Source of the DNA: an uncultured candidate division Zixibacteria bacterium
Lineage (GTDB): Bacteria; Zixibacteria; MSB-5A5; GN15; FEB-12
Direction: 5' to 3'
Assembly: GCA_963806185.1 (NCBI GenBank)
Contig: CAWDXE010000006.1
Span: 175,024 to 239,023 of the forward strand
Length of the DNA: 64,000 nt
Part shown: positions 1-64,000 of the stretch, in pieces
How the letters are laid out: each line of letters starts with the position of its first letter
How positions within the stretch are numbered: position 1 is the first letter of the stretch
Program-made: the position numbers and the translations under genes
Notes under the pieces: generated by a model
What the model was told of the DNA's origin: nothing
The model's database searches: none
Seen by the model: the letters and a program-made list of their open reading frames with translations, nothing else

Positions 1-95
1 TTGCCGACGCTATCGAGCGAAATTTGTGTGAGTGCGTAGGCTTGTCCGCACGACAGCGCAAGAAGTATGGTGAGAAAGACGATCAATCGCTTCAT
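1..95 (-). CDS. 5' fragment of a secreted protein (runs off window), N-terminus similar to 19441..22086 protein
   Basis: Manual translation from ATG at 95 with GGAGA RBS (101-105): MKRLIVFLTILLALSCGQAYALTQISLDSVG; signal peptide resembles MKRISFFLVILLALCFGQGMAATGIALDGV. Confidence 0.7.
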   Translation of the reverse strand, partial: MKRLIVFLTILLALSCGQAYALTQISLDSVG

Positions 96-442
96 TGGTA
101 TCTCCTAACAACTCAAGTAGTCACGTGATGTCAACAACCCTCATCACAATCCGCCGTGAGAATGGACTCTCGGAGCCCATCCTGGCGTCAACTGATCGAG
201 CGATCAGTCCAGGAATAAACGTGATCAATTTACTGCCTTACAGACACCTCCCTGGTTTGGCCACACGGATGGCATGTTACGTCATGGTATTAACTTGAAC
301 ATACTCCCTGACAAAATGCCAGTCAATAAAAAAAAGGACTCGAAATCGGTCGACCGGTGACCCATGAGGCTCGGTGCAGTGCGACCGAGAAGGGTATGTG
401 GATTATACACTTGAGTCGGGCCGGCGGAGTCAAAAACAGGAC

Positions 443-474
443 AAAAAAACGGCCACTCCCGAGGGAGTGGCCGT
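443..474 (-). terminator. Rho-independent terminator
   Basis: Perfect stem ACGGCCACTCCC/GGGAGTGGCCGT with A7 tract (U tract on minus strand), just downstream of the 509..3910 gene. Confidence 0.85.
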
Positions 475-508
475 CGCTTGCCCTACGGCAAACCAATCGA
501 GCAGTTCA

Positions 509-3500
509 CTAGAGGTTCTGGCACGCCGGAAGCGGTGCGAACGTAATGAACAGGTTGTTGATCAGAGCCGTCAAGTCACCTACGTCGACGCTGTTCAACG
601 GATCGCCATCACAGTTGGCTTCCGCCGGGCAGTCAATCGCTTCAAAGGTGATAAACAGGTTGTTGATCAACTTGGTCAAGTCACCGACGTCAACGCCGTC
701 AGTGATGTCACCATCAATATTACCCACGGTGGCAATACAGCAACCGGCGACCACGCAATTGTCGGTGAGGCCGCGCAGCTTACACAGATACCAATTCTTC
801 GCGGCATCGAAGTTGGCCTCGAGATCAGTAAGCGTGCCCTGCTTCACGGAGAAGTAGCCGGTATAGACAACCAGCGTGTCGCTGGTGATCGTGGTGTTGC
901 TCAGAACCGAAAGGACCATGTTATGGTCATCGGTGAAGCCCGTCGCGGCCAAGCCGGAGACGGTGTCACGATTCCAGTAATAGGCGCCTTCGTTGTCCTG
1001 CGACATGGTGTCATATTTGAACACCGAGTCGTTCAACTGAGCGTACATACCGTGCGGTACGTCGTGGTTGATCGTGCTGTCGGCCACGTCTTCGCTGCGT
1101 TTGAAGTAACCCATGAGCGCATGGGCGCCATAGCGCAGTGAATCCGGGCAGGTAAGCGTGGTGTCGGTGCCGCGCTGATAGGTGAAGCCCTTCAGCGAGA
1201 CGCCGGTCTTGTTGTCAGAACCACCGATACCCGGGACGTCCCAGTCGGCATGTTCGGCAATCGTCACACCGGAGACGGAACCGGCTTTCGGCCAGTACTT
1301 GGTCTCGGCAACGACGAAGTTGCAGTTACCGCTCAACGGGGCGTAATAGGTACGGCTCAGGACGATCGTGGTGTCACGGTTGACCATCTTGCCCGTGTAG
1401 AACCAGTTGTAGTCGACTGTGCTGCCGGAGGCAGGGGTCGCACCATCAATGTTCTTAAAGGCCTGGTCGGTCGTGAAGTCACCCTGGAACAGGGCGGACG
1501 TGAAGACGTACGTGGAGGCACCGGTCTTCTTGATGACCTGCGGGCCGCCGCTATACAGGTACACGTCGTTGGCCGTCGTGTTCTCGCAGTCGCCGGCGAG
1601 GCCGACGAAGTCGAGGTTTACGCCACCGGCGCCGAGATTACCCATGTCACCGTTGGAAGAAACAACCAGGCGGGTGCAGGTCGTGGCGACCGTATCCCAT
1701 ACCAGGCCGACAACCGTATCGGCGACGAGGTAATTGACGATCGGAATGACCTTGACAGAGTCAAGCGTCGGCACGTTCGAGTGCAGAGTCACAGAGCCGT
1801 TGAGCGCCCAAACGTTACCGGTAGTGAAGAACGGCGTGGCAATGATATTGATGTTAAAGGAACCGAAAGAGGCTGCCGGTACGATCAGGGAAGGCGCGGA
1901 CAGGGTGAGCCAATTTTCGGTAGCGTAGCTGGTCTTCGCAGCGACGATCGAGGCGACGTTGAGGACATCGTTACCCTGGTTGGTCACCGTAATCGTGTGA
2001 ACGTTGGTGGCACCGTGGTTCACGAACATCGGATAGCCAAGCAAGGTCGGCGATATCTTGATACGCGGAGCCGAAACCGGCGCGACGCACGCCAGGCGAG
2101 CATAGCGCAGCGGGTTCAGCGTCGGGACGAACGTCAACGACGCGTCCTGCAAATTGTACTGACCCGGATAGTGATCTTCCACATAGAACAGGTGGAGGGT
2201 CGAGTCGTTGGTAATGGTACCACCCAAAGTGAGCGGCGCTTCCGGCCAGGTCATGGCCACGCCGTACTGTGAGGAGTCCATACCATTGCGCGATACCGCC
2301 ATCTTGACGTCGTTCATACAAACGCCGCCGCCGGTGGCCGAGTCGCAGTCCGGGGTATAGGTATTGGTGATGTTACGCGGGGCATCCCACAGGGCGCCGG
2401 CGAGGTCATTGGACACCGACATATAGACGTCGGCGTTCGCATAGAACCGCCAGTCGTTCGGAGCGCCACCCGAGGTGCAGTCGTCAGGCACAACCAGAGG
2501 GTTGTTCAGGTCGTTGGCCATTGACCAGAATACGTACAGCTTACCGGCGCATTCGGAGACCGACATGTAACCGGTAGTCAGGGCGTTGTAGCCGATCCAG
2601 CCGCACAGGTCGCCCGGAAGCAGGCTCTGATCCCACGTGGCATCATAAATCAAGCTGACAACGTTGGTCGACTTGGACCAGTGGTACATGTTGGAACCGC
2701 GATAGAGCGAGTTCCAGGAGAAGCCGGTGGTATACGGATTGGCATCGACGTTGGCCGCATTGAAGGCCGCGTGCAAAACGCCGTTGTGATCGTAGACTGC
2801 CTGGGCCTCAACCCACGGAGAGTACGACGCCACCGAGCGATCGGACGAAGTGATCTGAGTCCGAGGACCCCAGTTCAAGCCGCCGTCGGTCGATTCGCGA
2901 TAGAACAGAGCTTCGTCGTTTTCTTCACCGTGCAGATAGCCGCCGTCAGTCGTGCGGGTATACACAACCGCGATGTTGCTGTTCACGCGTGAAGCAGCCA
3001 GGTTGATCTGGTTAAAAACGGTATCCAGAAGTTTCGGACCAACCCAGGTACCGGCGGCCGTCTGGCCGAGCTTGCGGTAATACAGCATCGGGAAGTCAGA
3101 CAGGTTGCTCGGATTGCCGGTCGTGCGGGCAAGAAGAGCGTTCCAGCGAGCCGCAACGTGCAGCACGGTGTCGGTACCGATGATCTGTGTTTCAACAATC
3201 GGGACAACCAATTCCGGAGCGGTGTCACCAGGATTAGCACGCCAGGTGCTGTAGCCGTTGACGCCGAGTTTCGGAATCTTCGTTCCCGTGCCCCAGGTGC
3301 AGGAATAGGCGGCACCTGAAGCCGGCTGGTAATAGAAGTGGTTGTCGGTCTGAGCCGCCGGGTCGGCACCGGCCAGGATGACGCGGCCCTTGGGGGTCAC
3401 CGCCATCGAGGTGATGATGCCAAAGTCGCCGGCTGCCTGAACTTCGCAACCAACGCCCAGCAGTTTCGGCCAGCTGGCGAGCGTGGGGCTATACACGTTA

Positions 3501-3910
3501 TAGCCGGCGCGTTCTTCAGCGGTGGTCGAGTTGGGCTGATCCTGATAAACGAAGTGCATATCCGGAGTGCCCCAGAAATCCGCGCGACGGCCGCGGGGTG
3601 AACCCTGCCAGTCGTCGTAAGAAGCTTCAACTTCGATACCCGGGCCCGCGGTGGCCGCGTTGTCGCCGGCGGCGCCGACGGAGACGCGACGCGAAGCTCT
3701 GGCTTCGTTCGGGCCCATCAGGCCGGCAAAACGATCGGTAACATTTTCAGTCGGCCGATCAGCGCGCGGGAAACTGAGTTGCTGAATCTTCGCTGCCCGT
3801 TCGTCCTGAACACGCTGGGTGTCCCAGGAGGCGCGAGCGAACGCGAACGACGTCAGCAGCAGAGCCGCGAGCACCGAGACGACGAGAATTGTCACAAGGC
3901 GCTTAGTCAT
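509..3910 (-). CDS. Large secreted protein: Asp-box/BNR-like propeller region, Ig-like domain, C-terminal dockerin-type EF-hand pair
   Basis: Start at ATG 3910 (MTKRLVTILVVSVLAALLLTSFAFA signal peptide, GAAAGGGA RBS); ESTDGGLNW Asp-box; duplicated GNIDGDITDGVDVGDLTKLINNLF / ANCDGDPLNSVDVGDLTALINNLF. Confidence 0.85.
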   Translation of the reverse strand: MTKRLVTILVVSVLAALLLTSFAFARASWDTQRVQDERAAKIQQLSFPRADRPTENVTDRFAGLMGPNEARASRRVSVGAAGDNAATAGPGIEVEASYDDWQGSPRGRRADFWGTPDMHFVYQDQPNSTTAEERAGYNVYSPTLASWPKLLGVGCEVQAAGDFGIITSMAVTPKGRVILAGADPAAQTDNHFYYQPASGAAYSCTWGTGTKIPKLGVNGYSTWRANPGDTAPELVVPIVETQIIGTDTVLHVAARWNALLARTTGNPSNLSDFPMLYYRKLGQTAAGTWVGPKLLDTVFNQINLAASRVNSNIAVVYTRTTDGGYLHGEENDEALFYRESTDGGLNWGPRTQITSSDRSVASYSPWVEAQAVYDHNGVLHAAFNAANVDANPYTTGFSWNSLYRGSNMYHWSKSTNVVSLIYDATWDQSLLPGDLCGWIGYNALTTGYMSVSECAGKLYVFWSMANDLNNPLVVPDDCTSGGAPNDWRFYANADVYMSVSNDLAGALWDAPRNITNTYTPDCDSATGGGVCMNDVKMAVSRNGMDSSQYGVAMTWPEAPLTLGGTITNDSTLHLFYVEDHYPGQYNLQDASLTFVPTLNPLRYARLACVAPVSAPRIKISPTLLGYPMFVNHGATNVHTITVTNQGNDVLNVASIVAAKTSYATENWLTLSAPSLIVPAASFGSFNINIIATPFFTTGNVWALNGSVTLHSNVPTLDSVKVIPIVNYLVADTVVGLVWDTVATTCTRLVVSSNGDMGNLGAGGVNLDFVGLAGDCENTTANDVYLYSGGPQVIKKTGASTYVFTSALFQGDFTTDQAFKNIDGATPASGSTVDYNWFYTGKMVNRDTTIVLSRTYYAPLSGNCNFVVAETKYWPKAGSVSGVTIAEHADWDVPGIGGSDNKTGVSLKGFTYQRGTDTTLTCPDSLRYGAHALMGYFKRSEDVADSTINHDVPHGMYAQLNDSVFKYDTMSQDNEGAYYWNRDTVSGLAATGFTDDHNMVLSVLSNTTITSDTLVVYTGYFSVKQGTLTDLEANFDAAKNWYLCKLRGLTDNCVVAGCCIATVGNIDGDITDGVDVGDLTKLINNLFITFEAIDCPAEANCDGDPLNSVDVGDLTALINNLFITFAPLPACQNL

Positions 3911-4304
3911 TCTTGATTCCCTTTCGATTCGTTGTGTGTTCCCAACAATCGTTAACAATAAAGTTACAGTTTACGAAAAGCGCAAAACGCAACAGAAACG
4001 CATGAGCAGCCATCTCGTCATGACAGCGGCGCATGCCAGTGTTACTCACTTCCTCGGATTCACCTCCCTTCATACCCGTCGGAATAAACCGAAACCGGGG
4101 ACCACAGTAATCGTCCGCTGTGTGCTAAACGTTATGAGATGCATTCCAATAAATATGTCATTACGCCACGTTCGGCGTGTGTGCGACCCGAACCGGTAGG
4201 CACCTGACCAGAGCCGGCTATGTCGTGAGGTTTTATCGTTCGGTATGAACTCTTCTGTCCAAAGGCAATCCCTGCAATCGGATGCTTACCCTTTCACGTC
4301 ATAC

Positions 4305-4333
4305 AAATTATTGCGAGACGGCGATGTTGTCAA
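4305..4333 (-). promoter_or_regulatory. sigma70-type promoter
   Basis: TTGACA-17 bp-TAATTT on minus strand, ~390 nt upstream of the 3910 start. Confidence 0.55.
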
Positions 4334-4435
4334 GGTCTTTTCGCTCGCAGCGAGCAGATTGGCCATTCGACAAAGTCGTTATCTCGCACAGCATTCGAGA
4401 CGCAAATCTTGCGACGAGGACGAAGGGGTGTCAAT

Positions 4436-4465
4436 AAAAAAAGCCGCTCAGCAGTGAACGGCTTT
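4436..4465 (-). terminator. Rho-independent terminator
   Basis: Minus strand AAGCCGTTCA-CTGC-TGAGCGGC followed by T7, right after the stop of the 3033-aa gene. Confidence 0.8.
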
Positions 4466-4491
4466 CATACGAAATGAAGATAGATTTCGAA

Positions 4492-7400
4492 TTATCTCGG
4501 CGGCTGAGGGCCGTTAAAATACAGGAAGTTAATCAGGTAGGTCACATCGAGAATGTTCACACTACCGTCATTGTCGACGTCTGCAGCCACCATAGTTACC
4601 GGTTCCGGGCCTTGGCGGAAGAGATAGGAGATCAGATAGGCCATGTCGTTCATGGTGTAGCGACTGTTATTGTCAATATCGCCCCGGAGGAAGGCAACCA
4701 CACGGATAACGGTGGTGGCGGTATCGGCCAAGCCGCCCGGGTCGGTGGCGATGATCCGGATTTGCGAGACCAGGCCGATCTGAGCATTGTCCGGCAAGAA
4801 GATATAGTTACCCGTACCATTAAGCGAATCCACGAATCCCGCATTAGTGACAATGGGCGTAGCGGTCATGGTGAGTGTCTGCAGGTCCGGATCTGCGGCC
4901 CGAGCAACCACATTGGTGATCACATTGGCCGGACAGTTGGTAGTGTCAGCCAAGACGGTCGAGAAGACTGGAGCCTGATTGCCGGCCTCGGTCACGTCGA
5001 TCTGGATTATGGCGGTATCGCGTGCGGCCTTGGAGTCAACCGCAATGAAGCGTACCGTGTAAATACCTGCCTGACTAAAGGTTGGCGTAAAGGAGAAGGT
5101 CTTAACGTTGGTCGTCCCCACAAACGTGGCGCCGACCGGCATGTTCTGTGCGGACAGCGTCGGCAAGGTGGCACCACCATCAGGATCGGTGGCAGAGACC
5201 ACGAAGCTGAGGGTGACCCCTTCAGCGATGGTCTTGGTACCTTCGCCGCCGGCAACCGTGACAATGGGGAGGGCGTTGCGATCGAGCACCGCTATCTGTA
5301 CCGGTGCGAGCGCATCTTGTACGATGGACGAATCGGCGCCGTCTTTGGCGTAAAAGCGGACGTAGTAGAAGGTTCCCGGAGATACCGCACCCTGCGAGTA
5401 GCTTGGTATGAACCTGAGCAGGGCGGAACCATTGCCCGAATCGGCAATCGACATGTTGGTCGCGAGGGAGTCGGTGACCCCATCAAGGCGCGCCCGGATT
5501 TTCGGAATCGTACCGTCGAAATCAAAGGCGTTCACGAGGTAGATCAAGGTGTCGCCTTCGAACATGGTGCGGGCTCCATAGGTGATGATCACCGGAGCCC
5601 GATTGGTGTCGAGCACCGAGATATTGACCAGCTGCGAATCGGCGACGCCGGCAACGTCGAAGTCCTCCGCCTTGAAAAAGACCTGATAGAAGCCGGAGTC
5701 GGTATCGGTCGGCGCCCAACTGAAGGTGCCGGTACCATTGCGATTATCCGTAAACGTCGCACCCGCAGGAAGCGGGTTGGCGGTGAGTAACGGATAGTTG
5801 GTGGCATCGACGTCGGTCGCGGAGATGTTGAAGTTCAGCGCGTTCAATTCTCTCACGCTCTTGTCAGTAATGTTGGCAAGCACCGGCGGTTGATTGCCGG
5901 CCTCGACGATGGTAAGGACGATGTCGATGGTATCGGCGACGGTGCCGTCGGTAGCGCGAATTGTGATGGTGTACGAGCCGGCTTGGAGGTAATTGGGGGC
6001 CATGTAGAAGGTTCCCAGACCGTTGCCGCTATCCGCAAAAGTAATGAGGGCGGCCGGGACGATCTCAAGCAGAGACATCGTGACCGTACCACCATCGGGA
6101 TCGTGCACTTTGATACGGAAGAGACCGGTTTGACCTTCGGTGATGGCCGGGCTGGCCGGGATGGAGTCAAACACGGGTGTCTGGTTGCCGGCTTCGATCA
6201 CCTGAATAAAAACCACTTCTTTGTCGACCGCGAAGCCGTCGTACGCCTCAAAGGTGACAGCGTAGAGTCCGGCCTGTGTGAACGACGGATTAAAGGTGAA
6301 GACAGCCGTGCCATTGAGGTTGTCCACGAACGTAGCATTGGCCGGGAGCGCGCCGGTGCGCAGCACGGGAGCGCCGTCGTCCGGATCGCTTCCGGAGACA
6401 TTGACGACGAGCGACTGACCCTCGGTAACGGCTTTCGTGCCGATGGCCGCGAGCACAGGCGGGAGGTTCACCGTCTTCACCACGACGTTGATCGCTATGA
6501 GAGTGGACTTGGACGGAACGCCCTGGTCGACGGCAAGGAAGTTGACGACGTTGGTCCCCGCCTGCCCGGCGGTAGGCGTAAAGCGGAAGGTGCCGGTATT
6601 GTCACCGTTATCGGTAAACGTGGCGCCCGTCGGCATGTTGACGGCCGAGAGGAATATCCGATTGCCGGCCACGGCATCGGTGGAATCGTACGCCGTGAGC
6701 GTGAAGACCAACGGGTCGTTGACTTTCACGCCGAACGGTCCGGCCGCGGCGAACGTCGGCGGCCGATTGACATCGTTGGTAGTAACCTGCACGATTTCGA
6801 CACCGGTCTGAATCGGCGTGCCGTAATCGATGGCGAAGAAGCGCACGGTATCGATGCCGGCATCGAAGTAGCCCGGCTTATACGTGAGGGTACCCGTGCC
6901 ATCGTTATGATCAACAAACGTATAGTGCAGAAGGGTGGTGGACACCGACAATCTCGGGGCCACGGTCGGTGCGTCGGGATCGGAGGCGCTGACATTGAGG
7001 ATGAGTGAGTCGCCTTCGTTGACAAGCGTATCGGCCACGACCGTAAAGATCGGCGGAACGTTACCGGACGGGAAGATGGTGATCTGCACCAGTTCCGAAT
7101 CGGCGAGGACACCGTCGGTCGCGACGAACGTAAGCAGGAACGAACCCTCCTGATTGAAATCAGGTGAGAAAACAAACGTCGCAGTACCGTTGCCATTATT
7201 GGTGAAAGTGGCGTTGGTCGGCAGTGGCGACGCCGAGAAGGTCGGCAGGGTGCCGTCCGGATCAGCGGCAGTCACGTTAAACGTCAGCAGTCCGCCTTCG
7301 ACCCCTGCTCGGTTGCCGATAAGGGCGAGGACAGGACGTTGATTGCCGGCCTCGGCCACGGTGATAACCACAATCTCGGAATCGATATCAGCCGGGTACT

Positions 7401-10400
7401 GACCGTCGGTCGCATAGAAAGTTACGTTGTAGACGCCGGCCTGAGTGAAGCCGGGGGTCCAGCTGAGCGTACCGGTACCATTGAGATGGTCGGCGAAGTT
7501 CGCTCCGCTTGGTCGGGTTGACGTAGACAGGACGGGCATGACGCCATCCTGATCGGCCGCAGTGATGTCGAAACTAAGCGCCGCGCCTTCGGTGGTAGTG
7601 TACGGACCGATGGGGAAGAGAACCGGTAAACGGTTAGTATTGAGCACGGTGACATTTACCACAATGCTGTCGGCGCCGAGACTGGCGTCGGTGGCAATAA
7701 AGCGAATCGGATACAGTCCCGCTTGAGTGAAATCCGGTGAGAAGGTGAAAGTGCCGGTGCCATTGCCATTGTCGACGAAGGCGACATTAGTGGGGCTGTT
7801 CTCGATCGTGAGTGAAGGAATACCGCCGTCGGGATCAGTCGCGGAGACTGAGAAACTGAGCACTGCACCCTCGGCGATACTGGTGTCGGCGCGGGTGGCG
7901 AACACCGGCGGCTGATTGCCGGCCTCGAGCACCGTGATGACCACGTCTTCCGAGTCGGCGGTTATGCCGTCGGAGGCGTAGAATCGGACCGTATGGAATC
8001 CGGCTTGCGTAAAGTTGGGTGTCCAGGAGAAGGAACCCGTACCATTACCGTTATCGGTGTAGACCGCGCCGGCCGGCAGCGTGCTGGTGGTCAGCGTCGG
8101 AGTCGTACCGTCGGGATCGCTCGCCGACGTGGAAAACGTCAGAAGCGTGTTCTCAGTAGTTGACTGGGCGCCGATAGCCGCCAGCACCGGATTCCGATTC
8201 AGATCGGTAACCGTGATGGTGATTGTTTCAGAATCGGCGGCGAGTCCGGCATCAGTAGCGATGAAGGTGACGGTGTAAACGCCGGCTTGCGTAAAGTCGG
8301 GATTGAAGGCGAATGAGCCGGTGCCGTCGCCATTGTCGACAAAGCCCGCATTGGCGGGAAGGGTTGAGGTCGTGAGCGTGAGCGGCGTCAATTCCGGATC
8401 GGCAGCGCTGACGGCGAAGTTCAAGGCCACATTCTCGCTGACCGTCTGATTACCAATCGCGGCCAGAATCGGCGCCTGGTTGCCGGCGTCGAGGACACTG
8501 ATGGCGACCACCTCAGAATCGGTTGCCACACCATCGGAGGCATAGAAGGTCACGGAGTAGCCGCCGGACTGCGTGAAGTCAGGCGTCCAGTTGAAGGTGC
8601 CGGTACCGTCACCGTTGTCTATGAAAGTGGCGCCGGTGGGCACGGCCGTTGAGGTCAGGGTCGGAATAACGCCGTCGGCATCGGCGGCAGTGATCGTGAA
8701 GGCAAGATTGACGCCTTCATTGATCGCCTTGCCGCCAATCGCAGCCAGGACCGGCAGCTGATTGGTGTTCGACACGGTAATGGCGACCACCTCGGAATCC
8801 GTCACGGTGCCGTCTGAAGCGTAGAAGGTGACCGAGTATCCCCCGGCCTGAGTGAAGCCGGGCGTCCAGTTGAACGTCCCGGTGCCATTGGCGTTATCGA
8901 TGAAAGTTGCGCCGGTCGGCAACGCGCTGGTCGTGAGGACCGGTGAATTGCCGTCAGGATCGTTGGCTGATACGCCGAAGTTCAAATTGGTGTTCTCGCT
9001 GATCGACTGTGCGCCGATAGCCGCAAGGATAGGGTCCTGATTCACGTTGTTGACCGTGATAGCGACAACTTCGGAGTCAGTAGCGATACCGTCACTAGCG
9101 TAGAACGTGACACTGTATCCGCCCGCCTGTGCGAAGGTCGGCGTCCAGTTGAACGTCCCGGTGCCGTTGGCGTTGTCAATAAACGATGCGCCACTGGGCA
9201 GGGCACTCGTGGTCAGGGTCGGCGTAGTGGCGTCGGCATCAGAGGCTGAGACACCAAAGTTCAGATTAACGTTTTCATTTACACTCTTCGCACCGATGGC
9301 GGCCAGGATAGGCGCCAGATTAGTGGTGGAGATGGTGATCGCGACCACTTCGGAATCGGTAGCCGTACCGTCAGTCGCATAGAACGTGACACTGTACCCG
9401 CCCGCCTGGGTAAAGTCGGGGGTCCAGGTGAACGTGCCGGTACCGTTGGCGTTGTCGACAAAGCCCGCGCCGGTCGGCAGAGCTGACGTGGTAAGCGTAG
9501 GCGTAGTGCCGTCAGCATCGGAAGCAGTGATACCAAAGGTCAGAAGGGCACCCTCGACACCACCCTTGGCGCCGATGGCAGCCAGGATTGGATCCTGGTT
9601 TACGTTATTGACGGTGATCGCGACTATCTCAGAGTCGGTGGCGATGCCGTCAGAAGCGTAGAAAGTCACGTTAAATGAGCCGGACTGCGCAAAGGTCGGC
9701 GTCCAGTTAAACGTACCGGTGCCGTTGGCGTTATCGACAAACGATGCGCCGCTCGGGAGAGCGCTGGTGGTTAGGGTCGGTGTCGTTGCATCCGGATCGG
9801 AGGCTGACACGCCAAAATTCAGATTGACGTTTTCATTCACGTTTTTCGCGCCGATCGCCGCCAGAACAGGGTCGAGATTGGTACCGGCGATAGTGATGGT
9901 GACGACTTCTGAGTCGGTAGCGACACCATCGGTAGCGCGGAAGGTAACCGGGTAGACGCCGGACTGCGTGAAGTCGGGTGTCCAGCTGAAGGTGCCGGTA
10001 CCGTTGCCGTTGTCTAAGAAAGCGGCGCCGGTGGGCAGAGTTGACGTTGTGAAGGACGGCGTCGTGCCGTCGGCATCGGCGGCAGTGACGCCGAAGGTCA
10101 GGAGGGCGCCTTCCAGACCGCCCTTGGCACCTATCGCCGCAAGGACGGGGTCTTGATTGACGTTGTTCACCGTGATGGCGACAACTTCAGAATCGGTAGC
10201 CGTGCCGTCGGTGGCACGGAAGGTGACGTTGAACGAACCGGCCTGTGCGAAAGTGGGCGTCCAGTTAAACGTCCCGGTGCCGTTGCCGTTATCGATGAAA
10301 GTTGCGCCGGACGGCAGAGTGGATGTAGTAAACGACGGGGTCGTGCCGTCGGCGTCCGCAGCGGTGACGTTGAAATTCAGATTCACGTTTTCGTTGATGT

Positions 10401-13400
10401 TCTGTGCGCCGATAGCCGCAAGGATAGGATCCTGATTCACGTTGTTGACCGTGATAGCGACAACTTCGGAGTCAGTAGCGATACCGTCACTAGCGTAGAA
10501 CGTGACACTGTATCCGCCCGCCTGTGCGAAGGTCGGCGTCCAGTTGAACGTCCCGGTGCCGTTGGCGTTGTCAATAAACGATGCGCCACTGGGCAGGGCA
10601 CTCGTGGTCAGGGTCGGCGTAGTGGCGTCGGCATCAGAGGCTGAGACACCAAAGTTCAGATTAACGTTTTCATTTACACTCTTCGCACCGATGGCGGCCA
10701 GGATAGGCGCCAGATTAGTGGTAGAGATGGTGATCGCGACCACTTCGGAATCGGTAGCCGTACCGTCAGTCGCATAGAACGTGACACTGTACCCGCCCGC
10801 CTGGGTAAAGTCGGGGGTCCAGGTGAACGTGCCGGTACCGTTGGCGTTGTCGACAAAGCCCGCGCCGGTCGGCAGAGCTGACGTGGTAAGCGTAGGCGTA
10901 GTGCCGTCAGCATCGGAAGCCGTGATACCGAAGGTCAGAAGGGCGCCCTCGACACCACCCTTGGCGCCAATAGCGGCAAGGATAGGATCCTGATTCACGT
11001 TGTTGACGGTGATAGCGACTACTTCGGAGTCGGTCGCGGTACCGTCGGAAGCGTAAAAGGTCACGCTATACGGTCCGGACTGCGCAAAGGTGGGCGTCCA
11101 GTTGAACGTACCGGTGCCGTTGGCGTTATCGACAAACGATGCGCCGCTCGGGAGAGCGCTGGTGGTTAGCGTCGGTGTCGTTGCATCCGGATCCGAAGCC
11201 GACACGCCGAAATTCAGATTGACGTTTTCATTCACGTTTTTTGCACCGATGGCGGCCAAGACTGGGTCCTGGTTAACGTTGTTGACGGTGATGGCGACTA
11301 CCTCGGAGTCGGTCACGGTACCGTCGGTGGCGTAGAAGGTCACGTTGTATGGTCCAGCCTGAGCTAAGGTCGGCGTCCAGTTGAAGGTACCAGTGCCGTT
11401 GGCATTGTCGGTGAAGCCGGCACCGGTCGGCAGAGCCGATGTAGTCAAAGTGGGCGTCGTAGCATCCGGATCGGAGGCGGACACGCCAAAATTCAGATTG
11501 GCATTTTCGTTGACTGACTTGGCACCAATGGCGGCCAGGACGGGCGCCTGATTGGTACCGGAGATTGTGATGCTGACGACTTCAGAATCGGTGGCAACAC
11601 CGTCGGTACCGCGGAACGTGACGGAGTACCCGCCGGCTTGTGTGAAGTCCGGCGTCCAGCTAAATGTCGCCGTGCCGTTGGCATTATCAATATACGTCGC
11701 GCCGGTCGGCAGAGTTGAACTGGTGAAGCTGGGCGTCGTGCCGTCGGGGTCGGAAGCGGACGTGACGAACGTCAGCAGACTTCCTTCAGCCCCATTCTTC
11801 GCACCGATGGCGGCCAGGACGGGGTCCTGGTTCACGTTGTTCACCGTGATCGCGACTACTTCAGAGTCGGTCGCGGTACCGTCAGAGGCATAGAAGGTCA
11901 CGCTATACGGCCCGGCCTGAGCGAAGGTCGGCGTCCAGTTGAAGGTACCAGTGCCATTGCCGTTGTCGGTGAAGCCGGCACCGGTGGGCAGAGCTGAGGT
12001 CGTAAGTGAAGGTGTAGTGGCGTCGGCATCGGCGGCCGAGACGCCGAAGTTCAGGTTGACGTTTTCATTCACACTCTGGGCCCCGATGGCGGCCAGCACA
12101 GGTGCTTGATTGCTACCGGAGATGGTAATGGCGACTACTTCGGAGTCGGTAGCCGTACCATCAGTCGCATAGAAGGTCACGCTGTACCCGCCCGCTTGCG
12201 TGAAGTCGGGAGTCCAGTTGAAGGTACCAGTGCCATTGCCGTTGTCGACAAAGCCCGCGCCGGTCGGCAGAGCTGACGTGGTAAGCGTAGGCGTAGTGCC
12301 GTCAGCATCGGAAGCAGTGATACCGAAAGTCAGAAGGGCACCCTCGGCACCACCCTTGGCACCGATGGCCGCAAGGATAGGATCCTGGTTCACGTTGTTC
12401 ACCGTGATGGCGACGACTTCGGAATCGGTAGCCGTACCGTCAGTCGCGTAGAAGGTCACGCTGAACCCGCCCGCCTGCGCAAAAGTCGGCGTCCAGTTGA
12501 AGGTACCAGTGCCATTGCCGTTGTCGGTGAAGCCGGCACCGGTGGGCAGAGCTGACGTGGTCAAAGTGGGCGTGGTAGCATCCGGATCGGAAGCGGTCAC
12601 GCCGAAATTCAACGCGACGTTTTCATTGACGTTCTGCGCGCCGATGGCGGCCAATATCGGGTCTTGATTTACGTTGTTCACCGTGATGGCGACGACTTCG
12701 GAATCGGTAGCCGTACCGTCAGAAGCGTAAAATGTTACGCTATAGGGACCAGCCTGAGCAAAGGTCGGTGTCCAGTTGAAGGTGCCAGTGCCATTGCCGT
12801 TGTCGGTGAAGCCCGCGCCGGTGGGCAGAGCTGACGTGGTCAAAGTGGGCGTGGTTGCGTCCGGATCGGAAGCCGACACACCAAAATTCAGATTAACATT
12901 TTCGTTGACCGACTTGGCACCGATGGCGGCCAGGACGGGGTCTTGATTGACGTTGTTCACTGTGATGGCGACGACTTCGGAGTCGGTAGCCGTACCATCA
13001 GTCGCATAGAAGGTCACGCTGTACCCGCCCGCTTGCGTGAAGTCGGGAGTCCAGTTAAAGGTACCAGTGCCATTGCCGTTGTCGGTGAAGCCGGCACCGG
13101 TGGGCAGAGCTGACGTGGTCAATGTCGGTGTGGTTGCGTCCGGATCGGAAGCCGACACACCAAAATTCAGCGCGACGTTTTCATTGACGTTCTGCGCACC
13201 GATGGCGGCCAGGATTGGGTCCTGGTTCACGTTGTTCACGGTGATAGCGACGGTCTCCGAGTCGGCGTCACTTGTCACCGGATCAAGGGCGATAAAAATG
13301 ACATTCACGATACCGGCCTGCGTAAAGTCAGGCGTAAACGTGAGTGTCCCGGTGCCATCGCCGTGATCGACCCACGACGCGTTGGCCGGCAGGGGGCCGG

Positions 13401-13593
13401 TCTGCATGATGGGTGTTGTGGCGTCGACGTCGGTTGCCGTGTCGGCCACGGTGAGGGTCAACCCTTCGTTGATCGACTGTGGGCCGATCGGGTTGAGCAC
13501 GGGAGGAGCGGTTTGCGCTCCCGCAGTCATCGCGAACGCCGCGACGATCAGAAGTACCAGCAAACTCAAGCGTGTATTCATAAGGTAAGTCAT
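4492..13593 (-). CDS. 3033-aa secreted protein with ~30 tandem ~93-aa putative Ig/cadherin-like repeats and C-terminal dockerin
   Basis: Signal peptide; repeat consensus NQDPILAAIGA..NEN..L.F.VSASD.D.TTPTLTTSALPTGA.F.DN.NGTGTFNWTP.F.QAG.YSVTFYA.DG.ATDSEVVAITV; C-term RGDIDNNSRYTMNDMAYLISYLF...ADVDNDGSVNILDVTYLINFLY. Start could be 13581. Confidence 0.92.
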   Translation of the reverse strand: MTYLMNTRLSLLVLLIVAAFAMTAGAQTAPPVLNPIGPQSINEGLTLTVADTATDVDATTPIMQTGPLPANASWVDHGDGTGTLTFTPDFTQAGIVNVIFIALDPVTSDADSETVAITVNNVNQDPILAAIGAQNVNENVALNFGVSASDPDATTPTLTTSALPTGAGFTDNGNGTGTFNWTPDFTQAGGYSVTFYATDGTATDSEVVAITVNNVNQDPVLAAIGAKSVNENVNLNFGVSASDPDATTPTLTTSALPTGAGFTDNGNGTGTFNWTPTFAQAGPYSVTFYASDGTATDSEVVAITVNNVNQDPILAAIGAQNVNENVALNFGVTASDPDATTPTLTTSALPTGAGFTDNGNGTGTFNWTPTFAQAGGFSVTFYATDGTATDSEVVAITVNNVNQDPILAAIGAKGGAEGALLTFGITASDADGTTPTLTTSALPTGAGFVDNGNGTGTFNWTPDFTQAGGYSVTFYATDGTATDSEVVAITISGSNQAPVLAAIGAQSVNENVNLNFGVSAADADATTPSLTTSALPTGAGFTDNGNGTGTFNWTPTFAQAGPYSVTFYASDGTATDSEVVAITVNNVNQDPVLAAIGAKNGAEGSLLTFVTSASDPDGTTPSFTSSTLPTGATYIDNANGTATFSWTPDFTQAGGYSVTFRGTDGVATDSEVVSITISGTNQAPVLAAIGAKSVNENANLNFGVSASDPDATTPTLTTSALPTGAGFTDNANGTGTFNWTPTLAQAGPYNVTFYATDGTVTDSEVVAITVNNVNQDPVLAAIGAKNVNENVNLNFGVSASDPDATTPTLTTSALPSGASFVDNANGTGTFNWTPTFAQSGPYSVTFYASDGTATDSEVVAITVNNVNQDPILAAIGAKGGVEGALLTFGITASDADGTTPTLTTSALPTGAGFVDNANGTGTFTWTPDFTQAGGYSVTFYATDGTATDSEVVAITISTTNLAPILAAIGAKSVNENVNLNFGVSASDADATTPTLTTSALPSGASFIDNANGTGTFNWTPTFAQAGGYSVTFYASDGIATDSEVVAITVNNVNQDPILAAIGAQNINENVNLNFNVTAADADGTTPSFTTSTLPSGATFIDNGNGTGTFNWTPTFAQAGSFNVTFRATDGTATDSEVVAITVNNVNQDPVLAAIGAKGGLEGALLTFGVTAADADGTTPSFTTSTLPTGAAFLDNGNGTGTFSWTPDFTQSGVYPVTFRATDGVATDSEVVTITIAGTNLDPVLAAIGAKNVNENVNLNFGVSASDPDATTPTLTTSALPSGASFVDNANGTGTFNWTPTFAQSGSFNVTFYASDGIATDSEIVAITVNNVNQDPILAAIGAKGGVEGALLTFGITASDADGTTPTLTTSALPTGAGFVDNANGTGTFTWTPDFTQAGGYSVTFYATDGTATDSEVVAITISTTNLAPILAAIGAKSVNENVNLNFGVSASDADATTPTLTTSALPSGASFIDNANGTGTFNWTPTFAQAGGYSVTFYASDGIATDSEVVAITVNNVNQDPILAAIGAQSISENTNLNFGVSANDPDGNSPVLTTSALPTGATFIDNANGTGTFNWTPGFTQAGGYSVTFYASDGTVTDSEVVAITVSNTNQLPVLAAIGGKAINEGVNLAFTITAADADGVIPTLTSTAVPTGATFIDNGDGTGTFNWTPDFTQSGGYSVTFYASDGVATDSEVVAISVLDAGNQAPILAAIGNQTVSENVALNFAVSAADPELTPLTLTTSTLPANAGFVDNGDGTGSFAFNPDFTQAGVYTVTFIATDAGLAADSETITITVTDLNRNPVLAAIGAQSTTENTLLTFSTSASDPDGTTPTLTTSTLPAGAVYTDNGNGTGSFSWTPNFTQAGFHTVRFYASDGITADSEDVVITVLEAGNQPPVFATRADTSIAEGAVLSFSVSATDPDGGIPSLTIENSPTNVAFVDNGNGTGTFTFSPDFTQAGLYPIRFIATDASLGADSIVVNVTVLNTNRLPVLFPIGPYTTTEGAALSFDITAADQDGVMPVLSTSTRPSGANFADHLNGTGTLSWTPGFTQAGVYNVTFYATDGQYPADIDSEIVVITVAEAGNQRPVLALIGNRAGVEGGLLTFNVTAADPDGTLPTFSASPLPTNATFTNNGNGTATFVFSPDFNQEGSFLLTFVATDGVLADSELVQITIFPSGNVPPIFTVVADTLVNEGDSLILNVSASDPDAPTVAPRLSVSTTLLHYTFVDHNDGTGTLTYKPGYFDAGIDTVRFFAIDYGTPIQTGVEIVQVTTNDVNRPPTFAAAGPFGVKVNDPLVFTLTAYDSTDAVAGNRIFLSAVNMPTGATFTDNGDNTGTFRFTPTAGQAGTNVVNFLAVDQGVPSKSTLIAINVVVKTVNLPPVLAAIGTKAVTEGQSLVVNVSGSDPDDGAPVLRTGALPANATFVDNLNGTAVFTFNPSFTQAGLYAVTFEAYDGFAVDKEVVFIQVIEAGNQTPVFDSIPASPAITEGQTGLFRIKVHDPDGGTVTMSLLEIVPAALITFADSGNGLGTFYMAPNYLQAGSYTITIRATDGTVADTIDIVLTIVEAGNQPPVLANITDKSVRELNALNFNISATDVDATNYPLLTANPLPAGATFTDNRNGTGTFSWAPTDTDSGFYQVFFKAEDFDVAGVADSQLVNISVLDTNRAPVIITYGARTMFEGDTLIYLVNAFDFDGTIPKIRARLDGVTDSLATNMSIADSGNGSALLRFIPSYSQGAVSPGTFYYVRFYAKDGADSSIVQDALAPVQIAVLDRNALPIVTVAGGEGTKTIAEGVTLSFVVSATDPDGGATLPTLSAQNMPVGATFVGTTNVKTFSFTPTFSQAGIYTVRFIAVDSKAARDTAIIQIDVTEAGNQAPVFSTVLADTTNCPANVITNVVARAADPDLQTLTMTATPIVTNAGFVDSLNGTGNYIFLPDNAQIGLVSQIRIIATDPGGLADTATTVIRVVAFLRGDIDNNSRYTMNDMAYLISYLFRQGPEPVTMVAADVDNDGSVNILDVTYLINFLYFNGPQPPR
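9007..10968. repeat. Near-identical ~570-bp intragenic direct repeat (9007..9573 vs 10402..10968) within a 279-bp tandem array
   Basis: Offset 1395 = 5 x 279; antisense ORFs 9107..9382 and 10502..10777 have identical translations. Confidence 0.85.
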
Positions 13594-13605
13594 CCTCCCA
13601 GTCCT

Positions 13606-16375
13606 CTATTTCAGGAAAAGCATCTTCTTAGTTTGGTTGTCGTCACCAACCTGCAAGCGGTACAGATAAAGCCCGGTGGCGACCCGACGCCCGGCGTCGG
13701 AAGTAGCATCCCAGGAAACCTTATAATCGCCCGGCGCGCGGGTGTCGTCAACGAGCGTTTTCACATGTTGGCCCAGGACGTTGAATATTTCGAGCTTCGT
13801 CTTTTTGAAAGCCTCGTTCGATACCGGCACCGAGAATTCAATAATGGTGGTCGGATTAAACGGATTGGGGTAGTTCTGGCGAAGCAGGAAGCTGATCGGG
13901 AGCACCGGATCGACGCCCTTGGACGGTGATGGAGCCGGCCGTGGCAGTCGACAGGAGCGCTTGGGTCAGGCGGATGGCAGAGCGGTCGCCGGCGCGAAAG
14001 TCCTTTTTCGCGGTCATCGGGATTTCGACCAGATCGGCCAGTCCGGGCTGTAGTAACTCATTGTAGCGGAACGGCTTCATGTGGTAAATGAGCACCTTCA
14101 TGCGGCCGCCGCCGTTGTCTTTATAGTTGATGGTGAATTTCTCGTTAAATGCCGTGAGCTTGGGAGCACCGAGCGTCACGGTTTCGGGATCATACTCAAC
14201 CTCGAGCTGAACCCCGGCTACCTGATCGGGCAATTCGGAGCGAACTGCCATGGTCTCGGAGGAGCCGGACGAAAGATCGTCGTAGGCCAGTGACATAACG
14301 GCCACGTCGGTCGGGCTCGGCTGCGGCGGTGCCGGATTGATCGGCAGGCCGTAGATCAGATTGATGTCGGCCACGAGGTCGAAGACGTCGATGTTCGAAT
14401 CAACAATGATATCGGCAGTACGGAACTGACGGAAAGTGAGGTCGAAGGTCGCGATGATCTTGGCGACGATGTTCACCAGATCGGCGACGTCAATGAACTT
14501 ATCGAGGTTAACGTCGCCCGGGTTGTCGCACTCGACGACGCCGGAGTCGGTGACCAGCTCGACCGATCCGAAATTCGGATTGGGGTTGATCGAACCGCGT
14601 CCGTTCTTGAGGCCGAGCCAGTAGGTGGTCCACGGCACGGCGCTGGAATCGAGCGTCAGCCAGGCGTACATCACGGCCGTGCCGGAGGCGGAATCGACGC
14701 CGACCGGTTCATTGTTGAGGCCGAACGACAGCACCCGAACTTCACCGGGGGTGACGCCCAGATTGTCGTACACAATGTACTCAGGCACGCGGCCGCTCAC
14801 GGTAAAGGAATCGACGCTCACTTGCTGATACGGCCAGGCCAGGTCAAACTGGATGCCGTAGAATGTTTTGTCAGTGACCAGGTTGATGGGCCATTTGACT
14901 TCCGGCGTGCCGCGCAGTCCGCCGACCGGCTTCTGGCCGGGGGCGGAAACTGAGAAGAGGCGATCGCGGGCAGTCTGGTTAACAATGACGGTAACCGAAC
15001 GTGTCGCGGTACTGGTCGTGGTCGCCTGGAAGGTCAGGGCAAAAGTGCCGGACTGATTGAAGTCAGGCGTGAAGCTGCAGGTACCGGTTACCTGAGTTGT
15101 GCCGACCACCGGATTTGTTGGTGAAAAATTGGCGTTATTCGGCGGCGAAACCATCGACAAGGTGATACTCTGCCCGGATGAACCGGCCGTTCCTATTACC
15201 GAGAACGAGACCGTCTGGCCTTGATCGATGGTATAGCTGACATCGGTCGGGTTGAAGGAGATTGACGGTCCGCCCGGAGTCACACCGCTGATGGTCACCT
15301 GGGCCTGGTCGGTGGCGGTCTTGGTCGCCTTATAGGCAGTGATAGTGAAAGTCGTGGTGGTCGTGATTTGAGGCGACGTAGTACTACCGGTTAAGGCAGT
15401 AAACTTGGGTCGATATGAAGCAAATTGCGGCGATGTTATCACTACCGAGTCTATATTCGTCGCCACCCATTGGAGGGATGTCGTGCCATTAGAGGCCACC
15501 TCGCTCGGATTGGCGATGAGGTCGACGGTCGGGTCGGGGACGTCGACATAGGCGGTGTCAACTTTGAAGCCGCCGTTGATTTGCGTCGGCCAGACCTGAT
15601 AGGAAGTGGCGACATACTGGGTGTCGACCACCAGAGGCGAGAGGCTGGTTGTGTCCTCGATAAATGTCAGCGAATCGAACCAGAGGGTACTTAGCTGAGA
15701 GCGACGGCAGCCGACAATGACCGTGTCCAAAATACCGTCAGCGGGGTGATTTGTGTCGGCCACATAGAATTCGTTAGCCTGATAGAACGTAATAGCGGTA
15801 GCCGCATTGTGGAAGACCTTGCCGGCGTGACCCAATTCCTTGACTTTGAACTTCACCGAAAACAGGTTATCAGAACCTCCGGGCAGACTGTCGATCTTGC
15901 CGAAGGGGAGGAAGTTACAGGCGATAACGTCCTTCATACCTTGATAATCGGAGATAACGAGATTGTAGAAGGTGTCGATGGAAATCGGAAAGCCGAAATC
16001 ATCGAGCACAGAATCAATGGTTTTCGGAAAGCGAGCCGACGTGACGGTGTAGTCGACGAAGTTGGAGTCGATCTCCCATTCCAAACAGGCGTTGGTGAGT
16101 GGATCCTTGTTGATACACACCGAATCCTTCTTGTATGCCGGTGTGAGAAACGCCGTGTCGAACTTCACGAGGACCTGAAATCCGGCCGTCACCGAATCAG
16201 CATCGTAGAAGATCGGCATGCGAGCGGTATCGCCCGGCTTTCCAAGGAACGGGACGACTTTGACGAAGTCGTTCGGGCTGGGCGTAATACTGCCGCAGCC
16301 CAACTGCGCCTGTACCCCCGAGGCCCAGAGGACCAGAACCATCAGAAGAAACAGCGGAATTTTCATCAATCTCAT
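13606..16375 (-). CDS. Secreted scaffoldin-like protein (cohesin-like domains, Ig, dockerin, FlgD-Ig/T9SS-like C-terminal domain); one frameshift near 13917
   Basis: ORF 13856..16387 joins ORF 13606..13905 if one base of the C-run at 13916-13918 is removed (..VQG-VDPVLPISFLLRQNYPNPFNP); PGDVNLDKFIDVADLV dockerin; VAGVQLEVEYDP cohesin-like motif. Confidence 0.8.
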
Positions 16376-16426
16376 GGTCACCCTCATCTATTCTCAGCAG
16401 AACTTTGCTATGATAAACTCCTGTCC

Positions 16427-18880
16427 CTACTTCACCATCGCCATCTTGCGCGTGAGTGAGACGCCGGTTGCTTCCAATCGATACAGATAGATTCCCGAGG
16501 CGGCGGCATTGCCGCGGCTGTCATGGCCGTCCCAGCGGATCGTGTGCGTGCCCGCCGGAAGGTCGTTGTCAACAAGTGTCCGGACCTCCTGCCCGAGAAG
16601 ATTGTAGATAGCCAGACGAGTGTGTCCGGCTGCCGGCAGGGCGAATTCTATCTGAGTTTCCGGGTTAAACGGATTCGGATAATTCTGGCTCAGCGCATAC
16701 TCGGAGGGGAGCGACGCCGCGTCGGACGGCTTTGTCACCGAGACGTACTGACCATCAGCCGAGGCCAGATCGGCGATCTGCACCCGGCTGGTGGTCAAGT
16801 TTCGTATCGCAAAGAGATCAGAGCGGCCGGCGGAGATTGTCTCACCGGACAGGGAGTACAGCAGCACGTTGACTGTGTGATCATCAATGAAGGTCACCAT
16901 GGTCATCTGCGGCTGCAGATTCTCGACGTCGTCAAGCGCGACGGCGCGATCGATTTCGAGGGAGAGAAACAGGCCGCCGACAGTGAAGTCGGCATCGGCG
17001 GAAAACAGCTGCCGACCCGACGCTTGGCTGGTGGTGAGGCTCGCGTGCAGTTCCTGGCCGGAGATGCGGGCCGCGCTCGTACCGTTGACCAGTGTATTGA
17101 TCATGAAGATCAGATCGGAAATGGTAGCGGCGATGTTGTCCTGGTTCACGTCAGAATTGGCATACTGGAGAGCGTTGAAGCCGTACAGAGCCGGATTGAT
17201 GAAGTAGTTCGTAAAATAGATGACATCGCCGATCTCGGAGGCCAGGCCGTTCAGATTGATATCGCCAATCTTGATGTTGCCAATCGAGCGGATCTGTACC
17301 GAGCCGTCGACGAAAACGACGTCATTGTCGTTTATGGCGGCATCAATCGAGTCGTACAATACATTCATACCGCTCAGGTCAAGGTAGCCGAAGCGGATCG
17401 GCACGTTGTAACCGGCGTAAGCCAGATTGCTGGTGGCATGGAAAGTAAGCTTGACGACAGCGCCGTCACCGGCCGCCAAGGCCGGGGTTACCGGAGCCAC
17501 CGGCAGATTCGCCGTACCAACAATGCGAAGGTCACCGGGAATGCTCTGGGCATTGTTGACCACCGAGAAGTACTCGAAGTATTCCGAGCGAGTCCCGGCG
17601 TTGGTGTAGCCGGCCAAAGAGATAGCGGTCGGATCATACCGAAGGATCAGGTCAAAGCCGCCGACCTTCAGTTCGTTTTTCAGACCGACGTTAACCGTGG
17701 CGTTTTCATTCGGATAGGCGCTGGTCGTGTCGATCCTGATCGTGTACAGCGTGGTGGCATTGACCCGCACGACCACCTGGGCGGTGTCGGAGAAGCCCTG
17801 AGGATCAGCGGCGACGAACGTGAGTGTCTGCGTGCCGGAGTCGGTCACGGCGGTCGACCAGGAGCAGGTGCCCGGGTTTTTCGAATCGAAGGACATACCG
17901 GCCGGCGCACCGCTGAGTGTCCAGGCAACGGATTCGAAATCGGGATCGACAGCACTCACGGCAAATTCGCGCCTGGGTACCGGCTACGACCGCCACGTTG
18001 CCGGGAGCGGTAATCTGCGGGCTGCGGTTGCGATTGAGAACCGTTACTTTGATTTCCTTCTGCACCGCGGACGTACCGTCGGAAGCCCAGAACTTCAGGG
18101 TGAACGGCGAACCGTCGGCCGAGCTGGGGCCGACATACTCAGGCATCCAGCTGAAGCGACCGACGCCGTTGGCGGAATCTATAAATGTCGCTCCCAGCGG
18201 TTTGGACGGGAGCGCCAGTGTGAGTCTTGTTGCCGTCGGGATCAGTGGCAACGACGCGCAGTTTGAGCGAGTCTCCTTCGAGAATGGATTGGTCGGAAAG
18301 GGCGGCAAATTCCGGCGCCTGATTGGGGCCGGCGACGACCACTTTTCCGAGCACGAATTTCGGACGCACGCTCTGTGCGGTGGTCGCTTCGGCCATGAGC
18401 AGTTCGCCACCGGGCGGATAGAACAGCGAATCAATCGTCAGAATCGAGCCGATGGTGGCGGTGGCCGAGACGGTAAACTGAGCGGTGAAAGATGAGTCCG
18501 TCGCCCGTAGGGATGGCTGCCTCCTGAATGCGGATCACCGCGACGACGAAATGGCCGTTGATCTGGCTGATGGTCGACGGCGTGGTCAGCTTGTTGATGA
18601 TGTAGTCGACACGGGAGCCGGAGAACGAAATCGCCTTCAGGGTCAGGTTGGCCGGATCATACACCAGCGGAATCGACAGCGAGCCCAGCGACTCATCGTT
18701 TTTGAGTCGCACACCAATGGTCACATCCTGCCCGCGACCGGCCTTGACGGAATCGAGGTAGACGACGTCTAGCGCGCCAAACGGATCGGACTGTGCAAAA
18801 ACCGAACAGCACAGCAGTCCGCAAAGGACGATCGCGAAGAGGAAAGTGAGTCGATGTGTTGTCTTCACTCGTTGTACCAT
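16427..18880 (-). CDS. Secreted cohesin/Ig/dockerin protein with FlgD-Ig/T9SS-like C-terminal domain; several frameshifts (~18490, ~18370, ~18220, ~17970)
   Basis: Fragments 18431..18946, 18139..18396, 17805..18434 and 16427..17959 form one coherent protein; signal peptide, cohesin-like VGGFDLILRYDP, dockerin GDINLNGLASEIGD, C-term LSQNYPNPFNPETQIEFALP...GIYLYRL...RKMAMVK. Confidence 0.75.
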
Positions 18881-19390
18881 AGTTGAACAGATGTCAAACA
18901 CGTGGTCTGCCACCAGAGGTGGAGCAAGAATCAGACCAGAACTCAATTGCCGAGCGCAGACGACGTCAACCGGGTCAGGTTACACGCCCCCCGCTGCGAC
19001 ACCGTTCCGTGGAGTCGATCGACATCCCTGTAATTTCAGAACCGGCAGATACTTACAGACTACAGAGCAATTTCTCTACAGAACACAGTATCAGTATGGC
19101 GGAAGATCTTCCTTCGACTATAAGACAAGTACAAGGGTGAGGTATACATCATCAAAACTTCAAACAACCTGCAATCGGCGGCAGGGCGCAACGCCTTGCA
19201 TAAAGGTCTCACCGACAACGCCACAATATAACAAAAAAAGATGACCATGGGGAGCGAAATTTTAGTTGATTTTCCCGCATCTAGTCACCTGACAATGTTT
19301 TAGTCCTCTGTCGAGTTTACATTCTTTAGCAATTATAGGCCCGCGGTTTCTCCTATCTGCTTCATGTTCCCAAGATCGTCCGGAACCTCG

Positions 19391-19425
19391 AAAGAAAACC
19401 CCGGGAGGGATAAACCTCCCGGGGT
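19391..19425 (-). terminator. Rho-independent terminator
   Basis: Stem ACCCCGGGAGG/CCTCCCGGGGT plus A-rich tract, downstream of the 19441 stop. Confidence 0.85.
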
Positions 19426-19440
19426 AATGTCTGTCGAAAA

Positions 19441-22086
19441 TTACTTCAACAGTACGGCCTTCTTAGTGGCAGAGAATTCACCAGCCGTGAGCTTGTAGAA
19501 ATACACGCCCGAGGCAAGGCCAGTCGCGTCGAACTCGCGTTCCACGATACCAGCGTTAGCAGTACCGGAGAGGTCGGCAACCTTCTGACCAGCAACGTTG
19601 TAGATGGTCAGGGTGTAGTCGCCAGCTTTCGGCAGAGCGAAGCTGATGGTGGTCGTCGGGTTGAACGGGTTCGGATAGTTCTGGTTCAGGCTGTAGGCCT
19701 TCGGCAGTTCAACTACCTTCGCCACGCCGCCATTGACGGTACCGAATTCTTTCGAGATCACGTTTCCGTTGACCTGGAGGAATTCGCCCGAGAAGGACTG
19801 GAAGTGGTTGAGGCTTTCAAACGCCGGATAAACCAGGACGTTAGTGTTGGTGCCGTCGAATTCGGAGATCATGGTCATGTTATTGGCCAGGAGCTTCACA
19901 TCGGCAGCGCCTGCAATCACGAGAGCCGCAGCACCCATCTCAGCATCAACCGAGAGAGTACCGTGGTTGTTCGTGAAGACGACCGAGGTCACGTTGGTCT
20001 TGTCATACGGGGCAGCGTCGCCGACGATGACACGGATCAAGTAAACAAGGTCACCAACAGAGAGCGGAATACCGTCAGCATTGACGTCGGAAGCAGCGAT
20101 GGCACCCTGCGTCGCATAGGTCGGCGGGATGCAAAGCGGGCAATCCGGCGGGAAGGCAGCCAGACCCTTGATGAAGTACTGGGTGAACATGACGGCATCA
20201 GCAATTTCGTATGCCAGACCGTTGAGGTTGATATCACCACGAGCGTCGATGGAGTCGGCGCATTCGATGTCAATACCACCGTTCGTGAACCATACCGCAC
20301 GAACCGGTTTGCCCTTCACGGTACCTTCGTCGCATATGGCCTGAGCGCCAAGATACGTCGGGAACCCGAAGTTGATGTTCTGAATGGATCCATAGTCAAC
20401 AACCGTCGTGTCAAATTCAAACACGCCACTTGAGATAAACAGCGTGTGACCGTCTTCGCTCGACAGGGTGTTGTCGGTGCAATCGATCCAGAAGAACCGA
20501 ATCGGCACATAGGCACATTCATACGTCCGGTTATTGCTAACCAGGAAGCGCAGGGTGGCCAGAGTGATCGGTGTAACTTCGACGCCGCAGTCAGGATGAT
20601 TAGCACCGTTGTTGGTCTCGGCAATACCAACCACACGGACGAGGCCGCTCGGGCAGCCGCCGTTGCAGTTGCCATTGGCACCGAAACGATAGGTGAAGTA
20701 TTCCCAGCCACAACCAGGAATGGAATCAGTGTCCTGATTGTAGAGGTCTCCTTCGAACGCCTTCTGGAAGGACAGCGCCGAGTTGTCATACGCTACCAGG
20801 ATGTCAAAACCGCCGAGGCCGAAGCCGGAGTCGGTGTTGGCACTGTTCAGCGTAATATCAACATCGTAGAACTGACCCTGGAACGCGTGGTGTACTTTCT
20901 CAATCTGAACCTGGTACGGGGCACCCTGCTGTACGTTGAACGTGACCTGACAGGAATCTGTCTTGTCGCCGTCCGTTACATACACCCACACGGTCTGGGA
21001 AGGAACTTCTGTCACGATCGGGACATAAGTCACAACGCCAGTGAGCGGGTCGATAACGATCGAGTCAAGAGTGTTGGCACCAAGCGAGAAGGTGAGAACG
21101 TCGCAATCGTCAGTCGCGTTAACATCCTGGGCAGCCGGCGAGCCGACAGTAGCGGTCTTCGGGCCCGGGCAAGCGATCACCGGACCAAGATTGGAGGCCA
21201 CAATGTTCACTGTGCAGGTAGGGCCTTGACCACCGGCATCGGCAGCCGCAACCACGAGAGTGTAGTTCCCAGTGGCCAGATTGGGGGCTTCCCACAAACC
21301 GGAACTGGCGTTAATAGTCCCCGGACCGCTCACCAGCACGAACGTATACGGATCGAGGTCCGGATCAGCGGCATTGAAGTCATACGAGAAAGCAGTGCAA
21401 TGCGTATGATCAATGGTCGTCACGCAGTTCGTGATGCTCGGACGGAGGTTCGGAGCATTCCACAGGAATATGCACTTCTTGCCACTCCAGGTCGGAACGA
21501 CCGCATCACCCGAGCCACCACCATAAAGAACAGCCCACTTCCAAACGTTGGTCGGCGGGAACTTCATGGAAGAGTCGATACAGATGGTCTTGTTCGAGTC
21601 GGCCAGCTTCGTCTGAATCAGGATCGAGAAGTTACGAACCGAGGTGTGGGGCGTAAAGGCAAAACCCACATCGGCACCGGCACCGGCGAAACTGACCGTA
21701 TCCGGGCTGATACCATCAGCTCGCACCGGAGCACCCGACGGAGTCGAGAAGGTACGCAGCTGATAAAGGGTCGGGAACAGGGCCTTGGACAGCAAGCCGG
21801 TAGTGTCAATACCGAACGGACCCAAGTTGGCCCCGTGGAAGTTACCAAAGGCCGAATCAGTCCAGGTCGCGCCATCGGGCGAAGTGATGATAAAGGCGTT
21901 GGTAATGTTAAACCCAGAATCGGAATCATTAATGTACTTGATATGGAATTTCAACACGGAACCAGCCTGGATAGTATCGTTGCCGATGAGCGGTTCCACA
22001 CCGTCCAACGCGATTCCAGTGGCTGCCATGCCCTGCCCAAAACAAAGAGCAAGAAGAATGACGAGGAAAAATGAAATTCGCTTCAT
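19441..22086 (-). CDS. Secreted protein with Ig, cohesin-like, dockerin and T9SS-like C-terminal domains
   Basis: 881 aa; signal peptide; LGGFDILVAYDNSAL cohesin-like; RGDINLNGLAYEIADAV/SDVNADGIPLSVGDLV dockerin; LNQNYPNPFNPTTTISFALP...SGVYFYKL...KKAVLLK. Confidence 0.9.
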   Translation of the reverse strand: MKRISFFLVILLALCFGQGMAATGIALDGVEPLIGNDTIQAGSVLKFHIKYINDSDSGFNITNAFIITSPDGATWTDSAFGNFHGANLGPFGIDTTGLLSKALFPTLYQLRTFSTPSGAPVRADGISPDTVSFAGAGADVGFAFTPHTSVRNFSILIQTKLADSNKTICIDSSMKFPPTNVWKWAVLYGGGSGDAVVPTWSGKKCIFLWNAPNLRPSITNCVTTIDHTHCTAFSYDFNAADPDLDPYTFVLVSGPGTINASSGLWEAPNLATGNYTLVVAAADAGGQGPTCTVNIVASNLGPVIACPGPKTATVGSPAAQDVNATDDCDVLTFSLGANTLDSIVIDPLTGVVTYVPIVTEVPSQTVWVYVTDGDKTDSCQVTFNVQQGAPYQVQIEKVHHAFQGQFYDVDITLNSANTDSGFGLGGFDILVAYDNSALSFQKAFEGDLYNQDTDSIPGCGWEYFTYRFGANGNCNGGCPSGLVRVVGIAETNNGANHPDCGVEVTPITLATLRFLVSNNRTYECAYVPIRFFWIDCTDNTLSSEDGHTLFISSGVFEFDTTVVDYGSIQNINFGFPTYLGAQAICDEGTVKGKPVRAVWFTNGGIDIECADSIDARGDINLNGLAYEIADAVMFTQYFIKGLAAFPPDCPLCIPPTYATQGAIAASDVNADGIPLSVGDLVYLIRVIVGDAAPYDKTNVTSVVFTNNHGTLSVDAEMGAAALVIAGAADVKLLANNMTMISEFDGTNTNVLVYPAFESLNHFQSFSGEFLQVNGNVISKEFGTVNGGVAKVVELPKAYSLNQNYPNPFNPTTTISFALPKAGDYTLTIYNVAGQKVADLSGTANAGIVEREFDATGLASGVYFYKLTAGEFSATKKAVLLK

Positions 22087-22453
22087 TTTTGTCTCCTAAA
22101 GACTTCGTTAACAATTGACAAACAGTGTATCGCTAAACACCTCTCTTGTGTACTTCCCCCTCAGGTTCCGAAGCGTATTCGGGAAGAATGAGAGCCAACA
22201 AATCCTTACCCAAGGACAATCTTCGGCTTGAGAACAGGTGTTTCGCGTCTTTGTCTGAGCGCGTGCAATAAACCTCTTACGAACGTCCTCCTTTCCATCG
22301 TCTATCAGTTTACTTGTTTCCTAAGCAGCGCATTATTCATGCGACTTATTTCATTCTGACATTTCAACGCTATGGTCGGTCTGTTCAGATCGTATTGGAG
22401 GTCGGTTATCATCCGATCCAAACAGACCGACCGGGTCGCGCCCGTCAGGGCGC

Positions 22454-23626
22454 CTATGGACACTCGCAGGGACCGGGCCCAAACAGGAACATATAGGTAA
22501 TGAGTCGGGTCAGGTCGCCGATATCGATGCCCGGACTGCAGTCCATGTCGGCCGTTCCCGCCGGAGGTTCATCGCCGAACAAGAACATGAACGTAATGAG
22601 GGCGGTGAGGTCACCGATGTCGACGTTGACGGGAAACTGACCGTCGACGTTGCCGCATTGTCCACCCAACACCGTGAGGGAGCCGGGAATAAGTTTCGTC
22701 TTTACCGTATCGAGGATCGGCACCGTATCCAGGACGATCCAGACCGAATCATACGGATCACCTTTGGGTACCTTGGTATAGTGTAAGCAGACCGGGCCGG
22801 CCCAGGAATCACAATGATAGTAATTGGTGTCGGTGACCACCTTGGTAGTAAGGCCGATAGCGGTGCCGTTGGGGCGCGAGAAACTGAAGTGTTCGAGGAA
22901 GCCCTGCGGGATGATGTTGACCGTCCGATCGGAAGCGGTATCGGCGACGGTTTTGATATCGCCCAGCAGGCGGAAGAGCACGCCGCCCTGTTGCGGGGCA
23001 ATTCCCTTTTTCACGCCCGGGACATTGTAGGCGTCGGCCGTGGCAGTCACTTTTACGTCGTATCCGGTCTCGGTAATAGAACGTGTCTGGACATATTGCC
23101 AGCCGCGCATCAGCGTGCCGGCCGTATCGATGTTACCAGTGGCGACGGTGTCGATTTTGACGTACGTGCGCTGGGCCGTCCAGATATAGCGGCGTTCACC
23201 CAGAACTGAGTCAACACGAATGGAGTCGGTGCAGGTCGTGTTGAACGAACCGGCCGTACATTTGAAGTACATCGTATCGATTGCTTTGTTCAAGCCGATT
23301 GAGTCGGAGCAGTTCGGGAAAGCGCCATGACCGGGAAGGCAAGCCCACCACGTCGTGTCGTGGACCACCACGTCGTTGGTCTGGAAGATCAGTATATCGG
23401 GACTGCTGAGCTGGAGCCAAAGTTCGAAAGCGGCGACGGTGTCCACGAAGTTATCCAGGTAAACGGTAATCACGGAATTGATTTCATCCGAGTTACCGGT
23501 GGTATCACCTACTTGCACCCGCAGACTGGGAATCGCCTGGGGCGAAGCAGGGAAAATAAACAATGTCAGGATAAGAGCTACCGCCAGCGCCAGAGAGAAG
23601 CGCGCGAGCTGCGACCGAAACGGCAT
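22454..23626 (-). CDS. Secreted Cys-rich protein with cohesin-like N-terminal part and C-terminal dockerin
   Basis: Start ATG 23626 with GGAGG RBS; signal peptide; CGNVDGQFPVNVDIGDLTALITFMF / ADMDCSPGIDIGDLTRLITYMF. Confidence 0.85.
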   Translation of the reverse strand: MPFRSQLARFSLALAVALILTLFIFPASPQAIPSLRVQVGDTTGNSDEINSVITVYLDNFVDTVAAFELWLQLSSPDILIFQTNDVVVHDTTWWACLPGHGAFPNCSDSIGLNKAIDTMYFKCTAGSFNTTCTDSIRVDSVLGERRYIWTAQRTYVKIDTVATGNIDTAGTLMRGWQYVQTRSITETGYDVKVTATADAYNVPGVKKGIAPQQGGVLFRLLGDIKTVADTASDRTVNIIPQGFLEHFSFSRPNGTAIGLTTKVVTDTNYYHCDSWAGPVCLHYTKVPKGDPYDSVWIVLDTVPILDTVKTKLIPGSLTVLGGQCGNVDGQFPVNVDIGDLTALITFMFLFGDEPPAGTADMDCSPGIDIGDLTRLITYMFLFGPGPCECP

Positions 23627-23951
23627 ACCGACCTCCTTACACAGAGTTGACCAACGCACGTGAGTGCTGTCCGTGACGTCCGCGAGCGAGGAACGCTCGT
23701 GACCGACATACAGACGACAATACCCGACCGAGTCAGACATCATCTCTGTTCGGACTATTACCTATGCTTTCGTCGTTAACGGTAGCTTTGCGAAAGTAAC
23801 CTGTTTGTACATCTCGGGCGACCCCCACAGTCGACCAGAGACTTGAAGTACTAATTCTGACAGCTTCGCACGGAATGTGTTGGTTGCGCGGTCGAGCCTA
23901 TGCCGTACTAACGCAATTCTTTCTGAGTGTCACCACCTATCATCCGCGCTC

Positions 23952-23980
23952 AATATAGGCCGACCCACGGTATCTGTCAA
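23952..23980 (-). promoter_or_regulatory. sigma70-type promoter
   Basis: TTGACA-17 bp-TATATT on minus strand upstream of the cohesin/dockerin locus. Confidence 0.65.
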
Positions 23981-24485
23981 TACAAATTCTTCAGATTTTT
24001 ACCCATGGATCGCCAAATCACCTTCGTGACGCCGCGCAGTGAGGGGAAGTCCCCATAGGTTATATCATGGATGCATAAAACCAATTTTGTGGACGACTCC
24101 CGACCGTCTGGCGCTGCTCCGTTACCGATGTTTACCCTACTATTAATATTATATGACGACACAATCTCCTCCCGGCTTAACCTGCCAACCGCGTGGGCAT
24201 GCCGCGCCGGAGTACTGCTCCGGGCGCGGCGTTACCGATGGGGCATGGTGCTCCGGAGCATACACCGGAGCATCACACCATGAACGATCAACGCCGTGGA
24301 GTAATCGCATAACCTGAATAATCTTAACGGAATCAGATCGATCCAGACCTGGCGTGCTCCCGCAATTCCGCCCGGAAAGACAGCGAGCTCAGGTAAGGTG
24401 AAGTCGAATGTTTTGTGTTGACGGTTCCGGGGAGTTGGATTACCGTGCTCAAGACAAGATTTTCTACGAAAATAGAGGACATACT

Positions 24486-25385
24486 GTGAGGATTTCCCGT
24501 CAGACCCGAGAGATCATTAATATAGTGGTGGCGGTGGTTGTGGTCGCCCTGATACTATTCTACTACGTTGTTTATCCTCTTAATAAAGCGAAAACGTATT
24601 GGGCGCGTGCCGATTCCGGCGCGACGGTCACCAATGAGGCCAACGATCCAACACCTTTTCAATCGGCGGGGTCAACTATCGATACGTTTCGACTGGATGT
24701 CGACGCGAAGACCAAGTTGGCCGGATTGTATGCCGTCCCGCCAAAGGACAGCATCGGGGTGAAGGGAACGGTGTTGCTGATGCACGGCAATCGCGGTGAT
24801 CGGAGTTTGCTGGCGAGCCTGGCCAAGGCGTTGCTCGATTCCGGCTATATCGTCGCGGGTTACGATCAGCGGGCCAGCGGGAAGTCGACGGGTGAGTACC
24901 ATGGCGACGGCCAACTGGAGGCGGCCGATATGGAGGCCGTGATTGCGTATCTTGATATCCGCGGGAAGATCATCCATCCATTTTTCGTGGCCGGCTATGA
25001 GACAGGAGCGGATGCCGCCATTTTGGCGGCGCGGGAAGAGACACGGATCGATCGAATTGTGGCTGTGGCGCCATATCTATCGACGCGCGCCTTGGTTACG
25101 GCGATGTACAAAGCAGACAGCCCGCTCTGGTTCCCCTTCCATGAATCAACGCTCTGGTGGTGGTACACGGTACGGTCGGGGTATGCGACCACATATCTGG
25201 AAGCAGACAACGTGGGCCGGGCGACGGTTCCGACAACGGTGCTGGTGCCGGCCGCGCGAGCCGGTTCCGAGGAAGTGAAGCGGTTCGATGAGATGTCGAC
25301 CGACATGGTGGTTACCATTGTACCATTGGCGGCCGACAGCGCGGCGGCACAGCTGCAGGTGATATCGAGTATACTTCAGAAGTAA
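24486..25385 (+). CDS. Membrane-anchored alpha/beta-hydrolase-fold protein, nucleophile motif degenerate
   Basis: Likely GTG 24486 after GAGGA; N-terminal TM; GTVLLMHG and GYDQRASGKSTG motifs; GYETG where GxSxG is expected. Confidence 0.75.
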   Translation: MRISRQTREIINIVVAVVVVALILFYYVVYPLNKAKTYWARADSGATVTNEANDPTPFQSAGSTIDTFRLDVDAKTKLAGLYAVPPKDSIGVKGTVLLMHGNRGDRSLLASLAKALLDSGYIVAGYDQRASGKSTGEYHGDGQLEAADMEAVIAYLDIRGKIIHPFFVAGYETGADAAILAAREETRIDRIVAVAPYLSTRALVTAMYKADSPLWFPFHESTLWWWYTVRSGYATTYLEADNVGRATVPTTVLVPAARAGSEEVKRFDEMSTDMVVTIVPLAADSAAAQLQVISSILQK

Positions 25386-25422
25386 GGGAACGAGTCAACC
25401 GCTCATTCAGTTTAAGTCATCG

Positions 25423-25752
25423 ATGCCTGTAAAGCGTTCCATATCAATGATGCTGGCCATCTGGCTCGGCCTGTTCATGGCTGTGCTCATGCCCCTGCAT
25501 GCGAATTCGCATTGCCATGGGACGGCGATTTCGTCCGTGACTGCGTCGGTCTCGGAACCGTACGGGGGCATCCTCGACCACCCGGATCTCTGCTCAATCT
25601 GCAAGGCGCTGTCGCATTTGGCTGCAGTGAGTTGGCAGGGTGGGACGATCGAGGTCCACCGGACCCCGATCATCGCGTCGGCCGAGCAGGTATCGCTGCC
25701 GCGTTCACTCGACATTCATTCGCTCTCTCCCCGTTCGCCACCGCTCGTCTGA
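25423..25752 (+). CDS. DUF2946-like small protein (hydrophobic N-terminus, CxxC, C-terminal RSPP)
   Basis: MMLAIWLGLFMAVLMPLH...HSHCH...CSICK...SPRSPPLV, directly upstream of a metal-uptake operon. Confidence 0.7.
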   Translation: MPVKRSISMMLAIWLGLFMAVLMPLHANSHCHGTAISSVTASVSEPYGGILDHPDLCSICKALSHLAAVSWQGGTIEVHRTPIIASAEQVSLPRSLDIHSLSPRSPPLV

Positions 25753-25828
25753 GCGGGGCTGATTTTCTTCATCCAACACTAATCAATGACTGTGGTCGCC
25801 ATGGGCGATCGACGGCAAAGGAGAGAGT

Positions 25829-27037
25829 ATGCAGAAATACGTTCTGTGTGCTCTGCTGGCCTGTGTATTGGCAGGTTCGGCGGAGGCACTGGTCCAACCG
25901 GACATATCGGCGATTGGAGATTTTCGCGCTTACACTGGAAACTGGAAGCTTGCCGATGGTTCCAAGACGGCGCGCAACGGCAATCTCAATATGTCGTTCG
26001 ACGAATTGGAGTTGGCGGTGAGCGGGTATCTGAACCCGTATGCCAAGGGGTGGGTGACGGTATCGTCGCCGGGAGACGGGTTTGAGATCGAAGAGGCGTA
26101 CGCGACTATCTTTAAGGGTTTGCCCCTCAAGAGCGAACTGAAAGCGGGTAAGTTCCTGGTCGACTTCGGCAAGTTGAATTCCAGTCATGCGCACGCCTAT
26201 CCGTTTATCGACCGGCCAATAGCTCATCGGGTGCTGTTGGGGGGTGATGGTTTCAAAGATCAAGGGATCAACTGGAATTTCCTGCTGCCAACGTCGTTTT
26301 ACAGCAAGGTCTCACTGAATGCGCTCAAGGGGGACATTTTCGCAGGTGAAGAAGCACCCGAGGATTCGCTGGCGGGACGGAACACCGAGCGGCCGATATT
26401 CAGCGTCAGGTGGAATGTCTTTGTGCCGATCGGCGCGAAGGGTGATCTGGACATGGGGGTGTCCGGACTGTACGGGCCATACAAAGGGCGAAATGCCTTT
26501 GGCACGGGGGATGAGGCGAACGGCTTTCGCAATCTGTACGCGACAATGGGGGCGGTCGACTTTAAATACAAGATTCGGTGGGATGATTACACATCGATGA
26601 TCATACAAGGGGAGATCATCACCAATCGCCGCGACGTGTTCACGGACAAATTCAAGACCAATTCAAATTACGGGGCGTTTGGCTTTGTCGATTACCGTTT
26701 TCGCAAGAGGTACAATGTCGGGGTGATGTTTGACCGCGCGCCGGGAATCTATGACAACACCGACGACGATTACGAGCAGACTGTCGCCGAGGATGCGAGC
26801 AACACACCGCTGGCGGCGTTCGACACGAGAAATTCGACCACGGCTTTCACGCTGTTTACCGGTTTCTCACTTATGGAGGAGACGACGCTCTTTCGCCTGA
26901 TGGGGCAGTGGAAGCAATACCACATTTCCGACTCCAATCAACTTGTCGACCCGGCGGTGACAAGCAAAAATGGTGAGTTTACGCTGGTGTTGCAGATGAT
27001 CTGGTCACTGGGGCCGCACAAACCGCACGAATTTTAG
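25829..27037 (+). CDS. Outer-membrane beta-barrel protein linked to metal uptake
   Basis: Signal peptide; PDISAIGDF, ELELAVSGYLNPY, IEEAY, KAGKFLVDFGKLN..HAH; ends LGPHKPHEF. Confidence 0.75.
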   Translation: MQKYVLCALLACVLAGSAEALVQPDISAIGDFRAYTGNWKLADGSKTARNGNLNMSFDELELAVSGYLNPYAKGWVTVSSPGDGFEIEEAYATIFKGLPLKSELKAGKFLVDFGKLNSSHAHAYPFIDRPIAHRVLLGGDGFKDQGINWNFLLPTSFYSKVSLNALKGDIFAGEEAPEDSLAGRNTERPIFSVRWNVFVPIGAKGDLDMGVSGLYGPYKGRNAFGTGDEANGFRNLYATMGAVDFKYKIRWDDYTSMIIQGEIITNRRDVFTDKFKTNSNYGAFGFVDYRFRKRYNVGVMFDRAPGIYDNTDDDYEQTVAEDASNTPLAAFDTRNSTTAFTLFTGFSLMEETTLFRLMGQWKQYHISDSNQLVDPAVTSKNGEFTLVLQMIWSLGPHKPHEF

Positions 27038-27051
27038 GAGAGAAAAGAGAT

Positions 27052-27942
27052 ATGAAGCACTTCATAGCAGTTGTCGGTCTACTGGTCGCCGCGGCTTTGC
27101 CGCTTCAGGCGAAGGTAACGGCGGTAGCCTCGAGTTCCGATCTGGCATCGATTGTGGCTGAGATCGGCGGGGACAAGGTCGAGGTATCGTCGATTGGTCA
27201 GGGGAAATCCAATCTGCACTTTGTGGAGATGTTGCCGAGCTACATGCTCAAGGCGTCAAAGGCCAACGTCTATTTCAAGATCGGCCTGTCGATGGATCAA
27301 TGGGCGGGCGGCATCATTGACGGCGCGCGCAACGACAAACTGGTGGTGGTCGATTGTTCGACCAACATACCGGTTCTGGAGAAACCGACCGGCAAGGTAG
27401 ATGCGTCGATGGGCGACGTGCATCCGGACGGCAACCCGCACTACTGGCTCGATCCGAGAAACGGGAAGGTGATCGCACAAAATGTGCTGGAGGGGCTGTC
27501 CAAGGCTGATCCCTCCAATGCGGCGCAGTACAAGGCGAATTATGATTCATTCACGGCACGGCTCGACTCAGCCTGGCAGGTCTGGTCGGGCAGAGCGGCA
27601 ACGTTGAAGGGGATGCAGATTGTCAGTTACCACAGCACGTTTGTCTATTTCGCCAATGCGTTTGGGATTGACGTGATCGGGTATGTGGAGCCGAAGCCGG
27701 GAATCGAGCCGACGCCGTCGCATACGTCGGAACTGATCGATATGATGAAACAGCGCAACGTGAAAGTGATTTTCCGCGAGCCGTACTACTCGGAGCGGGC
27801 GCCCAACGCGATAGCGAAAGAGACGGGAGCGACCGTATGTACGGCGCCGTCGTCGGTGGGTGGCACGGAAACCGCGAAGGATTACTTTTCACTGTTTGAC
27901 ACCCTAATCGGCCTTTTGATGAATGCGAGTGGCAAGTCATGA
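27052..27942 (+). CDS. Zn/Mn ABC transporter substrate-binding protein (ZnuA/TroA family)
   Basis: GDVHPDGNPHYWLDP, YHSTF, EPKPGIEPTPSH motifs. Confidence 0.9.
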   Translation: MKHFIAVVGLLVAAALPLQAKVTAVASSSDLASIVAEIGGDKVEVSSIGQGKSNLHFVEMLPSYMLKASKANVYFKIGLSMDQWAGGIIDGARNDKLVVVDCSTNIPVLEKPTGKVDASMGDVHPDGNPHYWLDPRNGKVIAQNVLEGLSKADPSNAAQYKANYDSFTARLDSAWQVWSGRAATLKGMQIVSYHSTFVYFANAFGIDVIGYVEPKPGIEPTPSHTSELIDMMKQRNVKVIFREPYYSERAPNAIAKETGATVCTAPSSVGGTETAKDYFSLFDTLIGLLMNASGKS

Positions 27943-28766
27943 TGGAATTACTGCAGCAGCCGTTTGTCCAGATCGGGATCATGGTCAGTCTGATATTGGC
28001 GGGGATCCATGCTTATCTCGGTTTTCACGTTGTCAGTCGGGGAGTGATCTTTGTCGATCTCTCCCTTGCCCAGGCGGCGGCGTTTGGGTATGTGGTGGCG
28101 ATTTTCGCCGGAGTGGGCGAGCATTCGGTGGCCGCTTACTTCATTTCGCTGACCTTTACGATGATCGGGGCGTTTTTGGTCTCGGTGAGCCGGACCAAGG
28201 ACGACCGGATACCGCACGAGGCATTTATCGGCATCATTTACGCCGGGTTTGCGGCGCTGGCAATCCTGTTTCTGGCGCACCGTGCTGAGGGAATGGAGGT
28301 GGTACAGGAGATCACCAACGGTTCGATTCTGACCTGCACCTGGGGGGAGCTGCTGACGATAGCCTCGCTCTATACCGGAGTGGGGTTGTTTCATTATATC
28401 TTTCGGAAGAAGTTCTTCCTCATCTCGGAAAACCGGAAGAATGCGGCGGCAAGCGGTGTGCGCACGACGCTCTGGGATTTCCTGTTTTACGCCACATTTG
28501 GGGTGGTGGTGACTTCGTCGGTGCATATCGCCGGGGTCCTGCTCGTCTTTTCGATTCTCGTGATTCCGCCGGTGATAGCGCTCCTGTTTACCCCGTCGAA
28601 GGGGAAGCGGTTGGCGATCGGGTGGTCGATAGCGGCGGTTGGGTCGGTGGTGGGAATTTTGCTATCGCTCACCTACGATTTGCCGACCGGACCCAGTATA
28701 ATGGTGGCTCTCATCGGGTTGCTGCTCCTGGCCGGGGTGGGAAATAAGATAGTTGTCCGTGTATAG
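27939..28766 (+). CDS. Metal ABC transporter permease (ZnuB/ABC-3 family)
   Basis: Multi-TM; HAYLGFHVVSRGVIFVDLSLAQ, AGVLLVFSILVIP, DLPTGP; ATGA overlap with SBP gene. Confidence 0.88.
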   Translation: MMELLQQPFVQIGIMVSLILAGIHAYLGFHVVSRGVIFVDLSLAQAAAFGYVVAIFAGVGEHSVAAYFISLTFTMIGAFLVSVSRTKDDRIPHEAFIGIIYAGFAALAILFLAHRAEGMEVVQEITNGSILTCTWGELLTIASLYTGVGLFHYIFRKKFFLISENRKNAAASGVRTTLWDFLFYATFGVVVTSSVHIAGVLLVFSILVIPPVIALLFTPSKGKRLAIGWSIAAVGSVVGILLSLTYDLPTGPSIMVALIGLLLLAGVGNKIVVRV

Positions 28767-28831
28767 GCACCTTGCCTTCGGGTCGGCGTTACATATATTC
28801 CCAGTCCGACCATAAGGAGATTACTAATATC

Positions 28832-30020
28832 ATGAGCGCGCTACAGTTGGCTGATAATGTCTGGTGGGTCGGGGTCAAGGACCCCGGGCTGCGGACATTT
28901 GACATTTACATGGAAACCAAACACGGCACCACCTACAACGCCTACCTCGTCAAGGGGTCGCAGGGGGTGGCGCTGATCGACACGGTGAAGAAGGAGTTTT
29001 CCGACGAGTACTTTGCCACTATCGAGTCACTGGTCGGGTACGACAAGATTACCCACCTGATTATCAACCATACCGAGCCGGACCACAGCGGCGCCATCAC
29101 GGCACTTCTGGAGAAGAATCCAAATATCAAGCTGGTCTGCGCTCCGCCGGCGATGCCGTTCGTGAAGGCGGTCATCAACAAGGACCTGCCGCTGACGGCG
29201 GTGAAGGACAACGAGACGATCGATTTGGGCGGCAAGAAACTGATCTTCAAGAACACGCCGTACATGCACTGGCCCGACACGATGATGGAATTTCTTGAGG
29301 AAGATGGGATCCTGTTTTCGTGCGACGGTTTTGCGGCACACGTGGCGGACAAGTCGCTATGGGCCGACGAGGTGAAGGCGGACCTGAAGTTTGAATTCAA
29401 GCATTATTTTGACGCGATCATGCGGCCGTTCACCGGTTACATCCGGCGCGACCTGCCAAAGCTCGACGGACTGGATATCAGGATGATCGCGACCTCGCAC
29501 GGGCCGATTCACCGGAAGAACTGCCGCGAGGTGATCAAGCAGTATGCTGACTGGTGTGTCGACAAAACGGAAGCGGCCAACCAGGTGACGATTTTTTATG
29601 CCTCCAACTACGGCAACACCAAAAAGCTGGCCGAGCTGGTGTCGGGCGAATTGCAGAAGGCCGGGTTTCACGGTCGCTTTGGTTGATGCCGAGGTAGCAC
29701 AGCCCGATCATGTCAAGGACCTGATTGAAATCAGCAAAGGGGTGCTGTTTGCCACGCCGACCTTCAATGGCGACGCGGTCAAACCGATCTGGGACGTGGT
29801 CAGCATGATTTCCACGGTCTACTCACTCGGCAAGAAATCGGCGGTGTTTGGCTCGTACGGTTGGGGAGGCGAGGGGATCAAACTGGTCGCGGACCGTCTG
29901 GCCGGCCTCAAGATGAAAGTCCTCGAGGAGCAGTACCGGGCGCGGCTGATACCATCGGATACCGAGCTGGCCGAGGTGGTCGAATACGGCAAACGAGTGG
30001 CGGCATTTATCAAAGGGTAG
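28832..30020 (+). CDS. fprA: Flavodiiron protein (A-type flavoprotein); one frameshift at ~29667
   Basis: GTTYNAYL, HTEPDHSG, HWPD, SHG, flavodoxin YASNYGNT / FGSYGWGGEG; removing one T from TTT 29666-29668 joins the two ORFs. Confidence 0.9.
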
Positions 30021-30044
30021 ACACCCGCACGAATGAGCAACGGG

Positions 30045-30078
30045 GCCGGCGGACCAAAGGGTTCGCCGGCTTTTCTTT
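30045..30078 (+). terminator. Rho-independent terminator
   Basis: GCCGGCGGACC-loop-GGTTCGCCGGC followed by TTTTCTTT. Confidence 0.8.
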
Positions 30079-30132
30079 ATCGTCTCGCGAAATGCGCTTG
30101 AGTCCGACGATTGTGTGAGTGTATCATGGGGC

Positions 30133-30789
30133 ATGTCGTACCGCTCGAAACTAATCATCACCATTCTCTTCGCGATCGCCATGGCCTATTTCGAGGCAGC
30201 GGTGGTCGTCTATCTGCGGGCGCTCTTCTATCCCGAAGGGTTCTCTGTCATTGTCAAGAATCTGCCTGCTCCGTATGTGAAGGTCGAGCTGTGGCGGGAA
30301 GCCGTGACAATTATTATGCTATTCCTGGTGGCATGGCTGGCGGGACGGCGGGGGTGGGAGCGATTTGGGTATTTCGCCATTTTGTTCGGCGTCTGGGATA
30401 TTTTCTACTATGTCTGGCTAAATGTGGCGATAGGGTGGCCGTCGACTCTGACGGACTGGGACATTCTCTTCCTGCTTCCGGTGCCGTGGGTGGGGCCGGT
30501 GATCGCGCCGGTGGCGGTGTCGATACTGCTGATTATTACCGGGATTGTGTTTACTCGTCGGTTTGCGCGCGAACGGCGGATTCATCCGCCGCTGGCGACC
30601 TGGATTATGGCGCTCGTGGCGACGGGGGTCATACTCTACTCGTTCATGCGCGACGCGGGAAGGGTGACACACGGGCAAATGCCGGAGCCGTACGCATTCT
30701 GGGCCTTGGGGCTGGGGTTGCTGCTCTATATATGGGCGCTGGTGTTGGCGGTGCGGAAGCATGATGGCCGGTCGGGGTGGCGGGGGTAG
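30133..30789 (+). CDS. Hypothetical integral membrane protein
   Basis: Multi-TM; AMAYFEAAVVVYLR, ELWREAVT, FGVWDIFYY, WDILFLLPVPWVGPV look like conserved blocks. Confidence 0.75.
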   Translation: MSYRSKLIITILFAIAMAYFEAAVVVYLRALFYPEGFSVIVKNLPAPYVKVELWREAVTIIMLFLVAWLAGRRGWERFGYFAILFGVWDIFYYVWLNVAIGWPSTLTDWDILFLLPVPWVGPVIAPVAVSILLIITGIVFTRRFARERRIHPPLATWIMALVATGVILYSFMRDAGRVTHGQMPEPYAFWALGLGLLLYIWALVLAVRKHDGRSGWRG

Positions 30790-30918
30790 TCCTGTGGCCC
30801 GCCCATCGGGTGGGGTACGGTGTCCGCGCCGGAAAGACAATTCAAAAATCTCTATCCTGTTTTGGCACAAGGTAATCGCGAAGACGCGCGATGCATTGGG
30901 GCCTCAAACTAGCACATC

Positions 30919-30939
30919 CACTGACAGATTCTGTCAGTG
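30919..30939. promoter_or_regulatory. Perfect palindromic operator-like site CACTGACAGA-T-TCTGTCAGTG
   Basis: 10-bp inverted repeat ~30 bp upstream of a TTGACA (30968); conserved at 51555-51573. Confidence 0.55.
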
Positions 30940-31034
30940 ATCGACCGGACTATCCACAAAATATCTCTTGACAAAGACGTGGACTCGCATTAGGGATGTA
31001 GTTGTCATCGTCTTCGCGACGATGGGGAGGTTTC

Positions 31035-32111
31035 ATGACATCAAAGTGGCGAAAGCTATCACGGGCCGCGATCCCGCTCTGTTGGGTGGCGGTTGCCGTT
31101 TGGTTGGCGGGGTGTGATGATGATTTCGTCGTGCCTCCAGTGGGGCCGGAACCGGCTCACTTGTACTTCTTTGAAGGGAGCTACAACGATCAGATATTTC
31201 TGTTTGACCCGGTCGCCCTCAGTCTCGACTCGTTCATCCTTCCCGTGCTGGCACGCTGGGATATACGTGTGTCTCCCGATGAAAAGACACTCTACGTACC
31301 AAACGACGAGGGTCTGCATGTCATCGATCTTGCATCACGTCAAATGACGCAGACGCTCCCGTTTCTCGGATTCTGGCGGGTTGCTGTTTCGCCCGACGGT
31401 GCCTTTCTGGCCGTATTGGGCGACAGCCTGTTAGTCGTGCGAACCAGTGATTACTCGATCATTTACTCTGACACCAATTCGGCCGTCTGGTGGGACCAGG
31501 GTCGGTTCAGCAGGGACAGCAAGCACTTTTTCTGCGCGAAGTTGTATTACTCACCTCCTGGACCACGGGCCTACGGTTCCGCTTTTCATTTGGACCTGAG
31601 GAAGAGGCCTTATCGCACCTCGGAGCGGGAACGCCCGGAAGGCGCCGTCCGCATGGTCGTGCCTTCGCCGCGCCTTGATCGATGGCTGCTTATCATCGGC
31701 GGCGGCCGGTTTGCCGTGCTGGATACTCTGGGTGATTCGCTGATTTATGACGAAACGCTGCCGGGTCCGGCAGGTGCAGTGGTCGTGACTCCGGACGGCA
31801 GGAGAGTCGTCTATTCGTATCCCGGCAATCTCGGCTATCCGACTCAAGCGCATTCTTTCCGCATATATGATCTCTGTAGCAATCAGCGCGTAATGGAAGT
31901 TGAAACCTGGTTTGTCCGATCGGACAGCACGGTCGATTTCTTTCAACCATCATCTATCGTTTTCACCAGCGATGGAGATCACATGTACTGCACCGGGTTC
32001 CTGAACGAGACAGGCTTTCTCATATTCGATGCGCGGACATTCGAGCAGGTATCGCAATTCGATTTCACACCGCGCCAGGCGGGATCACTTACTACCGTCG
32101 GCGTGCAATAA
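31035..32111 (+). CDS. Beta-propeller (YncE/YVTN-like) lipoprotein
   Basis: ATG 31035 with GGAGG; lipobox WLAGC; repeated VSPDE/VSPDG/VTPDG/FTSDG blade motifs. Confidence 0.8.
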   Translation: MTSKWRKLSRAAIPLCWVAVAVWLAGCDDDFVVPPVGPEPAHLYFFEGSYNDQIFLFDPVALSLDSFILPVLARWDIRVSPDEKTLYVPNDEGLHVIDLASRQMTQTLPFLGFWRVAVSPDGAFLAVLGDSLLVVRTSDYSIIYSDTNSAVWWDQGRFSRDSKHFFCAKLYYSPPGPRAYGSAFHLDLRKRPYRTSERERPEGAVRMVVPSPRLDRWLLIIGGGRFAVLDTLGDSLIYDETLPGPAGAVVVTPDGRRVVYSYPGNLGYPTQAHSFRIYDLCSNQRVMEVETWFVRSDSTVDFFQPSSIVFTSDGDHMYCTGFLNETGFLIFDARTFEQVSQFDFTPRQAGSLTTVGVQ

Positions 32112-32128
32112 GTAACTGGGAGGGGATT

Positions 32129-34003
32129 ATGCGTTGTTATCACTCATTCTTTATCACGAGTTTCGTGATTATAGGTCTTGTGTCAAGCGCTATTGGTGAC
32201 GATCCGTACTACATCTATGATGGCAGACAGATTCCTGTAAGCGTCGACACGACCAAGATGGTACTGGCTCTACGAGAAGGAGAAGTGGTCAATGTCGGCA
32301 GCTTCATTGGCGGGCTAAGCCGAGTGAGGTCGTACGTGGCTCGTCATAACGGGTATGAGGAACTTTACATTTGTTCTCTAACGGTGTCGCATGATTACTT
32401 CCAGTACCTGGACACCGTACGCGCTGTCACTGCCGTCAGGTACGCGGGCCCTTTGTACAAAGATGGTAGCGGAAAGGACCTGTTCGCAACTGACCTGATC
32501 TGCGCCGGATTCGATCCGACTCTTGACTCGATGACTATAGACTCCATTCTGCAACACAACGGAGTCGAAGCCGTCGCCGAGATAATGCATAACGCATGGT
32601 CAGCACGGAATGTGCAGCCCGGCGTGCGTGGCACTCTCGCGACGGCGAACGCACTTGCCGCTGAGCCGGGTGTAGAATTTGCCGAGCCGGATTTTATGGG
32701 CAGCGTGGAAGTGTTTTCATACAAAGCGTACGATTACTTTCATCCGCGAAACCTACAAATAAAGGAAGTCATAGGCGAGTTCAACGAAAGAAGCGTGTGG
32801 GATTTTGCGCGCGTTGATCGACCCTGCACTGTCGCCATTCTGGATGACGGATTAATAAGCCATGAGGATATGCCTGATTCGCGCCTCGTTCAAGGCAAAG
32901 ACTGTTTTGGCTCCAGACTTACGTACCCATGGGCGCTTACAGCGCATGGGATGGGTTGCGCTGGAATCATCGGAGCATCACACACGACCGATAGTACTCA
33001 AGGGTATTACAGCAACTCTGGGGTGATTTCCATGAACCCGCACAGCCTTCTGATGCCGATTCGCATGATCGACAGTCTTGGCGTAGCTGTGGTTCATTCT
33101 TTGGAAGCAGAGGGTATTCGGTATGCCTGGACACATGGAGCCGACATTTTGAACTGCTCTTGGGGTAATCCTAGACTGGGGGCCGGTAGTACCATAGTGG
33201 ATTTGGCGCTTGATTCGGCATATACCTATGGCCGCAACGGTAGGGGATGCCTGATAATTGCCTCGACAGGTAACGACGCCGATTGGCAACAGTTATGGTA
33301 CGATTCGGTGTGGGTAAGCTGGCCGGCCCGCCTTGAATGCTGCTTTGCTGTTGGCGCTGTGGAACTACGAGATGTCCCCACTGGACAGTTCGCCTCCTTT
33401 AGCCAGTTTGGTCCTGAATTGGACATGGTTGCACCGGCAAGTGGCCCGGGTTTCATCAACGGGTATATGTGGACATTGGATCAAATGGGGTCATATGGCT
33501 ATAATCCTGATGGCGTTATTGGACTGATTGGTTTATGGGATTGCCCTCCTACAGCGCCAAACAACCAGAATTACGATTGCCATTTCGGGGGCACATCCGC
33601 CGCCGCTCCTGTCGTCTCCGGTGCCGCTTCGCTCGTCCTCGCATATAATGACACTCTGACGGCATCAACAGTCTACGATATTCTTCGACACTCCGCCGTC
33701 CCAGTTGTTGGTTCTGTTCCGAGTGACACGTTTGGCTGGGGAGAGGTCGACGCCTTCCGGGCTGTCTTATCACTCGCGCGCGGCGATGCCGACAACAACG
33801 GGTCCGTTGACATCACCGACCTCACCCGTTTGATAGACTACTGGTTTATCTCTTTCGAGCCGCCGTTCCCAACTCCGCTTCTTGGGGACTGCAACTGCGA
33901 CGGGCAGGTTGAGGCCTCTGGGGACCTTACGTATATGGTGAATTTCCTGTTTCTCGAAGGACCGCCGCCGGTGATTCCGTGTTTCCACTTCGAGGTACCA
34001 TGA
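32129..34003 (+). CDS. S8 (subtilisin-like) serine peptidase with C-terminal dockerin
   Basis: AILDDG (Asp), HGMGCAG (His), STGN, GGTSAAAP (Ser); RGDADNNGSVDITDLTRLIDY...GDCNCDGQV. Confidence 0.92.
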   Translation: MRCYHSFFITSFVIIGLVSSAIGDDPYYIYDGRQIPVSVDTTKMVLALREGEVVNVGSFIGGLSRVRSYVARHNGYEELYICSLTVSHDYFQYLDTVRAVTAVRYAGPLYKDGSGKDLFATDLICAGFDPTLDSMTIDSILQHNGVEAVAEIMHNAWSARNVQPGVRGTLATANALAAEPGVEFAEPDFMGSVEVFSYKAYDYFHPRNLQIKEVIGEFNERSVWDFARVDRPCTVAILDDGLISHEDMPDSRLVQGKDCFGSRLTYPWALTAHGMGCAGIIGASHTTDSTQGYYSNSGVISMNPHSLLMPIRMIDSLGVAVVHSLEAEGIRYAWTHGADILNCSWGNPRLGAGSTIVDLALDSAYTYGRNGRGCLIIASTGNDADWQQLWYDSVWVSWPARLECCFAVGAVELRDVPTGQFASFSQFGPELDMVAPASGPGFINGYMWTLDQMGSYGYNPDGVIGLIGLWDCPPTAPNNQNYDCHFGGTSAAAPVVSGAASLVLAYNDTLTASTVYDILRHSAVPVVGSVPSDTFGWGEVDAFRAVLSLARGDADNNGSVDITDLTRLIDYWFISFEPPFPTPLLGDCNCDGQVEASGDLTYMVNFLFLEGPPPVIPCFHFEVP

Positions 34004-34089
34004 GCCGACACGGGCGTGCCACATATGACAAACGGCAATCGTCATCAACGGGAAGGAGAGAACTTAAGGATCGCCACGGCTCGCTCAGA

Positions 34090-34195
34090 AGCGAGCCTCG
34101 CGATGACTTCTCGGGCGGATTCTATCTGTATTCGCATGTCCCGGTGCTCACTCTTGCTCCCTCTCCCGCCGGGAGAGGGTTGGGGTGAGGGCCGG
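34090..34195 (-). repeat. 106-bp REP-like composite element (copy at 49650..49755 in opposite orientation)
   Basis: CCGGCCCTCACCCCAACCCTCTCCC-N3-GGGAGAGGG ... GTCATCGCGAGGCTCGCT shared by both copies. Confidence 0.8.
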
Positions 34196-34339
34196 TGAGG
34201 GAGCGTCGGGCCACACAACGATACGAATTGTCGCAGGACCCGACGCAACAGGCAAGCTGCCCTGCTGGGTCGAAACCAGAAGGGTTCCGACCTACAAGAT
34301 GTGCCGTCAGGCACGGGGGCCTGACGGCACATCTCCAAG

Positions 34340-35464
34340 TCAAGTATTCGCCGCCTTCTTCAGGCCCGGGGCCATGGCTTCCTTAAAGGGCTCCAGCGCT
34401 TTCGATACGTATTCCGGATCCTCGCAATGGATACCCTGCTCGTACTCCATCCGATACGTGCAGAAAGGATTGTTGGCGCGACTGCCGGTAGCCGAAACCG
34501 ACGTGGTCGCACAGCCACCGCGACAGAGCGGCAGATACTTGCAGTCGTAGCAGAATCCATCGGCCGTGTCGCGGGTGAACTTGCGATTGTAGGACGCAAA
34601 ATTCGGGTCATTCCAGATTTCGGTGAATGAGCGTTTGCGGATGTTCCCCTCGACGAATTGTTCCGGCATCGACAAACAGCCTTTCACGTCGCCGTTGGAT
34701 TCAATCCCCGCCACACGCGTGCCGGCAAAGCAGCCGAAGGTCGGGTCGCCGTCGCGCAGTTCGTACCCTTTGCAGCCGTAAAAGCCGATGTTTTCGCCGA
34801 CGTCGATGCCGATATGTTCGTCTTTTTTCAGTTCGAGCAGCTTGTCGATAAACTGCGGGAACTTGTCGATGGTCAGCACGTAGTTGGCGACTTCCTTCAT
34901 GCGGCCGGTAGCCGTGGTCATCTGGATGCGCCAGGTGGGGCACTTGATGGCCACGAGCAGGTCACGAATGGCATCGAGCTCGCCCAGGTTAATGTTGGAG
35001 ATCTGAGTGACGGCGCAGAACTTCATGCCGCGCTCGGAGAACATTTTCATGGCGGCATAGGCGCGTTCGAATGAGTCAGGGCGCTGGCGGATGTAGTTAT
35101 GCGTTTCGCGCGTACCGTCGAAGCTGATTCCGATCTGGTCAAACTTCACTTTCTGCATCTGGTCGACCACCTCGGGTGTGACGGCATAGCCGTTGGAGAT
35201 AATGGCTGTCTTAATGCCTCGGCTCTTGGCATGAAGGGCCAGTTTTTGCCAGTCTTTGCGCAGCAGGGGTTCGCCGCCGGAAAGGGTAATGATTTCGGTG
35301 CCGAGACCGGCGAGTTCGTCGATCAGCTTCAGCGCCTCATCGGTGGTCAATTCATCGGGGCGGGCCTTGCCGGCCGAGGTGCCGCAGTGGATGCACCGCA
35401 TGTTGCACGCGAACGTGGTTTCCCACACGACATAGTGCGGAAAGAACTTAAAATCAGTAGTCAT
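34340..35464 (-). CDS. Radical SAM/SPASM enzyme, PlpX-like (splicease-type) peptide maturase
   Basis: Start ATG 35464 with AAGGAG; VWETTFACNMRCIHCG, TQI, WRIQMT..GR, GENIGFYG, CFAG..AGIESNGDVKGCLSMP, CYDCKYLPLCRGGC, NNPFC; blocks resemble PlpX as recalled, not searched. Confidence 0.85.
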   Translation of the reverse strand: MTTDFKFFPHYVVWETTFACNMRCIHCGTSAGKARPDELTTDEALKLIDELAGLGTEIITLSGGEPLLRKDWQKLALHAKSRGIKTAIISNGYAVTPEVVDQMQKVKFDQIGISFDGTRETHNYIRQRPDSFERAYAAMKMFSERGMKFCAVTQISNINLGELDAIRDLLVAIKCPTWRIQMTTATGRMKEVANYVLTIDKFPQFIDKLLELKKDEHIGIDVGENIGFYGCKGYELRDGDPTFGCFAGTRVAGIESNGDVKGCLSMPEQFVEGNIRKRSFTEIWNDPNFASYNRKFTRDTADGFCYDCKYLPLCRGGCATTSVSATGSRANNPFCTYRMEYEQGIHCEDPEYVSKALEPFKEAMAPGLKKAANT

Positions 35465-35469
35465 AGGAG

Positions 35470-36810
35470 CTACTCCTTTGCGGCGGGCTGAGCCTGCCGG
35501 TATCGTGAAAGAGCAATCATTTCCAGCATTTCCGGGAGATTGTATTTCCAAGCCTCACAAACATCGGTGTTTAGTTCATTCGCCCGTTCGCGGCGCGCGG
35601 GGCAACCGCCCATGCAGATGGGCAGGATGTTGCACCCGGTGCATTCCGAGATATCGAACGGGTTGAACTGGTACAACGACAGAAAGTTCGGGTGATGGTA
35701 ATCTATGTCGTGGCGAATATTGCCGGCGGTCTTCGACTTGTCGCCGATAAAATTGAAACAGCGATAGATGTCGCCGTCCTGGTCGAGCACGAAACCATTC
35801 TTGGTCTGCGCCATGCAGAAATGCGACATTGGCTGCGGCAGTTTTTCCACCTTTAAACCGTGCTGCAGCATGACGCGGAAGAAATTCGATTCGATCTTTG
35901 AGAAGTCGGAGAAGGTGTAACAGTCCTCGGCAATATTACTGCAGACCTCGGTGGCCGGGTCGAGGCAGCCGAAGTAGACGTGGATGCGATCGCTGATTCC
36001 CGCGACCTTGAATTCGTTGAGCATCTCGACAATGGTATCCTCCGTGAAGGACCGATCAATATTGACGCGGACGCCAATGCCGAGCCTGGTCGAGGCGTAG
36101 GCGATATTCTTGAGAATACGATCGAAGCTGGGCTTACCATTCTTGAGTGGACGTTTTACGTTGTGCAGGCGCGAAGGGCCGTCGACGGTCACCTGCACGG
36201 TCGCCACTTTGAGGGCCCGCAGTTTGTCGACCGTGGCTTCGTCGAGCAGGTAGCCGTTGGTGATCATGCTGGCGGTGTAGTCGAAGGTGTGCTCAGCCTG
36301 CAGGGCAAAGACGGCCTGGGTGAGGTACTCGATAGTATCCATGGCCAAAAGCGGTTCGCCGCCGTACCAGGAGATGCTGAGTCCTTTGCATTTGGCAATC
36401 CGTTGTTTGACGAAAGCGATCAGGGCGTCAGCCGTTTCGCGCGACATCTTCCCTTTCTTGTTCGTCTCATAACAGTACGGGCAGGCCATATTACAGGCCA
36501 TGGACGGCGCGACGACGAGGCCCAGGGCCTCCTCGGTTTCGCGGGCCATCAGATGCTGATCGTGCAGGGTGGCCAGCTCATCGAGGTCCTCGGGGCGCGT
36601 GAAACCGCCATAGTTCATCTGATTGAGAAGTTGTTCTTCCTCGGTTGTGAACACGGCGGCAGGACGGTCGGTGAGTTTATGGGCAACCAGCTGATAGGTC
36701 GCGAAGTTTTCCGGGTTCATGACCGCCAAGGCGCCGGAGCGAGCGTTGTAGGCCAAGTACATGCCGTCACGCCAGGGCACGATGACGTTGTAGCGAGAGA
36801 GCTTTTGCAT
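35470..36810 (-). CDS. Radical SAM/SPASM peptide maturase with N-terminal RRE-like extension (Cys-rich peptide/thioether type)
   Basis: KLSRYN..LAYNARSGA N-terminus; CNMACPYC; WYGGEPLL; SPASM CMAQ..C..CTGCNILPICMGGCP..C. Confidence 0.88.
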   Translation of the reverse strand: MQKLSRYNVIVPWRDGMYLAYNARSGALAVMNPENFATYQLVAHKLTDRPAAVFTTEEEQLLNQMNYGGFTRPEDLDELATLHDQHLMARETEEALGLVVAPSMACNMACPYCYETNKKGKMSRETADALIAFVKQRIAKCKGLSISWYGGEPLLAMDTIEYLTQAVFALQAEHTFDYTASMITNGYLLDEATVDKLRALKVATVQVTVDGPSRLHNVKRPLKNGKPSFDRILKNIAYASTRLGIGVRVNIDRSFTEDTIVEMLNEFKVAGISDRIHVYFGCLDPATEVCSNIAEDCYTFSDFSKIESNFFRVMLQHGLKVEKLPQPMSHFCMAQTKNGFVLDQDGDIYRCFNFIGDKSKTAGNIRHDIDYHHPNFLSLYQFNPFDISECTGCNILPICMGGCPARRERANELNTDVCEAWKYNLPEMLEMIALSRYRQAQPAAKE

Positions 36811-37038
36811 CGTCTGTAGTGGTCCCTTTTGTTATCTATTGGCGCCCAACGGTGAGCAGGTACCCGGTCTCGTCGTTGTCGCCTGATTAATTAACAGTCA
36901 CCAGCAGGACTTCGCCCCACTTGGTGCATGGCCACCCGGAGAAGAAAGGCGAAATTGGGGGAGGCTACTGTCGTCGATTGAACGACGAACGGGAACCTCC
37001 CTTTCCTGTTTGTGCCAGGTCAAATCGTTGTTACGCGA

Positions 37039-37164
37039 TTAGACCTCGACGCCGTAGAGCGGCACGCCATAGAGCGGCTTAATTCCGCACTTGCTAGGGC
37101 AGAGGAACTTGAGCGTGCAGACGCTCGGGCCCTGAACAACGGACGGATCAATGATGAATACCAT
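37039..37164 (-). CDS. 41-aa RiPP precursor MVFIIDPSVVQGPSVCTLKFLCPSKCGIKPLYGVPLYGVEV
   Basis: Manual translation; strong AAGGGAGG RBS; three Cys and tandem PLYGV; first gene upstream of two rSAM genes. Confidence 0.88.
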   Translation of the reverse strand: MVFIIDPSVVQGPSVCTLKFLCPSKCGIKPLYGVPLYGVEV

Positions 37165-37378
37165 CAAGGACCTCCCTTGGTTTTAGGGTGTAGCACATTG
37201 CAGAACAATCCCGTCGGAGAATCCGACAGGATATTTGGTAGTTAACATCACGGTCCTCTATTCTTTGCGCACACCCGAACGACAGGGCGCAGGAATTCGC
37301 AAAGTGAGGTAGGATCCGTGTGCTCATATATTTTGGTTAGGGAGGGCCTGAGCCCCCTCATGCTCCAGTATTTGTCTC

Positions 37379-37407
37379 AAAATGTCGACATGTCACCGAA
37401 TTGTCAA
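37379..37407 (-). promoter_or_regulatory. Possible sigma70 promoter of RiPP cluster 1
   Basis: TTGACA-17 bp-CATTTT on minus strand; weak -10. Confidence 0.4.
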
Positions 37408-38072
37408 GACGAAAATGGGCAGAGGCACCCATTACTCTACCTTCAGAGCATGTTCGTCGAGATGCAACTCAATCCAGCGTAAGCAATTGAGGGAGGCCCA
37501 GGCGAGCCGAGAGCGCGCATCGACCTCCCTTGAGATGTCTGTGATCAGCAAGCCGCCTTTATCAAGTGGTCGGCACGCCGTACAGCGGCTCGTAGAAATC
37601 GAGCGGGCACTTCGTCGTGCACACAATGATCTTCAGAGGGCACGGTTTCGGACCCAGGACAGTTGAGGGGTCAATAATGAAAACCATCTTCGGCCTCCAG
37701 GTTTGAGGGTTAATGCATTGCAGAGCGTCTTGCCGCACGGGCCGGCACGACGGTGAAATTCAAAAACTTTGTCCCGCTTGCGGTAAAGCCGTCAATTGGC
37801 TGCGAGGAGTGAGAGGTGCAATACCGCATAAAGCGATGTGTGCTCCAAAGAACCAATTGAGGAGAGAACTCCTCAGTTGCCGGTTTGACGTACCAATTTG
37901 ATCAAAAGATATCATCAAAAGTGGTGTCTGGTCGCGAGCTTGTCAAGGACAAACGTAGGTATGAGCGCCGACTTCTCCATGATACTACGAGGAGAAATGC
38001 GCGACCGAGACTCGAGTGTGAGTTGAATTGTGAGGATAACTATTTATCGAGCAACAAGGTAGAGCATGCGGA

Positions 38073-38624
38073 TCACAGCAGGGGGAGTACTGCTTCGTGC
38101 AACGCGGCCCGATAGTGCAGGCCGGCCGAATTGAGACTCCGCATGATAGAACCGTAGCGATCGAAGTCACTCAGGGAGGCGAGATGTACCTCGCGGATCT
38201 CGTCGTGGTCGGTGAAACTAAAATCACCGGCGACGTATTCGCCGAGGAAGACAAATGATCTCCAGAACAAGGTGTCGTGCTCGTGCACGAAATCGACGGA
38301 AGTTCGCAGAAGGAATCGAAGCAGGTTGATTTCGCAGCCGATCTCCTCGCCGACTTCACGATAGACGCCCTCAAGGAATGTCTCGCCCGGATGAATGCCA
38401 CCGGACGGGGCGCGGTAGAGATCGGGTGGATACATGTGCTTGGCGATGACGATCCACTGATCACCTTTGCGCACATAGAGGGTGGCATCGTGGTTGCGGC
38501 CGTGCTTCTGCGTTTGCCGGATGCGAGTGAGCTCGGCCGCGGAGGATTCAATACGAAACCGTACCGGCTTCGGCGCACCAAATTGCGCCTCCATCTCCCC
38601 TATCATGGCCTCAGTCACAAACAT
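38073..38624 (-). CDS. NUDIX hydrolase
   Basis: Nudix box PSGGIHPGETFLEGVYREVGEEIG. Confidence 0.85.
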   Translation of the reverse strand: MFVTEAMIGEMEAQFGAPKPVRFRIESSAAELTRIRQTQKHGRNHDATLYVRKGDQWIVIAKHMYPPDLYRAPSGGIHPGETFLEGVYREVGEEIGCEINLLRFLLRTSVDFVHEHDTLFWRSFVFLGEYVAGDFSFTDHDEIREVHLASLSDFDRYGSIMRSLNSAGLHYRAALHEAVLPLL

Positions 38625-38635
38625 CAGACAGTGGC

Positions 38636-39814
38636 CTACAGGAGCGGCGTGATTTCAGCCTGCAGCGGCATAGTGGTAACTTCGACCCCTTCGTGGCTGA
38701 TGAGCACGTCGATCTCGGTCCGGAAGCCGCAATCCTTCATGTAGATCCCGGGTTCAATAGAGAAGAGATGGCCCTTTTGGAGGCGGCGCTTATCCTCGGT
38801 TTCCAGATTATCGATATTCGGTCCGGTGCCGTGAACATCAGCCGAAATCGAATGGCCGGTGCGATGAACGAAATAGTCGCCGTAACCGGCGACGCGGACG
38901 ATCTCGCGGCAGGCGTCATCGACCTCGGCGCCCAGCACCGGCCGTTTTTCGATATTATCCCGGAGGAATTGAACGGCGCGATCGCGAGCTTTCATCAGGA
39001 CGGCAAAGATGTCGGTGTAACGATTGGGTATTGCCGCCCGGGAGCCGGTATACCCCATCCAGGTGATATCGGCAAAGACACCGTGTTCGGTCTTGAGCTT
39101 ACCCCAGAGGTCGATCAGCACCAATTGGTCGTGGCCGATGACGGTGGAGTGAACGGCATCCGGCTCGTAATGCGGATCGCCGGCGTGAGCGTCGACGGAG
39201 CAATTCGGGCCGTGATCGGTTTCCATGTCGAAGGCCGTGAATTGCTCGCGTATGAATTCACAGACATCCCATTCCGTGACGCGCTTCTGGTCGTGCAGGG
39301 ATTTCGTTATGAACGCAAAGGTCTTGTCTTTGATTTCGATGATATTGCGTGCGGCCATGCGATGGGCCGCAATCTCCTCCGGCGTCAGGCGTGATTGAAA
39401 GCGAGCCACGAGATCGGCCGAGGAAACGATCTCGACATTCCACGACCGAATGAGATCGATAGTGCCGGCATCGACCATCGCCACATACGGCAGTCGGCCG
39501 AGCGGGGAATATTCCATGGCGACTTTGCCGGTTCCGGAGACGGTTTCCTTGAGCTTCTGTTCGAGCATCCGGTAGCCGGCATAGGCGATGAATTTGCCGG
39601 GGAGGTGCTTGAATTTGTTCGCCTCAATGGCGTTGACCAGGGCGACCGGATTGCCGGACGCCGGAATATAGTAGAATGACCGTCGCGTCAACATGCCCTT
39701 GACGCCAAGGGTGCGGGTGGCAATGAAATTGTATCCGTGAAAATCGGCCAGAAGCCAGCCATCGATCTCGTGTTCCGTGAGCCATTGCTGAATCGCCGCG
39801 ATGTCCATCGTCAT
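38636..39814 (-). CDS. M24 family metallopeptidase (Xaa-Pro peptidase-like)
   Basis: DPHY, LIDLWG, ADITW, HRTGH, SIEPGIY, RTEID motifs. Confidence 0.9.
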   Translation of the reverse strand: MTMDIAAIQQWLTEHEIDGWLLADFHGYNFIATRTLGVKGMLTRRSFYYIPASGNPVALVNAIEANKFKHLPGKFIAYAGYRMLEQKLKETVSGTGKVAMEYSPLGRLPYVAMVDAGTIDLIRSWNVEIVSSADLVARFQSRLTPEEIAAHRMAARNIIEIKDKTFAFITKSLHDQKRVTEWDVCEFIREQFTAFDMETDHGPNCSVDAHAGDPHYEPDAVHSTVIGHDQLVLIDLWGKLKTEHGVFADITWMGYTGSRAAIPNRYTDIFAVLMKARDRAVQFLRDNIEKRPVLGAEVDDACREIVRVAGYGDYFVHRTGHSISADVHGTGPNIDNLETEDKRRLQKGHLFSIEPGIYMKDCGFRTEIDVLISHEGVEVTTMPLQAEITPLL

Positions 39815-39929
39815 TCTCCGTGTTAGGCCTGGTTTGTATCAGGGTGTAATATATGGCAGAGCCCTGAGCTTGACACCTGATTTGTGGCGGACCTATATTG
39901 CGACACATCGATCAGGAGAGAAACGAATC

Positions 39930-40496
39930 GTGCGAATGGTCATCACGGGTGCGCCGGCATCGGGTAAGACGGTCTTTTTGGAACGGCTGAAAGGGGTGCC
40001 GGAGCTGGCGACATTTGCCTTTTTCGATGAACTCGCCCGCCAACTTCTGATCGAGAATCCGGCCTATCGGACTCAACGCACCGAATTTCACCGGGAAATA
40101 TACCGCCGCCAGACGCGGCGCGAAGATCAATTGGCCGATCAGTCTTTTGTGTCGGATCGCGGCACGGTCGACGCGTTTGCTTTTCATCCGGAAACGCTTA
40201 CCCTGGTCGGTACGACTCTGGAACGAGAGTATCGGAGGTATGATCTGGTGGTACAACTTGAGTCTGCGGCCCGGCTGGGATTGCCCTATTATCAAACCGA
40301 TACCGTTCGCACCGAAACGCCGAAGGATGCTCTGGTGATTGAGTCGGCGATTGCGTCGGCCTGGAAGGGACATCCCGGCTACCACCGGGTACCAGCCCGA
40401 CCGTCATTTGATGACAAATGGGCCGATTTCATTGATTTGACCCTGCGGGAGTTGCGCGACCAGGGGTCGAAACAAACGGGCCATAAAAGCGTCTAA
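39930..40496 (+). CDS. AAA_28/NadR-like P-loop ATPase
   Basis: GTG 39930 after GGAGAG; VITGAPASGKT Walker A, ELAR, SDRGTVD, YDLV. Confidence 0.8.
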   Translation: MRMVITGAPASGKTVFLERLKGVPELATFAFFDELARQLLIENPAYRTQRTEFHREIYRRQTRREDQLADQSFVSDRGTVDAFAFHPETLTLVGTTLEREYRRYDLVVQLESAARLGLPYYQTDTVRTETPKDALVIESAIASAWKGHPGYHRVPARPSFDDKWADFIDLTLRELRDQGSKQTGHKSV

Positions 40497-40518
40497 TAAG
40501 AAATAACCGTTCAAACCT

Positions 40519-42729
40519 ATGCGGAATACTATGAGAATATTCATCTTTCTGCCGGTCTTCCTGCTTGTGGCGATCGTGGCTCGGGCGGAATCCAGTTTTC
40601 TCAAGGAATTTGACAATAATTACGATCTCGCGGGCATGGATTACCTCAACACCGACTGCGAGGTGGCCGACGTCAGCGATTTCACCTACCAGAAGGACAT
40701 CGCGACGTTCACTTTCACCAAAGGTCAGTTCTTCTTTGTGCGCTACCTGATGGGGCGGCCGACTACGGCATTTTTTGTCGGCGAGGGCCGCTGTGACATT
40801 GAGATTCCCAATCCGAACGAGGTGCAGTCGCTGATCTGGGCGTCGGGCAAACCGGCGGTACACGAGAAATTCCAGGTGCTGTTCATCCGTTTTGCGGACG
40901 ATCTCGACACGCAACTTCGGGAAAAATTCTCATTCCGGAAAGACAAGCTGAGCTGGCGCGACTACAACACGGTCAAGCAGGCGCAAGGGGAGTTTTTCTT
41001 CAATCCGGTCGTGATGCATGAATACGACAATTACTTTGAGCTAATGCGCTCCCTCTATGAACGGCGAGCCGATGGTTATTTCTGGGCTGACTTCAACCGG
41101 TATTCGTTCACGTTTGATCCCAATCGCCCCGAAGAGGTCATTGTGTCGTATGAAAAAGAGGGTGGCACGATCAGTCTCACCGACGGCGCCGTTCTGGCGC
41201 GCAAAGAGAAGGGAAAGACGACCAACGCCCAGTTGTCGCAGATTGCCTACCCGCTGACCACTCTGTCGCGTATCGGAACAATTGAGATGGAGGGACTGGA
41301 CGGCAAGGCGATAAAGCGCGCCGACGTTGAGATGAAGGTACTCGTGAATGCCGACAGCCTTCGGTTCGTGTCGCTGTATCTGCACCGAAATCTGGGTCTC
41401 GACTCTCTTTTCTGCAACGGTCGGCCGACAGACATACATCGGCGGGTTGACTTTTCGTTCATCGGCGCGATCCTTCCGGAATACCATAAGAAGGGTGATA
41501 CGCTGACTTTTCGTTTCGTCTACCACGGAAAGAATTACTTCTCTCCCCTGCCGTTCGTGGAGGATCCGTCGGCCGCGACGCACAACTTGACGTTCATTGT
41601 ACCCAAGGGATACAATTATATTGTGCCGGGGAGAGGCGAGATTACGATGACGGGGGACGGTCATCAGACCTTTGTCGTGGCGCCAGCGGAGCCGATGCAG
41701 ACGATTCAATTTCAGCCGATCGCGGGCGGGTATGACACCATCCCGGTGGTCACTGGTTCAGGGTTGACGCTCAATTTTCTGAAATCCTCGAATCTGTCGA
41801 AAAGTCGCAATGAACATTTTGTGGACGACGCAATTTTTCGATCGACCGTCACCAATGCGTTTGACTTCATGACGACACGACTGGGGCAACCCAACGTACT
41901 CGATCTGTATGTCTATCCCGAGGAGGTGAACAACCTGCCGGGGCTGATACCGGTGACTCAGGTCATGGAGATAATCGACGGTACATCGGGGCTGAACGGT
42001 GTCGCGGCACCGTCCGTGGCCCGCCAGTGGTTCGGCGGAATGATGCGTCCGGCGACCGACCGGGAAATCTGGCTGCTGGACGGCGCGACGGACTATCTGG
42101 GTCTGATGTCGCTGACGTCGACGATGGACGGCGGGATGTTCTTCGGGGAATTGCAGCGCCGGCGGAACGAATTATTTACCGAACTCGGCATGCAGCACGA
42201 CATGCCGCTGGCGGACGGTCGCAGGACCAGTTCACTCATCCGCACGATCAAGGGGTGCTGGCTGATGCACCAACTTCGCTACCTGATGTACGACACCGAC
42301 AAACAATCGGATCGTAAGTTCATACTATTTCTGCGCGACCTGCTGACCATGGTGAACACACGCGAATACACCAATGACGATATCCAGAAGCTGGCCGAAC
42401 AGCACTACGGCAGTTCACTGGACTGGTTTTTCAACCAGTGGTTGTACGGCATCGGTCTGCCGGAATGCGATGTCACGTACACCATGGGTCAGAGTGAGAC
42501 CGGCAGCGTAGTCAATGTCGAGGTGAACACAAAGAAGGTCGGCGCCGATTTCGCCGCACCCGTGATGATGCGGGTGGCGTTGGCCGACGGAACCTCGGTA
42601 TACGCGCGACAGACAATCAAGCCGGGACAGACAACGTTCCAACTGGGACCGTACGCCTCAGCCCCCACGGAGTTCGTGTACAACGAGTTCTTCAGCCTGC
42701 TGGCCAAGGACAATGTGAAGAAGAAATAG
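40519..42729 (+). CDS. Secreted M1 aminopeptidase-like protein lacking HEXXH
   Basis: Signal peptide; M1-like blocks QWFG, WLLDG, KG.WLMHQLR, LDWFFNQWLYGIGLP; PSVAR in place of HExxH. Confidence 0.75.
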   Translation: MRNTMRIFIFLPVFLLVAIVARAESSFLKEFDNNYDLAGMDYLNTDCEVADVSDFTYQKDIATFTFTKGQFFFVRYLMGRPTTAFFVGEGRCDIEIPNPNEVQSLIWASGKPAVHEKFQVLFIRFADDLDTQLREKFSFRKDKLSWRDYNTVKQAQGEFFFNPVVMHEYDNYFELMRSLYERRADGYFWADFNRYSFTFDPNRPEEVIVSYEKEGGTISLTDGAVLARKEKGKTTNAQLSQIAYPLTTLSRIGTIEMEGLDGKAIKRADVEMKVLVNADSLRFVSLYLHRNLGLDSLFCNGRPTDIHRRVDFSFIGAILPEYHKKGDTLTFRFVYHGKNYFSPLPFVEDPSAATHNLTFIVPKGYNYIVPGRGEITMTGDGHQTFVVAPAEPMQTIQFQPIAGGYDTIPVVTGSGLTLNFLKSSNLSKSRNEHFVDDAIFRSTVTNAFDFMTTRLGQPNVLDLYVYPEEVNNLPGLIPVTQVMEIIDGTSGLNGVAAPSVARQWFGGMMRPATDREIWLLDGATDYLGLMSLTSTMDGGMFFGELQRRRNELFTELGMQHDMPLADGRRTSSLIRTIKGCWLMHQLRYLMYDTDKQSDRKFILFLRDLLTMVNTREYTNDDIQKLAEQHYGSSLDWFFNQWLYGIGLPECDVTYTMGQSETGSVVNVEVNTKKVGADFAAPVMMRVALADGTSVYARQTIKPGQTTFQLGPYASAPTEFVYNEFFSLLAKDNVKKK

Positions 42730-42747
42730 GCGTTCCCAATGACTGGC

Positions 42748-42778
42748 AAAACGGCGGCCGATTGGCCGTCGTTTTTTT
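42748..42778 (+). terminator. Rho-independent terminator
   Basis: AAAACGGCGGCC-GATT-GGCCGTCG followed by T7. Confidence 0.8.
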
Positions 42779-42897
42779 GGACTCCGGGCAGCGGATTCGC
42801 CGTCGGTCGGCCGGTGGCGGGGTTGGCGGCTGATGGTGTATTGGCGCGTTTGGGCCTACTTTCCTTACTTCAGCGGGTTGACGCCGTCCGGGTTTTC

Positions 42898-42927
42898 TTG
42901 ACATTGTCGTAAACAGCCACGTAGATT
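42898..42927 (+). promoter_or_regulatory. sigma70-type promoter of lemA operon
   Basis: TTGACA-18 bp-TAGATT. Confidence 0.5.
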
Positions 42928-43025
42928 ACACCTACTATTAAGAAACAGCAGTAACCGATTTGGGTGAACATTCCGCGGTAATACGCGTATGTTGTGCGGG
43001 GTGTACCCCTGAAAGGAGAAAAGAA

Positions 43026-43640
43026 GTGAAGGTTTTCGGAATCATCTTACTGGTCTTGTTGGTGGTTGTACTCGGCGTGTTCGGCTGGATCTGGTCGGGC
43101 CGTGGAGGGTTGATCGAACGCTCGCAGGCGGTTGATGCTCAATGGTCGCAGGTGGAGAACGTGTATCAGCGTCGCTTTGACCTGGTGCCCAACCTGGTGG
43201 CCAGTGTCGACAACTTCATGCAGCGCCAGCAGTCGACTCTCACCGAGGTGATTGCAATGCGCCAGCGCGTGATCGATCTTAACGCTCAAGCAACTGATGC
43301 GTTGAAGAGCGGCTCGCCGGGCGTGCTCGATTCGATTTCCGGCGCGCTGTCACGCCAGCTCAACTCGTTTATCAACGTCGTGGTAGAGCGGTACCCGGAA
43401 ATCAAAGGGGACAATCTGTACAGCGACCTGATGACCCAGCTCGAAGGATCGGAAAACCGGATCGCGCAGGAACGGCGGACCTACAATGACGTCGTGCGCG
43501 AATACAACGTCTATCGTCAGCGCGGCCTCAAAGCGCTGGCGGCCGGCTCCATCTTCGGCTTCCCCTATGAGCGCGAGTTCTTCAAGGCGCAGGCGGGAGC
43601 TGAGACGGCGCCGAATGTCAAAGACATGTTCAACAAGTAA
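43026..43640 (+). CDS. lemA: LemA family protein
   Basis: GTG 43026 after AAAGGAG; WSQVENVYQRRFDLVPNLV, ERYPEIK, QLEGSENRIAQERRTYN. Confidence 0.93.
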   Translation: MKVFGIILLVLLVVVLGVFGWIWSGRGGLIERSQAVDAQWSQVENVYQRRFDLVPNLVASVDNFMQRQQSTLTEVIAMRQRVIDLNAQATDALKSGSPGVLDSISGALSRQLNSFINVVVERYPEIKGDNLYSDLMTQLEGSENRIAQERRTYNDVVREYNVYRQRGLKALAAGSIFGFPYEREFFKAQAGAETAPNVKDMFNK

Positions 43641-43655
43641 CCGGGACCACACTCA

Positions 43656-44401
43656 TTGAAGATTATCAAATTTATCATTTGCGCTGTGCTGCTGACCTTC
43701 GGGTCGGCAGCACTGGCGTTGCCGGTTCCCGGTTATAACTCACCCGTCACCGATCAGGCCGGCATTCTTTCGTCGTCGGCCCGACAGCAGATTGAACAGA
43801 AGATTCTCGCCTACCGCGATGCGTCGAATAACCAGATCGGCGTGCTCATCATCAAGTCGCTCGACGGCGAGCCGATCGAGGATTTCGCTCACGACGTATA
43901 CGTGAAATGGGGTATCGGCGAAAAGGGAAAGGACAACGGCGTCCTCTTCCTCATGTCGATCGACGATCGCCAGACTCGTCTGGAAGTCGGGTACGGACTC
44001 GAAGGAGAGCTGACCGATCTGGAGAGCGGCCGTCTGATCGGGCGGCAGTCGGTCATGGCCGACAATTTCGGGCGGGTGACTTTGACGCCGGGGTGACCGC
44101 GGTGGTCGACGGCATTATCACTGCCATCGGCGGAGAATACCAGATTCCCAAGGACAAGCTGAAGAAGAGCAAAGAGCACAAGCCCATTGGTGTGATCATC
44201 TTCTTCATCATTCTGGCCGTCTTCATGTTCATCTCACGCGTCGGTCGTTATGGCTCCGGCATCGGTCGATGGGGTGGCTTCGGCGGACCGTTCGGCGGAG
44301 CCGGTTTTGGTTCCTTCGGCGGCAGTGGCGGCGGCGGGGGTGGTGGTTTCAGCTTTGGCGGCGGATCATCGGGCGGCGGCGGCGCCAGTGGAGGGTGGTG
44401 A
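43656..44401 (+). CDS. TPM-domain (YgcG-like) protein with Gly-rich tail; frameshift at ~44067
   Basis: VTDQAGIL, WGIGEKGKDNGVL, LEVGYGLEG; C-term FGGGSSGGGGASGGW in the other frame. Confidence 0.88.
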
Positions 44402-44404
44402 GAT

Positions 44405-45037
44405 ATGGCTTCATTGGTTGACAAATATTTTTCAAAGGCCGACTTCGACGCCATATCGTCGGCGGTGGTCGCGGCCGAACACCGAACCTCCGGCGAACTG
44501 GCGATCAAGCTGGCCTCGCATACGCGCGAATGGCTGACCGAGCGGCTGATCTATTCGTCGGTGCTGGCGATCCTGTGCCTGTCCGTTGCGCTGGTGCTCA
44601 CGCGTGAGCAAAACTGGGGCCTGTATTACAATTTCAGCCAGGCTCTCATCGGCGGCATCATCGGCTTTGCCGTCGGTTTCTTTGTCTTGCCGCTCTGGCT
44701 GCAAAATGAAACACGGCGGCGGCAAGCGGTCTGGAACCGGGCGGTCTTTGAGTTCTCTCGTCTGACACCGACCAAAGGGCATACCGGCGTGCTGATTCTC
44801 GTCTCGATGGAAGAGCGTCAGGCAGCGATTGTCGCTGACCGGAAGATTGCCGAAAAGCTCCCCCCCGACTACTGGGACAAGCCACATGCAATGATTATGG
44901 AGGGGATCGGCAAGAGCGAGCATGCTGAGGGAATCATTGCGGCCCTGGACGAAATCGGCAAACGTATGGCGGAGTTTTTCCCGCGCGCCGATGATGATGT
45001 GAACGAGATTCCCGATCGGCCGGAAGTGATAAAGTGA
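44405..45037 (+). CDS. TPM-domain membrane protein (lemA operon)
   Basis: AEHRTSGE, TGVLI, IVADRKI, FFPRADDDVNEIPD. Confidence 0.85.
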   Translation: MASLVDKYFSKADFDAISSAVVAAEHRTSGELAIKLASHTREWLTERLIYSSVLAILCLSVALVLTREQNWGLYYNFSQALIGGIIGFAVGFFVLPLWLQNETRRRQAVWNRAVFEFSRLTPTKGHTGVLILVSMEERQAAIVADRKIAEKLPPDYWDKPHAMIMEGIGKSEHAEGIIAALDEIGKRMAEFFPRADDDVNEIPDRPEVIK

Positions 45038-45204
45038 GTTGCTTCCAATCTCCGTTCGAGTCGGTGCGGTTTTTGTGCGGTCAGGCCGAATGGCCTGGCC
45101 GCTATTTTTTTGGGGTAAGAGTCATTTACCTTTGGACGAAATCTTGGCACTCGTGACCTGCATGTCAGGCTTCTTGATCAATTGGAAATAGAAGCCTGAC
45201 CTAC

Positions 45205-45285
45205 TCCGTACCCCACCGATTTACGGTGGGGTATCTTCTATGGGGGGGGATTCCCGAATACCTCACCGCATAGACGGTGAGGTAC
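45205..45285. repeat. REPIN-like element (two inverted GTAC-hairpin units); copy at 52881..52962
   Basis: GTACCCCACCGATTTACGGTGGGG ... CCTCACCGCATAGACGGTGAGGTAC in both copies. Confidence 0.8.
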
Positions 45286-45583
45286 AAACATCAGCGCAGT
45301 CGACCGCTTTCTTGCTCTCACCCTTCCGCACCCCCGACCAATACCACCAGTTGCACTTCTCTTTGGGGAGTTTTGGATTCTTCGCCTGTGCCACCGCCGC
45401 CCGGAAAACGTCGAGCACGCAGATATCCTGTTTCTGTCCGGTAAGACGGTTGAGCCGGGCGTAGAGATGGTCGGGGTTCTTGCGCGCGAGTTGGGCGACA
45501 CTGGTGACGCCCAGTCTCTCGAAATCGCCAAGCATTGCTTTGCCGATGCCGCAGAGATCGGCCAGTGTGCGATCATCTTTCAT
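45263..45583 (-). CDS. Helix-hairpin-helix 'pathogenicity locus'/Cdd1-like small protein
   Basis: L.GIGKAM..DFERLGV..VAQLA..NP..LY.RL...QDICVLDVFRAAV...WWYWS. Confidence 0.75.
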   Translation of the reverse strand: MKDDRTLADLCGIGKAMLGDFERLGVTSVAQLARKNPDHLYARLNRLTGQKQDICVLDVFRAAVAQAKNPKLPKEKCNWWYWSGVRKGESKKAVDCADVCTSPSMR

Positions 45584-45711
45584 AGGTTAGTTCTCCATCC
45601 TGTGTTTGAGCAAGGCAATATAATGGATGAGGATGCGGGAACGGATCACATGTTTATCTCGGGTTTCTCCGTGCGGCTGCACGGCACTCCGGAATCCGGC
45701 CTGCAGCCCTA

Positions 45712-46713
45712 TCATGCGTCGGCGAATTCGGAAAAATCGATGTCCACAAACGGCAGGCCGGCTTCGATTCGCTCGCGGCGACCGGCCATGAACTGCAATA
45801 TCCAGTCGTCGTCCGGAAGATTACTGACATCGAAACTTCGGTAGATCACCCCGTACAAATCGATCTCGCGAAGCGTGAGAAAGCGGGCGAGCGTCGGCAG
45901 CCACTCCGGCGCCAGTCGATTGTGCCTGCGGTACCCCTCGAGGAAAGGGGGCAGAAAGTGGCGGGTCAGCGCCGGTTTATCTTCGGCCACAGCTAAGACG
46001 TAGAACAACACAATGGCGATGTCGTTGGCGAACCAGCTGTAGGTGCAATCGTCAAAGTCAAACAGGGTGATCTTTCCCTGATCGTCGACAAAGAAATTCC
46101 CGCTGTGCGCGTCCTGATGGATCAGACCGTACGTCTCCCGCGTAATCGCCAACTTCGCGAGCGATGCCAACAGATCGCGAAACCGTTCCCGAACAACCAC
46201 TTGGTCGGGCGGCAGAAAATGAATTATATCCAGCATCGCCGGATCATTCCAGTGGCCGCGTCGCCACTCGGGGCGTGAGGGCTCGTACTCCTTGGTGAGC
46301 GCGTGCATCCGACCGATGAGCTCGCCGTAGGTGGTAAGGAAGGCGGGTGTCCAGTGCTCCCGTTTCAGCCTCTCCCCCTTTGCCCTTTCAAAAGCAGTCG
46401 CAAGGAACTGGCCACCGTGGCCGTCGTCAATCGCCTCAACCAGTTCACCATCATCAGACTCGATCGCCCGGGCCACGCCGACTCCATGGGCATGCAGGTA
46501 GTTGAGCCAGTCGACCTCGCTGTTGATCAGCGCCCTGGTGCGCCGAATGCTGTGCGCGAGGCGGAGGATATACCCCCGGGACTGGCGGTCAAACTCATAT
46601 ATAAAGCTCTCGAACCCGTCGAGGAGCCGGATCGCCTCCGACCGGATGCTGTAGCGCCGCATGGCCTGGGCCAGAATTTCGTCGGTAAATCGTTCTTTAA
46701 TGCGATGTTCCAT
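45712..46713 (-). CDS. Phosphotransferase (APH/homoserine kinase type II fold)
   Basis: GLIHQDAHSGN, LFDFDD, WFANDIA. Confidence 0.88.
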   Translation of the reverse strand: MEHRIKERFTDEILAQAMRRYSIRSEAIRLLDGFESFIYEFDRQSRGYILRLAHSIRRTRALINSEVDWLNYLHAHGVGVARAIESDDGELVEAIDDGHGGQFLATAFERAKGERLKREHWTPAFLTTYGELIGRMHALTKEYEPSRPEWRRGHWNDPAMLDIIHFLPPDQVVVRERFRDLLASLAKLAITRETYGLIHQDAHSGNFFVDDQGKITLFDFDDCTYSWFANDIAIVLFYVLAVAEDKPALTRHFLPPFLEGYRRHNRLAPEWLPTLARFLTLREIDLYGVIYRSFDVSNLPDDDWILQFMAGRRERIEAGLPFVDIDFSEFADA

Positions 46714-46826
46714 AACTACTTTTCAAATTCCGCTTGGCTCAATATAGTCAACGACTTGCGTCGATGGCGAGCCAAATAATCGACTGGTCTTGCGGGGGGG
46801 GCGGTCGATGCACGTGCTGATTAATG

Positions 46827-46855
46827 TTGACACGTTTGCCCGCTCTCCCTAATTT
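46827..46855 (+). promoter_or_regulatory. sigma70-type promoter of RiPP cluster 2
   Basis: TTGACA-17 bp-TAATTT, ~190 nt upstream of the precursor ATG. Confidence 0.6.
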
Positions 46856-47044
46856 AGAAAAAGTAACAACCATCATGTCACCGAGCACACGTGACTGAAT
46901 TTGTGACGAGTTCTTCTTATTCATTTCGGCAGTCAGATCCCGGACTAACGGGATGTTCGGCGAAGGTATCTTCGCCTGGGCATGTTGTTGCCTGGGTTGA
47001 CGGCATAGTAACTAACTGTTAAAACCCCTGAAAGGAGAGGCGAG

Positions 47045-47146
47045 ATGAAACTCATCAGACTACCAGGGATCGACCCGATCGAGAAGCCCCATTACATCAT
47101 CTGCAGCATTAATGGGCCGTACAAGATTATCTGCTCGAAATACTAG
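47045..47146 (+). CDS. 33-aa RiPP precursor MKLIRLPGIDPIEKPHYIICSINGPYKIICSKY
   Basis: Manual translation; AAAGGAGAGG RBS; repeated P-x-x-IICS; directly upstream of two rSAM genes. Confidence 0.85.
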   Translation: MKLIRLPGIDPIEKPHYIICSINGPYKIICSKY

Positions 47147-47170
47147 CAGGTAGTTTTGTCAAGTTGACGC

Positions 47171-47200
47171 TGTGCGCCGGCAGTTGACTGTCGGCGCATA
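47171..47200 (+). promoter_or_regulatory. Stem-loop after precursor gene (mRNA stabiliser/attenuator-like)
   Basis: TGTGCGCCGGCAG..CTGTCGGCGCATA stem with two G-U pairs, no U tract. Confidence 0.55.
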
Positions 47201-47255
47201 TGCTAATCCCAGTGCCGGTTCGGGCGCCGCACGAAATACTTCCCTCGGGGCTAAT

Positions 47256-48593
47256 ATGAAACCTTCGCCGTTTAACCACTTCTTTTCGATCAGTGCCGGC
47301 CGGACAATTCTGGCCTATAATGCCTTCTCTGGCGCCTTAGCCGAAATTGAAAGCGAAAATTATGACCGCGTCGTCCACCTGCTCAATCATCCCGATCAGG
47401 CGCAGTCGGCGCAGGATCAGGAATACCTTGAGTATCTCAAACAGGGCGGCTTCCTCATCGCCGATCCGGTCGACCAAATCACGGCTCTCCAAATGCACGG
47501 ACGGGCGGTCCGGAACCAATCCGCCGCGCTAACCCTGACAATCGCTCCGACACTCGCGTGCAATTTTGACTGCGACTACTGCTTCGAGTCCCGGTCAAAC
47601 GTGCGGATGTCGGAGGAAACGCAGGCGGCCCTCATTCGGTTCACCGATTACCAGCTCCGGCGGGCCGATGCCCTCCGCGTCTGCTGGTTCGGCGGCGAAC
47701 CGACCCTCTGCTTTTCAATGATTGAGAAGATGCAGACGCAGCTTCTCGAACTGGCGGCCAAGTGGCGGACCGAAGTCGTTCCGGGACGGATCATTTCCAA
47801 CGGGTACCTTCTGGACGCCGCCATGGCGACCCGCCTCAAAGAACTGCTGATTACCGATGCGCAGATCACGCTGGACGGTCCTGAGACGGTGCACGACGGT
47901 CGACGCAAATTGCGGAACGGCAAAGGGAGTTTTGCCCGCATTATCGAGAACCTGCAGGCGACCGTCGACACGCTGTCGATCACCATTCGCGTCAACATCG
48001 ATCGCGGCAATGTCGACTCGGCGTGGGAGGTGGTCGAGTATCTCCACAAACTGGGTATTCTGCCCAAGGTGCGGCTGACGTTCGCCCAGGTGCAATCGAC
48101 CGGCGCGGCCTGCTCCAATATCCGCGATCGCTGTTATGATACGGAGGATTTCGCGCGCTCAGTGGTCATGCTGTACCAGCGCCTGATGGCGGCAGGGATC
48201 GGACGGGTTGATTATCCGCGTGCGCTCGGCGGTGTGGCGTGCGGAGCGGTGGCCGGCGGCCAGTATGTCATCTCACCAGTCGGACAACTCTTCCGCTGCT
48301 GGGAGGATTTGTCGATGGACGGCCGCCGCTCGATCGGCGATATCTTCTCGACGGAAACCACCGACCAGCAGAAGGCGGTCGCCGCGGCATACCATTCGTG
48401 GGATCCGGTCAACCTCTCGGAATGCAAATCGTGCAATGTCCTTCCGATTTGTCTCGGCGGCTGTCCGCTGCACGCGATGGAGACGGCCAGCACCACCTGC
48501 GGCCTCTGCTCGGCATGGAAATACAATCTCGGCGACATGCTCCACATGGCCTACACGGCCGATGTCGCGACGGCCCAGGAGCAAAGCCGATGA
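47256..48593 (+). CDS. Radical SAM/SPASM peptide maturase, paralog of 35470..36810
   Basis: Start MKPSPFN..LAYNAFSGA; CNFDCDYC; WFGGEP; CSNIRDRC; CKSCNVLPICLGGCP; CSAWKYNL. Confidence 0.88.
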   Translation: MKPSPFNHFFSISAGRTILAYNAFSGALAEIESENYDRVVHLLNHPDQAQSAQDQEYLEYLKQGGFLIADPVDQITALQMHGRAVRNQSAALTLTIAPTLACNFDCDYCFESRSNVRMSEETQAALIRFTDYQLRRADALRVCWFGGEPTLCFSMIEKMQTQLLELAAKWRTEVVPGRIISNGYLLDAAMATRLKELLITDAQITLDGPETVHDGRRKLRNGKGSFARIIENLQATVDTLSITIRVNIDRGNVDSAWEVVEYLHKLGILPKVRLTFAQVQSTGAACSNIRDRCYDTEDFARSVVMLYQRLMAAGIGRVDYPRALGGVACGAVAGGQYVISPVGQLFRCWEDLSMDGRRSIGDIFSTETTDQQKAVAAAYHSWDPVNLSECKSCNVLPICLGGCPLHAMETASTTCGLCSAWKYNLGDMLHMAYTADVATAQEQSR

Positions 48594-49618
48594 ACACAAC
48601 GGAGCGAGCACCGAAAGTCATCGGCTGGGAGATCACCCGCTGGTGCAATCTCACCTGCCCACATTGCTACAGCGCCGCCGCAAAACGGCCGCACGACGAG
48701 TTGACCACCGATGAATGCAAACGGGCGATCGACGCCATGGCGCGAATAGGCGTCGGCACGATTGGCTGGACCGGCGGGGAACCGCTCTTGCGCGAGGATC
48801 TCGAAGAACTGACCGCGTATGCGTCGGCCCAAGGAGTGAAGGCAAATATCACGACCAATGCCGTCCTGCTGGATGAACGTCGCGCGCTCAGTCTGCTCGA
48901 GGCCGGTAATCGGGCGATTCAGATCAGTCTCGACGGCTCAAACCCGGCGATGAGTTACCGGACCCGCCGCACGACCGAAGAGGAATTCCATCGCATCATT
49001 GAGGCCATACGGATTTGTAAGAAGCTGAATATCCGCACGCATCTGGCGACCCTTATCGGCCAGGAGACGCTTGATGATGTCCGCGAGATGGTCAAGCTCG
49101 CCAAACGTGAGGGGGTTGATGCTATCCGATTCTGCGGTTTTACTCCGTCGGGACGAGGGAAACGCAAAGAGGTGAAGGACCGCCTGCAGTTCACTGAAGA
49201 ACTGGACGGGTTGCTTGAGTTCATCCATGAAACGCTGGCGGACACGTCCATCACGATGATGTTCGACGTAAGTTTCGGCCCAGTGCCGCCCGATTACAGT
49301 TTTCATAAATGTGTCGCCGGGATGGAGACATTCTATCTGAAATCCAACGGCGACGTCTTCCCCTGTACGGCGCTTACGGACAAGCAGTTCAAAGTGGGGA
49401 ATATTCGGCAGACACCGCTCGAGGAAATCTGGGCGTCGGATGCGATGCAGGCGATGTCGCGCCTTCCCGACGAGCGCATTCACGGTCATTGCCGTGACTG
49501 CGAGAATCTGTCGAACTGTCACGGGGCGTGCAAGGGATCGGTGTTGGCGTTTACCGGTGACTTGAATGCGTCGTTCCCACCCTGTTTATATCAGGCGGCG
49601 AAGTGCGCGTCGCGATGA
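48590..49618 (+). CDS. Radical SAM/SPASM enzyme (PqqE/NirJ-like fold), second maturase of cluster 2
   Basis: ATGA overlap with upstream gene; WEITRWCNLTCPHC; GGEPLLRED; CVAG..NGDVFPC; CRDCENLSNCHGAC. Confidence 0.85.
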   Translation: MNTTERAPKVIGWEITRWCNLTCPHCYSAAAKRPHDELTTDECKRAIDAMARIGVGTIGWTGGEPLLREDLEELTAYASAQGVKANITTNAVLLDERRALSLLEAGNRAIQISLDGSNPAMSYRTRRTTEEEFHRIIEAIRICKKLNIRTHLATLIGQETLDDVREMVKLAKREGVDAIRFCGFTPSGRGKRKEVKDRLQFTEELDGLLEFIHETLADTSITMMFDVSFGPVPPDYSFHKCVAGMETFYLKSNGDVFPCTALTDKQFKVGNIRQTPLEEIWASDAMQAMSRLPDERIHGHCRDCENLSNCHGACKGSVLAFTGDLNASFPPCLYQAAKCASR

Positions 49619-49649
49619 CGAGAAATTCCAATTGTCGCACGTACCCCCT

Positions 49650-49755
49650 CCGGCCCTCACCCCAACCCTCTCCCGGAGGGAGAGGGGGTAAGAGGGGCAG
49701 CCGTGACGTGCGAATACGGATGGAATCCGCATATGACGTCATCGCGAGGCTCGCT
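49650..49755 (+). repeat. 106-bp REP-like composite element, copy of 34090..34195
   Basis: Sequence match to reverse complement of 34090..34195. Confidence 0.8.
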
Positions 49756-49948
49756 TTCCTCCACCTCGTCATCCTGAATCATTCCCCGAGATCGTCATCC
49801 TGAATCATTCTTATGATTCAGGATCTCAGTGTCCACAGAATTCACCTACGCGTCATCGCGAGGCTCGTTTCGAGCCGTGGCGATCTTTCAGTTCTCTTCT
49901 GTGGCCGGCGTACGTCTCGTGCGCCGGCGACGTCCCACCGGCCCTCAC

Positions 49949-51252
49949 TGTGCAAGCCGAACATGGTTTACACGGTAAACCGGATACATGGTTTACACTT
50001 TTTCTTGTTGTCCATGCCAGCTCTCAGGTCGCTGGATGGTAAAGCTTCGCTCGTTCAAATAGCCCAGCAGGTGGAAGCTGTACCGGATCTCCCAGCGGTC
50101 GGCTGCGATTTGTCGGAACGAGACCGGTTCCTGGGCAAGGACATCGGAAACGTAGATCAACCGACCGCGCCATTTGATCTCGCCGTTCTGACGCACCTGC
50201 CGTACGATGACGCCCGCAGGATACGGAATGTCCGGCAGCTGGTCAGGATACTGACGGGGTGATGCCTCATACAGGCTCCCCGGCGTCTGTCGTCCCAACG
50301 CTTCGTGCGAACGCTCCCAGTTGAAGTCCTCGACCCAGCGGTCAAACTGTCGCTGCTGAGCCGCCATCGTCGTTTGGATGGGATGTACGCCACTTTCCAA
50401 CGAGCGATGCATCCGTTCATGGCGGCCGTTCTGATTCGGTTTTCCCGGTTTGATCCGCTCGGGCCGAATGCCCAGCCGAATCCACCACTTGGACAGCTGG
50501 GTCACGCCACCCAGAGCCAGCGAAGCAAACGGTCCGCCGTTATCCGTCCGGATCGCCTGCGGCAGGCCGTACTCACGAAACACCCATTCAAACCACGGCC
50601 GCACCAGGCGATACTGCGGCCTGGCCATCCCTCGACAGGCCAGCACAAAGCGACTGTAGTTGTCACTGATCGTCAGCGGGTAACACCGCCGACCATTACC
50701 CAAGGCGAAATCCCCCTTGAAGTCGGCACTCCACTGCGCGTTGACCTGTAGGCACCGACCGAACGGGGCGGTATCGGCCGCGACCCGGCGTCGGCGACGT
50801 CGCGCCTGGACCAACCCTTCGCGACCCAAGATCTCACCGACCGTGCTGTCAGCAGGCCAGCGCTCGGACGAATGCTGTCGCCGTAGCCAGTCCACCACCT
50901 TCTTCGGACCCCAGTCCAGATGGGCCAGCTTAAGGCCAATTATCATCTCACGCTGTCGCTCTGCTATCGTGGCCGGATGCCCATGCGGTCGTCGCGACTG
51001 ATCCACCAGTCCCCACGGACCATAGGCCTCACACCGCCTAATCCACTTGTCCCCCGTCGGCCGACTGATCGCATAGCTGCGACACAACGACGTCTTGGTG
51101 TACCGCCCGCTCAGCCAATCCGTGATAAACCGAACGCGTTCTTCCACCACACTAGTCTCCTTCCACGCCATCGGCAATTCCTCCTTGCCGACAAACTAAT
51201 GTGTAAACCATGTTCCCGGTCTATTCTGTAAACCATGTTACCGGTTTGTACC
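49949..51252 (-). mobile_element. IS481-family insertion sequence
   Basis: Ends TGTGCAAGCCG.. / ..CCGGTTTGTACC with twin TGTAAACCATGT subterminal repeats at both ends; apparent CAC target duplication. Confidence 0.88.
49993..51171 (-). CDS. IS481-family DDE transposase
   Basis: MAWKETSVVEER; WSADFKG, TISDNYSR, IRTDNG, GRHERMHR; AAGGAGG RBS. Confidence 0.93.
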   Translation of the reverse strand: MAWKETSVVEERVRFITDWLSGRYTKTSLCRSYAISRPTGDKWIRRCEAYGPWGLVDQSRRPHGHPATIAERQREMIIGLKLAHLDWGPKKVVDWLRRQHSSERWPADSTVGEILGREGLVQARRRRRRVAADTAPFGRCLQVNAQWSADFKGDFALGNGRRCYPLTISDNYSRFVLACRGMARPQYRLVRPWFEWVFREYGLPQAIRTDNGGPFASLALGGVTQLSKWWIRLGIRPERIKPGKPNQNGRHERMHRSLESGVHPIQTTMAAQQRQFDRWVEDFNWERSHEALGRQTPGSLYEASPRQYPDQLPDIPYPAGVIVRQVRQNGEIKWRGRLIYVSDVLAQEPVSFRQIAADRWEIRYSFHLLGYLNERSFTIQRPESWHGQQEKV

Positions 51253-51669
51253 CACCCCAACCCTCTCCCTAAAGGGAGAGGGAGTAAGAGCGGCGTGTGA
51301 AGTTGAGAGAATTCTCGCAATTGGCATAAGTGTCCCATGGATTCCGGACCTTCGGTCCGGAATGACAATTACCTTCTCTGTCAGGCTCACAAGGACCCTG
51401 ACCTGCCCTTGTACCGATCGGGCAGGCGAGGACGCCTGCCGCGCACATGAATTTGAGTCCGCTCTTCAAAAAGCATTCAAGAATCTCCATCATGTTATGT
51501 CACAAGGTAATGGCGAAGAGGCGCGAGGCGTACGGGGTTCACCTTGGCAAGTTTACTGACAGATTCTGTCAGTGATCGACCGGACTGTCCACAAAATATC
51601 ACTTGACAAAGAGGTGGGCACGCATTAGGGATGTAGTGGTCATCGTCTTCGCGACGATGGGGAGGTTTC

Positions 51670-52746
51670 ATGACATCAAAGTGGCGAAAGCTATCACGGG
51701 TCGCGATCCCGCTCTGTTGGGTGGTGGTTGCCGTCTGGTCGGCGGGGTGTGATGATGATTTCGTCGTGCCTCCAGTGGGGCCGGAGCCGGCTCACCTGTA
51801 TTTCTTCGAAGGAAGCTACAACGATCAGTTGTTTCTGTTTGATCCAGTCGCGCTCAGTTTAGACTCATTTATCCTGCCCGTGTTGGCTGGCTGGGATATG
51901 CGAGTGTCTCCCGATGAAAAGACACTTTACGTACCAAACGACGAGGGTCTGCATATCATCGATTTGGCGTCGCGCCAGATGACGCAAACGCTTCCGTTTC
52001 TCGGATTTTGGCGGGTTGCTGTTTCGCCCGACGGCGCCTTTCTGGCCGTATTGGGCGACAGCTTGTTGGTCGTGCGAACCAGTGACTATTCAATCATTTA
52101 CTCCGACACCAATTCGGCTGTCTCGTGGGACCAAGGCCGCTTCAGCAGGGACAGTAAGCACTTCTTCTGCACGAAGCTCTATTACTCCCCGCCTGGACCA
52201 CGAGCCTACGGTTCCGCTTTTCATTTGGATCTGAGGAAGACGCCTTTTCGTACCTCGGAGCGGGAGCGTCCGGAAGGTGCCATCCGCATGGTCGTGCCTT
52301 CGCCGCGCCTTGATCGTTGGTTGCTTATTATCGGCGGCGGACGGTTTGCCGTGCTGGATACACTGGGTGATTCGCTGATTTATGACGAAACGCTGCCGGG
52401 TCCGGCAGGTGCAGTTGTCGTGACTCCGGACGGCAGGAGAGTCGTCTATTCGTATCCCGGCAATCTCGGCTATCCGACTCAAGCGCATTCTTTCCGCATA
52501 TATGATCTCTGTAGCAATCAGCGCGTCATGGAGGTTGAAACGTGGTTTGTGCGATCAAATGGTTCCACCGTCATGTTTAAACCGTCGTCCATAGTCTTTA
52601 CCAGCGACGGTCGTCACATGTACTGCACCGGGTTCCTGAACGAGACTGGCTTCCTCATATTCGATGCGCGGACATTCAAGCAGGTATCGCAATTCGATTT
52701 CACACCGCGCCAAGCATGGTCGCTTACTACTGTTGGCGTGCAATAA
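51670..52746 (+). CDS. Beta-propeller lipoprotein, close paralog of 31035..32111
   Basis: Nearly identical protein; lipobox WSAGC. Confidence 0.85.
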   Translation: MTSKWRKLSRVAIPLCWVVVAVWSAGCDDDFVVPPVGPEPAHLYFFEGSYNDQLFLFDPVALSLDSFILPVLAGWDMRVSPDEKTLYVPNDEGLHIIDLASRQMTQTLPFLGFWRVAVSPDGAFLAVLGDSLLVVRTSDYSIIYSDTNSAVSWDQGRFSRDSKHFFCTKLYYSPPGPRAYGSAFHLDLRKTPFRTSERERPEGAIRMVVPSPRLDRWLLIIGGGRFAVLDTLGDSLIYDETLPGPAGAVVVTPDGRRVVYSYPGNLGYPTQAHSFRIYDLCSNQRVMEVETWFVRSNGSTVMFKPSSIVFTSDGRHMYCTGFLNETGFLIFDARTFKQVSQFDFTPRQAWSLTTVGVQ

Positions 52747-52763
52747 ACAGATGGGAGGGGATT

Positions 52764-52777
52764 ATGCGTTGTTATCA
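52764..52777 (+). pseudogene. Remnant start (MRCY) of the S8 peptidase gene
   Basis: GGGAGGGGATTATGCGTTGTTATCA identical to 32118..32142, then homology stops. Confidence 0.6.
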
Positions 52778-52792
52778 ACCAATCATTAGTTC

Positions 52793-53166
52793 CGTAGCCT
52801 ACCTATCAGGTGGGTTTTTCTTTCTCTGGTGTTCCCATTGCATAGTCCTCTGTACTGGAGTCATCGACGGCAAATTCCATTCCGTACCCCACCGATTTAC
52901 GGTGGGGTATCTTTTATGGGGAGAGGATTTTCGAGTACCTCACCGCATAGACGGTGAGGTACGGTGTGGGGAACAAGTCGAACATCGTTGGGAGAAAGCC
53001 AGGGTCCCGTAGCCCACCTATCAGGTGGGTTTATCTTTCTCTGGTTTTCCCCTTGTATTGTCCTCTGTGCCGGATTCGTCGACGACGAAACTTGCGGAGA
53101 TATCGGTCCGTCAAGCATCGAAATGGGAAAGCCAGAGAAGCTCAACCCACCCGTTGGGTGGGGCAC
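52793..53166. repeat. Cluster of REP-like palindromes
   Basis: Two GTAGCCYACCTATCAGGTGGG units, the REPIN-like copy 52881..52962 and a further hairpin unit ending GGGTGGGGCAC. Confidence 0.7.
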
Positions 53167-53344
53167 GAGCGTGCATCGTGACGGCCGTCAGCGCAAATTC
53201 TATCGCCTCTCCCCCATACTCATTAGTCTTTGCCCCATACATTGACCGCGTCCGCAGCGTCAGGGTCTGTTGATATTCAACCACTTGCGTCTCTTGGCAT
53301 ACCCCTTGTTGCCCATTCACTGGTAAGGACACAGAACCGGAGGG

Positions 53345-53920
53345 ATGCACGTCGTGTCACGTTTGCTTTTTCTCATTGTCGCGTTCTTCACTGCTACGCT
53401 GGTGACCCTGGCCGCGCCGGATCCAAAGCCGGACTCGCTGGTCAGTGGGACCTCGGCCGACATGTTGTCGCCGGAGGAATGTCAGGCGCGGCTCGACACG
53501 GCAATGGAGCGGTGGCACAGTGCCGTTCTTTCCGGGGACAGTAAGAAGGTGGAAGCCTGCCGGAGCGTCATCGACAGCCTGATCACGGCTGACCTGGTCC
53601 GCCAACTGCGCGACCTGGAAGCGAAACGCGCGATGGTGCTCGAGCAGGCGGCTCTCCTGGGGGATACTCTGTCGCCGCTCGATCCCGATCGTGGGACCGC
53701 GGACAACGCCGAGTATGTTCATCTCCTGGATAATCTTCACGCCAAACAGGTAGTCTTCTCGTCGTATCGACGGTCCGAGGCGTTCTCTAACAAGTATCGT
53801 CTTCTGGGCGACTACATTGATCTGGTGCGCAAGCAACTGGGGATGGCCCGCTTGAAGTTGGCCGAGCAGCGGTCGCTGGAGGATCAGTTATACCAGGAGG
53901 AGCGAGGACGGGAAGATTAG
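53345..53920 (+). CDS. Hypothetical secreted helical protein
   Basis: 191 aa, GGAGG RBS, signal peptide, followed by terminator. Confidence 0.7.
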   Translation: MHVVSRLLFLIVAFFTATLVTLAAPDPKPDSLVSGTSADMLSPEECQARLDTAMERWHSAVLSGDSKKVEACRSVIDSLITADLVRQLRDLEAKRAMVLEQAALLGDTLSPLDPDRGTADNAEYVHLLDNLHAKQVVFSSYRRSEAFSNKYRLLGDYIDLVRKQLGMARLKLAEQRSLEDQLYQEERGRED

Positions 53921-53959
53921 CGAATTTGCCCCTCTTACTGTGTGTGGACCCTTCGCGCA

Positions 53960-54000
53960 CGCGCCGCTGAACCGCAACCCTCAGCGGCGCGCTTTTTTTT
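53960..54000 (+). terminator. Rho-independent terminator
   Basis: CGCGCCGCTGA-loop-TCAGCGGCGCG followed by CT8. Confidence 0.85.
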
Positions 54001-54010
54001 GCCGATTCGG

Positions 54011-55912
54011 CTAGATTTCCGGGTCGAGCAGGCGCAGGTGTCCGACGCTGAGGCGACCATCGCCGCTCACCGGATAGATTCGTATTCGATCATACCCACC
54101 CGTGGCTAAGTCTAAAGGGACGCCTACGACACAGAGACGAAGGCCACCGTCCGGCCGTGGAGCGGCGTCAATCGTGACACTGTCCACGTCCTGCCCAGCT
54201 CGAGCAAAGACAAGTTTATACCGGTCGTCATCGTCAATAGTCAATTCCACCGTATGACAATGAACGATTGAATCCATAACCACCGTCATGCCATTTTGCT
54301 CAAGGACAGTGTTTCCATACCTTCCCCAAGGCGTCCCGGGCAGTTTTCTCTCTCTGATCTCGGAGTAGGGCACCTCTATTCGCGGTGCAGCGACATACCG
54401 TTGGACCAGGTAGTCATATGCTTTGAGATTAAACCTGGCGATTTCCTTAAATCTCGACCAGGAGAAGACGTCTCCCTTGGTGAGAACACAGAGATGGTCG
54501 TAGTACTGCGCAAGATTACTGTCAAGAAGTTCATTCTTTCCATTGCTCAGGGATTGGATGTATCCGAGCGGCACTATTCGTCTAAAATGACCGATGCGCC
54601 AGTCCTGCCTATCGACAGTCGGAAGGCGACTCAATAGAGGGTCACCCAACGCGTCCTGGTCTACCACGGTCACCTGTGGACCGGCATAGTAGCCTATCAT
54701 ACCGGCGCCGCCTGCAACAAAGACTCTAGTTGTGTCCGTCCGCAACTGCCTTCCGAATCGAGCCCATCGGTGTTGGTTGGGTGCGTCAACGTCCAGGTTA
54801 TTTCTTAGTGCAGTGTCAGGAGAGTACTGAGCCCACTCATCAGTAATCCCGTGAGGATTCAGCTCTGCAGGCCGGGAGTGTCCTAATCCATGGCCAAAGA
54901 TGATCGGAATCAGGCCCACAATCAGTGCCGCGACAATGGGTGTAAGAACGCGCCAGCCTTTTGTCGGCATCGGCTGTCGGGCCAGGATAATGAGGGCCAC
55001 TACGAAAGGGACAGTAAAGAATCGCCCCGACATGAAATCGCCGCCGACATTGATCACATATAGCGAGTAGAGAACTATCCCGCCCGCGGCGGCCAGCGAT
55101 CGGAGATTGCGTACTACTGCCGGAGCGACCACCGCCGCCACCAGCGCCACCATCATGAGCGGATGCTTCGTAACCGCATCGGCCAGGTACCGCAGACCCT
55201 GAAGCCGCAAGGCGCTGGCGTCAATCCCCGTCGAAAGTTTGGCGTAATACGTATTGGGAAAGGGAAACCCGTAATACAACAATGAAAACAGTTCCCACGC
55301 CACGATCGGCAGGAAACCGAGCGCAACACAACGAAGAGCGGACCACGAGCGCAGGCGCCACCAGACAAATCCTAGCGCCGGCGCATAAAGCAACAGCGTG
55401 TCAAGACGGGTAACTACGCCGAGCGACGCGATCAGGGCAAGATGGAAGAGTGTCCGATGATTCCACTCCTTGACGAAATAGATGGTGAAAAAAACCGCCA
55501 CCAGGAAATGATTAAGCGGATTCTCCAACCCCGACGTCGAAAAGTCTATGAACGGTTTGGAGAACAGAATCAGCAGAAGCACCACGATCGCTGCCTGTGA
55601 CGATTCGGCGTGCCGCTTAAGAATCAGGAATACCGCAGCCAGGGAGAGTAGAATTGATACAAATAGAGCAGTATAATAAATCTCGGAATAAATCAGATGA
55701 AACGGTATCAGAAGCAGAACCCAGAGTGGGTTGGTAAAGGATTGCACCCTTTCAACCGGATTCCAAGTAAGGCCGTAGCCGTGAATAAGATTGTCGACTG
55801 GGCGAAAGGAGAAATAAGCGTCGTCACAGATCCAGGCTGTCCAGAAGAGAACCAGGGTAAATACAATGAGTCCAACGCCTATGATGACTGTGCGCAAGGG
55901 TGTCGATTTCAT
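54011..55912 (-). CDS. GT-C-fold membrane glycosyltransferase-like protein
   Basis: Multi-TM; CDDAYFSFR, ERVQSFTNPLW, TSGLEN, TRLD, PNTYYAK, GGDFMSGRF, RIGHFRR. Confidence 0.8.
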   Translation of the reverse strand: MKSTPLRTVIIGVGLIVFTLVLFWTAWICDDAYFSFRPVDNLIHGYGLTWNPVERVQSFTNPLWVLLLIPFHLIYSEIYYTALFVSILLSLAAVFLILKRHAESSQAAIVVLLLILFSKPFIDFSTSGLENPLNHFLVAVFFTIYFVKEWNHRTLFHLALIASLGVVTRLDTLLLYAPALGFVWWRLRSWSALRCVALGFLPIVAWELFSLLYYGFPFPNTYYAKLSTGIDASALRLQGLRYLADAVTKHPLMMVALVAAVVAPAVVRNLRSLAAAGGIVLYSLYVINVGGDFMSGRFFTVPFVVALIILARQPMPTKGWRVLTPIVAALIVGLIPIIFGHGLGHSRPAELNPHGITDEWAQYSPDTALRNNLDVDAPNQHRWARFGRQLRTDTTRVFVAGGAGMIGYYAGPQVTVVDQDALGDPLLSRLPTVDRQDWRIGHFRRIVPLGYIQSLSNGKNELLDSNLAQYYDHLCVLTKGDVFSWSRFKEIARFNLKAYDYLVQRYVAAPRIEVPYSEIRERKLPGTPWGRYGNTVLEQNGMTVVMDSIVHCHTVELTIDDDDRYKLVFARAGQDVDSVTIDAAPRPDGGLRLCVVGVPLDLATGGYDRIRIYPVSGDGRLSVGHLRLLDPEI

Positions 55913-56049
55913 AGTTCATTCTCCCCTACCGTCAATATACGGCGACTCGTAAATCACTGCAAACAACTACTGCAGCCGGGTCCGGATTGTGCCATATCGG
56001 CGCGCTTTTCTTTGCGGTTTTCGGATGATTCTGCTATCATGGAATTACC

Positions 56050-58100
56050 GTGAAGACAAAATTATCCCCCCCCCCCCGCCTCACCATCGCATAGCCGCTG
56101 AACGCACCAAGCAAGCACTCATCGCCTACTATTTCACGCTGGTGCTGTATATTGTCTTCTCTTTCCTCCCGGAGTACCGCGTCTGGGGGTTCAACTGGTG
56201 GGCGTATTACCCGTTGTGGCTAAGGCTCATGTTGGTCCTCGTTGGCGCGGCGGCGCCACCACTCGCGATCAGGTACCTTGGTGCAGACTCTGTCAGTGAC
56301 GAACAAGTGTCACATGGCTCTCGCCGGTTCTGGTTAATCGCCTTGTCGATATCGATAGTCCTGGTTGCGCTGTTTGTCGTGTTACGGGCAAGGATGCACT
56401 TCCTTGGTGACGGTTACTTATTGCTCGGTGTGCTGTCCGAACAGCATGTGATGGGACGAGCCTGGACGGCGGTCGGCGATCAATTGCACGCTGCGGTCTT
56501 CGACCTTTTGTCGGGCAACGCCGAGGAGAAGGCACTGGGCACGTTTCAGATGTTTTCCTGGCTATCCGGTCTCGCGACACTTACTGTCTTCGCCTTCCTC
56601 GCTCGCTATCTGGCGCAAGGGACCCTGCGGCGTACACTGGTATTCCTGTCGCTGGCCACCGGCGGATATGCCCTGCTCTTCTTCGGGTATGTCGAGAACT
56701 ACCCTCCATTCATTTTTGCCGTCGCACTATTTCTATTGTTTGCATTACTGATTGTGAAAGAGCGAATCACCGTCTACTGGATTATCCTGCCGCTGGTGCC
56801 GGCATTCTTGACGCACATTTTTGCCGTTGCTTTGATTCCCCCGACCGTCTATCTGCTCCTGTATCGATCACCCCTCGCCCGCCGGTACGCGTCGGTACCG
56901 GTAAAGACCCGGCGGATGTTGTTCCTACTTACGGTCATCGCCGGGCTGGCGGCCTTGATAGCCATGTACGTGAAGGTACTCTTCATTCGGTATGCTTTGG
57001 TCCCCCTTGTCGCCAACGAGGTAACCACCGACAGCTATACGTTCTTCTCATTGGCTCATTTGCTCGATTACGTCAATCTCTTGTTTGTGCTGATGCCGGG
57101 GCTATTGGTCGCCATGGTTCGCGCTCACCGGCACGCGATCGCGATCGCCGCTCGATCTATATAGTCGCCTGGTGCTACTCACGGCCGGTGTCTCGCTGTT
57201 CATGGCGCTGGTTTTCAACCCGAATCTTGGCATGGCGCGCGACTGGGACGTCTTCTCCTTTGCCGGTCTCCCCCTCGTTCTCCTGTTCACTCTCCTGCTC
57301 ATCGAACAGAAGCAATTGGCTGCCCTCGGTCTGTGCGCCATGTTGGCTCTGCTGGTACTTCTGCCGCGAGCCGGGGCACAGGTAGCACCGCAGATTGCCA
57401 TTTCTCACTTCCGCAATTACGCAAAGTTGAACCCGTTGATGAACCGAACCGGCGTGTATGCTCGCTGAGCCGCTACTATTACCAGACGGGTGACAGCGCG
57501 AATGGGAGAGCAGTCGAACAAGAATTCTTGAAGTCGTATCCGGCATACAGTCTGGAGCGACGGGCGAAGGTACTTATGAATCAGGGTGACGCGCGCTCGG
57601 CTGCCGTGGCGGCACGCCAGGCTGTTTCAATTGACGGACGACTTTTCGATGCCCATATCGTGCTGGCCAGCGCCTATATGCAACTGGGTGATCTCGCCAA
57701 TGCGGAGAGATCGGCCGAAATCGCGAACGCGGTCAGTCGGAACACTTCCATGGGGCTGCACGTCCTTGGCGCCGTGCAGTGCGCTTCGGGGGATACCGAA
57801 CGGGGACTGGAGAATATGTACGAAGCTCGGGAGATTCTTGACTCACTGGGCCAGATCACCAACGACATTGCCCAAGTCCTGATGGTCAAGGGGGATATGG
57901 CCGGAGCGATGCTCGAAATTCAGCGGTTGGTCAAAGACTCCACGGTTCCGGCCGGCATCTTTGCCGGCATGGCGGCGTCACTTCAGAATTTTGGCAATAT
58001 CGAAGCCGCTCGGACCATCTGGAAGGAAGCCGAAGACCGGGGACTCGACAGTGCCACTGCCGCTCAATGGCGGGCGCAGTTCCCTCAGCTCGGCCTGTAG
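56050..58100 (+). CDS. Multi-TM (GT-C-like) membrane protein with C-terminal TPRs; frameshifts (poly-C ~56070, ~57130, ~57460)
   Basis: Fragments 55989..57164, 57172..57468 and 57333..58100 are colinear with intact paralog 58153..60192 (HFLGDG, LFFGYVENY, NPNLGMARDWD). Confidence 0.72.
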
Positions 58101-58152
58101 CGGCGCGCTTTTTTTTGCCGACTGACCTTTCGCCTATTATCTTCCGCGTGCA

Positions 58153-60192
58153 GTGAAGAAACAGACACCACAAGCATCTCGCCGCGACGGTCCGTCAGAT
58201 CGAATGACGCCGTCGCTCATCGCCTACTATTTCACGCTGGTGCTGTATATTGTCTTCTCTTTCCTTCCGGAGTACCGCGTCTGGGGGTTCAACTGGTGGG
58301 CGTATTATCCGTTCTGGGCAAAGGTGCTGCTCGTCGCGATTGGCGCGCTGGCGCCAGTGCCGATTCTCCGGCTGAGTGATACGCCGCGCGCCGAGGAGTC
58401 AGCCGACCGGCGCTACGCGCTGATCCTCGGTTCGGCAGTACTTGCCTTCGGCCTTCTCACCCTGTTTCTCCGCTCTCACATGCACCTGTTGGGCGACGGT
58501 TTTCTGCAGTTGTCGCTTTTGGAACAGGGAAAGACCACCGGGCGGTTATGGGATGTCTTTGGCGGCTGGATTCGCGGCGGTTTGTTCTCGGTGCTCAGCG
58601 GAACGCCCGCCGAGCGGGCGCTGGTGGCGTACCAGGCGACGTCGATCACCGCCGGCCTGATTACGCTGGTGGTGTTCGGCCTGATCGCGGGAGCGACCTA
58701 TCCCGACCGAGTTCGCCGCCTGCTTTTATTTGCGCTGCTATCGACCGCGGGGTACGCTCTGCTCTTTTTCGGATATGTCGAGAATTACGCGCCGTTTGTG
58801 ATGAGTCTGGCGATCTTCCTGTGGGTGCAGATCCTGGTGTGCAAGGGAAGGATTCGTTGGTGGTGGCTGCTCCCCGCCGCACTGTTTGTGCTCGTGTGGC
58901 ACATCTTCGGCGTAGCTGTGCTGCCGGTTGTGGGGTATACCATTTTTGACCACTACCTTGCGGGACGTAACAAAAAACTTCAGACGGTCATCCGCCGGTG
59001 GCTTCCGTGGGCGCTCGTGCTCGCCATGGCTTTGGGAGCTGTTGTGGTGGCGAGCCGGTCACTGTTTGTGAAGTTCTCGCTGGTGCCGTTCACGGCCAGT
59101 GAGGTCACGGTCGGCGGCTATACCATGTTCTCGCCCGCACATCTGGGCGATCTTCTCAATCTGGCCTTTGTGCTGGTTCCGGGACTGGCCGTGATGGTAG
59201 TGACCTTTCTCGGGAAGTCGAAGCGACAATCGGGCGATCTTTCTTTTTATCTCTGGTTGCTGGTCATTCCATCCTGGTTCATAGCGATTGTCTTCAATCC
59301 CAACCTTGGGATGGCGCGTGATTGGGATCTGTTCGCATTCGTGGGCGTTCCGACGGCGATGTTGCTCGCGGTTGAACTGCTGGATCGACACTACAGCAGA
59401 GGCGCCGCATTGGCCGTTGTGCTGGGACTGCTGGTGTTGCTGCCCCGGGCGATATCGCAGGCGATCCCGGAGGTAGCCATCGCGCATTTTCGCGCCGACG
59501 CGAAGCGCGAGCCGGTGCAGAGCCGCGGCGGTCGATCATTCCTCCTCGCCTATTACAAGAACCTGAGCGACACGGCAAAAGCACGTGTGGAGGAGGAGAC
59601 ATTCTACCGGGATTATCCGGTTCAGACGATTCGAGCCGACGCTCGCCGTGCGCTCGATCAGAATCGGCCCGTCGACGCTCTCGCCTTTGCCCGGCAGCTC
59701 CTGCGTATCGATCCACGCTTTTTTGACGCCTACATCGTAAACGCCAAGGCATATATGCAAATGGGGAACGCCGACGCAGCCGAACACAATGTGCGAATTG
59801 CCGATGCGCTCAATCCGAACAACGCCTATGCCCTGCAGCTTACGGGCCGCTTGCTGTGCGCGCGCGGCGAGCTGGACACCGGCTTGCGGACGTTCTATCG
59901 AGCACGAGCGATTAATGATTCCCTCGGCATGATTACCGGTGAAATCACCCTGACCCTGCTCGCTCATGGCGACATGCCAAAAGCACTGACCGAAATCCAG
60001 CGGTTGCTCGATGATCCGACCGTCCCGGCCAGACTGTTCGGCAGTGTGACCGTGGCGCTTCTGGATCAGGGAAATGTCGAAGAGGCACGAAAGGCCTGGC
60101 TGGAAGCGGGCCGTCGAGGGATGGATAGTTTAGCGGCTGCGGATTGGATGGCGCAGGACCCACGCCTGCGGTCGTTGAGCGAGTCGAAGTAG
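58153..60192 (+). CDS. Multi-TM (GT-C-like) membrane protein with C-terminal TPRs
   Basis: 679 aa; HLLGDG, LFFGYVENY, NPNLGMARDWDLF; TPR-like helices. Confidence 0.82.
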   Translation: MKKQTPQASRRDGPSDRMTPSLIAYYFTLVLYIVFSFLPEYRVWGFNWWAYYPFWAKVLLVAIGALAPVPILRLSDTPRAEESADRRYALILGSAVLAFGLLTLFLRSHMHLLGDGFLQLSLLEQGKTTGRLWDVFGGWIRGGLFSVLSGTPAERALVAYQATSITAGLITLVVFGLIAGATYPDRVRRLLLFALLSTAGYALLFFGYVENYAPFVMSLAIFLWVQILVCKGRIRWWWLLPAALFVLVWHIFGVAVLPVVGYTIFDHYLAGRNKKLQTVIRRWLPWALVLAMALGAVVVASRSLFVKFSLVPFTASEVTVGGYTMFSPAHLGDLLNLAFVLVPGLAVMVVTFLGKSKRQSGDLSFYLWLLVIPSWFIAIVFNPNLGMARDWDLFAFVGVPTAMLLAVELLDRHYSRGAALAVVLGLLVLLPRAISQAIPEVAIAHFRADAKREPVQSRGGRSFLLAYYKNLSDTAKARVEEETFYRDYPVQTIRADARRALDQNRPVDALAFARQLLRIDPRFFDAYIVNAKAYMQMGNADAAEHNVRIADALNPNNAYALQLTGRLLCARGELDTGLRTFYRARAINDSLGMITGEITLTLLAHGDMPKALTEIQRLLDDPTVPARLFGSVTVALLDQGNVEEARKAWLEAGRRGMDSLAAADWMAQDPRLRSLSESK

Positions 60193-60208
60193 CAATCTCT
60201 CCGGCAAT

Positions 60209-61054
60209 TCAGTTTACTGGATCAAGCAGACGAACGTGACCAACACTATACCGGCCGTCGCCGCCAATAGGTACTATCTTAAGGCGATCATACCCTTCTG
60301 TGGCAATCGCCAATGGAACATCCACCGTATCAACAGCAAGGGCGCCGATCGGACTCGGGTCTCCACCGGTCGTCACGCCGTCGAGCTCCCGATTTTGCCG
60401 CATAAACACGATTCGATACGGAGAGTAATCGGCGACGCTCAACTCCACCCGCCGGTTGTGGGCCAGTGAATCCAGCACCACCGTCATGCCGTTCTGCGCC
60501 ATGATCTGCATGCCGTACAGTGACCACCCCCGGCCGGCTCTTTGCGGTTCTCTCAGTTGGCTGTAGTTTACCTCGATTTGCGGCGCATCGATGTACCGTT
60601 GAAGCAGGAAATCGTATGACTTGAGGTTGAATTTGACAATCTCACCCAGTCGCGACCAGGAGAAGATGTCAGCTTTGGTGAGCATACTCAGGTGATCGTA
60701 GTACCGGGCAAGATTACTGTCGAGCAGCTCATTCTTCCCGCTTCTCATGGTCTGGACGTATCCGACAGGAACAGCTCGTTTGAAATGGCCGATCCGCCAC
60801 ACGTATTTGTCGACAGTCGGGAGTCGAGCAAGGAGCGGATCGCTCAGTCCATCTAATTCGACGAGGCAGAGCTTTGGGCCGGCATAGTAACCGGTCATGC
60901 CGCTGACGTAAGCAAGAACTTTGGTGGTGTCGTTACGCAGCTGTCGACCGTACTTGGCCCACTTGTAGCGATTTGGCTCGGCGGATCCCAGATTGTCGAG
61001 CAGGCCGTTGTTCGGTGAGTACCAGGCACGTTCGTCGGTGATCCCATGCCACAC
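60209..61054 (-). CDS. C-terminal part of a paralog of 54011..55912, truncated by the fold-back junction
   Basis: HGITDE, GYYAGP, DPLLARLPTVD, WRIGHFKR, NELLDSNLARYYDHL, GDGRYSVGHVRLLDP. Confidence 0.8.
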   Translation of the reverse strand: MWHGITDERAWYSPNNGLLDNLGSAEPNRYKWAKYGRQLRNDTTKVLAYVSGMTGYYAGPKLCLVELDGLSDPLLARLPTVDKYVWRIGHFKRAVPVGYVQTMRSGKNELLDSNLARYYDHLSMLTKADIFSWSRLGEIVKFNLKSYDFLLQRYIDAPQIEVNYSQLREPQRAGRGWSLYGMQIMAQNGMTVVLDSLAHNRRVELSVADYSPYRIVFMRQNRELDGVTTGGDPSPIGALAVDTVDVPLAIATEGYDRLKIVPIGGDGRYSVGHVRLLDPVN

Positions 61055-61062
61055 CGGAGCGG

Positions 61063-64000
61063 TCGCTTCGGTGGCATGGGATCACCGACGAACGTGCCTG
61101 GTCTTCCACCGAACAACGGCCTGCTCGACGATCTGAGATGCGCCAACCAATGGCTAAAGTGGCCAAGTACGGTCGACAGCTGCGTAACGACACCACCAAA
61201 GTTCTGCTTACGTCAGCGGCATGACCGGTTATCCCCAGCCCAAACTTTCTGCTCGTCGAATTAGATGGACTGAGCGATCCGCTCCTTGCTCGACTCCCGA
61301 CTGTAGAACAATCGTGTGGCGGATCGGCCATTTGCAAACCAAGCTGTCTTCTATCCGGATACGTCCAGACCATGAGAAGCGGGAAGAAGTGGGCTCGACG
61401 GTGCATCATGTACCCCGGTACTACGATCACCTGAGTATGCTCAGCCAAAGCTGACATCCTTCTCCTGGTCGCGACTGGGTGAGATTGTCAAATTGGACCC
61501 TCAGAGTGATTGGATTTTCCTGCTTAGACGGTACATCGATGCGCCGCAAATCGAGGTAAACTACAGCCAACTGAGAGAACCGCCGAAGGGGGTGGTCACT
61601 GTACGGCATGCAGATCATGGCGCAGAACGGCATGACGGTGGTGCTGGATTCACTGGCCCACAACCGGCGGGTGGAGTTGAGCGTCGCCGATTACTCTCCG
61701 TATCGAATCGTGTTTATGCGGTTCAGGAGCTTGACGGCGTGAGATCGTCAACTGCCCCGAGTCCGATCGGCGCCCTTGCTGTTGATACGGTCGAAGAGTC
61801 CCATTGGCAATTGCCACAGAAGGGTATGATCGCCTTAAGATAGTACCTATTGGCGGCGACGGCCGGTATAGTGTCGGTCACGTTCGTCTTCATCCAGTAA
61901 ACTGAATTGCCGGAGAGATATTCGACTCGCTCAACGACCGCAGCGTGGGTCCTGCGCCATCCGAACTCGATCCGCAGCCGCTAAACTATCCATCCCTCGA
62001 CGGCCCGCTTTTATCGTGTTCTTCGACATTTCCTGATCCAGAAGCGCCACGGTCACACTGCCGAACGGGACTTCGCCGGGACGGTCGGATCATCGAGCAA
62101 CCGCTGGAGAAGTCGGTCGGTGCTTTTGGGCATGGCTCGAGCAGGGTCAGGGTGATTTCACCGGTAATCATGCCGAGGGAATCATCGAATCGCTCATGCT
62201 CGATAGAACGTCCGCAAGCCGTGTCCAGCTCGCCGCGCGCGCGGCAAGGTGCAGGGCATAGGCGTTGTTCGGATTGAGCGCATCGGCAATTCGCACATTG
62301 TGTCGGCTGCGTCGGCGTTCCCCATTTGCATATATGCCTTGGCGTTTTCGATGTAGGCGTCAAAAAACGTGGATCGATACGCAGGAGCTGCCGGGCAAAG
62401 GCGAGAGCGTCAAGCGGCCGTTCTAATAGAGCGCACAGCAAACGTCGGCTCAAATCGTCTGAACCAGATAATGCCCGTAGAATGTCTCCTCCTCCACACG
62501 TGCTTTTGCCGCCTCGCTCAGGTTCTTGTAATAGGCGAGAGGAGGAATGATCGACCGCCGCGGCTCTGCGCAGTTCCCGCGCTTCGCGTCGGCGCGAAAA
62601 TGCGCGATGGCTACCTCGGGATCGCCTGCGATATACACCCAGCAGCAACGCGCCATTGCCCACACAACGGCCAATGCGGCGCGTCTGCTGTAGTGTCGAT
62701 CCAGCAGTTCAACCGCGAGCAACATCGCCGTCGGAACGCCCACGAATGCGAACAGATCCCAATCACGCGCCATGACCAAGGTTGGGATTGAAGACAATCG
62801 CTATGAACCACCACGACCCAGAGATAAAAAGAAAGATCGCCCGATTGTCGCTTCGACTTCCCGAGAAAGGTCACTACCATCACGGCCAGTCCCGGAACCA
62901 GCACAAAGGCCAGATTGAGCAGATCGCCCATGTGCGGGCGAGAAAGCGTCGTCGACCGTGATTTCAATGGCAGTGATCGGCACGAGCGAGAATTTCACAA
63001 ACAGTGACAAGCTCGCCGCGACAACAGCTCCACTGCCATGGCGAGACAAGAGCGCCCACGGGAGCCACCGGCGGCACATTCTGGAGCTTTTTGTTTCGCC
63101 CCGCGAAGTAGTGGGGAAAAATGGTGTAGACCACGACCGGCAGCACGACTACACCGAAGATGTGCCACCGAGCACGAAACACGGCGCGGCGGAACCACCA
63201 ACGGATCCTTCCGTTGCACACGAGGATTTGCAGCCACGGGTAGATCGCGAGGCTCATCGCAAACGGCGCGTAGTTCTCGACATAGCCGAAAAAGAGCAAG
63301 GTTAGCCCGCGGTCGAGATAGGAGCGCAAATGAGAGCAGACGTCGAGGAAGGTCGGGATAGGTCGCTCTCGCGATCAGGCCGAATACCCCCAGCGAGATC
63401 AGACCGGCGGTAATCGACGTAGTCTGGTACGCCGCCAGAGCCGGCTCGGCGGCGTGCCGCTGAAGACCGCGAACAGACCGTCGCGAATCCCCGCCGAAGA
63501 CATCCCATAATCGCCGGGTGGTCTTGCCCTGTTCGAGAAGCGACAGCTGCAGGAATCCGTCGCCGACAAGGGTCGAGTGAGGAGTAACGGAGGGAGAGTA
63601 GGACGACGCTCGACGATCAGCGCGTAGCGCGGTTCGCTGTTCCTCGGCGCGCGGTGTATCACTCAGCCGGAGATCGGCACTGGCGCCGCGCGACAATCAC
63701 GAGAGCGCTTTACCCAGAACGGATATACGCCCACCAGTTGAACGCCCAGACGCGGTATTCCGGAAGGAAGGAGCAGAGGATGTACCGCACCAGCGTCGCG
63801 TAATAGGCGACCAGCAACGGCGTCTCGTTCGATCTGGCGGACCGTCGCGGCGAATGCTTGTGGTGTCTTTTTCTTCACGCACGGCGGAAGATAATCGGTG
63901 AAAGGCTTGATTCGGCAAAAAAAAGCGCGCCGCTGAGGGTTGCGATTCAGCGGCGCGTGCGCGAAGGGTCCACACACGGTAAGAGGGGCAAATTCGCTAA
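61063..64000. other. Error-rich inverted (fold-back) copy of upstream sequence; probable long-read artefact
   Basis: Mirror point at ~61062; reverse complement of ~58100..61060 with many indels, last ~85 nt match 53918..54005. Confidence 0.85.

Follow-up and report, generated by a model that had tools for sequence, protein, structure and literature searches.

A candidate RiPP cassette of Zixibacteria with a second radical SAM enzyme predicted to act at an isoleucine motif

Spliceases excise tyramine at an XYG motif, as described in PMC11414181, and EpeE and OspD, in the account of PMC13012085, epimerise isoleucine or valine through a C-alpha radical that is quenched by a cysteine. ItfD joins C7 of Trp(i) to the C-delta of Ile(i+2) according to PMC11002830. 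Likewise, TigE and TvgB act on isoleucine or valine within repeated motifs in the description given by PMC10878394, which also presents the GYW motif as defining the cyclopropyl synthases, and PMC12703449 reports FlmE and OhkG from orphan DD(I/V)LF clusters that have no known product. The locus considered here lies in the window, that is, the whole 64,000-nucleotide stretch of Zixibacteria DNA that was analysed, and consists of a small precursor gene and two radical SAM genes, R1 and R2. Literature searches did not find the cassette family, and ILPP, YIIC, MKFIE, MKLIR and PLYG have no row in the precursor table of PMC10288494.

Architecture and distribution of the cassette

On the forward strand, a 33-residue precursor gene (47045..47146, translated as MKLIRLPGIDPIEKPHYIICSINGPYKIICSKY) follows an AGGAG ribosome-binding site (47033..47037) and encodes a leader beginning MKLIRLP, a cysteine at position 20 and the sequence x-x-Ile-Ile-Cys at both Ile18 and Ile28. 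Downstream lie a hairpin of 15 pairs (47169..47203), the gene for R1 (47256..48593), a maturase of 445 residues with RRE, radical SAM and SPASM domains, and the gene for R2 (48590..49618), an RRE-less radical SAM/SPASM enzyme of 342 residues; the R1 stop and the R2 start overlap as ATGA. The initial annotation had read much of this from the letters, and its ribosome-binding site, its 33-residue ORF with two IIC units, its stem-loop and its translationally coupled pair of radical SAM/SPASM genes are all borne out. The promoter that it placed at 46827..46855 is a more mixed case: this sigma70-type, promoter-like site (TTGACA-17-TAATTT, forward strand) recurs as a pattern upstream of most related cassettes examined (8 of 10; background 0.02 per 450 nucleotides), yet its -10 box is weak and it is absent from the list of a consensus scanner. 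A similar hairpin, of differing sequence, lies 3' of the precursor in all seven relatives checked. The hairpin probably stabilises or attenuates the precursor transcript; the 110-nucleotide spacer between precursor and R1 by itself folds modestly better than shuffled sequences (z -1.5; 18/200) and contains no U-tract, and Rfam gave no match within 45000-52000. Contigs lie over the precursor in two metatranscriptomes; none was found over R1 or R2, which may be transcribed all the same.

Of 285 genomes of the phylum, 48 carry an R2 homologue. R1 lies upstream of R2 in 53 of 55 fetched loci, the other two having at most 201 nucleotides of upstream sequence, and a precursor is present at 49 of the 55, with the six misses falling at contig ends or an N gap. 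The precursor, hairpin, R1 and R2 are thus confirmed as a conserved cassette, and precursor, R1 and R2 are very likely to form a functional RiPP unit. No exporter or protease is conserved beside the cassette, so that the product would have to be released by means of genes encoded elsewhere, and no other neighbouring gene is conserved outside close kin. Pattern scans found four close R2 homologues among the 160 loci listed, together with L004 at 36% identity, and the remaining loci of that list served as outgroups. Among the 10 plasmid matches listed nothing exceeded 31%, the Atlas search returned generic SPASM clusters only, and the phylum to which locus L023 belongs gave no match across 301 genomes. 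The phylum of locus L047 yielded two matches, one of which (L286) was set aside as resembling a mycofactocin maturase.

The precursor and its conserved motif

The precursor is the sole ORF with two IIC units among the 1378 RBS-led ORFs of 20-60 residues in its genome, and tblastn found no second copy there. Family peptides were picked by leader and ribosome-binding site alone, a GGAG/GAGG-type site being part of the rule, and the 63 so obtained include two probably spurious ORFs that were kept in the count. As judged from these sequences, the conserved core is a cysteine followed by x-x-Ile-[Ile/Leu]-[Pro/Cys], not the Tyr/IICS unit first proposed: I-[ILMYSVQ]-[PC] occurs in 59 of the 63 and I[IL][PC] in 47, the genome background for the motif being 19 of 1378 ORFs, and Cys20 is invariant across 27 aligned family peptides. 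The double-IIC form is found in six family peptides. Mismatches in the core, counted over six peptides, number 51, 40 and 106 at codon positions 1, 2 and 3. YG is carried by none of the 63, in keeping with its reported absence from the window peptide. The proposed Tyr/His-centred core with a terminal tyrosine was dropped, given that the fixed residues are the upstream cysteine and the isoleucine and not tyrosine, histidine or serine; a terminal tyrosine is present in 6 of 61 peptides (counts over 61 refer to distinct family peptides, with a false one at L231 removed), and an MftC-like use of that residue was dropped with it.

The same phylum carries an undescribed sister cassette, in which an R1 paralogue goes with a splicease-like enzyme and with peptides of the PLYGVP type; cluster 1 in the window is an example. 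Its peptides have xYG in 71 of 77 cases and I[IL][PC] in 5, and PLYGVP stands in register with PLYIIC and FLILPP; the last cysteine most often precedes the glycine (36/71) or the isoleucine (34/58) by seven residues, and lysine is the commonest residue at Cys+3 in both peptide types. The R1 enzymes of the two cassettes form sister clades with nine non-SAM cysteines in common. Enzyme and motif are therefore swapped together, splicease with PLYG and R2 with xxILP, and a single genome thereby holds a natural experiment in how pathways evolve. From this pattern in the sequences, R2 is quite likely to act at the isoleucine motif.

The two radical SAM enzymes

The N-terminus of R1 has a three-strand, three-helix RRE fold in an AF2 model (pLDDT 92), Pfam and NCBIfam matches bear out the domain arrangement of the enzyme, and its best PDB profile match is CteB (111 bits). 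R1 falls below the cut-off of every NCBIfam family among the matches listed, including TIGR04334 (284 bits, cut-off 600), TIGR04463 (282, 525), PapB (125, 340), SCIFF (70, 425) and QhpD (66, 453). Cysteine thioethers, which the initial annotation had suggested, are plausible products of R1, and we consider it probable that R1 is a Clo7bot/TIGR04463-like thioether former: an RRE, radical SAM and SPASM maturase beside a cysteine-containing precursor is the arrangement of ranthipeptide and sactipeptide loci. The bond would be sought first between Cys20 and Asn23, a position that is lysine in most relatives. Against this assignment, neither R1 nor R2 reaches the cut-offs of the thioether families PapB, SCIFF/CteB, QhpD and StsB, the TIGR04334 score falls well short for a Clo7bot assignment and none of 27 peptides matches a relevant NCBIfam precursor model. 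In addition, R1 has no characterised close relative, and its extra invariant pair, Cys286/Cys293, might occupy the open iron site employed by thioether formers.

R2 forms its own clade in a FastTree tree (support 1.0), separate from the sampled AhbC/AhbD/NirJ-type and splicease-like enzymes, with the signature R-[FY]-[CS]-G-F-x-P-x-G plus D-x-x-x-G-P. It shares 29% identity with the cluster-1 enzyme and has IRFCGF and FDVSFGP where that enzyme has WRIQM and GENIG, so that the reported lack of the WRIQMT and GENIGFYG blocks stands. No cut-off is reached among the 25 NCBIfam models listed. The initial annotation could not assign the system to a known RiPP class, and the cassette indeed belongs to no named one. 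The splicease models TIGR03913 and TIGR04103 give 116 bits (cut-off 592) and 92 (725). The nearest solved fold is PqqE (TM 0.67, 21% identity). The highest scores belong to AhbD (170 bits, cut-off 500), NirJ2 (161, 500) and MftC (160, 265; TIGR03962, mycofactocin), and would suit a cofactor enzyme of the AhbC/AhbD/NirJ/MftC type beside an incidental small ORF. Such a role is nonetheless very improbable, since all these values lie far under their cut-offs (the AhbC/AhbD/NirJ set as a whole reads 170/500, 152/650 and 154/515), the clade is separate, no neighbours are conserved beyond close kin and a precursor accompanies most R2 loci; a haem enzyme was rejected on the same tree and scores. The initial annotation had named two ways in which its proposal could fail, a small ORF lacking conservation and an R2 grouping with NirJ/AhbC/D; given that the ORF is conserved and R2 lies outside the enzymes of that type sampled, neither holds.

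The StsB model gives R2 154 bits (cut-off 625), and positions 1, 2 and 4 (Tyr, Thr and Ser, lying close to the catalytic site by the StsB description of PMC10288494) match those of StsB. R2 might then be a divergent sactisynthase linking the upstream cysteine to the C-alpha of the isoleucine or a neighbour, with R1 in another role, and a cysteine-to-isoleucine distance of 6-8 residues in 52 of 58 peptides would suit it. We regard this as decidedly unlikely, given that positions 3, 5 and 6 differ from StsB, that the spacing is shared by the splicease cassette, which has R1 without R2, and that several sites in the myxobacterial proteins described below have no cysteine nearby.

R2 also has an additional, non-ligand cysteine, Cys182, a candidate hydrogen donor; of 119 homologues 115 keep it, as do 47 of the 52 locus proteins. 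It lies on strand E178-183 of the R2 model and aligns to the glutamine of the splicease WRIQM block.

Candidate reactions and comparison with known systems

Of the readings considered, epimerisation of isoleucine is the likeliest from the sequences, at roughly one chance in three. The RRE of R1 would bind the leader and R1 would tie the core cysteine into a thioether ring, while R2 would abstract the C-alpha hydrogen of the isoleucine in each of the two copies of the motif (Ile18 and Ile28 in the window peptide) and invert it to D-allo-Ile, with the hydrogen given back by Cys182 of strand beta-6. The precedent of EpeE and OspD and the conservation of Cys182 speak for this. Several observations count against it. 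Position 182 is serine in L213 and L225, two Zixibacteria loci with motif-bearing peptides, as it is in an outer subclade, and threonine or valine in two others; and R2 is unrelated to EpeE beyond the SAM-binding start, where profile positions 11-105 match (E 1.8e-5). Moreover, R2 carries a full seven-Cys SPASM domain, which is usual in oxidative cross-linkers.

Relatives of R2 in myxobacteria bear on the choice. At each of the 3 loci of this kind, R1 is missing and the R2 relative comes after a protein in which [IV][LM]P motifs recur: 11, 6 and 3 copies, where shuffled sequences give 0.4, 0.6 and 0.16. In L282 four of the six sites lie in a cysteine-free stretch and four of six lack an aromatic residue at -2, and this speaks for a reaction on a beta-branched residue that needs no partner. 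In L004 an aromatic residue is at -2 in 8 of 11 sites. The myxobacterial enzymes are 31-36% identical to R2 and may therefore do something else.

In the family peptides an aromatic residue stands at -2 from the isoleucine in 53 of 65 sites (12 at -3, 18 at -1), and such a site occurs in 54 of 61 peptides. This fits a three-residue cyclophane equally well, in which R2 would join the aromatic residue (i) to the side chain of Ile (i+2) in the ItfD/triceptide topology and R1 would make the thioether; the L004 sites and the SPASM domain speak for such a cross-link. In the window peptide the corresponding pairs are His16-Ile18 and Tyr26-Ile28. A cyclophane is possible but doubtful: such a site is missing from 7 of 61 peptides, leucine takes the -2 position of the second unit in three of the six double-IIC peptides, four of the six L282 sites lack the aromatic partner, and no aromatic residue is present in the repeats that precede the outer-clade enzyme of L285. 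At some myxobacterial sites valine stands in place of isoleucine, so that C-delta chemistry is ruled out for them, and cyclophane synthase models are not among the best NCBIfam matches of R2, save for low-scoring WgkB and DynA. Oxidation within the isoleucine itself (-2 Da, giving dehydro-Ile or a cyclopropane) would need only the beta-branched residue that the motif supplies. It is rather unlikely, however, with TigE a weak match (E 8e-10) and GYW absent from P0001, P0002 and all 52 R2 locus proteins; a cyclopropyl synthase was rejected for want of that motif.

The kinship of the two cassettes invites a further reading, in which R2 would carry out a splice-like backbone rearrangement that excises an aliphatic amine and leaves an alpha-keto-beta-amino acid. 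The R2 cassette, its leader type and its core are homologues of their counterparts in the splicease cassette, with only the second enzyme and the motif differing, and one myxobacterial protein with 13 Y[GA] motifs as well as ILP/VMP motifs adjoins an R2 relative, no splicease-like gene being found near it in the 15 kb fetched. We nevertheless think splicing a poor prospect, given that R2 falls outside the splicease clade without its glutamine and GENIG blocks and that, in strict register, the splice tyrosine falls on a variable position, occupied by proline at 15 of 65 sites.

The cassette offers an uncharacterised radical SAM clade with a predicted short recognition motif, whose chemistry could be tested with one co-expression. 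A tentative proposal makes R2 the founder of a family of radical SAM enzymes that would be directed by a motif and edit the backbone independently of the scaffold, reading x-x-Ile-Leu-Pro both in very small thioether peptides and in large exported myxobacterial proteins with up to 11 sites. In the boldest form the reaction would be unprecedented, for example multi-site D-residues in a folded lipoprotein or a splice at an aliphatic residue, and these enzymes would be to aliphatic residues what the tyramine spliceases are to tyrosine. Should the myxobacterial proteins be substrates, an R2 relative edits large proteins at a tag of three to five residues, which would be of value in protein engineering, as spliceases have been. 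More broadly, the cassette adds a widespread natural-product family to the uncultured phylum Zixibacteria.

Among known systems, MftC, AhbD, NirJ2 and PqqE are the nearest named profiles to R2, which stands outside any mycofactocin, haem or PQQ context. The ranthipeptide maturases CteB and PapB and the Clo7bot/TIGR04463/CefB systems, themselves uncharacterised, resemble R1 in combining RRE, radical SAM and SPASM domains with short cysteine-containing precursors, whereas R1 scores below every family cut-off listed, has the extra cysteine pair and comes with a second enzyme. EpeE, OspD and PoyD act on isoleucine or valine with a cysteine as hydrogen donor, and R2 has a motif likewise centred on Ile/Val and a conserved extra cysteine as candidate donor; it shows no family-level similarity to EpeE. 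According to PMC13012085, EpeE has a twitch domain and the proteusin epimerases lack an auxiliary cluster, where R2 has a full SPASM domain. The aromatic(i)/Ile(i+2) spacing of ItfD and the triceptides recurs in most R2-cassette peptides, although the aromatic residue is not invariant. Finally, the spliceotides (PlpX/PcpX/RhaX) differ in that XYG is absent from all 63 R2-family peptides and in that R2 belongs to another clade and misses the active-site blocks, but they and the Zixibacteria R1+splicease cassette are like the R2 cassette in pairing an RRE-less SPASM enzyme with a motif near the C-terminus of its peptide.

Layout and spread of the cassette

All of the elements described here in the initial annotation, namely a promoter, a ribosome-binding site, a small ORF, a hairpin and two overlapping radical SAM genes, are present in the sequence, on the + strand. 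The promoter-like site, TTGACA-17-TAATTT (46827-46855), is missed by a promoter scanner, and its pattern recurs upstream in 8/10 related cassettes. There follow the precursor ORF of 33 codons (47045-47146), with an AGGAG site upstream, a 15-pair hairpin 3' of it (47169-47203), R1, encoding a 445-aa RRE-radical SAM-SPASM enzyme (47256-48593), and R2, encoding a 342-aa radical SAM/SPASM enzyme that lacks an RRE and overlapping R1 in ATGA (48590-49618). The precursor-R1 spacer has a folding z-score of only -1.5 against shuffles; a hairpin after the precursor recurs in 7/7 relatives. Among the 1378 RBS-led small ORFs of the genome, I[IL][PC] occurs anywhere in 19, and two IIC units in the precursor alone.

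Contigs from two metatranscriptomes, from two studies, match the precursor region, one over 46943-47226 with 8 differences and the other over 46948-47134 with none, and neither metatranscriptome holds a contig for R1 or R2. These contigs are a weak hint of precursor transcription, since they show no strand or level and could stem from DNA. The only listed difference that falls in the hairpin, in contig X1, is at position 47172, where G to A changes a G-U pair to A-U.

Of 285 genomes searched from the phylum, Zixibacteria, 48 (the present one counted) contain R2 homologues at E <= 1e-70. Besides the window, 55 loci were analysed, 52 from the phylum search and three (L002, L082, L083) from other locus searches. 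An R1 homologue lies upstream of R2 at 53, the remaining two having no more than 201 nt of DNA on that side, and the small ORF proposed as a precursor gene is conserved as well, 49/55 loci yielding small RBS-led ORFs whose leader is of the MK(F/L)I type. The family comprises 61 distinct peptides, the window's own counted and one false ORF left out. The precursor precedes R1 in the closest relatives and separates R1 from R2 in more distant ones, flanking genes are conserved among close kin only, and no recurrent exporter or protease was found beside the cassette when the flanks of family loci were compared. A search of 301 Acidobacteriota genomes found the three genes together in 2 (L002, L284). 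Judged by sequence, this appears to be a real, widespread and unnamed RiPP cassette. At L195, L197, L242, L245, L246 and L277 the cassette varies, carrying several precursors and either a second R1 copy or a third radical SAM gene.

Several neighbouring features deserve mention. Just after the cassette lie a short element matched by many unrelated contigs (about 49650-49690) and an IS481-like transposase gene (49993-51177, - strand; 191 bits, below the cut-off of 224). Two near-identical lipoprotein-like genes about 20 kb apart (31002-32111 and 51670-52746, + strand), without a convincing Pfam match, are each downstream of one of the window's two RiPP clusters. Large surface proteins are encoded in 509-23743, among them a secreted protein of 3033 aa composed of many similar repeats (4492-13593, - strand).

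Peptide motifs and the sister cassette

The fixed elements of the family peptides are a Cys (Cys20 in the window) and the Ile of x-x-I-[IL]-[PC], which was set on Ile28 from intermediate cores (FPIIC beside FPILP); MAFFT placed it on Ile29. Among 63 peptides selected by leader and RBS only, under a leader rule written after the peptides had been seen and with kin that are not independent, I-[ILMYSVQ]-[PC] occurs in 59, I[IL][PC] in 47 and YG in none. Across 65 sites, position -2 is aromatic at 53 (F 34, Y 11, H 5, W 3; others L 7, I 3, P 2), position -1 varies, and position +2 is occupied by Pro (46) or Cys (19). The double IIC core is common to six peptides, the window's included, with 51/40/106 mismatches at codon positions 1/2/3. 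The terminal Tyr, singled out in the initial annotation, is not conserved (6/61).

A natural control is provided by a sister cassette. R1 homologues occur in 93/285 phylum genomes and fall in two tiers; at all 37 lower-tier loci fetched, of roughly 100 listed and mostly from the top of that tier, a splicease-like enzyme takes the place of R2. The same holds for cluster 1 of the window (34340-37690, - strand), which consists of the splicease-like gene (34340-35551), an R1 paralogue 32% identical to R1 (35470-36810) and two Cys-rich PLYG precursors (37039-37167 and about 37562-37687). The R1 enzymes of the two cassettes form sister clades with twelve invariant cysteines in common. Sister peptides carry xYG in 71/77 and I[IL][PC] in 5/77, and the two types align in register (PLYGVP versus PLYIIC or FLILPP), the last Cys most often lying seven residues before the Gly (36/71) or the Ile (34/58), with Lys more frequent than any other residue at Cys+3 in either type. 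Given that the common parts (R1, leader type and Cys) separate cleanly from the exchanged ones (second enzyme and C-terminal motif), we infer that the Cys would be the target of R1 and the Ile motif that of R2.

A third R1-like gene lies elsewhere in the genome (L001 4464-6469; G000:C1 about 316400-318500, - strand), its N-terminus in another frame through a frameshift or an assembly error; behind it come two small ORFs that are Cys-rich and have MKW(F/V)VEP leaders, and no R2. A splicease-like domain fused to an R1-like domain is found in P0153.

The two enzymes and their candidate chemistry

Among the 25 NCBIfam models shown, R1 reaches no family cut-off, the SPASM domain model excepted, and scores best with Clo7bot (284 bits) and TIGR04463 (282 bits), both uncharacterised. 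Its N-terminus is predicted to fold as a three-strand, three-helix RRE, its best PDB profile match is the ranthipeptide maturase CteB, and Foldseek gives anSME, CteB and TigE similar ranks; an extra Cys286/Cys293 pair is present. The likeliest reading is that R1 would form a thioether from Cys20, perhaps from Cys30 too, and we consider this probable.

R2 reaches no family cut-off among the same 25 models (AhbD 170, NirJ2 161, MftC 160 bits). Its homologues of 50-69% identity number at least 119, counted among the best 120 of 1402 matches. In a midpoint-rooted tree of 102 sequences, built from a random subset of loci with characterised enzymes absent, R2 groups with its wider relatives in a single clade (FastTree support 1.0). 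This clade is separate from sequences that, by their motifs, we take to be splicease-like and from the sampled ones we take to be AhbC/AhbD/NirJ-like, so that the grouping with cofactor or haem enzymes considered in the initial annotation was not seen there. Its signature is R-[FY]-[CS]-G-F-x-P-x-G in strand beta-6, together with D-x-x-x-G-P ahead of the SPASM domain. P0125, P0127 and P0128 join an R2-clade domain to a second radical SAM domain; in P0142, and probably P0141, the partner is a B12-type radical SAM domain.

Independent support for a link between R2-type enzymes and the motif comes from beyond the phylum. Of 401 Myxococcota genomes searched, 3 (L004, itself part of the query alignment, L282 and L283) encode an R2-clade enzyme, with 31-36% identity to R2, and R1 is absent from each fetched stretch. 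Directly upstream of each stands a gene for a large, apparently exported, Cys-rich protein with repeated ILP-type ([IV][LM]P) motifs (L004 71-1384; L282 7334-8317; L283 7948-9894), in 11, 6 and 3 copies respectively versus shuffled means of 0.4, 0.6 and 0.16, one of the three L283 copies preceding the likely start codon. Position -2 is aromatic at 8/11 sites in L004 but only 2/6 in L282, where four sites lie inside a repeat devoid of Cys. In L283 the protein contains 13 Y[GA] motifs as well; the 15 kb fetched there include no splicease-like gene. At L285, an ORF (7169-7729) with nine KLAPEP repeats, free of aromatic and Cys residues, and one final ILP directly precedes an outer-clade Ser182 enzyme. 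R2 defines a new clade, for which a recognition motif can be predicted and proteins are probable substrates.

Because the Ile motif needs a beta-branched residue and does not always have a Cys or aromatic partner, it points to a within-residue reaction. C-alpha epimerisation of the motif Ile by R2 ranks first, at roughly one chance in three. EpeE and OspD epimerise Ile and Val using a Cys donor (PMC13012085), and the non-ligand Cys182 of R2 is kept in 115/119 homologues, in the alignment column that holds Gln in splicease-like enzymes; however, two cassettes whose peptides are normal, and an outer subclade, have Ser at this position, and R2 shows no relationship to EpeE. Ranked second, and doubtful at about one step lower, is an aromatic(i)-Ile(i+2) cyclophane of the type made by ItfD (PMC11002830), which fits 54/61 family peptides but not the remaining 7. 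Desaturation of the Ile is unlikely; the GYW motif described for cyclopropyl synthases (PMC10878394) is absent. Less likely again, and on a par with each other, are a sactionine, for which three of six site-proximal R2 residues match StsB (PMC10288494), and a splice-like rearrangement.

Comparison with known systems

As the initial annotation had held, no known RiPP class can be assigned. The cassette departs from spliceotides, from Clo7bot systems and from mycofactocin at a defining test in each case, and from cyclopropyl synthases in that their defining motif is missing from both of its enzymes; a haem enzyme reading likewise failed its defining test. No description of the family was found in the non-subscription literature searched, including that on Zixibacteria radical SAM RiPPs, and it may sit unnamed in published networks such as the original ItfD atlas and the spliceotide survey. 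With ranthipeptides the likeness is one of architecture only. In its working, the cassette resembles the two-enzyme radical SAM RiPP pathways.
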